DNA of 64,000 nucleotides, from assembly GCF_030028105.1 (NCBI RefSeq), contig NC_092379.1, positions 47,850,150 through 47,914,149 on the forward strand, written 5' to 3'. Positions 1-64,000 of this stretch are shown here, in pieces (within the stretch, counting starts at the first letter, position 1; every line of letters begins with the position of its first letter). The stretch comes from Mobula birostris (lineage: Eukaryota). The notes beneath the pieces were generated by a model. That model had not been told where the DNA came from. It saw only the letters and a list, made by a program, of their open reading frames with translations, and ran no database searches. A program made the position numbers and the translations under genes.

Positions 1-1149
1 CCTGTATCTTGGGGGTTTTACGATCAGACGCCTGTATCTTGGGGGGTTTACGATCAGACATCTGAACTTTGGGGGTTTACGATCAGACACCTGAACTTTG
101 GGGGTTTTACGATCAGATGCCTGTATCTTGGGGGGTTTACGATCAGATACCTGTATCTTGGGGGTTTTACAATCAGATACCTGTATCTTGGGGGGGAGGG
201 TTACGATCAGATACCTGTATCTTGGGGGGGTTTACAACCAGACACCTGTATCTTGGGGAATTTACAAACAGATACCTATATCTTGGGGGATTTACAATCA
301 GATACCTGAATCTTGGGGGGTTTATGATCAGACGCCTGTATCTTGGAGGATTTACAAACAGATAACTGTATCTTGGGGGGATTTACAATCAGATACCTGA
401 ATCTTGGGGGGTTTATGATCAGACACCTGTATCTTGGGGGTTTTACGATCAGATGCCTGTATCTTGGGGGGGGGTTACGATCAGATACCTGTATCTTGGG
501 CAGTTTACAATCAGACACCTGTATCCTGGAGGGTTTTACGATCAGATACCTGTATCCTGGGGGAGGGGAGTACGATCAGATACCTGTATCTTGGGGGGTT
601 TACAATCAGACACCTGTATCTTGGGGGATTTACAAACAGATACCTGTATCTTGGGGGGATTACAATCAGATACCTGTATCTGGGGGGGGGTTACAATCAG
701 ATACTTGTATCTTGGGGGATTTACAATCAGATACCTGAATCTTGGGGGGTTTACGATCAGACACCTGTATCTTGGGGGGTTTACAATCAGATGCCTGTAT
801 CTTGGGTGATTTACGATCAGACACCTGAACTTTGGGGGATTTACGATCAGACGCCTGTATCTTGGGGGGTTTACGATCAGACACCTGAACTTTGGGGGTT
901 TTACGATTTGATTCCTGTATCTTGGGGGGTTTACGATCAGACACCTGAACTTTGGGGGGTTTACGATTTGATTCCTGTATCTTGGGGGTTTTACGATCAG
1001 ACGCCTGTATCTTGGGGGGTTTACGATCAGACATCTGAACTTTGGGGGTTTACGATCAGACACCTGAACTTTGGGGGTTTTACGATCAGATGCCTGTATC
1101 TTGGGGGGTTTACGATCAGATGCCTGTATCTTGGGGGATTTACAAACAA
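1..1149. repeat. 30-bp minisatellite, ~38 copies, runs off the window start
   Basis: Unit ~CCTGTATCTTGGGGGGTTTACGATCAGACA read directly. G-run length varies; variants TGAACTTT/TGTATCTT and ACAAAC/ACGATC. Confidence 0.97.
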
Positions 1150-1269
1150 GACTTCTGCTGCAGGAACTCTGGAGCATAAACAGAAAGAGCTGGAAATGCT
1201 CGTCATGCTCGTGTGTCGCTGGAAGTAGATGTAGTGGGTGAACCTGTGGGGAGCCATCTTCACTCAGAA

Positions 1270-1440
1270 GGTGGTAGAAGTGTGGAACAAGCTGCCGGGG
1301 AAGCGGTGGATGTGGGTTCGATTTCAACATTTAAGAGAAATGGATGGCTGTGGCTCAGACGCAAGTTGGTGGCACGATGGTTTGGCATGAGCGAGAAGGG
1401 ATGAAGGGCCACTTTCTGTGCTTTATGACTCTCTGACTAA
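1270..1440 (+). mobile_element. CR1-type LINE 3' tail fragment
   Basis: GTGTGGAACAAGCTGCC...CAACATTTAAGAGA...GAAGGGCCCACTTTCTGTGCTTTATGACTCT resembles the CR1 3' ends elsewhere in the window. Confidence 0.6.
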
Positions 1441-1714
1441 GTTAGGCTGCCTCTGCTGAAAGAGGAACTGTTAAAGTTTCAGATTTAAGGCTCTTTGCCT
1501 AAGCTGAGTAAACACGTCTTTGTGACGTTTTTAGTGTTCACCACACTGACGACTGACACTAAAGTATTGATTTAATTTATCTGCCGTTGCCTTGTTTGCC
1601 ACGATTCATTGCCCTGCCTCTCTTCCCAGTGATCCCATACATTCCTGAGCTAATCCCTTCATTTTCTACACAACTAGAGCGGCCCTTGTTTGTTTTTATA
1701 TCACCGACCAAGTC

Positions 1715-2450
1715 AACACACACAAAACACTGGAGGAACTCAGCAGGCCAGGCAGCAAAGAGTAAAGTGTCGCCATTTCGGGCCGAGATCCTTCAGGAGG
1801 ACTGGAGGAAAAAAGATGAGGAGTCAGAGTTAGAGGGAGGAGAGAGAAGCACCAGGTGATTGGTGAAATTGAGAGGGGGGTGAACTAAAGAGCTGGGGAG
1901 TCGATTGGTGCAAGAGAATCAAGGCTGGAGAAGGGGGAATCTGACAGGAAAGGACAGAAGGTCATTGAAGAAAGAAAGGGGTGAGGAGCCCCAGAGGGAG
2001 ACGATGGGCAGGCAAGGAGATAAGGCGAGAGAGGGAGATGGGAATGGGGACCGGAAAAGGAAGTGGGGGGCGCTATTAGCGGAAGTTCAAGAAATCAAAG
2101 TTCATGCTATGAGGTTGGAGGCTACCCAGACGGAATACAACGTGTTGCTCCTCCAACCTGAGTGTGGCCTCATCGCGGCAGTAGAGGAGGCCGTGAATTA
2201 ATATGTTGGAATAAGAATGAGAAGTGGAATTAAAATGGGTGGCCACTGGGAGATCCCACTTTTTCTGGTGGACTGAGCATAGGTGCTCGGCAAAGTGGTC
2301 TCCCAATCTACGTCGGGACTCACCGATAAACAGGAAGCCACACCGGGAACACTGGATAGAGTAGATGACCCCGACAGACTCACAGGTGAAGTGTCGCCTC
2401 ACCTGGAAGGACTGCTTGGGGCCCTGAATGGTGGTGAGGAGGTGTGGCAC
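1715..2450 (-). mobile_element. Penelope-like element 3' part: GIY-YIG endonuclease, pyrimidine tract and terminal repeat
   Basis: ORF 2076-2471(-) reads FTCESVGVIYSIQCSRCGFLFIGESRRRLGDHFAEH...LRLEEQHVVFRLGSLQPHSMNFDF, a PLE GIY-YIG with CxxC. The shared terminal repeat follows on the same strand. Confidence 0.9.
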
Positions 2451-2651
2451 TTGTTTTAATTCATTTCTCACTCCTTAGTAATTTTAGTCAGTCATTGCTG
2501 GTTCTTGCCTGACGTCGTTTACTTGTCTTGTGAGTACGGGTTGATGTGCATGTTACCAGAAAAGGCATTTAAAGTGCTGTGCAGTTTTCAGGCTGTGTAA
2601 AGATGCTGCAGTCTTTGACTTTAGTATTTTCCTTGACCATTTTTGCAAACT

Positions 2652-3025
2652 AGAGTCAGAATCAGGATTATTATCAGTAACATTTGTTGTTTTGTGGCAG
2701 CAGTACAGTGCTAGACAGAAAATATTCTGTAAGTTACAATAGGAAATATTTTAAAAATTATGTAAGTAGTGCAGATAGTGAGGAGGTGTCTATCGGTTCA
2801 TCGTCGGACAGAAGTCGGAAGGGAAGAAGCTTGGGTGTGTGTCTTCAGACTCCCGTACCTCCTCTCTGATGGTGACAATGTCCCGGGTGGTGGAGGTCCT
2901 TTTGGTGCATTTCTGAGGATGTCCTCGATGCTGAGGAGGCCAGTGCCCACAATGGATCTGGCTGAGTTTACAAACCTCCGCATCTTTTTCCGATCCTGTG
3001 CAGTGGCCCCTCTGTACCAGAAGCT
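2652..3025 (-). mobile_element. Rex1/Babar-like LINE 3' fragment
   Basis: AGAGTCAGAATCAGG tail. Minus ORF RRFVNSARSIVGTGLLSIEDI...SERRYGSLKTHT matches other Rex-type fragments. Confidence 0.7.
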
Positions 3026-3124
3026 GACTCACCACCCTGGGGATAAATCTCTGCTCATTATTGTGAACTATCTGGGTTAAGCAGTTGCTCCTTCTCATTC
3101 ACTGACCTTTCCCTTCTGCACTCC

Positions 3125-3510
3125 ATCAGACTATAAGGTATAGTAGGCCATTCAGCCCATCGAGTCTGTTCCACCATTTGGTCGTTTGAGTTTTTTCCAA
3201 CCCTATTATCCTGTCTCCACCTTCTATCCATTAACCCCATTCCCAACGGAGAACCTATCAGTCCTATAAATATAACCAATGACTTGGCCTCCACGGCTCT
3301 CCACGGCAACAGATTCCATAGACTCACAACCCTCTGGCTGAAGAAATTCCTCCTCATCTTGGTTCTTAAGAGCTGTCCCTGCATTCTGAGGCTGTGCCCT
3401 TGGATTCCAGACTTTCTCTAGACACATCGTCTCCACATCCTCCCTATCCAGGCCTTTCAGCATCTGGCAGGTCTCAATGAGATCTTTCTGAACTCCATCG
3501 AGTATAGGTG
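3125..3510 (-). mobile_element. CR1 LINE 3' fragment
   Basis: Minus ORFs LKGLDREDVE and RRNFFSQRVVSLWNLLP are the CR1 ORF2 C-terminus. Confidence 0.85.
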
Positions 3511-3629
3511 CAGAGATATGAAATTCTCCTCAAGCATTAAGTCCACTCCAGACCACTCTATCTTCCACTCTATTAAGTCCAACTCTACCTTCATGCCATT
3601 ATAATTATTTGTTAAGTACATAGGCTTGT

Positions 3630-3692
3630 GGGCCGGCCAGTGGTGTAGTGACATAAGCCACGGACTCCAGGGCGGATGGTCCTGAGTTCAAA
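3630..3692 (+). mobile_element. tRNA-derived SINE head fragment
   Basis: A-box-like TGGTGTAGTG and B-box-like GAGTTCAAA; no acceptor stem. Confidence 0.5.
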
Positions 3693-4025
3693 GTAGCATC
3701 TATGCAGAAGAGTAAACAGTCATTGTTTTGGGCTGAAACCCTTCATTGGGTCCTATAATTGCGATGGGTCAGCTGCATCATCCGTGCGCCTGACTCCCGT
3801 CTCCCTGAACAACTCCTGTTCCAACAACTCAAGGGTACATTTTGTGTGTCTTGCTTTGAGTTCCAGCATCTGCAGATTTTGTCTTGTTTGTGAAGCCATC
3901 TTCTCGTTGCAATCATCAGAGAGCAGTTACAGCAGCCTGAAGACCCACACTTAACAACTTAGGAACAGTTACGTCTCCTCCGCGATTGCTTCTGTACTAT
4001 GTACACTGCAGTACGTAAAATACTG

Positions 4026-4602
4026 NNNNNNNNNNNNNNNNNNNNNNNNNNNNNNNNNNNNNNNNNNNNNNNNNNNNNNNNNNNNNNNNNNNNNNNNNNN
4101 NNNNNNNNNNNNNNNNNNNNNNNNNNNNNNNNNNNNNNNNNNNNNNNNNNNNNNNNNNNNNNNNNNNNNNNNNNNNNNNNNNNNNNNNNNNNNNNNNNNN
4201 NNNNNNNNNNNNNNNNNNNNNNNNNNNNNNNNNNNNNNNNNNNNNNNNNNNNNNNNNNNNNNNNNNNNNNNNNNNNNNNNNNNNNNNNNNNNNNNNNNNN
4301 NNNNNNNNNNNNNNNNNNNNNNNNNNNNNNNNNNNNNNNNNNNNNNNNNNNNNNNNNNNNNNNNNNNNNNNNNNNNNNNNNNNNNNNNNNNNNNNNNNNN
4401 NNNNNNNNNNNNNNNNNNNNNNNNNNNNNNNNNNNNNNNNNNNNNNNNNNNNNNNNNNNNNNNNNNNNNNNNNNNNNNNNNNNNNNNNNNNNNNNNNNNN
4501 NNNNNNNNNNNNNNNNNNNNNNNNNNNNNNNNNNNNNNNNNNNNNNNNNNNNNNNNNNNNNNNNNNNNNNNNNNNNNNNNNNNNNNNNNNNNNNNNNNNN
4601 NN
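4026..4602. other. assembly gap (577 N)
   Basis: Run of N. Confidence 1.
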
Positions 4603-4729
4603 TGTGTTTACGTGTGTATATACAGAATATATTTCTCATTCCAATATTTGTTTAAGTATTGCTGTGTACTGCTGCTGTGAAACAATAGATTACGTGACGT
4701 GCCGGTGATTATAAGCTGATTCTGAGCTG

Positions 4730-5110
4730 CACTCAGTGCAGAGTATTCTGTCACACTCCTGACACGAGCCCTGTAGATGGTGGACGGGCCTTGGGGTGTG
4801 AGGTAGCACCACAGGATCCCCTGTTCTTGCAGCCATACTGAGTACGAAGCTGCCTCAGCTGAGTTTCTGACCAATGTAAACCTCGAGGATATTGACAGCG
4901 GGGGTCTCGGTGCTGGTGATGTCATTGACTGCCAGGGAGTGAGAGATGGAGTTTTCTCTTGTTGGGTATCATCATCGCCTGGCACTTGTATGGGGGCAGC
5001 GTTACTGTCACCTCTCAACCCAGACCTGGATCTTGCCCAGATCCTCTTGCATTTGGTTGTGGTCTGTTTCATTACCTTGGGAATCTTGAATGCTGCTGTA
5101 GCCATCGGTG
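4730..5110 (-). mobile_element. old L2/CR1-group LINE RT fragment
   Basis: Minus translation YLTPQGPSTIYRARVRSVTEYSA resembles the post-RT 'Y...VRS..EY' motif. Confidence 0.5.
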
Positions 5111-5115
5111 AAGGT

Positions 5116-5645
5116 CACACACACAATGCTGGAGGAACTCAGCAGGGCAGGCAGCATCTATGGAGAAGAATAAATCCTCAAAGTTTCAGGCCGAGACCCT
5201 TCATCGGGACTGGAAAGGAGGAGGCCAGAAGCCAGAATCAGAGGTTAGGTGTGGGGGGCATGTAGGAGGGGGGTGGAAGGAGTACAAGCTGGCAGGTGAT
5301 GGATGATAAGTCTGGTGAGCACGTAGTCAAGGAGTTGCAGAACAACAGAGACCAAAGAGGGGGAGCAGTGAGAGAGTCTCTCACTAAACTGCCCATCGAA
5401 GAGAAGGTTTAAACTTCTCCAAGGTAGGCATACCTTGAAGAGACTTTGCAGAGGAGCAGAAAATCATAAACACAAGAGATTCTGCAGATGCTGGAAATCC
5501 AGAGCAACACACACACAATGCTGGAGGAACTCAGCAGGCCAGGCAGCATCTGGAGAGGAATAAGCAGTTGACGTTACGGGCCGAGACCCTTCATCACATG
5601 TGTATGCTGCTCTGGATTTCCAGCATTTGCAAAATCTCTAGTGTT
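5116..5645 (-). mobile_element. two Penelope-derived terminal-repeat copies; the second is a fold-back unit (5469-5645)
   Basis: TGCTGGAGGAACTCAGCAGG...GGCCGAGACCCTTCATC. AACACAAGAGATTCTGCAGATGCTGGAAATCCAGAGCA is mirrored by TGCTCTGGATTTCCAGCATTTGCAAAATCTCTAGTGTT. Confidence 0.8.
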
Positions 5646-5690
5646 AGTGAACAACTCCACTTCTGACCTTACGACTGATGGCAGCTGAAA

Positions 5691-6055
5691 AAGGCTGGGC
5701 TTTCTATGACAGATTCTGGAATCTGCAAATGTCCCTGTAGATTTACGAAGGCTGGGCTTTCTATGACAGATTCTGGAATCGGAAAATGCTCCTGTAGATT
5801 TAAAGGTTACTAATGTAAACCTGTTGTTCAGAAAAGTGAGAGAGAGTGAAGAAATGGCCGAATATCAAAGGCAAGGAAATGCTGGAATGTGTCATGGATG
5901 TAACAAACCAGCAGAACAAGAATAGGAGAATTGAAGAGAGTGGATTTATGAATGGGAAACTGTGTTAGACTGGGCTGCTGGAGTTATCTGAGGATGTGAT
6001 TGGCAGAACGCATGAGCAGGTACTAGGGGATGTGTTGTGACTGAATTTTCAATAC
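5691..6055 (+). mobile_element. decayed CR1 RT fragment with a 57-bp tandem duplication (5691-5802)
   Basis: AAGGCTGGGCTTTCTATGACAGATTCTGGAATC occurs at 5691 and 5748, followed by DLKVTNVNLLFRK-like CR1 sequence. Confidence 0.55.
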
Positions 6056-6439
6056 AGGAACTGGACAAAGTTGGAAGAGGAAACAATTATCACCCTACAG
6101 CCATCAGGCTCCTGAACCAGTGCGGGTAACTCCACTCGCCACAACACTGAACCTACAACCTACAGACTCACTTTCAAGGAATCTGGAACTCTTGTTCTCA
6201 GTATTAGTTATTTATATTTTACTTAGTCAATTTGCCTTCTTTAGCACATTGTTTTATTCTGTTTTTGTTCCCTAATTTCTATTGTATTCCTTTATTTTCT
6301 GTAAATTCCCACAAGCAAATGTCCGTCAAAGGTCATCTAGTGACGTAGACATTCGACGTAGCTTGCCATTGCATTGGCATGGATTGAGAATTTGTTATTG
6401 GACAGAAAGTAAAACATGGGAAGAAACTTTTCTTTAACA

Positions 6440-7118
6440 CAGAAAAAGATTTTGAAGATGGGTTGTGCAGTCAGATTTTCATGGATACCTGGGCACGCTA
6501 GAGTGAAGGGAAATGAAATTGTGGATGGCATTGCAAAGTCTTCCTTACAGAGCAGGCAAGTAGAAATTAGCGTTCCCCTAGGCAGAGCAGAATTGAGAAG
6601 TAGGATTAAAAAAGGTATAGAGAAGATGTGGCAGGAGGATTGCAAAAATGAATTAAGGGGCAGGCATTATTTTTCTACTCACCCACAAGCTAAAAAGGTC
6701 TCAGACTGTTACCTTTTAAGTCATTGAGATATGGTGAAATTAACAAGACTTAGGTTGGGGCACTGTGGGTTAAACTATTATTTAAAGATAATAGGAAAAG
6801 ATCCCACTGGATTATGTGACTGTGGTTGTCCAGAGACAGTCCAGCATGTTTTGCTGAGCTGTAATCGATACAATATTGAAAGAAGCATGTTGTTCAAGAG
6901 GCTGTCTGGCTTAAATTTATTCTGGTTTTCTGTTAAATCTTTGTTTGGCCATCAAGAGAATCAACATCTGATTGCAGAGTCTATTATTCAGTTTATACGT
7001 GAGACCAGGTTGTATTCGAGAATTTGAGTTTCTTGAAGTTCTATAATTAATTATACATCCTGTGGAGGGCTGTAATACTCCTAGATGTGTCCAAACAGCC
7101 GGAAATAGAAGATGAAGA
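6440..7118 (+). mobile_element. Nimb/I-group LINE 3' end (RNase H + CCHC), 5'-truncated
   Basis: VRFSWIPGHARVKGNEIVDGIAK (RNase H), one in-frame stop at 6725-6727, then LTRLRLGHCGLN...CDCGCPETVQHVLLSC. Short 3'UTR ends in GAAGATGAAGA. Confidence 0.85.
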
Positions 7119-7600
7119 TTTCTGCAGATGCTGGAAATCCAGAGTGACACACACAGAATGCTGGAGGAATTCAGCAGATCGGGCAGCATCCATGGAGATG
7201 AATAAACAGTTGACATTTCAGGCCGAGACACTTCTTCAGGGCTGGAAAGGACGGGGGCAGAAACCAGAATAAGGAGGAGTGGTGGGGGCAGGGGGAAGGG
7301 AAGGAGTATGGACTGGCAAGTGATGGGTGAAACCGAGTGAGGGGGAAGTTGGTTTGATGGGGGAGGAGGGCTGATGTGAGGCACTGGAAGGGGATAGGTG
7401 GAAGAAGTAAAGGGTTGAAGAGGAAAGGAGAGGAGAGTGGACCATGGGAGAAAGGGACGCGGAAGGAGGTGATGAGCAGACGAGGAGAAGAGAAGAGCTG
7501 AGAGGTGAACCAGAATAGGAAATGGAAGAGAGAGGGTGGGGATATTACTGGACGTTGGAGATATTGATGTTCATGTGTCAGGTTGGAGGCAGCCCAGGTG
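7118..7600 (-). mobile_element. Penelope-like 3' remnant with hammerhead-like motif (7207-7243)
   Basis: Same terminal repeat, purine tract and GIY-YIG C-terminal remnant as 1715-2450. Confidence 0.8.
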
Positions 7601-8019
7601 GGACCTCAGCTCTTCTTTCTCGGGTTGGCAGCTCTGACAAATGGAAGAGCGGAGACCGGCTCCTCAGGTCCTTAGCTCTTCGCAACGTGTCTCAGGGGGT
7701 GGGGACGGTGAGGGAGACACTAAATGTTACTTCCACGGGTTTGTTGATGATATAAGGCAAGGGTGCAATAGAAGGAGATGCAAAGAGGCTTCACAGGATG
7801 CAGATGAAGTGACTGAGCAGGCGAAGTATGGAATGTAACATTTGTCATTGCTAATTAACTGGGTTCTGTCAACTCGCGCTCATTCCTCAATCAGACTCTA
7901 TTTACTGGCGCTCAGGGAGAATGGCTTGGGCCCTGTCACCACGCTGTTCTGAGGTTTTGTGCAGAGAATGCCATTTTCAAACAGAATTGACTAGCGAATA
8001 CGGATATTGGCCATTTGGC

Positions 8020-8357
8020 TATAATTCAGGACGCCCATCTCCCAGGACATGCCCTCTTCTCACTGCTACAATTGGGAAGGAGGTCCAGGAGTTTGAAGAC
8101 CCACAGTCAACGATTCAGGAACAGCTTCTTCCCCTGTGCCATCAGATTTCTGAATGGACCATCAACCCATGAACACTACCTCACCGTTTTTTATTCTATT
8201 TTTACACTACTTATTTAATTTAACTATTTATACACACAGATAAATATATATTACTGTGATTCACGTTCTTCTCTATTATTATGTATCGCATTGTACTGCA
8301 GCCGCAAAGTCAATAAACTTCACAACGTAAGCCGGTGATAATTAAACCTGATTCTGG
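8020..8357 (+). mobile_element. Rex1/Babar-like LINE 3' end
   Basis: IIQDAHLPGHALFSLLQLGRRSRSLKTHSQRFRNSFFPCAIRFLNG, then GCCGGTGATAATTAAACCTGATTCTG tail. Confidence 0.85.
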
Positions 8358-8777
8358 TGAACTGTGTACGTGTTAAATCCTTATTTGTGAGATCATTTAC
8401 CCAGTCGCAGTACAGGTGTCGATAGTCAATGGAAACTACAAGTGAACAACCGGGCTCCAGCCCTTGCTGGGCAAAGGGAAGTTGTGGCCTTCAAAGCCTC
8501 TGTTGCTTGGGTTGACTGCACACGACCTGTCAACTATCCTAGTGTTAGCCCTTGTCCTTATCGTGCCACTACTTCCAAACATTGAAAAGTCTGAGTTATC
8601 CACTTTGCGTAACAGAAACACAGCAGTTGCTAGATACGGAGGGATGGACGGTGTTGATGTTCAAAGGATTTGGCTGTGTTGTGTATATGTGTCACTGAAA
8701 GGCCACACAGGTACAGTACAGTGCATGAAATGCAAACAGTATGTTGGGTCTTCTTGTGAAATGGTTCTGTTACAGAC

Positions 8778-9458
8778 GAAGGAAGTTCACCTCTGTCCCA
8801 GGATACTGATGGACTTTTACCGCTGTACTATTGAGAGCATACTCACCAACTGCATCTCAGTGTGCTATGGCAATTGTCCCGTATCGGACCACAAAGCACT
8901 CCAGCGTGTGGTGAAAACTGCCCAGCAGGTTGCATCACTGTCTGGTATAGAGGGGCTACTGCATAGGACCGAAAGAAGCTGCAGAGGGTGGTAAATCTAG
9001 TCGGCTCCATCTTGGGTACTAGCCTACAAAGTACCCAGGACATCTTTAGGGAGTGGTGTCTCAGAAAGGCAGCGTCCATTATTAAGGACCTCCAGCACCC
9101 AGGGCATGGCCTCTTCTCACTGTTACCATCAGGTGGGAGGTACAAAATCCTGAAGGCACACACTCAGCGATTCAGGAACAGCTTCTTCACCTCTGCCACC
9201 CAATTCCTGAATGGACTTTGAAGTTTTGGACACTACCTCATTTATTTATAGTATACAGTATTTCTGTTTTTGCATGTTTTTTAATAATCTATTCAATATA
9301 CATAATTGATTTACTTGTTTATTTATTATGTCTTTATTTTATTTATTATTATTATTTTTTTCTCTCTCTGCTAGATTATGTATTGCATTGAACTGCTGCT
9401 GCTAAGTTAACAAAATTCACGTCATATGCCGGTGACAATAAACCTGATTCTGATTCTA
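8778..9458 (+). mobile_element. Rex1/Babar-like LINE 3' fragments (two joined pieces)
   Basis: FYRCTIESILTNCISVCYGNC...LQRVVKTAQ and KAASIIKDLQHPGHGLFSLLPSGGRY...RFRNSFF; AAACCTGATTCTGATTCT tail. Confidence 0.85.
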
Positions 9459-9467
9459 ATTTATTTT

Positions 9468-9746
9468 AGCAACACACAGACACAAAAATACTGGAAGAAT
9501 TCAGCAAACCAACAAGTATCTATGGAAGGGAATGTTACTTCCCTCCATAGATGCTGCCTGGCTTGCTAAGTACATCAAGAATTTCTTTTCCTGCAAACGG
9601 TTTCCAGCATCTGAAGAATCTCTCATGCCTGCCTCTTTATTTATCTAAGCAACACACATCAAAGTTGCTGGTGAACGCAGCAGGCCAGGCAGCATCTCTA
9701 GGAAGAGGTGCAGTCGACGTTTCAGGCCCAGACCCTTCGTCAGGAT
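9468..9746. mobile_element. Penelope terminal-repeat cluster: fold-back copy plus a young copy with an intact hammerhead core (9712-9746, minus)
   Basis: ATCTATGGAAGGGAA/TTCCCTCCATAGAT inversion. Minus strand reads CTGACGA-AGGGTCTGGGCCT-GAAAC-GTC-GACTG. Confidence 0.8.
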
Positions 9747-9835
9747 CTTTATTTATCTACTCATTTACATTTGTAAATGTTTTCCTCTTGGACCGTACTG
9801 CTGACATAAATCAACGGATTTCATGATAAATGTCC

Positions 9836-12620
9836 GTAAGACCATCAGACAGGAGCAGAATTGGGGCATTCGGCCCATCGAGTGTGCTTCTGCATTTCAT
9901 GATGGCTGATCCATTTCCGTCTCAACCCCAATCTTCTGCCTTCTTCCTGTTACCTTCCACATCCTGACATCAAGAATCTATCAACTTCTGCCTTAACTAC
10001 ATCCAGTGACTTGGTCTTCACAGCCCCCTGTGCCAACAACTGCCACAGATTCACCACCCCCGGTTAAAAAAATCCCTCCTCATCTCCATTCTAAAAGGAT
10101 GTCCCTCTATTTTGCGATTGTGTCCTCTCATCCTATACATTCCGACTATAGGAAACATCCTCTTCACATCCACTCTATCTGGGCCTTTCAACACTCGGAA
10201 GGTTCCCATGAGATTCCCCTCTCATCTTCTAAATTCCACCAAGTACAAACACTCCTCATACGATGAGCCTTTCATTCCTGGAATCATTTTTGTGAACTTC
10301 CTTTGCACCCTCTCCAGTGTCAGCACATCCTTTCTTAGATAAGGACCCAAAACTACTGACAATACTCCACGTGAGGCCTCACCAGTGCTTTAAAAAGCCT
10401 CAGCATTACATCCTCATTTTCATACTCTAGTCCTCTCGAAATGAATGAATAATTACATTTACCTTCCTCACCACCGACTCAACCTGCAAGTTAACATTTG
10501 GGGTGCCCTGAATGAGAACTCACAAGGTCCTTTGCCTCTCAGATTTTTGAATTTTCTCCCTGTTTAAAATATCCTCTGTGCTTTGAATCCTTCTTCCAAA
10601 GTGTATGGTCATACACTTCCTGACACGGTATTCCATCTGCCAGTTCTTTGCCCATCTCCTAATCTGTGTAAGTCCATCTGGAGCCTCTCTGCTTCCTCAG
10701 AACAACCTGCCCCTTCACCTACCTTTGTGTTGTCCTCAAATTCGGCCACAAAACCATCAATTTCATCATCCAAATCATTGACATACAACGTTAAAAGGAG
10801 CAGTCCCAACACTGACCCCTGCAGAACACCACTAGTCAGTGGCAGCCAATTAGGAAAGGCTCCCTTTATTCCCACTCTTTGCCAATGCTTTGTCCATGCT
10901 AATATGTTTCCTGTAATACCATGGGCTCTTATCTTGTTAAACAATCTCATGTATGGCACCTTGTCAAAGGTCTTCCAAAAATCCAAGTACACAACATCCA
11001 CCAATTCTCCTTTGCCTATCCTGCTTGTTATTTTGTCAAAGAGTTCCAACAGACTTGTCAGGCAAGGTTTTCTCTTAAAGAAACCATGCTGTCTTTGGCC
11101 TATTTCATCATGGGCCTCAAGTACCCAAAATCACACCCTTAGCAATCGACTCCAACATCTTCCCAACCACTGACGTCAGGCTAACTGGCTTATAATTTGC
11201 TTTCTTCTGCCTCTCTCCCTTCTTGAAGAGTGAAGCGACATTAGTAATTTTCCAGTCTTCCGGAACCACTTGAGACTCCAGTGATCCTTGAAAGATCAGT
11301 AGTAATGCTGCCACAAGCTCCTCGTCCACCTCTTTCAGAACCCTGGACTTTACTCCATCTGGTCCAGATGATTTGTCTGAATATAGATTTGCCCTAGTAA
11401 TAGCAAATACACTCACCTCCGACCTCTGACACTCTCGAACTTCTGGCGTACTGCTAGTGTCTTCCACAGTGAAGACGGATGCCAAATACTTATTCAGTTC
11501 ATCTGCCATTTCCTTGTCCCCCATTACTACCTCTCCAGCATCATTTCCCAGTGGTCCAGTATCTACTTTTGCCTCTCTTATGCTCTATATATTTGTTAGA
11601 AAAAAACTTTTAGTATCTTCTTTGATATTATTGGCTAATTTACCTTATTTTTCCCCTCCTCATGGCTTTTTAGTTGCCTTCTGTTGGTTTTTAAAAGCTT
11701 TGCAATGCTCTAATTTCCTACTACTTTTGCTCTATTCTATGCTCTCTCTTTTGCTTTTCTGTTGGCTTTGACTTCCCTTGTCATCCCGCCTTTAGACTTT
11801 GGGAAGTATCTATACTGACCCTACAAATTGCTCACAAAAACTCCATCCATTGCTGTTCTGCCGTCATCCCTGCTAGTGTTCCTACAGCCAGCTCCTTTCT
11901 GATGCCTCTATAATTCCCTTTACTCCCCTGTAATACTGATACAGTTGACTTTAACTTCTCCTTCTCCAGTTGCAGGGTGAATTCGATCATATTATGATGA
12001 CTTACTCCTAAGGGGTGCTTTACCTTCAGCTCTCTAATCAATTCCAGTTACTTACACAACAAGCAATCCAAAATAGCTGATCCCCTTGTGGGCTCAACCA
12101 CAAGCTAAGGAAGCCATCTTGTAGGCATTCTACAAATTCTCTCTCTTGGGATCCAAAATAAGCACCAAGCTGATTTTCCCAATCTACCTGTATAATGAAA
12201 CTCACCATGACTACAATAACATTTCCCTTTTGACATGCATTTTCTATCTCCCTCATAATTTGTAGCCCACATCCTGGCTAGCGTTTGGAGGCCTCCTGTC
12301 AGGATTTTTACCCCTGTGGTTCCTTAACTCTACCCACAATTCTACATCTTCTGATTCTCTGTCAGCTCTGAGGATTTGATATCATTATTTTTTACCAACA
12401 GAGACATGCCACCCCCTCTGCCGACCAGCCTGTTCTTTCAATACAATGTGTATCCTTGCATATTCAGTTCCAAACTATCATCTTCCTTCAGCCATGACTC
12501 AGAGATGCTCTCAGTGTCGTACCTGCCAGCACCTAACTGCGCTACAACATCATCTACCTTATTCCATGCATTCAAATATAACACCTTCAGTCACCTACTC
12601 TTCACCCTTTCTGACTGGAT
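9836..12620 (-). mobile_element. CR1 LINE, ~2.8 kb, decayed ORF2 (endonuclease to RT to 3' tail)
   Basis: VDVVYLDFWKTFDKVP...SGVLQGSVLG...YVNDLD...FEDNTKVG; EDWKITNVASLFKKG...NYKPVSLTSVVGKMLE; HPLGVSHHNMIEF. Confidence 0.93.
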
Positions 12621-13024
12621 ATGTCACTGATGATAAATGTGATTGTGATTCTGGTTTAGATCCGTGTTTATTGAGTTTGTGATGTACTATTTATGATGAG
12701 CCAAAAGCTCATTTTCATAGCATTTATGCTCCTTGCCCGTACGCCAATAAACTTGATTCTAGGTTCATGTATTATCAAAGTATGTATACAGTATAGTATA
12801 CAACCCTGAGAATATTCTTCTCCCACCCCCACGATATCCCCCCCACATGAAACACAGAGAACATCGACCCCCAGACCCCAATCCCACACAAAACACAAAG
12901 AGAACATCGACTCCCCAAATCCTCCTCCCCTACACAAAACAACGAGAAAGAGCTGGTGGAAACACAGAATATAAAAACTATAAAACTGAAAAAGAAGTCC
13001 ACAATCCATATCGATTTCCTTCAC

Positions 13025-13350
13025 TCCTTTAATCCTTTGGGCCAGTCCAGTCTAAATCTTCCTGGTGGGATATGGGAGCAAACAGGAGCGCCCGGTGGGA
13101 TATGGAGGAAATGGCACCCGGTGGGATATGGGTTGAAACGGGAGCACCCGGTGGGATATGGGTTGAAACGGGAGCACCCGGTGGGATATGGAGGAAATGG
13201 GAGCTCCGGTGAGATACCGGAGTACCAGGTGGAAGACCCATATGGTCACAGGATGAGCTTGCAAACTCCACACAGATCGCACCTGAGGTGAGGATTGAAC
13301 CCAGGTTACTGGAGTTGTCAGACAATCGCTCTACCCTCTCTGCTACTGTG
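13025..13350 (-). mobile_element. HE1-like SINE with an internal tandem expansion (13061-13210)
   Basis: GGATTGAACCCAGG B-box on the minus strand and SINE body GGTCACAGG...CAAACTCCACACAGA; five CCCGGTGGGATATGG units. Confidence 0.7.
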
Positions 13351-14715
13351 CAGACTTGTGCCAGCTCCTTCTCGGCTTCCACACTTGCTTCAAATTACTG
13401 AACTTGCAGATGTAACAGAACACCATCGACCTTAATCTGCTTCAGCAGAATTGGCCTGAGGTGCTGTAGTTTCCATTTCAGTACTGAATACAACTTCCTG
13501 TTCGGTCCCAAGCTGATCCAGGTAAAAATCTTTGAATATATTTGCATTCAAGATTCAAGTACATTTATTATCAGAGAATGTATAAATTATACACCCTTGG
13601 GATTTGCTCACAGGTCGCCACAAAGCAAGAAACCTGAAAGAACCCAGTTAAGAAAAAAGACTAAAAAATAAAAATAAAAGACCACCACTCGATACAAAAG
13701 AGAAAAAACACAAATCATGCGAACGATTGGAGCGAGCGACAGCAATATGAACTGAAACCGAGTCCTCAGATCTGAATGCTGGAGTAGCCCAGTAGAGTAG
13801 GCCCAAAGCCTCCTTCATCAATTTATCAGATTAGCTGGCACGGAGCACAGCAGCTGGGGCCATTGTCATAGCCTCAGTGCTGTGGAGAGAGGAGTGGCCA
13901 TCGTGGAGAGCGGTCCTCACCTCTTACATCTATGCATCATGAATGTTAGGTATGTGTGGAGCAGGAATGCCAACAGGGTGGCAAGACCGAACACTTTTAC
14001 TGAGTCAGGTTAACCACGGTACTCGCAAGGCAACTTGACGCAACTACACCTGAGATGAAAGCGTGCAGACTTGACAACCGCGTAAAGAGAGAGGGGCCTT
14101 CCACACACAGGAAGCCTAACTAAGTCACCACTCGATGTGAGAACTCGTGACCGCGAGGGCTTGCCTCCAGGTGCACCGGCCTCTTCCCACAGTCCAAAGG
14201 TGTAATGGATAGGTCATTGTAAACTGTCCCGTGATCAGACTCCGGTTAAATCGTTGCTTGCTGGCTGTGTGGCTCAAAGGGCCTATTTCACGTAGTAGCT
14301 CAATGAATAGATAGATAGATAGGAAAGAGACAGGTGTTATTGGCTTGCCAGGCAGAGTAACTTAAAGCCAAGTTCTTTTACATTGTTCAAGACGTCAGCT
14401 TTCTTTGTGTGTTGCTGTGCTGGAGATCGTCGTGCAGCAAGGAAGGTTTTATAAGCTGCTTTTCCCTCCCGCTTGTGAAACCTCCTGCTCCGGACAGCAG
14501 CGAGACTGTGGAACTTGCAAGCATGGGCAGTGGCCGGGAGGAGGCAAGCTCAGTGCAGCGGGAAGGCAGGAAGGCAGGAACAGGAGGATGCCAGGCTCCC
14601 TCAGTACACAACCATGGGCAGAGGGCCAGGCTTACCTCCCTGGCCGGTGCATCCACTGAACCCTGCAGATTGGAAGGAAGCCATTCAGCCCAGAGGGCCA
14701 GTGCTGCCTTTAAGA

Positions 14716-15030
14716 CATAGACCATTCAGCCCATCGAGTCTGCTCCATCTTTCCATCATGGCTGATTTATTATCCCTCTCAACCCCATTCTCCTGCCTTC
14801 TCCCTGTAACCTTACTAATCAAGAACCTACTAATTTCCACTTTAACTCTACCCATGTCTTAGTCTCCAACACCATCTGTGACAATGAATTTCACAGCATC
14901 ACCCCCCTCTGGGTACAGAAAGTCCTCCTCATCTTGTTCTCAGGGGTCAACCTTCTATTCTGAGGCTGTGCCCCCTGGTCCTAGGCTCTCCCACATCCAC
15001 TCTATCAGGGCCTTTCAACATTCGAAAGGC
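14716..15030 (-). mobile_element. CR1 3' tail fragment
   Basis: CCATTCAGCCCATCGAGTCTGCTCC...ATGGCTGATTTATTATCCCTCTCAACCCCATTCTCCTGCC, as in other CR1 3' ends. Confidence 0.8.
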
Positions 15031-15589
15031 TTAATGAGCTGTTTGCTACAGGTTGTCCAGTCAATTATATTCCCCTACCCCAGAACATAAAGCCTTGTTT
15101 GCACCGTGCTCTATTTATTGTTCGCACCTACACAGCTCGCTCTGTGATGAAGCTGGTGTATGTGGCAATAACTCGATCAGGCATTGAATCATAAACAGCA
15201 GAGAACAGGAACAGACCCTCCATCACATCATGTCTGTGCCAGTCACTGTGATGGTCTCACTAATCCCATCGGGCTGCACGTTCTCCATATCCCTCTCGTC
15301 CTGGACTAGTGACAGGTCTGTGTAAGCACCTCTTAAATGTTGTATTAGGTTCCATCATTTCCCAGCTGCACATTCCAGATGTCTGCCACCCCCTGTGTAA
15401 AACAAACACTTTTGCCCTGCATATCTCCTGTAAACGGATCCTCTCTCGCCTGGAAGCCATGCTCTCTCGTATTTGACATCTCCACTCTGGGCAAAACGAC
15501 TCCATCTATCCCATCTAGAATAAAGTTTGTTTATGGAGTGTACATCGAAACCAACAGTGAAACGACGTCAGGAACGTCAACGACTCATC

Positions 15590-15830
15590 ATGGTAGCGTA
15601 GTGGTTAGCACGATTACAGTACCCACGACCCGGGTTCACTTCCCGTCGCTGTCAGTAAGGGGTTTGTACGCTCTCTCTGTGACCGCGTGGGTTTCCTCTG
15701 GGTTCACCCCTGACCCCCACCCCCACAGTCCAAAGGCCTGCCGGGTGGCAGGGTTGTAAATTGTCCCATGATTAGGCTAGGACTGCTGTGCAGAAAGGCC
15801 TATTCTGTGCTGTATCTCAATACGTAAATA
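15590..15830 (+). mobile_element. HE1-like tRNA-derived SINE
   Basis: TAGCGTAGTGG A-box, GGGTTCACTTCC B-box, body TTTGTACG...GACCGCGTGGGTTTCCTCTGGG...CCCACAGTCCAAAG, and a CR1-like tail. Confidence 0.8.
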
Positions 15831-15886
15831 TTTTATAATTTTATAACCGTTGCTCAGCCTCCAACGCCGCAGAGGAGGCAAATCCA

Positions 15887-18800
15887 CACCCCTACCTGCT
15901 CCAGGTTTCCTTACTCCTTCCTGCTCCAGATTTCCTCACCGCTACCTGCTCCAGATTTCCTCACCCCTACCTGCTCCAGATTTCCTCACCCCTACCTGCT
16001 CCAGATTTCCTCACCCCTACCTGCTCCAGATTTCCTCACCCCTACCTGCTCCAGGTTTCGTCACCTCTCACTGCTCCAGGTTTCATCACCCCTCCCTGCT
16101 CCAGGTCTCGTCACCCCTCCCTGCTCCAGGTTTCATCACCCCTACCTGCTCCAGATTTCCTCACCCCACCCTGCTCCAGATTTCCTCACTCCTACCTGCT
16201 CCAGATTTCCTCACCCCTACCTGCTCCAGATTTCCTCACCCTACCTGCTCCAGGTTTCATCACCCCTCCCTGCTCCAGGTTTCGTCACCCCTCCCTGCTC
16301 CAGGTTTCGTCACTCCTACCTGCTCCAGATTTCCTCACCCTACGTGCTCCAGATTTCCTCACCCTACCTGCTCCAGGTCTCGTCACCCCTACCTGCTCCA
16401 GATTTCCTCACCCTACCTGCTCCAGGTTTCATCACCCCTACCTGCTCCAGGTTTTGTCACTCCTACCTGCTCCAGATTTCCTCACCCTACGTGCTCCAGA
16501 TTTCCTCACCCTACCTGCTCCAGGTCTCGTCACCCCTACCTGCTCCAGATTTCCTCACCCTACCTGCTCCAGGTTTCATCACCCCTACCTGCTCCAGATT
16601 TCCTCACTCCTACCTGCTCCAGGTCTCGTCACCCCTACCTGCTCCAGGTTTCCTCACTCCTACGTGCTCCAGATTTCCTCACCCTACCTGCTCCAGGTTT
16701 CATCACCCCTCCCTGCTCCAGGTTTCGTCACCCCTACCTGCTCCAGGTTTCGTCACCCCTACGTGCTCCAGGTTTCCTCATTCCTACCTGCTCCAGGTTT
16801 CGTCACCCCTACCTGCTCCAGGTTTCCTCACTCCTTCCTGCTCCAGGTCTCGTCACCCCTCCCTGCTCCAGGTTTCATCACCCCTCCCTGCTCCAGGTCT
16901 CGTCACCCCTACCTGCTCCAGGTTTCATCACCCCTACCTGCTCCAGGTTTCCTCATTCCTACCTGCTCCAGGTTTCATCACCCCTACCTGCTCCAGGTCT
17001 CGTCACTCCTTCCTGCTCTAGGTTTCGTCACCCCTACCTGCTCTAGGTTTCGTCACCCCTACCTGCTCCAGGTCTCGTCACTCCTTCCTGCTCTAGGTTT
17101 CGTCACCCCTACCTGCTCCAGGTTTCGTCACCCCTCCCTGCTCCAGGTTTCGTCACCCCTACCTGCTCCAGGTTTCGTCACCCCTACCTGCTCCAGGTCT
17201 CGTCACCCCTCCCTGCTCCAGGTTTCGTCACCCCTACCTGCTCCAGGTCTCGTCACCCCTACCTGCTCCAGGTCTCGTCACCCCTCCCTGCTCCAGGTTT
17301 CGTCACCCCTACCTGCTCCAGGTTTCGTCACCCCTACCTGCTCTAGGTTTCGTCACCCCTCCCTGCTCCAGGTTTCGTCACCCCTTCCTGCTCTAGGTTT
17401 CGTCACCCCTACCTGCTCCAGGTTTCGTCACCCCTACCTGCTCCAGATTTCCTCACCCCTCCCTGCTCTAGGTTTCGTCACCCCTACCTGCTCCAGGTTT
17501 CGTCACCCCTCCCTGCTCCAGGTTTCGTCACCCCTACCTGCTCCAGGTTTCGTCACCCCTACCTGCTCTAGGTTTCGTCACCCCTACCTGCTCCAGGTTT
17601 CGTCACCCCTACCTGCTCTAGGTTTCGTCACCCCTACCTGCTCCAGGTTTCGTCACCCCTACCTGCTCTAGGTTTCGTCACCCCTTCCTGCTCCAGGTTT
17701 CGTCACTCCTCCCTGCTCCAGGTTTCGTCACCCCTACCTGCTCCAGGTTTCGTCACCCCTACCTGCTCCAGGTCTCGTCACCCCTCCCTGCTCCAGGTTT
17801 CGTCACCCCTACCTGCTCCAGGTTTCGTCACTCCTCCCTGCTCTAGGTTTCGTCACCCCTACCTGCTCCAGGTTTCGTCACCCCTACCTGCTCTAGGTTT
17901 CGTCACCCCTACCTGCTCCAGGTTTCGTCACCCCTACCTGCTCCAGGTTTCATCACCCCTACCTGCTCCAGGTTTCGTCACCCCTACCTGCTCCAGGTTT
18001 CGTCACCCCTCCCTGCTCCAGGTTTCGTCACCCCTACCTGCTCCAGGTTTCGTCACCCCTCCCTGCTCCAGGTTTCCTCATTCCTACCTGCTCTAGGTTT
18101 CGTCACCCCTCCCTGCTCCAGGTTTCGTCACCCCTACCTGCTCCAGGTTTCGTCACCCCTCCCTGCTCCAGGTTTCGTCACCCCTACCTGCTCCAGGTTT
18201 CGTCACCCCTCCCTGCTCCAGGTTTCGTCACCCCTACCTGCTCCAGGTTTCGTCACCCCTACCTGCTCTAGGTTTCGTCACCCCTACCTGCTCCAGGTTT
18301 CGTCACCCCTACCTGCTCTAGGTTTCGTCACCCCTACCTGCTCCAGGTTTCGTCACCCCTACCTGCTCTAGGTTTCGTCACCCCTTCCTGCTCCAGGTTT
18401 CGTCACTCCTCCCTGCTCCAGGTTTCGTCACCCCTACCTGCTCCAGGTTTCGTCACCCCTACCTGCTCCAGGTCTCGTCACCCCTCCCTGCTCCAGGTTT
18501 CATCACCCCTACCTGCTCCAGGTTTCGTCACTCCTCCCTGCTCTAGGTTTCGTCACCCCTACCTGCTCCAGGTTTCGTCACCCCTACCTGCTCTAGGTTT
18601 CGTCACCCCTACCTGCTCCAGGTTTCGTCACCCCTACCTGCTCCAGGTTTCATCACCCCTACCTGCTCCAGGTTTCGTCACCCCTACCTGCTCCAGGTTT
18701 CGTCACCCCTCCCTGCTCCAGGTTTCGTCACCCCTACCTGCTCCAGGTTTCGTCACCCCTCCCTGCTCCAGGTTTCCTCATTCCTACCTGCTCTAGGTTT

Positions 18801-19026
18801 CGTCACCCCTACCTGCTCCAGGTTTCATCACCCCTACCTGCTCCAGGTTTCGTCACCCCTACCTGCTCCAGGTTTCGTCACCCCTCCCTGCTCCAGGTTT
18901 CCTCATTCCTACCTGCTCTAGGTTTCGTCACCCCTACCTGCTCCAGGTTTCCTCATTCCTACCTGCTCCAGGTTTCATCACCCCTACCTGCTCCAGGTCT
19001 CGTCACTCCTCCCTGCTGCAGGTTTC
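15887..19026. repeat. 25-bp minisatellite, ~125 copies
   Basis: Unit CCCCTACCTGCTCCAGGTTTCGTCA. The 5' part has AGATTTCCTCA and 24-bp variants; the 3' part contains a 700-bp higher-order duplication. Confidence 0.98.
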
Positions 19027-19480
19027 AAACAACACATGAAGGTGCTGGAGGAACTCGGGGTCAGGCAGCAATGACCGAGGAAAATGGACTGTCCCCCGCC
19101 ACGGGTCGGGACCCTTCATGATGCAGATTCCGGTGCGTGCAGCCTCTGACATCTCCTGGCTTAGAACGCGCCTGTCAAATCTCCACTCAGTCTCAGGTGT
19201 AGTCAGAACCCCAGCGTCACCGATCTTTCAGTCGTGACCCTTGCAGTTCAGGCGTTAGTTTGTAACTGTAACACTATTTTCCTGTTTTCTGTTGTTGATT
19301 TTCCATTTGTACCATCTCGATGGCCTGGCTGGATTTGTTTTTCCCCCTTTTTTTTTGTTTATTTTTGTCACACAGCAGCAGATCAGACCATTACACAGTA
19401 TTGAGGTAGGCAAGGTAAAACAATAACAATGCGGAATAAAGTGGAAGTGCACTGTAGATAAACAAGAAAGTGCAAGATCG

Positions 19481-20582
19481 TAAACAAGAGGGAATCTGCA
19501 AATGCTGGAAATCCAGAGCAACAGACACACAAAATGCAGGAGAAACTCAGCAGGTCAGGCAGCATCTGTGGAACAGTCGGATGTTTCGGGCCGGAATCCA
19601 TCATCAGGACTGGATTGAAGAGGTGAGGTCAGGGTAAGAAAGTGTGTGGGAGGAGGAGCAGAATGTGATGGGTGAAACCAGGAGAAGGGGAGGAGAGAAG
19701 TAAAGAACTGGGAAGTTGATTGGTGAAAGAGATAGCGGGCTGGAGGAGGGGAGATCGGATAGGAGAGGGCAGAAGGCCATGGAAGAGGTTGAACAAGTTG
19801 GATCTTTATTCTTTGGAGCGTAGAAGGTTGAGGGGGGACTTGATAGAGGTGTTTAAAATTATGAGGGGGATTGATAGAGTTGACGTGGATAGGCTTTTTC
19901 CATTGAGAGTGGGGGAGATTCAAACAAGAGGACATGAGTTGAGAGTTAAAGGGCAAAAGTTTAGAGGTAACATGAGGGGGACTTCTTTACTCAGAGAGTG
20001 GTAGCTGTGTGGAACGAGCTTCCAGCAGAAGTGGTTGACGCAGGTTCGATGTTGTCGTTTAAAGTTAAATTGGATAGATATATGGACAGGAAAGGAATGG
20101 AGGGTTATGGTCCGAGTGCAGGTCGGTGGGACTAGGTGAGAGTATGAGCTTGGCACGGACTAGAAGGGCCGAGATGGCCTGTTCCCGTGCTGTAGTTGTT
20201 ATATGGTTATAGGGTTGGGGGGGGGTGATGGGCAGATAAAAAGATAAGGTGAGAGGGGGAGATGGGAATGCTGAAGATGTGGGGTGGGGGGGGGGTGGAA
20301 TGCCAGAAGTTCGAAAATCAATTTTCATGCCATCAGGTTGGAGGCTACCCAGACGGAACACGAGGTGTTGCTCCTCCAATCTGAGTTGTCCCCTCATCGC
20401 GTCAGTAGAGGAGGCCATGGATAGACACATCGGAATGGGAATGGGAATTAAAGTAAGCGGCCACCGGGAGATCCTGGTTTTCACCTCGGGGACGTAGGTG
20501 CTCGGCGAAGTGACGCCGGGCCTCACCGGGCGCACCGGATACAGTGGATGACACTAACAGACTCACAGGTGAAGTGTCGGCT
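19481..20582 (-). mobile_element. Penelope-like element (GIY-YIG remnant plus terminal repeat) interrupted by a CR1 fragment
   Basis: Minus ORF GQLRLEEQHLVFRLGSLQPDGMKIDF. Terminal repeat at 19481-19612 carries a hammerhead-like core. Confidence 0.85.
19784..20211 (+). mobile_element. young CR1 3' fragment nested in the Penelope element
   Basis: RLNKLDLYSLERRRLRGDLIEVFKIMRGIDRVD...QTRGHELRV; tail GGCCTGTTCCCGTGCTGTAGTTGTTATATGGTTATA. Confidence 0.9.
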
Positions 20583-21429
20583 CGCCGTATCAGGCAGATT
20601 GTGAGGTCAAGAGAGAATCTTATTGTTCAAAGTAAAGTAATTATCTTAGTATGTACACCATAATCTATCAACCTTGAGATTCGTAGTCTTGCCGGAGCCC
20701 GCAGAACAGTAAAGTCAACGAAAAAAAAGACACAACAAAGGCCGACAAACGTCAGATGTGCAAACGGGGACAAATCGAGCAAACAGTAAAAAAGTAGATA
20801 ATTAATGAAAAGAACGTGGAAGTGCGGAGTCGATGGAAGTGAGTGCGGGGTCGGTTCGGCGCCGAGGCGGGCCAAGCCGGTCCACAAGCCCGGCCACGGC
20901 CAGAGCAACGGCTGACCCGAACCTGGCGGCGTGGGAGCCGAGACTCTAGCACCTCCCGCCCGGTGGCAGTAGCGAGAAGAGAGGGAGGCGGCTCAAATGC
21001 AGGCAGCCGAGCTCAGGTAGGGAATTACTGTACCAGGGAACCAGTGGGGTGGAGACTGTCCTTGGGCCTGCAGGGATGTGCTTTCGGCCTTCTTGTGTCT
21101 CCTGCCCGATGGGAGAGGGGTTTCAGGGGGTGTGGGGGTGGGTCTTTGCTTATATTGGCTGCTTTACTGAGGCAGAGGGAAGTATTGAAGAGGATCAGTA
21201 GAGGGGTGATTTGTTTCCGTTATGGGCGGTGCTGTGTCCATAACTCCCAGTGGTTTGTTGCGGTCACAGCAGACCGTGATGTGTCCAGAAGGACGCTTTC
21301 GATGGGGCATCATTAATTGGCTCTGTACCTTGATACGGGTGGCAAAGCAATCCAACTACCAGTTATTGTCCCGTCCATTTCTGCTGGGCCGGTTCTTCAG
21401 CGGTCAGTTAAAGACTCAGCGTAATATGT

Positions 21430-22100
21430 CACATTATAGACAATAGGTGCAAGGGTGGACCATTCGAGCCAGCACTGCCATTCACTGTGATCATGGCTGA
21501 TCATTCACAATCAGTACCCCGTTCCTCCCTTCTCCCCGTATCCCTTGACTCCGCTATCTTTAGATTAGATTCAACTTTATTGTCACTGTGCCGAAGACAG
21601 ATACAAAGCCAATGAAATGCATTTAGCATCTGACCAGAAATGCAAAGAATAGTGTTATTTACAAAATAACTGCGAATAAAAAAAGTGCTAAAGCACACAA
21701 ATATAAAAGTACTGAGACAGTACAACATGGGTGCAATACTGCTTAGCGCTGTGATGAGAGATTCAGCGGTGTCACAGCCTCAGAGAAGAAGCTCTACCTA
21801 TCTCTTGAAAGCATCCAGAGAATTGGCCTCCACTGCCCTCTGAGGCAGAGCATTCCACAGATTAATTATGAACGTGTCATAATTAAAACCATAAGATACA
21901 CAGGAGCAGAATTCGGCCATTTGGCCCATTGTGTGCCCCACCATTCGATCACGGCTGATTGATTCTCCCCCTTAACCCCATTCTCCTGCCTTGAGTCCTT
22001 ATTAATCTCCACTTTCAATATACCCAGTGACTTGGTCTGCGCGGCCACCCATGGCCAAGAATTCCACAGGTACAGCATCCTCTGGCTAAAGAAATTCCTC
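21430..22100 (-). mobile_element. CR1 3' fragments with a nested Rex-type tail (~21560-21795)
   Basis: MRNFFSQRMLYLWNSWP on the minus strand. A TTAGATTAGATTCAACTTTATTG tail interrupts the first fragment. Confidence 0.7.
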
Positions 22101-22524
22101 ACATCTTCTACATGCTTGGATTCTGATATGATGAAGACTTGATTTGTCAGTCTACCCCGTCATGTCCTTTGCATCGTTGTGTCTACCTGCACTGCACGTT
22201 CTCTGCAGCTAAACTGTGACGTGGCTAATCTGATCATGCTCTTCCCTTTCCTACCAGCTCAATGTAACGACGTTGGGCAATGATTTGCATGGTTGGCATG
22301 CAAAGCAAAGCTTTTCGGTTTACTGCGGAGAACGTGAGGAAAATAAACCTTACATCTCACAGCACCAGGGTCGGGAACATTTATTCCCTTTCAGTAATCA
22401 GACTGCTGAACCAGCGTGGGTAACTTCACTCACCTCAACACTGAAATGATTCCACAATCTACAGTCTGACCTTCGAGCACTCTACAATTCATGTTCTCAG
22501 TATTAGCTATTTTTTTGATTTGTA

Positions 22525-22997
22525 CCAAGAGGACTCTCTGATCTACGGGCTGTTCCCGGGGACGCACACGGAGACCGACATCCGGTACTGCTGGCAGATC
22601 ATCAACTCGGTGAAAGACGCTCTTTGGTCGGCCCGAAACTTGATGATCTACCAGCACATGGAGATGTCCGTGGGAGAATGCTGCCGACTGGCACATTCTC
22701 GGCTGTAGGAGTACGTGCTGAGGGACGCACTAAAACTCGATGCAGCCACCGCAAGGGCCCGGTGGGGAAGGCCCACGGTTTAGGTTTCTTCCGCAGGAGT
22801 GGGAGGGGTCAGGGGCGGGGAGTATACCCCTCAACAATGGTGTGGTAAGGTGAACCAACGGAGTGCCACGTGGGTGGTAGTAGTATCTATATGTAGAGAG
22901 CATAAGGGAAATATCTGTAAAGGATTGAGAGTCATTGAATGGTTTATTGTACATAATTTTATTTTTGAATAAAGTATATTTTGAAATATTAAAAAAT
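22525..22997 (+). mobile_element. Tx1/L1-group LINE 3' end
   Basis: LIYGLFPGTHTETDIRYCWQIINSVKDALWSARNLMIYQH...CCRLAHSRL, then AATAAA and an A-rich end. It splits a Rex-type tail. Confidence 0.8.
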
Positions 22998-23189
22998 TGT
23001 CTTCTTTTACACATTGGAGGTTTGTCGGTCTTTACAGTCCCCTCCCCCCCCACTTGTAAATGCCTGCAAGACAGTGAACCTCAAGGTAGTAAGTATATGG
23101 TGACATTTACAACATGTACTTTGATAATACATTTACCAAACTTGGTGAAGTCTATAGATCCCACCTGTATTTTAAACAACCTCAATGCC

Positions 23190-23645
23190 ACCACAGATGC
23201 TGCCTGGAGACGCAACAGAGACCGAGCTTGCTGGAAATTCCAGCAACGCACAAAGCTGCGGAGGAACTCAGCAGGTCAGGCAGCGTCGATGGAGGGAAAT
23301 GGGCAGTCAATGTTTAGGTGGAGACCCTTCATCAGGGATGGAAAGGAAGAGGGGAGATAGTCAGGAGACATGTGGGTCCAGGTGAGGGAGGGGAGAGTGG
23401 GAATGATCTCTGATGCTGGGACGAGAGAGACGGAAGGCCGAGGAATGTGGAGCATGGATAAGGGGAGGCAAACCAGTGGGAAGAGTGTGTGGATGATGGG
23501 CTGATGCAGAGGGTGGAGGAGGGGAGAGGGAGGCAGTGGTTGGGGCCAGAGAGAGAGAAGAGATGGGGTAGGAAATGCCACCCGAGTTGGTAAACTGCTC
23601 CACCAGTCAGCATCTCACTCAGGTTCCAGCATCTGCAGCATCTTG
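23190..23645. mobile_element. diverged Penelope-derived terminal repeat with inverted end
   Basis: GGAGGAACTCAGCAGGTCAGGCAGC...GAGACCCTTCATCAGG, purine tract, then inverted TTCCAGCATCTGCAG. Confidence 0.65.
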
Positions 23646-26269
23646 GAATCAGATTTATTATCAGGTGTACATCTGCATACAGTGAAACATGTCTGTGGTA
23701 ACAACCAACATACCCAAAGATGTATTTGTGGCAGCCCACACACGCCGGTGCCAACATATCGTGCCCACAATGCTTGGCAGGGCAACAGGGAACACAACAA
23801 ACTGGAACACACCAAGCAACAACAGCAAGACAAGCTCTATCCCCCTCCCCCACCCATCCACACACATACACAGTCTTCTAACCCCAGGGCAGATCATCAT
23901 CTTCACCTACACCCTCACTGCTGGCCTTTGAATGCAGACCAGAGGCTTAGATTCTGGCCTAATTCCCTCCATTCCTGTACCCAAACCCTAATCAAAGACC
24001 TATCTCCTCTCTCGACCCACAAACCATCCCCAAGAGCCCTAAGCACATGTATAAAACAACTAAGTCTGACACACAAACTCAATGGAGGCTGCAGCTTTGC
24101 CCCATCTTGTCCACTCTGTATCTCCATTCTCACTTCACCAAGCGCCCACTTTGAAGTTCCTCTGCCCGACAGGATTCCTGTGAAATCTTCTCCCACTGCT
24201 CTCCGGCCACGTTCTGCACACTCACCACCAGGCGCCCCTTCACCCCCTTCCCACCAGGATTCCTGGCCATTGTTCCCACCACTCCTTGGCTTTTGGGATT
24301 CGGTGAGCCGCCCCACCCCCACTGTCTGCATTCATATTCCTGATTGTGGTTTCCTTCTTCCTGCCAGAGGTTATCAGTCAACAGCAGAAGCAGAGAGAGC
24401 TCAACCAGCCCTTTAATCCCAGTACAACGATGGCTGACTTACCCAGCATTAGTTTAAATTCCCGCACCATCTCCATTAGCCTGGACCTTTTAGTTCCAAC
24501 ATTTACTGTTTCCAGTATCTGTACAGTTTTGCTCTCAGGTTAATGTTTATTCACCAACATTGCTTTCGCATTTAGATTTTGGCTCTGCCCACATTTTTTT
24601 CCTTTTCTGTTGAAAATCACTTTCATTCTCTTCACCCCCCCCCACCTTTTCTGTATCTTAATACTTGTTCTACCTCCACCTTTCCCCAGTTCTGACAAAA
24701 GGTTATTGACTAGAAACTCTCCCTACAGGTGCGATTGACCTACTGGGTATTTCCAGGTTTCTAACTTCCAGCAGATGCAGTGTATTCTTTTTTTGGATTT
24801 CAGCTTTGTTGACTGTCGCTTCACTTTGAGGATTGCCGCTCCCCCACCCCTTCGTTCCATTTGCCTCTTGTTCACCCCCTTCCTCTGAATGGGATCAGAA
24901 ATACCTTTCCTCTCCTCCCTCCTTCATCAAAGACGTTTCACCTCCAGCCTGTCCCATCTCTGATGAAAAGTCATTGACATGTACTTTGCTCTCCACAGCT
25001 GCCGACTGACCTGTCCAGCATTCCCACTGTCATTCTCGTTCAGTTGATTTCAACATCCGTGTCATATTTCTTGCCACAGAGAGGGAGAATGAAGTCCACA
25101 TCAGCTCTTGGATCGTTCCACCCAGCCCCAGTTCTTACATGTCCATGCTTCCCCACACCTTGTCCCCATCCTTCCACAGCTACTTATACAGCACAGAGAC
25201 TGATCCACATAGCTTTGGGATGAGTGTGGAAACCCATGCAGCACACATTGCACACAGACAGAAGCAGATCAAACCTGGGTCACTGGAGCATGGGAGACTG
25301 CCTCTGGCATGATTTTCAAGTACGACACTGGCTTCATTGAGAGCTCTTGGCATTTGGATCATGGGTTGAGGGGAGGATTAAATGGAGATGACACAATACA
25401 ATTATTGGAGGAGTGATGGGGGGACCAATGCCTCTGATCTGAACCCTGTAAGTTGAAGCCACGCCCAGAAATGCAGTTAAGGATCAAACATTGCATGGGA
25501 TCCCCTCCACTCACGCCAGGGGCACAGAAGCCCAAAGTCCCACACCTCAATTCAAGAACAGCTACTTCTTTTCAACCATTCCATTCTTGAACTGACCAGG
25601 CATCCCTAACCACCTCATCAGAATAGCAACACCATGGCCACCTTGCCCCAGACAGGACCTCATTTTAGTTGGTTCTATTTCCTTCTGAAAAATGTGTGTA
25701 ATTTATGTTTTTGTGAATACTGTTTATGTGACGCTACATGCCTGTGACACTGATGCAAATCTCTTTTATGCACTGGTGCATTTACGTGTGTGCAGGTCAT
25801 AAACTGCAAGTTCAACTTTCCTGCAGATGCTGCAGTTGTCCCAGTGCACAAAACACAAGGGGCCCCCTGCCTGCAGTTCCAGCCCACTCCTGCCCTGCCT
25901 AGTATTTCCACACACCTGAATGCAACATCACATAGTGGACACAGATCTGCACAGCATGGAAACCAGCCTCCCCTCCTTGGGCTCCATCTATATTTCCGAC
26001 TGCTTCAGTAAAACAGCCAACATAATCGAAGTCCCTCCACCCATCCCAGACTGTCTGTCTTCTCCCCTTTTCTCATCAGGCAAAAGGTACAGAAAGCATA
26101 CGACCTGCCTCCAGCTCAGCTTCCACCCCAGTGCAACAGCTTTTCCCCGGAACACTTCCCCGCACAGCACAGAATAACTGCACAAATCTTTAACTGTCAT
26201 GATCAGATATGATGGACACCCACTCAATCGGTTAACCTCTTTTTTTAAAGAATACACCTGAAATCATAT

Positions 26270-26765
26270 TGACAGGTTGCAGGTTGAGTCAGTGGTAAGG
26301 AAGGCAAATACAATGACAGCATTTGTCGCAAAAGGACTAGAATATAAAGGAGGTGTAGTAAGGCACTGGCCAGACTGTATGTGGGGTATTGTGAGCATAT
26401 CTGGACTGTTTCATCTCAGAAAGGATGTGCTGGCAATGGACAGCATCCAGAGAAAGGTCACATGTATTATACCGGGAATAAAAGGGTTATCGAATGAGGA
26501 GTGTTTGATGGCTCTGGACCTGTACTATCTGGCACTTAGAAGAATGGGGGATCTCATTGAAACGTATCGAACACTGAAAGGCCTCGACAGAGATGGCGTG
26601 GAGAGGATGTTTCCGATACTGAGGCAGTCTAGGACCAGAGGACACAGCCTCAGGACAGAGGTGAAGAGGAATTTCTTTAGCCGGAGGGTGAGGGTGGTGA
26701 ATGCATGGAATTTATTGCAGATATGGCTTTGGAGGTCAAGTCATTGGGGGTGTTTAAAGCAGAGG
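26270..26765 (+). mobile_element. CR1 ORF2 C-terminal fragment
   Basis: QVESVVRKAN...KDVLAMDSIQRKVT...GDLIETYRTLKGLDR...TRGHSL...KRNFFSRRV. Confidence 0.88.
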
Positions 26766-26814
26766 ATGACCACCTGCCTCTCCCACCCCTCCCAAAGGGC
26801 CAAGCACCACGCTA

Positions 26815-29606
26815 TCATGGGTAACTACAAAGAAAGTTTATTGATAAGTAAGCTTCAACAGAAACAAGGCTTAAACAGACAGCGAGTGTAAGCTTAGGTT
26901 TACAATACTTGGTGGATTTTACAGCATCTATTCCGAAACAACAAATAAAGCAAGGTTTCCTCTCCGTTCTTCCAGTCGTGGGATCAGGCTGAAACATGCA
27001 TCTTTACAAGCAGCTTGTCTGCATACAAGAACGTTGGGCCTGAGTGGGAAGGAGTCAAGCCCACCCCCTTACCAGCTAACAGCCTGCCCGTCAACGCCAA
27101 GGCCGCGCTGAGTAAAGCATACATTCCAACCCTTCCCCCAACCCCCGCACACCCTCATTCGAGGCTGGGCTCATGCTCTGGCGCAGCAGGGGTGGGGTGC
27201 TGGACAGGGAGGGTGGGGAGGGGGTAATCAACGCCGGTCGGCCAGATGCCATAGGGGTGTGAACCGTTCAGCCCGGGGGGGGGGGGGGGGACAGCAAATG
27301 CAAACACCAGAAGAGATCACACAGAGGATGTGTGGGGAATGCCCGAGGGGCCAGACAGCAGCAAAGAGAGGCAAACACTTCAGGCTGCAGAGGGGGGAGA
27401 TGGCAAGAAAGGAGGGTGGGTTATATGGGGGCAAAGAAAACAGGAGGGATAGTCTGTGGCAGGGGAGAGGAGATCAGCCGGAAGTTTCAAATGAAACAAG
27501 TGATGACAGTGCACAGTTGTACCATCACCCCTTTTGTTAATTCATCGTCCCCCACATCCCGTTTCCTCTCCCCACTCCTTCTCATCTCCACTGCAGCTTC
27601 CAAAGGCTGTGCTGTTGAAAAGTCAACTCTCTCCACATGGACGCTGCCTGATCTACTATTTCCTGTTTCTTTAAAACTTAGACTTCCACCTCCACAGTAT
27701 TTTAGTTTAAAAAAAACACAATGCTGCCTTGCTTTCGAAAGCGCTTATTCGAGACGGCTTCGCCGCGCGAGCCCGATTATTGGGAATCAGCTCTGATTTA
27801 CAGAGGGCACCAGCCCCTCTGCCACTTCCACCCCACCCCACCCCCATGCACCGGCAATCCGTCCATTTCCCAGGCATTGCACCAGATTAACATAAAGAAA
27901 AAAAGAATCACCTACAATATACAGAGATCCTTAGAAATCAATCTACTGAAAGCACCGATCTACCTAGGATTTGCACCCTACTGCAATGATATCCAAAACG
28001 CTGGCTGTCAGATAACCTCCGAGTGAAACCTGACACCAGGGTCACTGACACCCAGTGGCCGCCTCCTGTGCCCAGGCCACAGACACCGATCCACCCTCCC
28101 CTGTTGGTGGATGAAACCAACCCCACATCAACCTTCCCACCTGCTCGAAAGAGACCCCACAGGAACTTCCTCAACTCATAAGTATCCCCCTTTGACTCTG
28201 TGGAGGCGCACAGGCCTTCACTCCACCAACATAGTCCTCACTGCAGAAAAAAATGATCTGCCCTTCCCCTGCCTGACTCGAGAGCATAACGCACCAAAAT
28301 GCCTGGAATGAATTTCACGACACATGCCAGTGATAATAAACCTGATTCTGACTCTGATGAACTTCCTCTGTCATCCAGCAGGATTTTGCCGAAGAAAACG
28401 TCTTTGGGAAAAAGTTCCGCCTTCTGTAAATCAAGTGACTGTGGGCCAAAATTCAGTGCGTCTGAACTGGACCTCGTTCACGGAGAATCCCCGACAAAGA
28501 GCCTGAGAGGGGTTCAACTTCCTCAACCTCCCCTAGTTCTTTCAGATTTGCCCAACACCAATGTTAGCAGTCACCCGTTTTGACACACAAGCCAGCTCTG
28601 GCCGCAGTGATCACCCAACTCGCGCCCCAGAGGTGGAGGGGGTGAGTGCGCACCCTCTCACCCAGAACGCACTGGAAAGGGGAAACCAGGCCCAAAGGAG
28701 TGGGGCACAGGGCTGGGAATACGGACACGGCTCAGGGTGGAACACGCTGACTGTCACAGAAAAGTACAGTACGCTCCGCAAATCTAATACCAACATGCCC
28801 CCCACCACCGTTCACCCGCTATCTGTGCTCCAACCTTTCTCTTTTAGGCCAAAACTCACCATGGTCTGCCGTCACCCCACAGGCTCTCTGGTGAGGGAGG
28901 TGATGGTAAGAGCGGGATGGAGTGAGGGGGGCTGGCAGAGGGAGGAATGGGATGGGACAGGGATGGGTGGGGCAAGAGGAGGGGGGCAAGGTGATGACAA
29001 AGGGAGGCAGGGATTGAGTCAGGGGAAGCAGAGGGCAGTGGAACCAGGGAGAAAGGAGGAAATGGGGACGGAAAGAGAGCCGAGAAACTCCTTAGGCCCA
29101 GTGAGTCCATACTGACCGCCAATCACCCACGGAAGCTAATCCTAGGCTAATTAATTCCCACACAACCCTCACCTGGACCATCCTCCTCAGCTACGCTGCG
29201 GAGGGAATTTGTGACGGGGGTAACCGAGCAACCCAAGCTCTGCTGGGACATGGAAGAAAGGCCAAATCCCTGGGGGAAGTCCCACTTGGTCAATACGCCA
29301 ACACCACCCGGACTGCACGGGGGTGCCAGGACTGAATCTGGATGTCTGGAGCAGTGCAGTGGGCATCTTGGCAGAACACTCCCCACCCTCGACTTCTCCC
29401 TCAGCCAGACCCCACCCCAATATTACCATCCAGGCTCTGAGGCCAAAAGGGAATTCAAAAGCGTGGGGGGGGGGGGGGGGGGATGGATTAAAACAAACCC
29501 AGGTGGTTTGGTTGGACACAGATGATCAGAAGCACAGACAGACGAGCAGACTGGAGGAAAGACAGTGGGGGGGGGGGCCCAATCTCTCCCCTCCCCTCCT
29601 GCCCCC
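26815..29606 (-). other. putative ~2.8-kb 3'UTR of the zinc-finger gene
   Basis: Largely TE-free sequence runs from the stop codon to a minus-strand AATAAA at 26842-26837, where TE-dense sequence resumes. Inference. Confidence 0.45.
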
Positions 29607-30848
29607 TCAGACATGGACCCTCTGGTGCCGCAGCAGGTGGGAGGAGCGAGAGAAACCCTTGCCGCACTCGGAGCAGGAGAAGGGGCGCTCCCCAGTGTGG
29701 ATGCGCTGGTGGGTGAGCAGCGAGGAGGACTGGGTGAAGCCCTTCTCGCAGACAGAGCACTGGAAGGGCCGCTCGCCGCTGTGCACCCGCAGGTGCCTCA
29801 GCAGGTGTGACAGGCAGGTGAAGGCCTTGGCGCACACCGAGCACTTGAAGGGCCGCTCACCGGCGCGGGACGGGCGGCCCGTCAGCAGCAGGGAGGCGGG
29901 GGCAGAGGGGGAGATGAGGGGTGGCGCGGCGCCGGGGTCCAGACCCTCCTCGGGAACCGGGTCCTCCCCGGCGACCGCCTCCTCCCCGGCCGCCGCGCCC
30001 TCGCCCTCCTGCTGCCGCCGCCGCTCCTCCTCCTCCTCCTCCTCCGGGTAGCGGACGGGGTTGTTCTCGGCGTGCACGTGCTGGTGGGCCAGCAGCAGCG
30101 AGAGCTGGGCGAAGCCGCGGCCGCAGATGGAGCAGCGGAAGGGGCGCTCGCCGCTGTGGCTGTGCTGGTGGGTGAGCAGGTGGGAGGACTGGGTGAACTT
30201 GCGACCGCAGATGGAGCAGGCGAAGGGCCGCTCGCCGGTGTGCACGCGCTGGTGGGTGAGCAGGTGCGGCGAGCGGGTGAAGCCCTTGCCGCAGACGGAG
30301 CAGACGAAGGGCCGCTCCTCGGTGTGGAGGCGGCGGTGCCGCAGTAGCGTGGAGGAGTCAGTGAAGCCCTTGCGGCAGACGGGGCAGGAGAAGGGCCGCT
30401 CGCCGGTGTGCAGGCGCTGGTGCCGCAGCCGGTTGGAGAGCTGGGTGAAGCCCTTGCCGCAGACAGAGCAGCTGTAGGGCCGCTCGCCGGTGTGCACGCG
30501 CTGGTGGGTGAGCAGGTGCGAGGAACGGGTGAAGCTCTTGTCGCAGACGGGGCAGGTGAAGGGCCGCTCGCCCGTGTGCACCCTCTGGTGCACCCGCAGG
30601 TCGGAGGAGCGGCTGAAGCCCTTGCCGCAGACCACGCAGGCGAATGGGCGCTCGCCGGTGTGGCAGCGTCGGTGGCTGTCCAGCTCGGACTGGGTGCCGA
30701 AGCCCTTGCCGCAGTCCCCGCACTTGAAGGGCTTCTCGACGGCCGTCTGGGTGCCCTTGTCTCTCGCCGGATGGGCTCGCGGCCCGGCGCCCGGATTCAG
30801 CACCGGCTCCGCGGCGGCCTTCTTGCCCCCACCACCGTTCTCGTCCAT
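29607..30848 (-). CDS. C2H2 (Kruppel-type) zinc-finger protein, 413 aa, 11 fingers (8+3) separated by an acidic/Pro-rich spacer; no KRAB/SCAN/BTB
   Basis: Intact ORF with 11 CX2CX12HX3H motifs and TGERP/SGERP linkers, very high GC3. Strong Kozak AGGATGG, in-frame upstream TGA at ~30910, and splice acceptor TCTTTTTGCAG| (exon starts 30959). Confidence 0.96.
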   Translation of the reverse strand: MDENGGGGKKAAAEPVLNPGAGPRAHPARDKGTQTAVEKPFKCGDCGKGFGTQSELDSHRRCHTGERPFACVVCGKGFSRSSDLRVHQRVHTGERPFTCPVCDKSFTRSSHLLTHQRVHTGERPYSCSVCGKGFTQLSNRLRHQRLHTGERPFSCPVCRKGFTDSSTLLRHRRLHTEERPFVCSVCGKGFTRSPHLLTHQRVHTGERPFACSICGRKFTQSSHLLTHQHSHSGERPFRCSICGRGFAQLSLLLAHQHVHAENNPVRYPEEEEEEERRRQQEGEGAAAGEEAVAGEDPVPEEGLDPGAAPPLISPSAPASLLLTGRPSRAGERPFKCSVCAKAFTCLSHLLRHLRVHSGERPFQCSVCEKGFTQSSSLLTHQRIHTGERPFSCSECGKGFSRSSHLLRHQRVHV

Positions 30849-32119
30849 CCTCGGAGGCCGGCTTCCCTTCTCAGCCGCCGGCTTCGGCCGCCCCCCTCGC
30901 GCAATGGCTCAGCCTTGGCGTCGAGCACCTCTGTCGACCGAGCTCGCCTTTCCAATCCCCTGCAAAAAGAGCATTTGACCAAACGTCACTCGCACAGCAA
31001 CAGAGAGCTCTAACAAATTACAGGCAGCAGCATCAAGCACTGAACTCCGAAAGAGAATTCAGCAAATAAATGCTTATTGTTCTTTAGAGAAACAGAAGAT
31101 TTTGGAAATGGACTGCAAGTCAGTCAACAACTTTGAGACCCCTTACCAGAAGTGGGAAAGAGAAACGGTTTGGTCTATAAGCAGCAGTGGTGTACACGTT
31201 CCTGCTTGTGCAGGGATCAACCAAGTTAACGTTTTGCGGCCAGGGACCAAAGGTCAAAATGCTGGGCAAAAGTTGGAAGGATCAGTAGCTTAGCAGTTAG
31301 CATTATACTATTACAGAGACAGTGGCTCGGGAAACGCAAATGAAGCATTGCACTGTGTGTTTCAATGTACACGTGAGAAATAAATCTGAATCTATCCAAC
31401 TAGAATAAACGATGCCCAGCACAGACACTGTGGGCCAAAGGGCCTGTTTCAGAACCAGAATCTTCCATCATCACTGACAGATGTCATGAAATTTGTTGTC
31501 CATGACAGCAGTACAGTGCAAGACAGGATAATTACTGAGTTACAAAGGTCTGTGAGGCGGGGACTCGAGCTGACTGTTAAGGCACTGGAGCTAAACCCCA
31601 AAGGGACGGAGAGACCACCATGTCAGGGTGCAGAGGGGGCTCGAGAAAGCAGGGAAACGGGATCGAGGGTATTGGGGTATCTTTGTGAAAATAGGTTTGA
31701 GTTGGAACTGACAAGCTGTGAAGATGTTGGCTTTGACATGATCTTCTGGAACTGGGGGATTGGCTTTAGACTAAAGGGCTGAATGGCCTCAGAATTATAC
31801 AGCACAAAGAGGGGCTTTTCTACTCAACTCATCTGTTTCAGGCAAGCTGCCTACCTGAGCCAAAATCCCCCGAGACTTTTCCTATCCATCTACCTGTCCA
31901 ATTACCTATTGAATGCTGTAACTGAATACAAGTCAATACTAATGGCCATCACCCTGTGAGAAAACATTGCCTCCCAGGCCCCCTTTCAACCTTTACCCAG
32001 AATCTCTGTCCTGTAGTCTTACACAACCCTACCCCGGGGCAAAGACAGTGACTCCATACCTCTCCGAGGTCACCCCTCAGCCTCCTGAGCTTGAGGGAGA
32101 ACAGCCCTCGCCTGAGGTT

Positions 32120-32472
32120 TACAAGAGGTTCTGCAGATGCTGGAAATCCAGGGCAACGCACACAGAATGCTGGAGGAACTCAGCAGGCCAGGCAGCATCT
32201 GAGGAGGAGAATAAACAGTTGACGCTTTCGGCCAAGACCCTTCATCAGGAAAGGGGAAGAAGCATGAATATCCAGGCAACACACACAAAATGCTGGAGGA
32301 ACTCAGCGGGCCAGGCAGCATCTCTGGGAAAGCCTACAGTCAACAGTTTGGGCCGAGACCCTTCAGCAGCACTCTCCTTCCCACGGATGCTGCCTGGTTC
32401 CTGCTGAGTTCCTCCAGCATTTTGCACGTGTTACTTGGCTTTCCGGCATCTGCAGATTTTCGCTTGTTTGTG
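32120..32472. mobile_element. Penelope terminal repeat: two tandem copies plus one inverted copy, in the zinc-finger 5' intron
   Basis: TGCTGGAGGAACTCAGC at ~32168 and ~32291; inverted GCTGAGTTCCTCCAGCA at ~32403. Confidence 0.85.
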
Positions 32473-32842
32473 ATAAGAATATCCAATTTCTCCTCGTAAC
32501 TCAAACTCCCCCCCATGGCAATTATTGTCTGGGATATTGCCACTATTGTGCTGTTCGCAGAGTGTTTGGTGGTCCGGCTTCTTTATGGCCAGTGTCAAGG
32601 CAAGACCCGGGACACATGAAGCAAAGAGTACTCCTTGGAAGTGTTGTACCAATCAACCTAACCTGACGCATCAACAACTCATCTGCAAAGAGCACTAGGC
32701 AGAAAATCCCTTCCCTCCCCAGCACAGTAAACCCCGGCTCTTCAAGCCGGACTCTTTAAAAGCAAGTACAAGGAAGATAAAGGGCCCCCTTTTCTGTAGC
32801 AGCCCCGAGCCAGCTGACAAAATAGCTCGCAAGCACACTCAC

Positions 32843-32893
32843 CTACATGACACATGTACAGCATTCAGATTGTGCACAGTAAGATGTCACAGA
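32843..32893 (-). other. candidate 51-nt non-coding (5'UTR) exon of the zinc-finger gene
   Basis: Minus strand: TTAAC branch-like site, TCATTATTTCATTGTAG| acceptor and a perfect AG|GTGAGT donor. Confidence 0.4.
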
Positions 32894-35800
32894 CTACAAT
32901 GAAATAATGAGACCCGTTAATCCTTTTGTAGCTAGTTTAGCTGCGAAATCGGCCCCGGGGCTGGGTAAAATGTTGGATCTGGCACCAAAGCGGCATTGTG
33001 AGATCAACACGGCTGATACTGCTGAGAGACAAACACCATGGCAACAGCTGAATTTAAATTCATAATGAATTAAGTCTGGACTTTCAAAAAAAATACATCG
33101 GCAGTGGTATCTATAAAACTATCTGAAACCACATCTGGCTCACGAATGTCCTTTGGGGAATGAAATCTGCTAGCCTTACATAACCTGCCCTACTTGTGAC
33201 TCCAGACCACCCAATCGGCTGGGCTCTCAGCTGGGACAGACAATGAATGCTATCGCCATCACTGTCTTACATAAGCACCAGCAGCAGGTCAGTCTGCCTC
33301 GCTCTCTGAGAAGATCGCAGTGTGTTCGCCCTCCACCTCGTCACCACCATCGCCCCTCTCTTCCATACTCCGGCTCCCTTGCGATCTGACAAGTCTTCCC
33401 ACCACAGCTCTCTGAGTTCGACAACTCCAACGATTCAAAACCCTCCGGAGATAAGAAACCCCTCCTCACCTCCACCCTGCTCCTCCCACGAAGCTCGAGA
33501 TCACCATACTCAGTGAAATGTCCTCTCAGCTTGTTTACGTCCCTCCTCAGAATCTAACCTCTCGTCCTTCTAAACTCCATGTGCGTAGGTCCCCTCTGAA
33601 CATCAACCGTTCAATAGCAGGGACCAAGCCCGTGAACCCTCCAACATAGACCAGTACTACCCACTCTAACCCTCCCTTCCTACACAGCCCTCTACTTTTC
33701 TATCATCCATGTGCCCATCTAAGAATTTCTCAAATGTATTTGCCTCTACACCACCCTGGTAAGGGGTTCCATGCCCTATATAAAAAAAAAAGGCATCCCT
33801 GACACCCCCTCCCCATATTTTGAGTGCATCGTTCCTTCACTACAGCAACTGAAATCATACACAGCTCTCCAGCCGTGGTCCCATTCATGTCCTACAGAAT
33901 CCCGTCAAAACCTTCCCCCGCTTATACTCCACGCCCCTTGCAATAAAGGCCATTGTTCCACTGGTCGTATCAATTACCAGCTGTACCTGCAATGCCAACT
34001 TACTGTGGGTCCAGACCTTTGAACCTCAATAGTTTGGAGTCTTGCTCCATTTAAATAATAACTTGGTCATTCTTGCCCCCCCCCCCCCAAACTGGATGAA
34101 CATTGTACTTATCCACAATTTGCCACAACTGCTAACCTCTTGTCCACTTAACCCTCTGAATGTCCAACCACACACTCCACAAACTTGGACTACCCTGCGT
34201 TTGTCTTGTCAGTAAATCTGGCTGCAGTTCCTCTGGTCCATTCAACCAAGTCATTACTGTAGATGAAAGAGCACATAAACAGATTCTCCAGTCCACAACC
34301 ACCACCAACTGGCCACCCCACGCCAATTTCATTGTATTCTTCCTGCCTGCCCGTCAACCTCCCCCTACATTCTACCAGTCATCCACTGGTGGCAACCTGC
34401 AGCTAATAACCCCACGCGGCCGCGGGAAGAACGCAAGAACCCTCACCCAGGCAGAGCCCGAAGTCTGGAACTGTGAGGGAGCCGCCTTACGGGACTGCCC
34501 AGCCCGTGATCTCTGTGCTGCCCCACCAGGAATTACCCCGTTAACCCATTAATGGTGCTGCTGGGCACAGTTACCATCAGCAAGACCAACACTGCGAGGC
34601 CCAATCTCAACTGTCCTCAGTAAGTCACTCTGGAGTCCAGGATTCAGACCTAGTGACTATGAAGGATGAGTCCTGCCCACAACATCAATGCCCCCCGGAT
34701 GATGATTACAGAAAAATACAACTTCAGCAGAGCACAACATCAGAATAGGCTGTTCAACCCATGGCATCTGCCAGTTTTAACTAATCCCTAGCATCTACAC
34801 TGGGTCGATGTCCCTCCTTTCCCTGCTGTCTAAATCACTCTAAAACGTTACTGTTCTATCCTCAAGTTCCAGACACCTACCACTCTGTGTTTTATAAAAA
34901 AAACTTGCCCCGTGAATCTCTTAAAGTCCCCTCCCATCTCAAACTTGCAATGCCCTTTTGTATTTGACGTTTCCACCCAGGGAAAATGACCAACTAGCTC
35001 CCCAGCTTTAAAAGTACCGCAGGACCTATCATGCCTGCTTCAAAGAGTGCAGAGGACCTGGGTTTCATGCAAGTGAAAAGCAGCACTTTTACAGGGAAGC
35101 TCACTGCATGCCAACCTAGACTGTTGTGCTCAAGTCTCGGGAGGATGACTGGCCTCTATGACCTCCTGACAAGAGTTGAAAAAAGTTTAGCCATTTAGAC
35201 ACAGCCTCCACAAGAAGGTGACTATTATGTCATGGGCTGCAAACCAAATCCGAAGGGCCAAGGTCACTGGGGGAAAATGCCAATGCAATCACATACTACA
35301 CTAATGAGGACTCTCTCTAAGAAATACAGACAGAAGTGCAAGTGCCCCTTTAAATATCTGCCCTGGTTCCACGATCTACAAACTTAGAAGAATGGGCCCA
35401 ATGGAGTTCTCGGAGATTCAGGTCACTAGGAAGCTAAGTAGGCCATTCAGATCTCTCAGTCACCAATTAGCTCAGTGCTGACCTGACAATGATCTATCAA
35501 TCTCTACCGATGCACCAAGATTTTTACGGTGCGCTCACTCCTCCTCACATAAAAGGCAGCACACTTCATTTATGAATGTAAACAAGACAATAGTGAGTCA
35601 CAGCCTTTAAATGCGATATCTCCCCCCCCCACCCCACCACACACACACACACGCACTCAAGCAGGAATATTTTACTGATGGGAGCACCCCACACACAGAA
35701 TGGGGCACTTCACACGGAGGCTGCCCCTCTCACGGACATCAGCACAGATGCTGCCCCTTGAAAAGCCGGTTGCAAGGCGACAGGCCGGTTGTACAGGAGC

Positions 35801-36039
35801 GGATCAGGCACCAATGCTGCTCAGGAGGAGGATCTAAGGCGCCAGGACTGCCTCCTGCTTGCGGGCCACACGCACGGGGACTGTCCCTTTAAGAGCCGGA
35901 CCCTCCCCCACTCTGCAGCCTCACCGCCCTGAAATCCCAGGGAAAAAAAGGAGAGGAATCTTCACAAACCGCAGGCTGCAGATTTCTTCGAAGATTCTAA
36001 TAAACCTCCAGATCCCTCTCTGCAGAATGCATAAGGGTC

Positions 36040-36345
36040 GAAGTGCCCGAGCGGCGGCGGGGCGGTGCACGGAGCCGGCGCTGCCCTGCCCGGCCCGGCT
36101 CGGCTCCTCCAGGGCTTCAGACAAAGAGACACTCGCCTCACCGACACCGAGCTGGCTGGCCCCGGACACGCCCCCTCCCAGCCGCCATTGGCTGCAGGAC
36201 AATCGCCGGCGCCCGCGCCCTCCCATTGGCCGCGCCGCCCAGTCAATCACCGCGGCCGTCGGCGTCGGGGCACGCGACCTACGCTCGGCGCTGGCGTCAC
36301 GCACGCTGGAGGAGTCGGCGCGTCGGATGGAGCGGAAAAACCCTA
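36040..36345 (-). promoter_or_regulatory. CpG-island promoter / first exon of the zinc-finger gene
   Basis: CpG-dense. Two CCAAT boxes on the minus strand (36187-36191, 36225-36229), GC/KLF boxes (CACGCCCCC) and a donor CG|GTGAGG at 36142/36141. Confidence 0.8.
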
Positions 36346-36454
36346 GTCCAGTGAAATACCCCGTTTCCTGTTAGATATTTACAGATAAATATTTCTAAAC
36401 ATTGTAGATATAAGTTACGGGTTGATCGCATTAAATATTTTCCCTACTAGATTG

Positions 36455-37045
36455 AAACTGCGCATGAAAGCTCTTCTTTTATAGCTATTAATGGCTGCGC
36501 GGTTACCCGGCGTGCCCCTCGAGCACTACACTGCTCTATTCATCACCCCCACCACCACCAATGGTCCTTCTCTTCACAATCAGGCTACAAGAAACACTCA
36601 CTAACTTACTTTAAGCGACGATGTGGAGAATCGCACTGCCCTACGCGGCTGAATGAGGCCTCGTCCTCAATTTTGGTCGACCAATGCGCATGTTCAGACC
36701 GCGGACTTCAGCGCATGCTCAGAAACGAAGCCGCGCTGCTGCGAAATGGAGGTCGTTGTGTCTCAGGAAGGTAGGGTGATCGCCTGTAGCTGGATTCGGA
36801 AGGAGGGCCGTGCAATGTCACTTATGAACTCCGGCTGTGGTTCCTGGGCCGAAGGAACACGTGCAGAGTGCTGAGGGGCGTTGCAAAGTCAGCAACAGCA
36901 ACAGCTTTCTTTCAAACCCGTGGTGTAGGGTTGCTAGGGAAACCAGCCGCCATCTTATTGGAATTGGGACGAAAGGACTGCGCATGCGTGGGGGTGTTGC
37001 TCAGTGAGTGCGCAGGCGCTTCCTTGGCCCGTAGTCCCTGGTATC
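36455..37045. promoter_or_regulatory. second CpG-rich promoter module, probably bidirectional
   Basis: NRF1-like TGCGCATGCG (~36979), TGCGCAGGCGC (~37009) and GCGCATG (~36460, ~36686, ~36711). YY1 GCCGCCATCTT (~36946), RFX X-box-like GTTGCTAGGGAAAC (~36930) and GGGACTACG on the minus strand (~37030). Confidence 0.75.
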
Positions 37046-37429
37046 TCAGAAGAGTGGGATAATCCTGGCGTTATATACAGTGTCAGTATAATGTGAAAGG
37101 GCTGGTTTCTCACATCGAAGGTCCTCTGTGGGTTTAGTCACTTGCTGTTAGTGAATCTGAATTCAATGCAGAATTTTCAATTTGGTTGACAAGTTGAAGT
37201 TCAGACCACAAACGTCCCTGCTATCACCACATTTGTGAAAACCTGTGTGGCAGGATCTGCTGCCGAAACCCTGGTCTAATATCGTTTTGTCACCTCTACC
37301 ATTCGCCCGTCCCTGTCTGGTTCGAAGCAGAAAGCGAAAGTACTGAAACTCAGCACCTGCAGAGAAAGGAAAGAAAATAGTTAGTGGTTCAGGCCCACAC
37401 CCTTTATCAGACCCTTCAGTCTGATGAAA

Positions 37430-37690
37430 TAAGACCATAAGTCATTGGGGTAGAATTAGGCCTGATCGGTTTCACCATTCGATGTGCTATTTCTGTTGCT
37501 GATTTATTATGCCTCTCAACCCCATTCTCTTGCCGTCTCCCTGTAGCCTTCGACGCCCTTACTAATCAAGAACTTAAATACTGTATACTCAATGACTTGC
37601 CGTCCACAGCCATCCGTGGCAATGAATTCCATAGATTCATCACCTCTGGCTAAGCAAATTCTTCCTCATCTCTGTTCTAAAGGATGTCAA
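37430..37690 (-). mobile_element. CR1 3' tail fragment
   Basis: TAAGACCATAAG...GTGGCAATGAATTCCATAGATTCATCACCTCTGGCTAAG, as in other CR1 tails. Confidence 0.75.
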
Positions 37691-38257
37691 TACTTTCTGT
37701 CTCCTTGGCTGGGAGTCTCCTAACCTGTTGAGTGTTTCCAGCGTTGTTTTTAAACATGTATTTTACTTGCAGAGTATCTTACAATTGTTAGTGTGGCAGG
37801 CACTCTGGCCATCTAGTTTAGAATAGAACCTAGTATAGCATTCTGGTTAGCCAAGATTCCCACTTTGTCTTTTTTAACCCTATATTGCCACATTTGTTGC
37901 TGGGCAAACTGATGATTCTGCATTTGTGAGAAGAACAAGTTCTGAGCCAGTATCCTTCACCAGAAGCAATCCCCTTTGAAAATGCTCCTAACACTAGTTC
38001 CAGCTAACTGTTAACTTCTGCAGGCTTTTAAGTTGATGGTATCACGTGCAGGATTTCAAGCCTATAGCCAGTCTTCGGCTATTTCATGGTAGTCCTTGTG
38101 TTTACTGGTAAAACTTGGTTATTTAATTTCTGTTAGTAGAGGTAGAGTCCGGGTTCTGGCTATCTTTAGATATCAAGATGTCCCTTGGCCTTTTCCTACG
38201 TTAGCATCCTGGCAATTAGAGTTGTTTTCTTTATTTGGGAGTATGGGTCTCACTGGT

Positions 38258-38715
38258 GAGAAAATTTGCAGATGCACACACAAACTGCTGAAGGAACTCA
38301 GCAGGCCAGGCAGCATCTATGGAAAAGAGTAAACAGTTGATGTTTCAGGCTGAGACCCTTCATCAGGACTGGAAGAAAAAGATGAGAAGTTAGAGTAAGA
38401 AGGGAAGGGGAGGAAGAAGTAAAAGGTGATAGGTGAAACGGGGTGGGGGAGGAGTGGTAAAAAGCTGGGAAGTTGATTGGTGAAAGAGATACAGGGCTGG
38501 AGAAGGGGGAATCTGATAGGAGAGGTCAGGAGACCTGGAGGAAAGGGGAGGAGCACCAGAGAGCAGTGATGGACAGGTAAGGAGATAAGGTGAGATGGGA
38601 ATGGGGAATGGTGAAGTGGGGGTGAGGGGGGCATTACCAGAAGTTTAAGAAATCGACGTTCATACCATCAGGTTGGAGGCTACCCTGACGGAACATAAGG
38701 TGTTGCTCCTCCTGT
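38258..38715 (-). mobile_element. Penelope-like 3' remnant with hammerhead core (38334-38371)
   Basis: Minus ORF EEQHLMFRQGSLQPDGMNVDFLNF; CAGTC-CTGATGA-AGGGTCTCAGCCT-GAAAC-ATC-AACTG. Confidence 0.87.
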
Positions 38716-39440
38716 GTTGTCCACCCGCTGATTTCCCTGGCTGTGAGTGGTTTGGCTAGAGGAACAGTTCGGATGGAACAATAAGCAGGGCTTTTCTCTT
38801 TGGAGCAAGGACACTTGTTAGAGCTGTATAAATTGATAAGAACCATTGACTGAGTGCCTTTTTCCCAGGGCAGAGATGGCTAATACGAGACAGCATAATT
38901 TTCAGGTGATTGGAGGAAAGTTTCTTTTTTACACGGAGTGGTGGGTGATTGGAACGTGCTGCTGGGGATGGTGGTAGAGGCAGGTACATTAGGGACATTT
39001 AAGAGACTGTGAGGTAGGCCCCGGATTTTCTCTTTCACCCATGTGCCTATATTGGAGCGAAGAGTTAACTGACCTTCGAGAAGGTTGAAAGGTTGGCCTG
39101 TAGGGCCTGTGGTGAGATCTGTTCTATGTATATTTATATGTTGCTGTGCTCTGAGACACACTGGTTACGCCAAGTGAAGGTAGAAGCTTCTTCTTCATAG
39201 AAGGATCCCACCCATCCATCCAGCATCCGATGCATAAAGACAAGAACAGTCAGGATGTGAAACAGTTTCTTCCCCCAGGCCACTAGGCTTCTGAACTGCC
39301 GGCCACATTGCATTCAAAGTGTCACTGGTTAACCTATTCCGTACCTTCCAATATTCAATATCAAGGCACTTTAGTTAGTTATTTATGTGTGATTTATTTG
39401 TAGGTTTTATCCTTACCTTCATAAGCTATCGTGTGTTATG

Positions 39441-39801
39441 CAGGCATCCCACCCTGCAAAAACTCATTTCAGGGAGGTAGTACCATCAGCTTGCGGGAGA
39501 CTCCTGGAACTCCCGGGAGAGGTGGGATGTCTGCAGTCGAGTAGCTCCTTAGCAGCTAGCCAGCTAGTTTAAACAACATTAGTTATGCTAATGAATGAAT
39601 GACGCCTGTTAAACTCACCTCAACATGTGTTTTACAGTCTTAACCCACCATGGGCAATAGAAAAGTCACTGTTGCAAACAGTGCAGTGAGCAACACTGTC
39701 ATTATTTTTGACCCCTGTTAGGCAGGGGTACACTTTAGTGTAGTCTGGGGTGACGTACGTTTTATATTTTCTTTTTTTGGAACACTTTGCCATCTCTCCA
39801 T

Positions 39802-39858
<57 letters not shown>

Positions 39859-39983
39859 TCTATCTCTATCTCTATCTCAAAAAAAATTGATTTCCAGGAT
39901 ATTGTATATAATTTGCGGGCGTCAGGGAGCCACTATCAATATGCAGGAGACTCCCGGAACTTCCAGGAGAGGTGGGATGTCTG
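39441..39983. mobile_element. non-autonomous DNA transposon (MITE), 13-bp TIR, 6-bp TSD
   Basis: CAGGCATCCCACC...GGTGGGATGTCTG (12/13 inverted match) flanked by GTTATG on both sides. Contains (CT)n/(CTAT)n at ~39790-39878 and sits in a Rex-type tail. Confidence 0.85.
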
Positions 39984-42900
39984 GTTATGTGTATCACTGT
40001 GCTTCACACCCTGGTTTGGAGAAACTGTCTCATTTCTACATTCATTATATGGTTATATACATGTATATAGTTAAGAGACAATAAGCATGACTGGACTTGA
40101 GATGCTGATGAACAGAATGGAGCTTTTACACAATGTGCCAGGTTCGTGGCCTCTTTGACCGCTTTTTGCTTAGCTCTATGATTTGCTTTTTGTTCCAGGG
40201 GTTGAATGGCCAGAATTTAAATACTCTGCCCTCCAGAAGGATGGAGAGAGGAGGGTTCAGATGCTGCAATCTGCAGCCAGATACCAACTGCTGGAGGAGC
40301 TCAGCAGGTCGGGCAGCATCTGTGGAGACTAAGGGTTGGCAGACATATCAGGTCACGAAGGGGATCTTGCAGGCCACGTCAGCGTTGGATCTCTGAAGCA
40401 GCCTCGGGCTGGGTGGCAGGGGTGCAGGCCTGGACGGTATCGCGATGGCGGGGGGACGACCTGGTGTTTGAACAATTTAAACGTTGGCCCAGATGGATTG
40501 AAAAGTCGGAGTATGGGACTGGAGACGGGGTTCAGGCCGACTCGGTAGGTTTGACTCCTCTCTCTGCCGCGCTGAGGCTGTGACACTGCTCCGTGCTTCG
40601 TGTCTGTGAGCTTTGCCCTGCTGTGTGATGAACTGAGGCTGAGGCTGTGGGCCTGCTCCAGGTCTATGGGCTCAGTTTGGCTTGGGGTGCTGGGGCTTGC
40701 TTTTATTGTTCGTACGATTTGTGTGTGTGCCTTTTCTCCTCTTTCTCTGCACGGTGGCTGTGGTCTGTCTTTTAAATGAATTCTTTCAGGTTCCTTGCTT
40801 TGTGGCTGCCTGTTAGGAAACGAATCTCACAGTTGTATAATTTATACAAACTTTGATAATAAATGTAGAATTTGACTGGCGAGGAATCAGTAGACTGTAC
40901 GAACTCCAGAGGGGTCTTGTGCTGAAGAAGTGTTTGGATTAGGACCTCGTTCTAACAAGCACCCTGTTTCAACAGCGATGAGTATTAGGACTGGTCCAGC
41001 CACTGGAGCCTGTTGGATGTGGTTGCTCTTGGCATCCTCCGCGCCTTGGGAAGTGATTCTGTTATTTCCGTCGTTGGTACCCTGAAACACCAGCAGCAGT
41101 AGCAAGGCAGCCCCAGGTGGGTCAGTGCAGAGGTGTTGAGGATCAGTCCTCCTCGGTCAGCACCTTGCAGCTGCCCCAAAACCTCCCCCTGACCAACTGC
41201 AGTCCTCCAGAACAGGTAAAGGGGCTCTGGCTTCTTAGCCGGAACATTCCAGGGCCGGTGGGTCGAGAACAGGCAGGAGGTAATCATTCACAAATAGAAG
41301 CTGTTCTGGAAACGCCATATTACAGAGAGAAAGAACAACAGTTCCGTTGGCACCTGCGGGCCGAGATCCAAGAGGGAGCATGTAGCCTAAAGAATGTATG
41401 ACTGTCGTGTGGGGCAGGTCCTTCACTGTTGTCATAGTGTCTACAGCCCAGATAGAAAGTTTAAAGTAAATTTATTATCAAACCACATATATGTTACTAG
41501 ATACTATCTTGAAATTCATTTTCTTGCAGGCATTGGAAAGGATGAAATACCATGGAGTTGGAGCTTAAGACCACGTGAGCTGTTCTTGTGGTGAGTAAGC
41601 CAGTGATTTACACGGTAGGCAGGCTCTCTTGTACTTTCATTGGCGCCTGAGATCACTTGGATTATTAGGCACTTGGCAAGGGTCAATTAAAGTTGAAGTG
41701 GAGCAGCCTGTGTTGGAGTGCACCAGGGTTAGATTGGGGAGCCAAGACTTTGGCTCAAGAGGCTTCAGTGAACAGCAGTGGAGGTGAAAGCAAGCTCCTG
41801 GTATGTTTCTTTTGATCACAGTTAGAACAAAAGGCACAGGAGCAGAATTAGGCCATTCAGTCCATTGAGTTTGCTCTACTATTCTATCACGGCTGATTTA
41901 TTATCCATCTCAACCTCATTCCCCTGGATTCTCCCCATAACCTTCAACACCCTGACTTATCAGGAACCTGTCACCCTCCGTTTTAAATGTACCCAATAAC
42001 TTGGCCTTCACAGCTGTCTGTGACAATGAATTCCACAGATTCACCACTCTCTAGCTAAAGAAATTCCTCCTCATCTCCATTTTAAACGTCCCTCTGTTCT
42101 GAGGCTGGGTGTCCTCTGGTCATAGGCTCCCCCACCATTGCAAACATCCTCTCCACATCCACTCTATCTAGGCCTTTCAAGACATCGATAAGTGTCAATA
42201 AGATCCCCCCTCATTCTTCCAAACTTCAGTGAGTGCAAGCCCAGAGCCATCAAATGCTCCTCATTCATTAACCCTTTCATTCTCGTGAGCCTCCTCTGGT
42301 CCCTCTCCAATGCCAGCACAACCTTTCTTAAATCAGGGCCCAAAACTGCTCACGATACCCCAAGTGCTGTCTGACTAATTATATCCTTGCTTTCATATGC
42401 TGTTCCTCCCTACGTGAATGTTAACATTGCATTTGCCTTCCTTGCTACCGACTCAACCTGCAAGTTAATCTTTAGGGAATCCTAAATGATGGCTCCCAAG
42501 TCCCTTTGCACTCTGGTTTTTGAATTTTCTCCATGCTTACATGTCTACACCAGTATTCCCTGCACCAAAGTGCATGACCATACACTTCCGTACACTATAT
42601 TCCACCTGTCCACTCTCCCAGTCTGTCTTGGGTCTTTCTGCGAACTCCCTGCTTCCTCAGCACTCCCTGCCCCACCACCTGTCTTCATATCATCTGCAAA
42701 TATGGCCACAAAACCATCAATTGCACTGTCCAAATAATTCACATACAGCGTGAAAGGTCGCGGTCCCAGCACCAAACCCTGTGGAACACCACTGTTCATC
42801 GGCAACCAATTAGAAAAGACCCCCTTTATTCCCACTGCCTCCCGCCTCCTGCCAGTAAGCCAATGTTCTATCCATGCTAGTATCTCTCCTGTAATACTGT

Positions 42901-43759
42901 GGGCTCTCGTCTTGTTAAGCAGCCTCATGTGTGGCATTTTGTCAAAGGCCTTCTGAAAATCCAAGTAAACAACATCTACTGGTTCTCCTTGGTCTATCCT
43001 GCTTGTTATTTTCACAGAGATTTCCAACAGATTTGCAGCACAAGATTTCCCCTTAAGGAAACCATGCTGACTTTGGCCTATTTTATCATATGCCTCCAAG
43101 TAACTTTATACCTATCAGCTCCTCAAGCACCTTCTCCTTAGTAATTGCAAATACATTCACTTCTGCCATCTAACTCTCTCGAATTTTTGGCATACTGCTA
43201 CTGTCTTAACAGTGAAGCCTGAAGCAAAATACTTAAGTGTCCACCATTACTACCTCTCCAGTGTCATTTTTCAGCGGTCTGATATCCATTCTCACTTCTC
43301 TTTTAAATATATCTGAACAAACTTTTGGTATCCTTTTTTATATTATTGGCTAGTTTGCCTTTCATATTTCATCTTTTGTCTCCTCATCACTTTGTTTTTG
43401 CTATGTGTTGGTTTTTAGAAGTTTCCCAATCCTCTAACTTACCACTGAGTTTTGCCATACTGTGTGCCCTCTCTTGCTTTTATGTCGTCTTTGATTTCAC
43501 TGGTCAGACACAGTTGTATCATGGTCTCAACCCTACTTCATCTTTGGGACGTATCCACCCTGTGCCTTCTGAATTTCCCCCAGAAACTCCAGCCATTGCT
43601 GTTCTTCCGTCATCCCCTTCCAATCAGCTTTGGCCAGCTCCCCCCTCATTCCCCTGTAATTCCCTTTACTCCACTGTAATACTGATACATCTGACTTTAG
43701 TTTCTCCCTCTCAAATTGCAGGGTGAATTCTATTATATTATGACCATTGTCTCCTAGGG

Positions 43760-44922
43760 CAGGGGTCCCCAACCTTTTTTGCACTGCGGACCGGTTTAAT
43801 ATCGACAATATTCTTGCGGATCGGCTGGCGGGGGGCGGGAGGGGGCGGTGTAGGTTTGCCAACAGACAAGAGTAGCAGTCAAATACGTTGTGCTTTCCCT
43901 GAGAAAGACTACAGTGACCATGAAGCCTTGTGTGGGCACCAGTGCGCATGCGTGTACGTGCTGATTTTTTTTCCCCACTAATAGTTTTTGGCGATTCTGA
44001 TCGGGGGAGGGGGTGTTAATCACAACCGGAATATAGGTGATCAGTGGCTAATACACTCAATTAAATAACAAATTTAATATTAAACACACAGAGCATATTT
44101 TTCTCGTATGAATATAGTGATAAGTCAATTATCGGGGGAGGACAGGGGAGCTTGAAGTAAGTGTTGAACGAACTTCCAGTAGACGTGGTAGAGGCAGGTT
44201 TGATATTATCATTTAAAGAAAAACTGGATAGGTATATGGACAGGAAAGGAATGGAGGGTTATGGGCTGAGTGCAGGTCAGTGGGACTAGGTGAGAGTAGC
44301 GTTCGGCACGGACTAGAAGGGCCGAGATGACCTGTTTCCGTGTTGTAATTGTTATATGGTTATATAAGTCACTTATAAGTCAATAGCATCATAACATTTT
44401 AAGTAACGTTTGGATATTAAACACACAGCACGTATTTTCCCCGCATGAACATAAAATCATTACAACACACCAATATCGCTGATTCAGTGGGAGCCCTGGG
44501 CTTGTTTCCCTGCAACAAGACGGTCCTATCACAGGCTGATGGGATACAGCGATACTGGAAGGGATTCCTTATGTCCAGTCTGTTCCGCTATTTAGTTTTC
44601 GTTGCACTCATTGCAGAGATATGTTGGAAATGGAAGCACCGTTTTCAGTGCTTTCGTGGCTATCTCAGGATATTTAGCCTTGACTTTGATCCAGAATGCT
44701 GGCAGAGATGTTATGTCAAACATACTTTTCAGCCCGCCGTCATTTGCAAGCTCGAGGAGTTGATCTTCTTCCCGCGCTGACACGCATGACGCATGCATAA
44801 TGACCTCGCGTGCGTTCAAGCCCAACAGTGCGTGACAGTGAATGAGGAAATGTGCAGCTGACTCATATTGCCAAATCATATCGTTTCCTCGCGGCCCGGT
44901 GGCACATGCTTTACGGCCGCTG
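43760..44922 (-). mobile_element. hAT-Charlie/Buster-like internally deleted DNA transposon
   Basis: Left end CAGGGGTCCCCAACC, degenerate right end ...CCGCTG. TSD TCCTAGGG/TCCTAAGG (7/8). Transposase C-terminal remnant LLELANDGGLK...FWIKVKAKYPEIATKALKTVLPFPTYLC (minus). Confidence 0.9.
44160..44365 (+). mobile_element. young CR1 3' tail inside the hAT element
   Basis: Near-identical to 20010-20211 (GGACAGGAAAGGAATGGAGGGTTATGG...GGACTAGAAGGGCCGAGATG...TTGTTATATGGTTATA). Confidence 0.85.
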
Positions 44923-45733
44923 TCCTAAGGGTACCTAATCATATCTGGTTCATGACAGTACACCCAATCTGGAATTGCCTATCCCCTAGTGGGCTCAACC
45001 ACAAGTTGCTCTCAAAGCCATCTTGTAGGCGTTCTGCAAATTCCCTTTCTTAAGATCCAGTACCAATCAGATTTCCCCAGTCTACCTGAATGTTGAAACT
45101 TCCCATGACTATCATAATATTGCCCTTTTGGTATGCACTTTCTGTCTCCCACTGTAATTTGTAGCCCACATCTTGGCTACTGTTGGAAGGCCTGTATATA
45201 ACACATGGGACTTTTTACCCTCGCATTTTCTCAAGGCTTCCACGTCTTCTGATCCTATGTTACCTCTTTCTAAGGGTTTGATTTAAATTTTTACCAACAG
45301 AGCCACCCCACCCCCTCTGCCTACCTGCCTGTCCTTTCGTTACGACATGTATCCTTGGATGGTAAGCTCCTAACTATGATCTTCTTTCAGCCATGACTCA
45401 GAGACGCCCAATACCTGCCAATCTCCTAATTGTGCTGTAGCATCATCTCCCTGATTCTGGATACTGCGTGCATTCAAATATAACACCTTCAGTCCTGCAT
45501 TCATCACAGTCTTCAATTTTGTCCCCATCAACTCATCCCACTGACTGCAATTTTACCCTATCATCTGCCGTCCTTCCTCACTGTCTCACTACACACTGCG
45601 CCTACTTGTATACCAACTGCCCTTCCTCAGCCCGATCTCTCTGGTTTTATCCCCCCTGCCTAGTTAGTTTAAATCCTCCCCAACACCTTCAGCAAATCCC
45701 CTCGAGTTCAGGTGTAACTCATCATAGTGAGCA

Positions 45734-46265
45734 GGACAGAGGGAGAAAAAGGAGAGAGAGAAAAATAATGTATGTATATAAATAAATAACGGATGGGGTA
45801 CGAGGGGGAGGTGGGGCATTAGCAGAAGTTTCCCCACCTCCCCCTCGTACCCCATCCGTTATTTATTTGTATACACACATTCTTTCTCTCTCTCTCTCTC
45901 TCCTTTTTCTCCCTCTGTCCCTCTCACTATACCCCTTGCCCATCCTTTGGGTTTTTTCCCACCCTCCCCCTTTTCCTTCTCCCTAGGCCTCCTGTCCCAT
46001 GATCCTCTCATATCCCCTTTGCCTATCACCTGTCCAGCTCTTGGCTCCATCCCTCCCCCTCCTGTCTTCTCCTATCATTTCGGATCTCCCCCTCCCACTT
46101 TCATATCTCTTACTAGCTCTTTCTTCAGTTAGTCCTGACGAAGGGTCTCGGCCCAAAACGTCGACTGTACCTCTTCCTATAGATGCTGCCTGGCCTGCTG
46201 CGTACACCAGCAACTTTTATGTGTGTTGCTTGAAATTCCAGCATCTGCAGATTTCCTCATGTTTG
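45734..46265 (+). mobile_element. young Penelope 3' remnant with 5' inversion and hammerhead motif (46131-46166, G12->A)
   Basis: Inverted repeat 45734-45816 / 45832-45920; AGTC-CTGACGA-AGGGTCTCGGCCC-AAAAC-GTC-GACT. Confidence 0.87.
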
Positions 46266-46464
46266 TCTTTTTTTATTGTTCTGTTTGTTCCCAGTTTAAA
46301 TTTTAATTATTTAATATACATATGTTTACAGTAATTTATCTTTTTCCCCATATTTATTGGGTATTGCATTGTACTGCTGCCGCTAAGTAACAAATTCCAC
46401 AACATATGCCGGTGATATTAAACCTGATTCTCATTCTGAAGTGGAGTCATGGGTACGTAGACTT

Positions 46465-46935
46465 TTGGCACAATCGCCTTCATAAATCATAGTATTGAAT
46501 ACAGCGGTTGGGATGTTACGTTGAAGTTGGTGAGGTCTAATTTGGGGTATTTGTGCGGTTCTGGTTACCGACTGCAGGAAAGGTGTCAATAAGGTTGAAA
46601 GAGTGCAGAGAAAGTTGAGAAGGATTTTGAGGACCTGGTTATAGGGAAAGGTTTTTAATAGGTTAGGACTTTATTTCCTGGAGCTGAAGAGAATGAGGGG
46701 AGATGTGATCGAAGTGTACAGAATTGAGGTATAGATAGGGTAAATGCAGTCAGGTTTATTCCTCTGAGGTTTTGAGAGACTAGAACAAAAGGCTGAAAGG
46801 TTAAATAGCTGAGGGGGGACTCCTTCGCTCGGGGTTGGGGGAAGCGGTAGGGGGGTAGTGAGAGCTGCCAGTGAAGTGGTGGATGCTGGCGTGATGGCAA
46901 CATTTGGTCAGTACATGGAGGAGGCGGGTACAGGG
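46465..46935 (+). mobile_element. decayed CR1 3' fragment
   Basis: GAAAGAGTGCAGAGAAAG...GAAGAGAATGAGGGGAGATGTGATCGAAGTGTACAG, the CR1 C-terminus. Confidence 0.7.
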
Positions 46936-49429
46936 GAGTGTTGAATGAAGCTCTCCATGCCAGTTCAGGAGCTAATGGTTGTAGGTAATTACTGTGGGAC
47001 CTAAGGCTCTTGTACCTCCTGCTTAATGATAGTCGCAAGAAGAGGGCATGGCCCAGACGGTGGGGTCTGGTGATGCTTGTCTGTGGGCAGCCAAATGTGA
47101 AGGAGAGTTTTGGGGACTAAGGCAACACTGCAGAACTCAACTGAGTTCCAACATAGCAGGTTCCTCAATATTACCAGGGAAATCCTCCAGAGGTTCAATA
47201 ACTACACCTGAGACACTCGGGGCAATGGTGTTGTCCTCCACAACTCATCAGTCTGTCTAGCGTAAACCAATAATGGTTTAGCTTTGAAACATTTTAACCT
47301 GCTGTACAATATGTATCTATCAAGTGGAAGGTGTTGACGGCCATAAATGCAAATGACAAACCCACTGTCTTGTCACTTGCCACTTGTTTTAAAGGCACAA
47401 TTCAAAACCACTGATAGTGGGATCTTCACCATGTCCTGGGGGGGGGGGGGTGTGAGGGCAGGAAGTTCCAAGGCTTCCAACCCTTGTTCTCTAATATGAA
47501 GTCAAGAATGGCAAAATCTCTGCTCGAGATCCAGGAAAGCCGAAGGACATTTACTGTCTGGCACCAAAAAAATAAAGCCAATAAACATGACATCATCTGC
47601 CTTAGTGTGGCCTTTTATAACTTCTCAAAGATGACAGTGCTTCTCAGATGTAATTTCTCAGTATGAGTTACCGAGTGCACGATTGCCCTCAAACCAGAAA
47701 ATAACAGCAGCCACATTTGCTGTTTAATATATAAAAGCTCAGGAGTCCAGCGCGGCTAGTGCAATCACGGTACAGCAACTGCAATCACCGATCGGGTTTT
47801 CACTTTCCACCACTGTCCCTGAGGAGTTTTTACGTTCTCCCTGTGAACGTGTGGGTTCCTGCCACGTTCCAAAGCTGGACGTTTAAATTTGTGTGTAGTG
47901 AACACACTCCATCACAATCCTCCTGTTGAATGGGATGACACCACACTGCAGATGCTGGGCCCTGGAGCAACACATAAAGTGCTGCAGAAGCTCACCACAA
48001 CACAAGACCTTAAGACATGTGAGAAAAACCAGGTCATTCGGCCCATCGATTCTGCTCTGCCATTCCATCATGGCTGATTTATTCTCCTCCTTGATCCGGT
48101 TCTCTTGCTTTCACCCCATGACCTTTGATGCCCTGACTAATCAGACCCTATCAACTTCTGCCTTAAATATACCTGATGATTTGGCCTCTCAGCTGTTTGA
48201 AATTCGCTGTCCTGTATCATGGGGAGGATGTGCCAGATTGTCCATAATGGATAACAGTTTGTTTAGTGACCTCCTTTCCACCACTAACTCAAAAGAGTCT
48301 GGATTGTAGTTGAGGACAGATCCAGCCTTTCTGATGAGTTTGTTTTTTCCATCACCAGTACCGATGCAGCTCCCCCAACATAGAGCAGCAAAGGAGACTG
48401 TACTCGCTACAACAGACTGGTAAAAGATCTCCAGCATCCTGCTGCACACATTGTAAATGTACTTTGAACTTTGAGAGCATGAGGTGAAGAGTCCTTGAAA
48501 GTGAATCCATCAGTTGTAGGAACATTTCAGTAATGGGGCAAGTGAAGTTTGGTTCAAGAGCCTGATGGTTGAGGGGTAATATCTGTTCCTGAACCTGGTG
48601 GTGTGAGTCCTGAGGCTCCTGTACCCTCTCCCTGATGGTAACAGTGAGAGAGAGCGTGACCTGGGTGTTGGGGGTCTCTGATGATGGATGCTGCTTTTCT
48701 GCGACCACTCCGTGTAGGTGTCTCAGTGGTGGAGAGGGCTTTACCCATGGTGGACTAGGCCATACTCTTTCCATACCAGGCTGTGATGCAGCCAGTCAGT
48801 ATACTTCCCACCACACATCTATAGAAGTTTGTCAATGTTTTAGATGTCATGCCAAATCTTCACTAATTCCTAAGGAAGTAGAGTGGCTGCTGTGCTTTCT
48901 TCTTAGTTGCACTTGTGTGTGGGCCCAGGATAGGTCCTCCAAAAAAAATTATACTGAGGAATTTAAAGTTGCTGAGTCTCTCCACCGCTGATCCTCTGAT
49001 GAGGATCGGCTCATGGACCCCTGGTTTCCTTCTCCTGAAGTCAATAATCAGCTCCTTGGTCTTGCTGACATTGAGTTGTTGTTGTGGCACCACTCAGCCA
49101 GATTTTCAGTCTCCCTCCTATATGCTGATTCATCACCACCTTTGATTTGGCCAACTACAATGGTATGGTCAGCAATCTTGAATATGGCGGTGGAGTTGTG
49201 CTTAGCCACACGAGTAGAGCAGGGGGTTAAATACACAGCCTTGTGGTGCACCTGTGCTGATGGAGATTGTGGAGATTTGTTGCCAATCTGAACTGATTGG
49301 GGTTTGCAAGTGAGAAAATTGAAGATCCAGTTGCACAAGGAGGTACTGTGGCGAAGATCATGAAGTTTATTGGTTAGTTTTGAGGGGCTGATGGTATTGA
49401 ATGCTGAGTTGTAGTTGATAACTGATCTA

Positions 49430-50325
49430 TGATCTTCTTCACTGTCAAGAAGGCCCACCAGCGCCTTTACTTCCTGAGAAAACTAAAGAAATTTGGCCTG
49501 TCCCCTAAAGCCCTCACTAATTTTTATAGATACACCGTAGAAAGCATCCTTCTAGGGTGCATCACAACCTGGTATGGAAGTTGTCCTGTCCAAGACCGAA
49601 AGAAGCTGCAGAAGATCGTGAACACGGTGCAGCACATCACACAAACCAATCTTCCATCCTTGGTAATCATGAGGAATTCTGCAGATGCTGAAAATTCAAG
49701 CAACACACATCAAAGTTGCTGGTGAACGCAGCAGGCCAGGCAGCATCTCTAGGAAGAGGTACAGTCGATGTTTCGGGCCGAGACCCTTCGTCAGGACTAA
49801 CTGAAAGAAACGTCGTCTGTACCTCTTCCTAGAGATGCTACCTGGCCTGCTGCGTTCACCAGCAACTTTGATGTGTGTTGCTTCCGTCCGTAGACTCGCT
49901 TTACACCGCATGCTGTCGGAGCGGTGCTGCCAGGATAATCAAGGACACGACCCACCCAGCCAGCACACTTTTCGTCCCTCTTCCCTCCGGGAGAAGGCTC
50001 AGGAGCTTGAAGACTCGAACGGCCAGATTTGGGAACAGCTTCTTTCCAACTGTGATAAGACTGCTGAATGGATGCTGACCCGGATCTGGGCCGTACCCTC
50101 CAAATATCCGGACCTGCTGCTCGGTTTTTTTGCACTACCTTACTTCCCATTTTTCTATTTTCTATTTATGATTTATAATTTAAATTATTAATATTTATGA
50201 ATTTTTACTATTTTTAATATTTAATATTTGTAATCCAGGGAGCGGAAAGCACAGAATCAAATATCGCTGTGATGATTGTACATTCTAGTATAAATTGTTT
50301 GGCGACAATAAACTATAAAGTATAA
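49430..50325 (+). mobile_element. younger Rex1/Babar-type LINE 3' fragment, itself carrying a fold-back Penelope insert
   Basis: [18 protein letters not shown]...FYRYTVESILLGCITTWYGSC...LQKIVNT, then IIKDTTHP...LPSGRRLRSLKTRTARFGNSFFP; AATAAACTATAAAGTATAAG tail. Confidence 0.9.
49763..49798 (-). ncRNA. minimal type-I hammerhead ribozyme motif (best-preserved copy)
   Basis: AGUC-CUGACGA-A-GGGU(CUCG)GCCC-GAAA-C-AUC-GACU: complete core, stem I AGUC/GACU, stem II and a UH cleavage site. Confidence 0.7.
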
Positions 50326-52157
50326 GTATGTATCTTTGCTGTCCCGCTTTTCCAGGGTTGAGTGAAGACCCAGTGAGATGGCACCTGCTGTGATGTGTTC
50401 CTCTGGGACGCACATTGAAGCAGATCCAAGTGGCTTCTCAGGCAGGAGTTGAAATGTTTTATTATCAACCTCAAAACACTTCATCACTGTGGATGTAAGT
50501 GCTACTGGAGGACATTCATTGAGGCAATTTACCATGTTCTTCTTGGGCACTGGTATAATTGAAGCCTGCCTCAGATGGCCAAAGTGAGAGGTTAAAGATC
50601 TCAGTGAACATTGATCAGCACGGATTTTTACTACTAGGCCAGGTACCCTGTCTGTGCCTAATGCTTTTCATGGGTTCAGCCTCCTGAAAGCTGCTCGCAT
50701 GTCGGCTTCAGAGGCTGAAATCACAGGATCGCTGTGGGCTGTGGGAGTTCGCGATGGTTCTCCATGATTTGATGGTCAAAGCAAGCGTAGAAGGCATTGA
50801 GCTCATCAGGAAGTAGAGCCCTGCTGTTGCCTATGACACTTGATAAGAGGTGATAGTACTCAAGCCCAGCCACAACTGTCGAGTACCCTTTGCTGATTAA
50901 AGTTTGGACCAAAATTGCCACTTTGCCTGTGAGATGGCTTGCCGGAGATTGTACCTGGACCTCTTGTAACCTTCTTGGTCACCAGACTTGAATGCCTCTG
51001 ATCTGGCCCTCAACAGGTTGCAGACTCATGGTTCACCCATGGCTTCTGATTGGGGAAGACTGAATGATTTTGTGATGAGACACTTCTCGACAACAGATTT
51101 AATAAAGTCAGTGACAACATGGTGTATTCACTCAGATCCTCTGGTGAGACCTTGAACACGGCCCAGTCCACCAACTCAACTCAATCTCATAGCTGCTGTT
51201 CTGCCTCCCACAATCACCTCTTTGTTGTCCTCATCTCTGGAGCTTTGCTCTTTAGCCTGTGCCTGTATGCAGGTAGGAAAACGGCAGCCAAGTGATCAGG
51301 TTTACCAAAATGCGGTCAGAGCATGAAATGATCAGAGTTCCTTATCTTAGTTCAACAGTGGTCTAGTATGTTGGGACCTCTGGTGCTACAGGTTATATGC
51401 TGATAGTAATTGGGCAGGGTTTTCTTCAAACAAGAAGACTGTTACTTGTTTTGAGACAGCATCATGCAGAATCTCAAGCACTTCATTATAGTTGGCTGCT
51501 GGTGGTATGTAAACTGTGGTCAGGAATATAGAGAACTCACTGGGGAAATGGTATTTGACCGTTAAATGTTGGGGGGACATGAGTTGACAAAACTGCCACT
51601 TTGGAACACCACCAATACTTTAACATGAAATCTATACCTCCATCTTTTGCCTTTTCTGAATCAGCGTTTTGTTCCATTCTATAAATCGAGAAGCCTTCAG
51701 ATCAGATCACTGTATCTGGCATGCTAGAAGAAAGCCAAGTCTCACTCGAACATAGAGTACAACAATCTCTCATTTCCCTCCGATACAGAAATCTTGCCCT
51801 CAGGTTCTCAATTTTGTTCTCCAGCTACTGCAGATTTGCTAATAAGATGCTGGGTAGAGGGGACCTCATCCCTCTGCGTTTTAACCTGGCTTGGAGTCCC
51901 CCACCCCTGTCCTGCCAAGCTTCCAGCCATGGCGATGAACTTAAAGATGCCGTACCTGCTTGGTCTGCCAAGTCCTTCAGAAGATTGTGAAATCTGTATA
52001 TCGTTAAGTTGATTTAAAATTACATTGCCTAAAGGAAATTTTGCATGCTGCAGATTGCAGTAAGAGTAATTCAGAAGAGGTATGTTTAGAAGTATTGTAC
52101 GTAGCCCGCAGGACGTCGCCGTGGTTCACCGGCGCCATCTTGAAAGGCCCAGTTTGT

Positions 52158-52590
52158 GGCTACTACTACGTCGACTCAGGCCTAGGGGGCTGGCGTCAGG
52201 CACGATGACAGACTCTCCACTTCTCCCTCTCCCTCTCCCTCTCCCTCATCAGTGTGTTCAGTTCATCTATATTAGCCGCGCTGCTGTCTTCTAGGAGCGT
52301 GTTGACCATAGTCTTGGGAGGGAGCCCAGGGTTCATCCTCCCGTGCTTGGGCTCCCATATGATGACTAGGCTGGCAGGTAGCTCAGGGTGGCATAGACAG
52401 TGCCCCGCTAGTTGCAGTGTTCTTGACTCGATTTTAGTGGTGAGCATCAGTAGGTTGATGTAGAGCTCGACGTTCGTCATGTGCTGTTGCCAACTCACGT
52501 CAAGAACCATCCGGAGCATTCGTGTATAGCAACCATCTAGAGACTTTCACATCGTCTTGGTGAGTGTCCACGCCTCGCATCCGTTTGTGG
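52158..52590 (-). mobile_element. RTE-X/RTE LINE 3' end
   Basis: RMLRMVLDVSWQQHMTNVELY...LQLAGHCLCHPELPASLVIIWEPKHG; (GTA)n tail. Confidence 0.8.
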
Positions 52591-52794
52591 CTTCTGCACT
52601 ATAAGTTGCCAGTGTGTATGGTGGCTAACTTGACTCGTTAAAAATGTTTAATCCTACTACTCAGCTGTTCTCGTTCTGCACATATGTAACAAAAACCTCT
52701 GAATTACATGATAGTAAATAGAAATCTAGATAGTCTTTGATGTGAGGAAGAACAGTTGAAGATTGAGAGCAACAAACATAGTGCAAAATTGAGA

Positions 52795-52928
52795 CCTGAT
52801 GAAGGGTCTCAGCCCGAAACGTCGACTGTACCTCTTCCTATAGATGCTGCCTGGCCTGCTGTGTTCATCAGCATTTTTTATGTGTGCTGCTTGAGATTCC
52901 AGCATCTGCAGATTTCCTTGTGTTTGCA
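52795..52928 (+). mobile_element. isolated Penelope terminal repeat beginning at the hammerhead core
   Basis: C-CTGATGA-AGGGTCTCAGCCC-GAAAC-GTC-GACTG...GATGCTGCCTGGCCTGCTG...CCAGCATCTGCAGAT. Confidence 0.85.
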
Positions 52929-53299
52929 AAATTGTTTACTGGGCAGTAATGATCCCTGTCATCTTGTATGCTTCCGGGATAGGGGCTACTCACAGCAGGT
53001 TCCCCAAGCTCTGATGAAATACCATCTACATTATCCCCAACTGGCAGGTTAACCAATACTGGTGCTGCCCCCTTTCCTCCATTCCTCCCCACCAAAAGCC
53101 GGCAGATGGATCACGTCACGACAGCTCCAAGTTGCGTGACCCACTGAAAATGAGACTCCCAAAGCAGACCCTCTGTTCCTAACTCTGTCGTGGCAAGAGT
53201 TTACCTGATGTTGTTATAAACCTGTTCACTGCCTCAGGGAAATCCCAGTCTGAGGCTGATTCAAAATGATGAATCTATGCGTATGTGATTATTGGACAA

Positions 53300-53580
53300 T
53301 GGCAGCATAGCGGTTAGCACTTCACCTTACACGGCTCAGGGTCCAATTCCTGCCGCTGTCTGTAAGGAGTTTGTACGTTCCCCTTGTGACTGTGTGGTTT
53401 TGTCCAGGTGCTCTGGGTTCCTCCCATATTTCAAAGACAAGTGGTTAGGGTTAGTGCTAAAATGGCGTCAGAATCACGGCAAGACTTGTGGGATGCCCAG
53501 CACAATCTTTACTGTTTGATTTGATGCATTTCATTGTATGTCTTGATGTCCACTGGGCAAATAAAGTTCATCTTTCATCT
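53300..53580 (+). mobile_element. HE1-like SINE
   Basis: TAGCGGTTAGCAC...CTGTAAGGAGTTTGTACGTTCCCC...CCAGGTGCTCTGGGTTCCTCCCA. Confidence 0.7.
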
Positions 53581-55370
53581 CTAAAAATTCATATGACACG
53601 GCACTTCCCCATTTCCCTTTTGTGAAAGTGCACGTCCACTATAAATGACAGAAGGAGGGCCTCATCTGCTATATCACCCACCCACCCACTGTGTGGAGAA
53701 CCTCCTGCCCCACTTGTGACAGTCTGTAGGTCTCACATTGGCCTGAATATTCGACCGGAGAGCCCATAAACCGAGTATCTCAGCAAATCGTCATGAACTG
53801 AAAGGACAGCCTATACAGGCAAGAACATTAAGCACAGAAATGAGCTTTCTTTTTTGTTCCAATCCATTGCTAGCATTTATTCTCCGCTTGAACCTCTTCC
53901 AGCCGTTACTGTATCACGTCCTGTGTCTTTCTCCATACTTGCCTCCCCTTGAGTGCATTAGCAGTTCGTAATCGCCATTCTTTCAGATTCCCCGTTCAGT
54001 TTGCTGGTACAGGTTTGTATTTTTAACCTCGTCCACTCCTCCCTCCCTCCCTTCCCACCCACCCCGTTCCTGTGCTCAGTAAAACCTTTCATCATTTGAA
54101 ACCCTCCATTGGGGCATCTTGGAACTTTATCCTTGCGTGGGCTGGAAGGGAAAAGGAGACTTCATCTTCTCCATGTTTTGAAAAAATTCTGTAGATGTTG
54201 CATCATAATTTTCAAAAAACCTATTTGATTCTCTCCAAGTCCTCTTTATCCTTTCTGTAATATAATTACCAGATTGGTGCAGAGTACTTCTGAGTGTGGT
54301 TAGCCAAGGTTTGTATAGGTTTAGCAGAACTCGTCAATTATGTAGGAGGAAATTTGAGTGTTTTGGAAATCTTCATCCATATTGCTCCTCATGATCAGTA
54401 CTGTTGAATTATTTTGAATTGCCTATTAAACTTTGGATTCTTTTTACTATTTGGAAAATATGACCTTGCTTTGGAGAGGAATTGATACGGCATGGTAAGG
54501 ATTCCAGATGCACTTCACAATAGTATTATTAATTTGTGTTGATGGTAAGTGGCAGGAGGAGATTTCTTGGCAGTATGTTGCAGGAAAACAAGCCGGGATT
54601 TCGTGGGAATTCCAGTGCCTTTAGAACCTCAGCAATTGAAATGAGACTCATTTGGGGATTCAGTGCAAGCTGGCTCCCCCTGAGAGGGAGTGCTAATAGT
54701 GGGTGCAGGGGGTATGAGCGAGAGAGTGTTTCATTGCCAAATATGATTGAGGCTAGTCCCAAGGAAGACAGCTGCCTGTGTTGATTTATCATTTTCAACC
54801 TGTCCTGCACTCTGGAATGAGAGTCTGAAATGAGTGGTCACTGGGAAACACGTTTTCCCTCCTGCTATCTGCCCCATCACATTTCACTGTAATATTTCTC
54901 CTTTTTAGCACTGTTGCCACTGTTCAATTTTAATTTTTTTTCCCTGGTCTCTCATAATTGCCCGTCAGCCTTCTGTTTCTGTACAGTTCACCTCCCTATT
55001 TTTTTGACATTATTTATCCGGTATCTCTGTGTACATCTTTTCCAGAATACCGTTAAAACACATTCTTGTTTGAACACAGTATCGCCAATGGCTTTCTGTC
55101 ACTGAGTTCCAATCTCAGTCCATTGATATTGAGTTTCCCCTGGATTTAGCTCTGTTCCGTGCTCATGTGTGGTTCTCTGGGATTGCTCTGCCCCAGACAG
55201 GGGTTGAAAGGGTTAAACTCGTGTCTGAAAAGCCTCTGATACAGCAAGTCATCAGGGAGGCCAACACGTTATAGATTGCTAGATGATATGTGTCGGTGAT
55301 AAAGTTCAAAGTACATGTTGGCCTCCCTGATGGCTTGCTGTACCAGATACTTTATACAACCTTGGTACTA

Positions 55371-56263
55371 CAGTTGGTCCTTCTTATCTGCGAGGGATTG
55401 GTTCCGGGTCCCCTCGCAGATATCAAAAAACGCGGATGCTCAAGTCCCTTATTCAACCTGTCTGAACCCGGTGGACCTTAGGACCCAGCGGAACCCTGGA
55501 CCTCAGTGCGGTGGGCATTAGCACCCGGCGGCGGAGCTCTGAATTCGCAGTGTTTCTGTTCACGAAAATAATCACGATTGAAATTAAAGTGGAAACAATA
55601 AAGCGATCAGAAAGAGGTGAAACGCTATCTGTCATTGGAAAAGCGTTAGGCTACAGTTGGTCAACGATCGGAACAATTTTAAAGGATAAAATGAGAAAGC
55701 CCTGCCCGATTAAAGCGACAATTATTACTAAGCAACACAGTGGTTTATTCGGTTTTGGGGTTTTGGGTTTTTGGGTTTTTGATCCTTCACATCAACCCGG
55801 CACGGATGGAGAGCGCGCTTGGGAGCGGTCTGTCACTGGATCGAACTCTGGAACTTCCGTTCCCAAGCCCAGCGCTGAAACATGTGTTTCTTAAGTATTT
55901 TATATGCATAGAAAGGTAAAATACATACTAAGACAAACGTTTGACTAACTGACGCTAAATAATACCGGATGTACCTGTTCCGACTTATTTAGTAAGAGAA
56001 CTTCTGGTTTTTTATTGATCTCGATNNNNNNNNNNNNNNNNNNNNNNNNNNNNNNNNNNNNNNNNNNNNNNNNNNNNNNNNNNNNNNNNNNNNNNNNNNN
56101 NNNNNNNNNNNNNNNNNNNNNNNNNNNNNNNNNNNNNNNNNNNNNNNNNNNNNNNNNNNNNNNNCATGCTCGAACAAGCGCTGGAAGAGCACTTCCGGGT
56201 TTTCTTGATTTGCGGCTGGTTGAATTCGTGCATGCGGAGCTCACGGATAAGGAGGGCCGACTG
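55371..56263 (+). mobile_element. Tigger/pogo-like (Tc1-mariner) non-autonomous transposon spanning a gap
   Basis: TA TSDs; TIR CAGTTGGTCCTTCTTATCTGCGAG / CTCACGGATAAGGAGGGCCGACTG. CENP-B/psq-type HTH remnant KIITIEIKVETIKRSERGETLSVIGKALGYSWSTIGTILKDK. Confidence 0.9.
56026..56164. other. assembly gap (139 N)
   Basis: Run of N. Confidence 1.
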
Positions 56264-57211
56264 TATGTACAACCTTGAGATTCGACTCCTGACAGGCAGC
56301 CACAAAACAACCATGGAAAACATTTTTTTTAAAAAAATCATCAAACCCTCAATGTGCAGAAAAAAAAACAAATCTTGCAAATAACATTGGGAACTGAATT
56401 TCACGGAAGTGAGTTCACAGCCACAAAGCCAGTCATCACGGCAGCCGACCCAGGAGCCCGGTAGTTGCAGGGCACAGCCTCGGTTCAGCACAGAGACGAC
56501 TAAACCTCACAGGGCAGTGAGCTGAACTCCGGCCCTGACCCCCTGACCTTTCCAATTCAGCCCAGTGCTTAAATTGGCCTGACACCCAATCGTTCTTCAC
56601 TCTTGGGGCCTGGGCCTCGCCTCAGTTCTGCAGCTTCGAATCGGCTCCAAGTCCACTCCAGCAATGGCCAAACCTTGGCTCTTCCCCTGCACTCAGACTC
56701 GGTCCCAGGCCCTGCTGCCTCAATTTGACCTGTGCCCACCATGCCGCGCCTTGAAGACTTCAGTTGACACCGCAGATGCCAGGTCCTATAGGCGGTTCAA
56801 TAGCTCAGCTCTGAAAGGAAAGTTACAGGCTATTGATGGCAGTGATTGTTTACTGGAAAAAGTGTGAGTTAATAAATTAGTTAATGGTTTTGTTTGCTAC
56901 CAGTAAGTCATCACTGTGCTTCAGCAGCACCGTCTTTTTAGGCATTACCGAGGCATAAGATTCAGATTTATTTATCACATGGTCATCAAACCATCCAGTG
57001 AAATGAGTTTTCTGTGTTAACATCCAACAAGGGTGCACTGGGGGCAGACCGCGAGCGTCGCCACACATTCTAGGGCCAACACAACATGTCCACATGCTCG
57101 GCAGAACAACACAGAACACAACAACAGCAAAACCAGCCCCGTTTCTCTCTCGCCCACACACATAACTTCAACCCTACCCCCAGGACTGGCTGCCTCCAGT
57201 GGACTTGGATT

Positions 57212-57400
57212 CGCGTGTGGCCAAGTGGTTAAGGCGTCGGTCTAGTGATCTGAAGGTCGCGAGTTTGAGCCTCAGCTGAGGCAGCGTGTTGTGTCCTTGA
57301 GCAAGGCGCGTAACCACACATTGCTGCTGCATGTTAATAGCCCAGAGGCAGCGGTTGGTGCAGTATGGACAAGATATTGCGGGTTTGACTGCCCCAGTGG
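57212..57400 (+). mobile_element. tRNA-derived SINE with CORE-like central motif
   Basis: TGGCCAAGTGG A-box, GAGTTTGAGCC B-box, then GTGTCCTTGAGCAAGGCGCGTAACC. Confidence 0.75.
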
Positions 57401-58267
57401 ACACAGAGATGTGCAGATTCAGCACTCTGGGCAACAGGTCACGGCTTTGGACTTTGACAGGTGTCGAACAGTAAGCAGTCCAAGACTGATACATGGAATG
57501 GTGGGGTGGGCAGAATTTGATTTGAGGAAAATTTATATAGGCTAAGCTGTATCTGCTGAAGATTAGAGTTGGGAGATCCCGAGAGGTGTTGATATGGCTG
57601 GTGTTTTTACTTTTGGTTTGGGCCCTTAGTTCTCAAGTGGAGAATGGGCCATCGATGACCTCGCGTCTCCATCATCCTCTGAAGTCGATGGTACGATTGG
57701 GGTTCATCGCTGTTTCTGTAGTTGATTGCATCCACTGTACAGGGAGTTGGTCTACACAACCTCACCAGAGCCCTCTTGGCCGGCCTTACCCAATCCACCT
57801 CTCACCAGTAGGATTGGACTTTGAGTGGGTGTTGAGAAGGTATGATGAGGAGAATCTGGAAATTTGGGCCAGTTTTAATTACCCATTAAAGCTGGATGAT
57901 GAAATGCTGTTCTGATTTCCCTTCCTCCGCCCAAGGGGTGGAAGTGGAGGCTTTGAATTTTTTAACGGGAGAGACGGGTAGGTACTTGACAAGCAAGAGT
58001 GTAGGCAGGGTACCTCTGAGACTCTCCCCTTGGATCCTAGGCTCTCTTACTAATGGAAAGATCCTGTCCATATCCATTATTTAGATCTTTTAGTAATCTC
58101 TAGGTTTCAGTGAGATGTTCTTGCAGCTACTCTTCCCCTCCACCCCCCCCCACCAAATAGAAGTACAAGTACAGACACAGAGCCATCAAGCACTCTTCAT
58201 GCTAATTGTTGTGATCCTCCTCTGGGCCTCCTCCAGGGCCAGCATCTCTTCTTGGATATGGGGCTCA

Positions 58268-58948
58268 GAATTCAAAGGTTCATTTATTATCAAAGCATAT
58301 ACACAACTCTGAAATTTGTCTTCTCCAGGTAGCCACGAAACAAAGAAAGCCCCTGAAAGTTGATCAGAGAGCATCATCAACCCTCCAAGAATAACCCCTC
58401 CCCTGCACAAAAAAACTTAACAGAACATTGACCACCCTCCCCTCGCACAACAAAACACAAAAGGAATGGGTGATTGAAAAAAGCACCATGTCTGAGAAAG
58501 TCCACAATAATCCAATCCATAAACGCAGGGCCATGATCCTGTCCTACGATATCACCGACAGGGGCACCACACGAGGCAGAGAGACCTGCCTGCCTGCCTG
58601 CCACAGCAAGCCACACAAACTCTCACTCACCTCTGTATTCGCCCAGTCTTCCCCGACACTTTAGTTGGCAATTAATGGTCACCTTAAACGGTGAAATAGA
58701 GTCAGACATCGGCTCGCACCTCATCTGGAAGTTTATTTGCACTAGCCAAGTACACGCTCGCTTCCCCTAATCTTCCTGGAGCCAGCAAAATGCTGGATCA
58801 TTCCATCATCCTGCAGACTGTAAATCGCAGGCTCTAACATGTTTAAGGTGAAAACCAGATGTAAAAGAAGTGAAAAAAGCTATTTTCATTTGCTATCTGG
58901 ATGATGTCGACCGAGGGAACGGTCTGCGCTGGCACCATCTTGACCAGA
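58268..58948 (-). mobile_element. short non-autonomous Rex/Babar-derived element nested in CR1
   Basis: 5' CAAGATGGTGCC (cf. 52142) and a 3' AATAAATGAACCTTTGAA-type tail, with no RT between them. Confidence 0.55.
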
Positions 58949-60054
58949 AGTCACAAAACTGCCCAGAATATTGCAAGTGCCCTGCAGTCAATGTCTTCTA
59001 AAGTCCTGGCTGTACATCCGTGCTTTTACAGTACATCCCAGTGCTCTCGAAATGAATGCTAACACTACATTTGCCTTTCTCATCACCGAGCCAACCTACA
59101 AGTTAACCTTGAGGGGATCCAGAACGAGGACTCCCAAGTCCCTTTGCTCCTTCACTTTTTAATTCTCTCCACATTTAGCAAGTTCTTCCTGCCAAAGCAT
59201 ATAACTTTACACCTTCCTGCACTGTACTTCTGCTGCTTTTCCCATTTACCTTCTCACTCCAAGCCCTTCTGCATACACCCTACTTCCACCGCACTATCTG
59301 CCCTCTGCTTCTCTTCGTATTGCCTGCAAACTGACCACAAAGCCATCAGTTCCTTCATCCAGGTCATTAACATAAAGTGAAATGTTCTGGTTCTAACGCT
59401 GACCCCCTAAGTCACCAGCTCAGGTGTCTTGATTCCCACTCTCAGCCTTCTGCCAGTCAGCCTATCTATCCGTGCTAGTACCTTGCCTCTTGTCTTGTTG
59501 AGCAACCTTATGTGGCACTTGTGGAAGGTCTTCTGAAAAGCTCAGAGTCGACTGGCTCTGCGTAACATGATCATTAACTCCTCCATTCCAGCAGATATGA
59601 GAGACACGATCTCCCCAAAACAGTGTTAACTTTGCCCTGGTTTACCATACTTGTGAAATGTTGTCCTTAATGATGGACTCTAATCCCACCAGCCATAGTT
59701 TCCTTTCTTTTGTCAGCCTCTCTTCTTAAACATTGTGTAATATTTGCAATTTTCCAGTCGTCTGGAACCCTCCCTGACACCAGTGATTTTTGAACGATCA
59801 CCACTCATGCCTCCACAACCTCTTCAGCTCCCTCTTTCAGAACCCTAAGGCACAGTTGAGGGATCCACCTTCTCCTTAGTAATGACCACTGCACTCACCT
59901 CTGCCCCCTGACTCTTGAATTTCTGGTATATCGCTGGTGTCCTCCAATGTGAAGACTGACACATTTTCAGTTTCTTCATAGTCTTGTTCCCCCTTGCTAC
60001 TTCTCTGGCATCATTTTCAGCGATCCAGAGTCCATTCTTGCCTCGTACCCTTCT

Positions 60055-60650
60055 TGAATGCCCAACATTGATTGAGGAACTGCTTTGTGAAGCACCTTCG
60101 CTCCACCTGCAACAGGCAGGAACTCCCAGCGGACTACCGCTCCCATTCCCATTCTGACATGTTGGTCTATGACCTCCTCAACGGTCATGATGAAGCTACG
60201 TTCCGGGTAGCCTGACGGCATGAACATCAATTTCTCTAACTTCTGGTAATTCCTCTCTGTGCTCCTTTCTCTCTTTTCCCATTCTGGCTACCTCCTATCC
60301 CTTTCTCCTCACTCTGGTTCCCCTCCTCCTTCCTTTTCTCCTATCATTCACTCTCCTCTCCTATCAGATTCCTCCTTCAGCCTTTTCCTTTTCCATCTAT
60401 CACCTCTCAGCTTCTCACTTCATTTTCCCCCTCCCCCCATCTACCTTCCCCCTCACCTGGCTTCACCCATCACTTGCTAACATATTTCTTCCCCTCCCCC
60501 ATTTATTTCGGATTGTGTCCCCCGCCCTCCCCATCCCTCTTCCTTTCAGTTGTGATGAAGGGTCTTGGCCCAAAACATCAACTCTTTATTCCTCTCCGTA
60601 GATGCTGTCTGACCTGCTGATCTCCTTCTGCATTTTGCATGTGCTACTCT
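60055..60650 (+). mobile_element. Penelope-like 3' remnant nested in CR1
   Basis: GIY-YIG C-terminal DNA (CCTGACGGCATGAACATCAATTTCTCTAACTTC), pyrimidine tract, degenerate TGATGAAGGGTCTTGGCCCAAAACATC. Confidence 0.8.
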
Positions 60651-62209
60651 TTTTTTTTTTAAAAAAAACACCTTCTATCTTCTATATTATTGGCTAGTTT
60701 ACTCTCATTTTGTTTTTTTTTCTTCCGCCCCTTCCGTTGTGTTTTTAGCTTTTTTATATGCTTCCCACTGATCTTTGCCATATTGTTTACCTTCTCTCTT
60801 GTTTTTACTCCACTGTAATACTGTTACATTTGATTCAGCATCTCTCTCAAACTGCAGGGTGAACTCTATCATATTATGGTCACTGTCTCCTAAGTGTTCT
60901 TTCACCTAAAGCTCCCTGATCAATTCTGCCTCACTACCCTCTAAATTGAGAATTGTCTGTTCCCTGGTAGGCTGATCTAAAGAGAAATTTTGTAGATATT
61001 CCCAAATTCCTTTATCTCGGAGGTCCTCTACCAACCTGATATTCCCAATCTACCTGCATATTGAAGTCCCCCGTGATCACTGTAACATCGCTTCTCTTGC
61101 ATGTTTTTGCTGTCTCCTGTATTTTGTAACCCACATCCTGTACGTAATTCCTCCCATCAGGATCTTATTTTCAAACACGAGAAAATCTGCAAATGCTGGA
61201 AATCCAAAGCAATACACACAAAAGACAGGAGGAACTCAGCAGCTGAGGCAGCATCTATGGAAAAGACCGAGACCCTTCATCGGGACTTCTTACTTTTAGC
61301 AGTTCCTCAACTCTAAAGATTTGTACATCTTCTGATCCAATAATCACTCTTACCTGTTGATTTAATGTCCCTTTTACAACTAATGGGGTTATCTCCTCCC
61401 CACACCACCTATCTTTTTGCTAGCATGTATTGTTAAAATGTTTAACTCCCAGAAAGATCCTCTTTCAGCCACATCTCCATGATGCACACAATGTTGTACC
61501 TGTCAATTTCAGTCTGTGTTATAAACTGTGTGCATTCATACACCTTTAATCCTGTATTTGCAGCCTCCCTTCTCAAATGTTTCCTGAAGATGGATTCCTA
61601 ACCTTTCCAAACTTCCCATTGTATATTCTGGAGACATTTTAATAACCTCTCCTTCCCTTTCACTTTATCCAAACGGTTCCAATCTGTTAAACTCCCCTTA
61701 CCCTTTTAAGTTTAAGCCCTAATTCTGATATTTGTCAGGATTGTGGTCCCAGCCTGATACAGATGGGGCCCATCCCATTGGAGCAGCTCCTTCCTGTCCC
61801 AATATGGGTGGGAATGTCTGACACATTCAGCCCCATTTCTCCCACACCGGTCTTTCGGCCGCACGCTACTGCGTTACATTTTGTTGACTCTCTGCCAGTT
61901 GTGATGTATTTCAGGAAGTAATCCAGAGATCACCTTTTTATTGGTTCTGCTTTTCAAATTCAGTTCCCTGCTGCTCCCACTCTCCACTCCAAATATCCTG
62001 TGCAGGCCAGAGGAAGCCAGGCACCAGGCAGGCAACACAGCGATCAGAACTCTCAGTGCTGGCGAGAAAGGAATCTATCCCATCCCCAGTTACAACTACG
62101 TTTCTCTTCTCTCCCCTGCTGGAACGGCACTGTGAACTGCAGCACCCCACAGCCCTCGCACCCATCCACACAGAGCACAAGAATCTCAGACCAGTTAGAC
62201 AAGCTCAAA

Positions 62210-62380
62210 AATACAAGCGATTACGCAGATACTGGAAATCCAGAGTAGCACACACTAAACGCTGGAGGAACTCAGCAGGTCAGGCAGCATCACGAAGGGT
62301 CTCTGCCCCAAATGTTGACTCTATTCCTCTCCGTGAGTTCTGCCTGACCAGCGGAGTTCCTCCAGCATTTTGTGTGTGTG
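62210..62380. mobile_element. fold-back Penelope terminal-repeat unit
   Basis: ACACAC...GCTGGAGGAACTCAGCAGGTCAGGCAG mirrored by CTGCCTGACCAGCGGAGTTCCTCCAGCATTTTGTGTGT around a decayed hammerhead segment. Confidence 0.8.
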
Positions 62381-63686
62381 AGAGTCCAGATAAGCTCAAG
62401 GGCTAAAACTTCTTCAACACTTGGATCCCTCTTCCTGCTCCACACACGGTCACACCCTCCTGTTCCGGATGACTGACTGAACTTGATGTAGTTAATGCAA
62501 AGTGTATGACTGCCTCCTGAGCCAGTGTGCAGGTAGTTCTCCCTCTCACTGATGTGTCACTGTGTTTGGAGCTAAGACTGCAGCTCATCGAGCAACCAAC
62601 ACTTGCAATAGATGCCCGGAATTATTGCAGGGTCCACATGCAGCTACAGCACATTACAGTTACTTTACCTCATTAATATTGCTTAAATCCAAATACTTTA
62701 ATTCGTATTGTTTAAATTACAAACACATACTGACTGAACAATTTACCTTAGCAATTGAAGAAAGGGAAGTTAAAGGATCTTGCCTGGTCTTAGCTGGGCC
62801 TGCTCGGGAAGCGGTTGCAAGAGCCTTGGGTGCCACACCACCATGTTGAGGAACAGTTATTGCCCTTCACTCACCTCAACTCTGAACTGATTCCACAACC
62901 TACAGACTCACTCTCAGGGATTCTACAGCCCGTGTTCTTGATTGTATTCATTTATCTTTTGATCTGCACAATTTGTCTTCTTTTGCACTTTGGTTGTTTG
63001 TCAGTATTTGTTCATGTATAGTTTTCATAAATTATATTGTATTTCTTTATTTTCTTGTAAATGCTGCCAGAAAGTGAATGTCAAGGTGGCGTATGCTGTA
63101 TGTACTTTAATAATACGTTTCCTTTGACACTCAAACTCTGGCTGTTCTGCTAGAACCTGCCTCCTTGATTGGTCTCCCAATTAACCAATCAAAAGCAACT
63201 CTCTTCAAAGCTTATTGGGGCTGTTAGTCTTTGCTACTGCTGTCCTCCAAGAAAATGAGCCCAACAAACTGCCAGGTTGTTGTCCCATGTTATCCAATAT
63301 TGCAGCTCCTCCTCTGCTCCCTCCCTTCTCTCTTGCCTCCACTTTTATAACGTTTGTAGTGGTTGTACCCTGGAACATTGAGGTGTCAGCCCTTCCCCTC
63401 TCTCAACCACGTTTCTGTCATATTTCATCCACGCTCTGAGTTCATCTGCCTTGCCTTTCCAGCTTTTTGCATGTTTAGACCATCAGACACCCCTTACTCC
63501 CTGGCCTGCTTACTGGACTTGCTTCATCTCCTATATTTACCCAGGCTTTCTCATTTGCCACACTGCTGCTTTGGGCGCCACCGTCCTGCCTGACGAGTTA
63601 AATTGTCATGCTCCCAGATATTTTATCCACTCTGCAGGACCTCATCTTCATTTGTTTCTGTCATAGATCCCAGTGTGTATGACAAT

Positions 63687-63749
63687 CTCTCTCCATCTAT
63701 CTATCTATCTCTCTATCTCTCTATCTCTATCTCTATCTCTCTCTCTCTC
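63687..63749. repeat. (CT)n/(CTAT)n microsatellite
   Basis: Read directly. Confidence 0.9.
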
Positions 63750-63900
63750 AGTCATGTTTTGCGACTGCTCTCAGACATTCTTCACTCTGGCGCCCAGAGG
63801 GCAACATACAATCCTGTCGTCTCATTCTCAGCCACAAGCCACAAAATCTCCTGTCTGCCCTGCTCGTGTCACTCTGCTCTCCTCGTCTCCACTGTCCGTT
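63750..63900 (-). mobile_element. CR1 ORF1 (SGNH esterase-like) remnant
   Basis: RADRRFCG...RRIVCCPLGARVKNV-like motif on the minus strand (frameshifted). Confidence 0.6.
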
Positions 63901-64000
63901 GCTGTGCATCGGAGCCAGTTGTGCCTCAGACCTGGCGACTGCTGCTGCAGTTCTCAGAAAGGTCCTGTCTACTCCCACGACCTTTCCAGGTGGTTACCCA

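What the first reader, a model, noticed from the sequence alone, without database searches (positions are those of the whole stretch)
49763..49798. Dispersed minimal hammerhead ribozymes in the window's most abundant repeat
Seen: the terminal repeat that follows the GIY-YIG ORF (sense strand) has the consensus AGUC-CUGA(U/C)GA-A-GGGU-CUCG-GCCC-GAAA-C-GUC-GACU. This gives stem I AGUC/GACU, the full CUGANGA/GAAA/UH core, one extra nucleotide after A9, a 4-bp stem II and a palindromic ACGU in place of stem III. Core nucleotides are intact at 49763-49798(-), 52795-52827(+), 9712-9746(-), 38334-38371(-), 32216-32250(-), 19574-19612(-) and 7207-7243(-). Decayed copies lie at ~1770, 3720, 5185, 5570, 23310, 46131 (G12A), 60548, 61265 and 62291, so roughly 15 copies in 64 kb. 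Established: Penelope-like elements carry minimal type-I hammerheads that are thought to cleave as dimers. Inference: this lineage has a very large genomic load of ribozyme-bearing repeats that are probably annotated only as SINE or unknown.
Basis: partly seen in the sequence, partly recalled or inferred. Interest (0 to 1): 0.7.

Follow-up and report, generated by a model that had tools for sequence, protein, structure and literature searches.

The report
Penelope retrotransposon ends carrying minimal hammerheads
The repeat is the end piece of a very abundant Penelope-type jumping gene, likely of a shark or ray, and carries an already described tiny self-cutting RNA motif; most copies, and all 20 in this window, have at least one flaw in the motif, and many young copies begin at the motif's front edge rather than at its predicted cut site, which likely marks where their template RNA began.

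Summary
The motif is real (all 7 sites match) and fits the published minimal type-I hammerhead of Penelope-like elements (PLEs; PMC4209133). It sits in the pseudo-LTR of a Neptune-type PLE. Full-length copies have a hammerhead at each end, about 3.7 kb apart, around a 1,116-aa RT/GIY-YIG frame. A 1.33-Mb sample gives about 534,000 motif copies genome-wide, about 51,000 fully intact (17 of 153). None of the 20 window copies is fully intact; the index copy has lost the ACGU palindrome. Core bases are not better conserved than flanks across copies (10.3% vs 9.4%, p=0.29), but are invariant among subfamily majorities (0 of 11 vs 10 of 27, p=0.02-0.07). Beyond the finding: 5' ends of young copies pile up at the first bases of stem I (16 of 60; 54 of 228), not at the cut site, and one 154-bp five-unit hammerhead array exists. 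Cleavage was not tested. The scan has found this element before, in this genome and at least 22 others. Verdict: new, very high-copy member of a known kind, with one mechanistic clue.

The parts
49763..49798 (-). Index minimal hammerhead motif: core intact, stems I and II 4 bp each, palindrome broken by G16.2A
49651..49889 (.). Whole index insertion: young copy 49672-49809(-) from -43 to about +95 relative to the cut, head-to-head inverted partner 49807-49883(+), probable 9-bp target duplication with one mismatch
52792..52925 (+). Short copy from -32 (first base of stem I) to +102 with a 9-10-bp target duplication; core and palindrome intact, one stem I mismatch
9647..9745 (-). Short copy from -30 to +69 with a 14-bp target duplication; stem I cut short
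45734..46264 (+). Copy holding the whole 3' repeat (45832-46264, G12A) with an inverted partner 45734-45830; the fold-back explains the miRNA-like Rfam hits below threshold
1708..2468 (-). Older copy: GIY-YIG remnant (2085-2468, 73% to the intact protein) followed by a decayed hammerhead (1712-1806)
19481..20579 (-). Older copy: frameshifted GIY-YIG remnant (20314-20579) followed by a hammerhead with UCCG loop II, core intact, stems damaged
38260..38711 (-). Older copy: end of the GIY-YIG frame (38640-38711) and hammerhead with intact core, G1.1A and G16.2A
60084..60648 (+). Older copy: GIY-YIG remnant (60084-60243) and decayed hammerhead (60544-60648)
7113..7597 (-). Older copy: last bases of the frame (7545-7597) and hammerhead with intact core and damaged stems
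5116..5596 (-). Head duplication: hammerhead and tail (5468-5596), start of the coding frame (5333-5451), then a second copy starting at -32 (5117-5211)
32121..32470 (.). Cluster of two decayed hammerhead copies (32121-32251-, 32265-32373-) and an inverted partner (32361-32470+)
3692..3753 (-). Decayed copy
19015..19120 (-).
23210..23344 (-). Decayed copy
24684..24789 (+).
37351..37411 (-).
61172..61288 (-). Copy with the 3' half of the hammerhead deleted
62209..62379 (.). Head-to-head pair, decayed hammerhead on the + strand (62292-62379)

Best explanation
The repeat is the terminal pseudo-LTR of a Neptune-type Penelope-like retrotransposon and carries a minimal type-I hammerhead motif that likely cuts only in the parent element's RNA, as a pair of motifs or with help from the element's protein, while the dispersed copies are mostly mutated and likely inert by-products of copying. 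Shown: full-length elements have the order pLTR(hammerhead) - RT/GIY-YIG frame - pLTR(hammerhead); genomic copies end at two sites about 64-75 and 95-105 nt past the cut and are 5'-truncated; a quarter to a third of young copies start within 12 nt at the first bases of stem I; almost none start or end at the cut. Inferred: the protein nicks DNA and starts reverse transcription inside its RNA at those two sites (as shown for the anole Poseidon element), so uncut RNA is the main template. The front-edge pile-up most likely marks an RNA 5' end, a transcription start at the first base of stem I (my odds about 55%; polymerase stopping at the folded or protein-bound RNA about 35%; other 10%). Priming at the site nearest that 5' end would give the 100-135-bp copies. 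Selection acts on the motif only in source elements; after insertion it decays neutrally, fastest at CpG. Cleavage, if it occurs, would trim tandem or read-through transcripts to 3.7-kb units and seems to be a side path rather than the source of most insertions.
For: Two same-strand hammerheads 3,735 nt apart around an uninterrupted 1,116-aa frame in L083, and 3,715 nt apart around 1,112 aa in L086; both ends pass the descriptor in 6 of 7 such loci. RT and GIY-YIG Pfam hits, both below the curated cut-offs; DKG, YIDD, C-X4-C-X2-C linker and CCHH read directly. Architecture matches the consensus in the PMC4209133 supplement. 3' ends of 60 copies: 16 at +65 to +74 and 41 at +95 to +104. 5' ends: 16 of 60 at -38..-27 in copies chosen only by downstream sequence, 2.4% per nt against 0.07% per nt upstream; pooled 54 of 228, mode at -32/-31. 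Cut site: 4 of 188 starts, not above the rate inside the motif (p=0.53), and 0 of 216 3' ends within -6..+8. Target duplications flank short copies. Core invariant among 7 subfamily majorities; differences fall on N7, loop II and single sides of stem pairs. For an RNA end at -32: sharp peak on an A after a pyrimidine (Initiator-like, consensus recalled); 6 of 54 front-edge junctions are joined to sense sequence from the start of the coding frame (7 counting a piece of the motif itself), as a template jump from an RNA end would give; the cDNA hairpin is weak (-2.8 kcal/mol, 29% of windows as low). PMC11167929: internal priming, protein-assisted cleavage, cleavage not needed for insertion in vitro.
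Against: No cleavage or transcript-end data: only contigs were available. The monomer is predicted to fold as an inactive rod in which G5-G8 pair with 15.2-17, and the active dimer scores far worse than competing duplexes (-11.5 to -19.9 against -30 to -34 kcal/mol; the energy model omits tertiary contacts). The youngest subfamily mostly has G10.1-U11.1 instead of the conserved G-C (22 of 31). The subfamily-level selection signal is modest (p=0.018; 0.07 when three CpG-noise columns are discounted). Against a simple start-site reading: 12 of 15 long copies that reach the upstream hammerhead's front edge run past it, and the stop rate there (3 of 15) equals that at the 3' repeat (16 of 55, p=0.74), which a structural stop predicts directly and a start site predicts only if source loci are multi-unit tandems. 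No clear extra G from a cap (11 G of 32 non-inverted junctions). Starts at the cut are slightly above the rate downstream of it (p=0.044), so rare use of cleaved RNA is not excluded. The template-jump junctions come from loci chosen for holding the start of the frame.
Confidence: 0.82

Rival explanations
1. Same element, but the front-edge pile-up is premature termination: the reverse transcriptase falls off after copying the 38-nt hammerhead hairpin or its bound protein, and no RNA begins there.
For: Equal stop rate at upstream and downstream repeats (3 of 15 vs 16 of 55); raised stop rate inside the whole motif (0.5% per nt); RNA hairpin among the 4% most stable 38-nt windows of the element; no clear cap-G signature.
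Against: An RNA roadblock should stop copying at the 3' base of the hairpin, where ends are rare (0.17% per nt at +1..+15); cDNA fold-back is weak; peak is two bases wide on an Initiator-like A; head-duplication junctions.
Confidence: 0.35
2. The motif has become catalytically weak or dead in this lineage and is kept as a structural, promoter or protein-binding element.
For: G10.1-U11.1 in the youngest subfamily; N7=C strengthens the inactive rod fold; no clear trace of cleavage in copy ends; cleavage dispensable in vitro for the anole element (PMC11167929); 8 of 9 Xenopus retrozyme dimers did not cleave (bioRxiv 10.64898/2026.07.22.740005).
Against: All 11 core positions are kept across subfamilies while neighbours change; at the 11.1-G12 CpG the young subfamily took C-to-T (22 of 31) but never G-to-A (0 of 31); related motifs cleave when dimerised or protein-assisted.
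Confidence: 0.25
3. The short copies are an independent ribozyme SINE or retrozyme family that multiplies through self-cleaved circles.
For: Fixed front edge and target duplications; one 154-bp array of 4.9 units, 99% identical, at G000:C12:128,936,858-128,937,608.
Against: Short copies share letters and 3' ends with long copies of the same subfamily and form a continuous truncation series; ends are not at the cut; one array among 40 loci fetched, picked because its repeats showed in the list; its joint (+123 to -31) is not the cut site, and its stem I has a U-U mismatch (0 sense-strand descriptor hits).
Confidence: 0.07
4. Dispersed copies are kept by host selection as working ribozymes.
For: About 51,000 copies are structurally complete.
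Against: Core changes 10.3% vs 9.4% in flanks (p=0.29); G12 changed in 26%; pairing across copies equals the expectation from independent columns; 16 of the 17 intact copies carry the downstream letters of the youngest subfamilies (read).
Confidence: 0.03

Closest known systems
Minimal type-I hammerheads (min-HHR) in pLTRs of metazoan PLEs, including fish Neptune, Poseidon and Xena (Cervera and De la Pena 2014, PMC4209133; read parts 1-2 of 4 of the text and part 2 of 3 of supplement file 2)
   Same: U-rich 5' flank, CUGANGA, one extra base after A9, G at 10.1, GAAA, palindromic 15.2-16.2, NUH, short stem I; two copies about 3-4 kb apart in full elements; most copies single and truncated.
   Different: No cartilaginous fish in the alignment rows I saw; about 51,000 intact and 534,000 total here against about 4,000 (coelacanth) and 9,000 (Xenopus) reported with a different method; low sequence variety here; stem II only 4 bp; G-U at 10.1-11.1 in the youngest subfamily.
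Neptune/Nematis-type endonuclease-bearing PLEs (Craig et al., 10.1101/2021.04.23.441226; passages)
   Same: RT then C-terminal GIY-YIG with CCHH, CX2-5CxxC linker, DKG, partial tandems forming pLTRs, inverted 5'-truncated partner, 30-40-bp tail, hammerhead in the pLTR.
   Different: Neptune versus Nematis not resolved by a tree; longer N-terminal region with an internal duplication of about 210 bp.
PAc, Poseidon element of Anolis carolinensis (Frangieh et al. 2024, PMC11167929; read parts 1-2 of 4)
   Same: Two internal start sites of reverse transcription that give the tail; hammerhead near the start of the frame; no ends at the cut site.
   Different: Other clade; there the frame starts inside the hammerhead, here the first ATG in frame lies about 140 nt past the cut; a 5'-end pile-up at the ribozyme's front edge is not described in the parts I read.
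Non-LTR retrozymes (Li, Clavereau, Pollet, bioRxiv 10.64898/2026.07.22.740005; read parts 1-3 of 5, supplements not seen)
   Same: Tandem hammerhead repeats derived from PLE pLTRs, reported in one chondrichthyan; the 154-bp array L322 resembles this.
   Different: The window copies are dispersed truncations of the autonomous element, not tandem units.

Membership tests
PLE minimal hammerhead (min-HHR) | CUGANGA and GAAA cores with NUH, type-I order | tested here: met
   Family majority and full-length copies; 54 of 153 sampled copies keep the whole core
PLE minimal hammerhead (min-HHR) | Short stems I and II, extra base after A9, palindromic 15.2-16.2 with no stem III loop | tested here: met
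   17 of 153 sampled copies and both ends of 6 of 7 full-length loci; 0 control hits; not met by the index copy itself (ACAU)
PLE minimal hammerhead (min-HHR) | Conserved G10.1-C11.1 pair | tested here: inconclusive
   G-C in 64 and G-U in 61 of 150 copies; the youngest subfamily mostly G-U
PLE minimal hammerhead (min-HHR) | Located in both pLTRs of a PLE, sense strand | tested here: met
   L083-L089
PLE minimal hammerhead (min-HHR) | Compensatory change in stems | tested here: not met
   Across 153 copies pairing equals the independent expectation; subfamily changes are one-sided. Other species could not be fetched
PLE minimal hammerhead (min-HHR) | Self-cleavage as dimer or with protein | not testable with these tools
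   Needs bench work; folding predicts competing inactive forms
Rfam hammerhead families | Covariance-model match | tested here: not met
   No hammerhead among 32 matches at E<=1 in the window; the window holds no intact copy, and intact copies were not scanned
EN+ Penelope-like element | Single frame with RT and C-terminal GIY-YIG | tested here: met
   1,116 aa in L083; RVT_1 E 2.9e-5 and GIY-YIG E 1.1e-3, both below curated cut-offs; motifs read directly
EN+ Penelope-like element | Partial tandem pLTRs, inverted 5'-truncated partner, 30-40-bp tail | tested here: met
Neptune clade | CX2-5CxxC linker between RT and EN (shared with Nematis) | tested here: met
   C-X4-C-X2-C read in three frames; definition
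Neptune clade | RT phylogeny within Neptune | not tested
   No labelled reference set was held
Non-LTR retrozyme | Tandem units each with a complete hammerhead | tested here: not met
   Window copies are dispersed; the one array (L322) has full cores but a mismatch in stem I and fails my strict descriptor

The most novel reading that the evidence does not exclude
In this lineage the Penelope transcript starts on the first base of its hammerhead, and internal priming about 100-135 nt downstream mass-produces complete, SINE-like ribozyme-headed copies from uncut RNA. Template jumps from that same RNA end occasionally build tandem hammerhead arrays such as the 154-bp five-unit locus, which would be non-LTR retrozymes caught at birth. 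The half-million copies would then be a genomic record of the start site, both priming sites and the origin of retrozymes.
Probability: 0.4. Interest if true: 0.6.

Novelty: new member of a known kind. Interest (0 to 1): 0.33.

Why it matters
The association of minimal hammerheads with Penelope elements is published, and their role is still open (10.1101/2021.04.23.441226). This genome adds scale: about 0.5 million copies and tens of thousands of complete motifs, more than the counts in PMC4209133. That many young insertions map the element's copying steps base by base. The map says uncut RNA is the main template and points to a fixed 5' boundary at the ribozyme's first base, which gives a simple test (5'-end sequencing of gonad RNA) of how PLEs make their short copies and how retrozymes may arise. 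It does not show a large load of active ribozymes.

Tried and rejected
Rfam scan of the window: no hammerhead. Pfam did not recognise the two window GIY-YIG remnants; they were assigned by similarity to the intact frame. Copy-level core conservation and covariation: negative. Whole 138-nt end is not more stable than shuffles (z -0.28 to 0.06, 4 sequences). Expression and RNA ends: no RNA holder listed; 4 of 23 runs laid, all contigs of guessed type, no usable starts or ends; not used as evidence. cDNA snap-back as the cause of the pile-up: weak hairpin. Spliced leader: the motif follows a pyrimidine tract and AG, as the D. virilis intron does, but non-inverted front-edge junctions share no upstream sequence. 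Cap-derived G: inconclusive. Earlier notes' claim that joints cluster at the cut: not reproduced in my sample (4 of 188 starts, 0 of 216 ends), which is too small for rare events; no genome-wide junction search was run. The comparison of core with downstream columns among subfamilies (p=0.0017) was dropped as circular, because clusters were made on those columns. One search had mislabelled columns and crashed; redone. Literature: 'Penelope + cartilaginous fish + ribozyme' 0 papers; 'hammerhead ribozyme + shark + retrotransposon' 3, of which one was checked and was irrelevant and two looked unrelated by title; 'Penelope-like + Neptune + Chondrichthyes' 1. The library lacks most subscription papers, and supplement file 1 of PMC4209133 and the bioRxiv supplements were not seen, so a prior shark or ray record may exist. 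Two papers checked for the effect of a G-U pair at 10.1-11.1 gave no data. No structure or complex prediction was run.

Full report
Observation. All seven stated sites match a CUGANGA...GAAA...UH pattern, and all nine decayed copies are present. A profile built from ten window copies finds 29 fragments in the window, 20 covering the hammerhead, and 0 hits on the reversed control sample. It is the most numerous dispersed repeat in the window. However, 0 of the 20 has core, both 4-bp stems and the 15.2-16.2 palindrome together. The index copy reads ACAU (G16.2A), starts 43 nt upstream of the cut, abuts an inverted partner and has a probable 9-bp target duplication. Rfam gives no hammerhead hit.

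What it is. The GIY-YIG remnant at 2076-2474(-) has 176,113 first-look candidates in the 4.01-Gb genome, of which 150 were scored. Following the longest frames led to full-length elements: L083 has a hammerhead, an uninterrupted 1,116-aa frame and a second hammerhead 3,735 nt later; L086 has 1,112 aa; five more loci have both repeats with broken frames. The protein has DKG, YIDD, a C-X4-C-X2-C linker and a CCHH GIY-YIG, with weak Pfam hits. By the definitions in 10.1101/2021.04.23.441226 (passages) this is a Neptune/Nematis-type PLE; no tree was built. The best protein hit is from the shark Chiloscyllium punctatum (71%), the rest of the 120 listed are 42-56% and, where named, marine or aquatic invertebrates, so the host is likely a cartilaginous fish. 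Inverted 5'-truncated partners and a tail of about 40 bp are present. In the window four copies follow GIY-YIG remnants on the same strand.

Load. One exact 33-nt form occurs 1,080 times and an exact 37-nt downstream stretch 40,884 times. In 133 evenly spaced 10-kb stretches from the large contigs (1.33 Mb) there are 303 fragments; 177 span the motif, which scales to about 534,000 (bootstrap 450,000-619,000). Of 153 that span both stems, 54 keep the core and 17 are complete, about 51,000 genome-wide (30,000-78,000). A homology-free descriptor finds the same number, 17, all of this family, and 0 in controls. Small contigs were not sampled. Only 143 exact copies carry the 19-nt joint between tail and coding frame, so copies reaching the 5' end are rare. 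PMC4209133 reports about 4,000 motifs in coelacanth and 9,000 in Xenopus with another method.

Selection. Across copies the core (without G12) differs from the majority at 10.3% of letters and conserved downstream positions at 9.4% (p=0.29); G12, in a CpG, at 26%. Pairing in all ten stem positions is close to the expectation from independent columns. This is neutral decay after insertion. Among seven subfamily clusters (155 of 159 clustered copies; one cluster of 4 dropped), majorities differ at 0 of 11 core positions and 10 of 27 other motif positions: N7, loop II and single sides of pairs (p=0.018; 0.07 if three CpG-noise columns are discounted). Positions without a 60% majority in a cluster were not scored there. 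The youngest cluster has U at 11.1 in 22 of 31 copies and never A at G12.

Folding. Natural monomers are predicted as a rod in which G5-G8 pair with 15.2-17; the active double-hammerhead scores -11.5 to -19.9 kcal/mol against -30 to -34 for competing duplexes (3 intact copies). This agrees with the low activity reported for such motifs and with protein-assisted cleavage in the anole element. It is a prediction without tertiary contacts.

Copy ends (positions relative to the cut after C17). In 60 young copies chosen only by sequence downstream of the cut, 3' ends fall mainly at +65..+74 (16) and +95..+104 (41), matching two internal priming sites as in PMC11167929. 5' ends fall at -38..-27 in 16 of 60, and one lies near the cut. 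The even sample showed the same first (19 of 48 at -46..-20; window copies included). Pooling all held loci, which include sets biased to long copies, 54 of 228 junctions lie at -38..-27 with the mode at -32/-31, the first two bases of stem I; 4 of 188 lie at the cut, not above the rate inside the motif (p=0.53) and slightly above the rate downstream (p=0.044); 0 of 216 3' ends lie within -6..+8. So uncut RNA is likely the main template.

Why the front edge. For an RNA start: a sharp peak on an A in an Initiator-like context (consensus recalled), a weak cDNA hairpin, few ends at the hairpin's 3' base, and junctions where the start of the coding frame is joined to -35..-31 (one in the window at 5116-5596). 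D. virilis Penelope has an internal promoter (PMC2377424, passages), but there the start lies upstream of an intron. Against: among 27 of 39 loci that continue into the frame, 12 of the 15 that reach the front edge pass it, and the stop rate (3 of 15) equals that at the 3' repeat (16 of 55); no clear cap G. I put the start site at about 55% and a structural stop at about 35%.

One array. G000:C12:128,936,858-128,937,608 holds 4.9 units of 154 bp, 99% identical, running from -31 to +123, with an inverted partner and a 12-bp target duplication. The unit includes bases beyond the insertion's own 3' end, so at least one joint was likely made during copying, by a template jump or from a circle; later slippage may have added units. 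It resembles the non-LTR retrozymes of bioRxiv 10.64898/2026.07.22.740005.

Comparison and novelty. It works like, and by every sequence feature tested except two-sided covariation and the G10.1-C11.1 pair is, a PLE minimal hammerhead as in PMC4209133. Cleavage is untested. My searches found no paper describing this motif in sharks or rays beyond one chondrichthyan genome in the 2026 preprint, within the limits of the library. Earlier notes of this scan, read, describe the same element and pile-up in this and at least 22 genomes; they are not independent support. Their claim of joints at the cut prompted and was not reproduced in my small sample. Verdict: new member of a known kind; interest 0.33.

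Noticed in passing
L322 = G000:C12:128,936,858-128,937,608: Five-unit, 154-bp, 99%-identical tandem of hammerhead plus tail with an inverted partner and a 12-bp target duplication; retrozyme-like.
   Followed up: partly
L084, +17 to +85 past the cut; same place in all subfamilies: A conserved pair of inverted repeats downstream of the hammerhead encloses the first 3'-end cluster; loop letters change between subfamilies while the arms are kept. Candidate protein-binding or priming structure.
   Followed up: partly
L083-L089: Youngest subfamily has a G-U pair at 10.1-11.1 and an internal duplication of about 210 bp in the N-terminal part of the frame.
   Followed up: partly
window 29607-30908 (-): Uninterrupted 433-aa C2H2 zinc-finger frame with about 11 fingers and an acidic spacer; looks like a host gene.
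   Followed up: no
window 15828-19121 and 328-1330: Two long tandem arrays with open repetitive frames; the second has telomere-like GGGGTT-rich units.
   Followed up: no
window 45747-45900: Long hairpin giving miRNA-like Rfam hits below threshold; it is the head-to-head junction of the same PLE.
   Followed up: yes
window 10609-11584 (-), 42545-43105 (-), 26262-26891 (+): LINE reverse-transcriptase fragments (RVT_1 hits for the first two); CR1-like by recall.
   Followed up: no
L050 about 6491-6498: CCAAT box about 115 nt upstream of the candidate start at -32 (read); possible promoter element.
   Followed up: no
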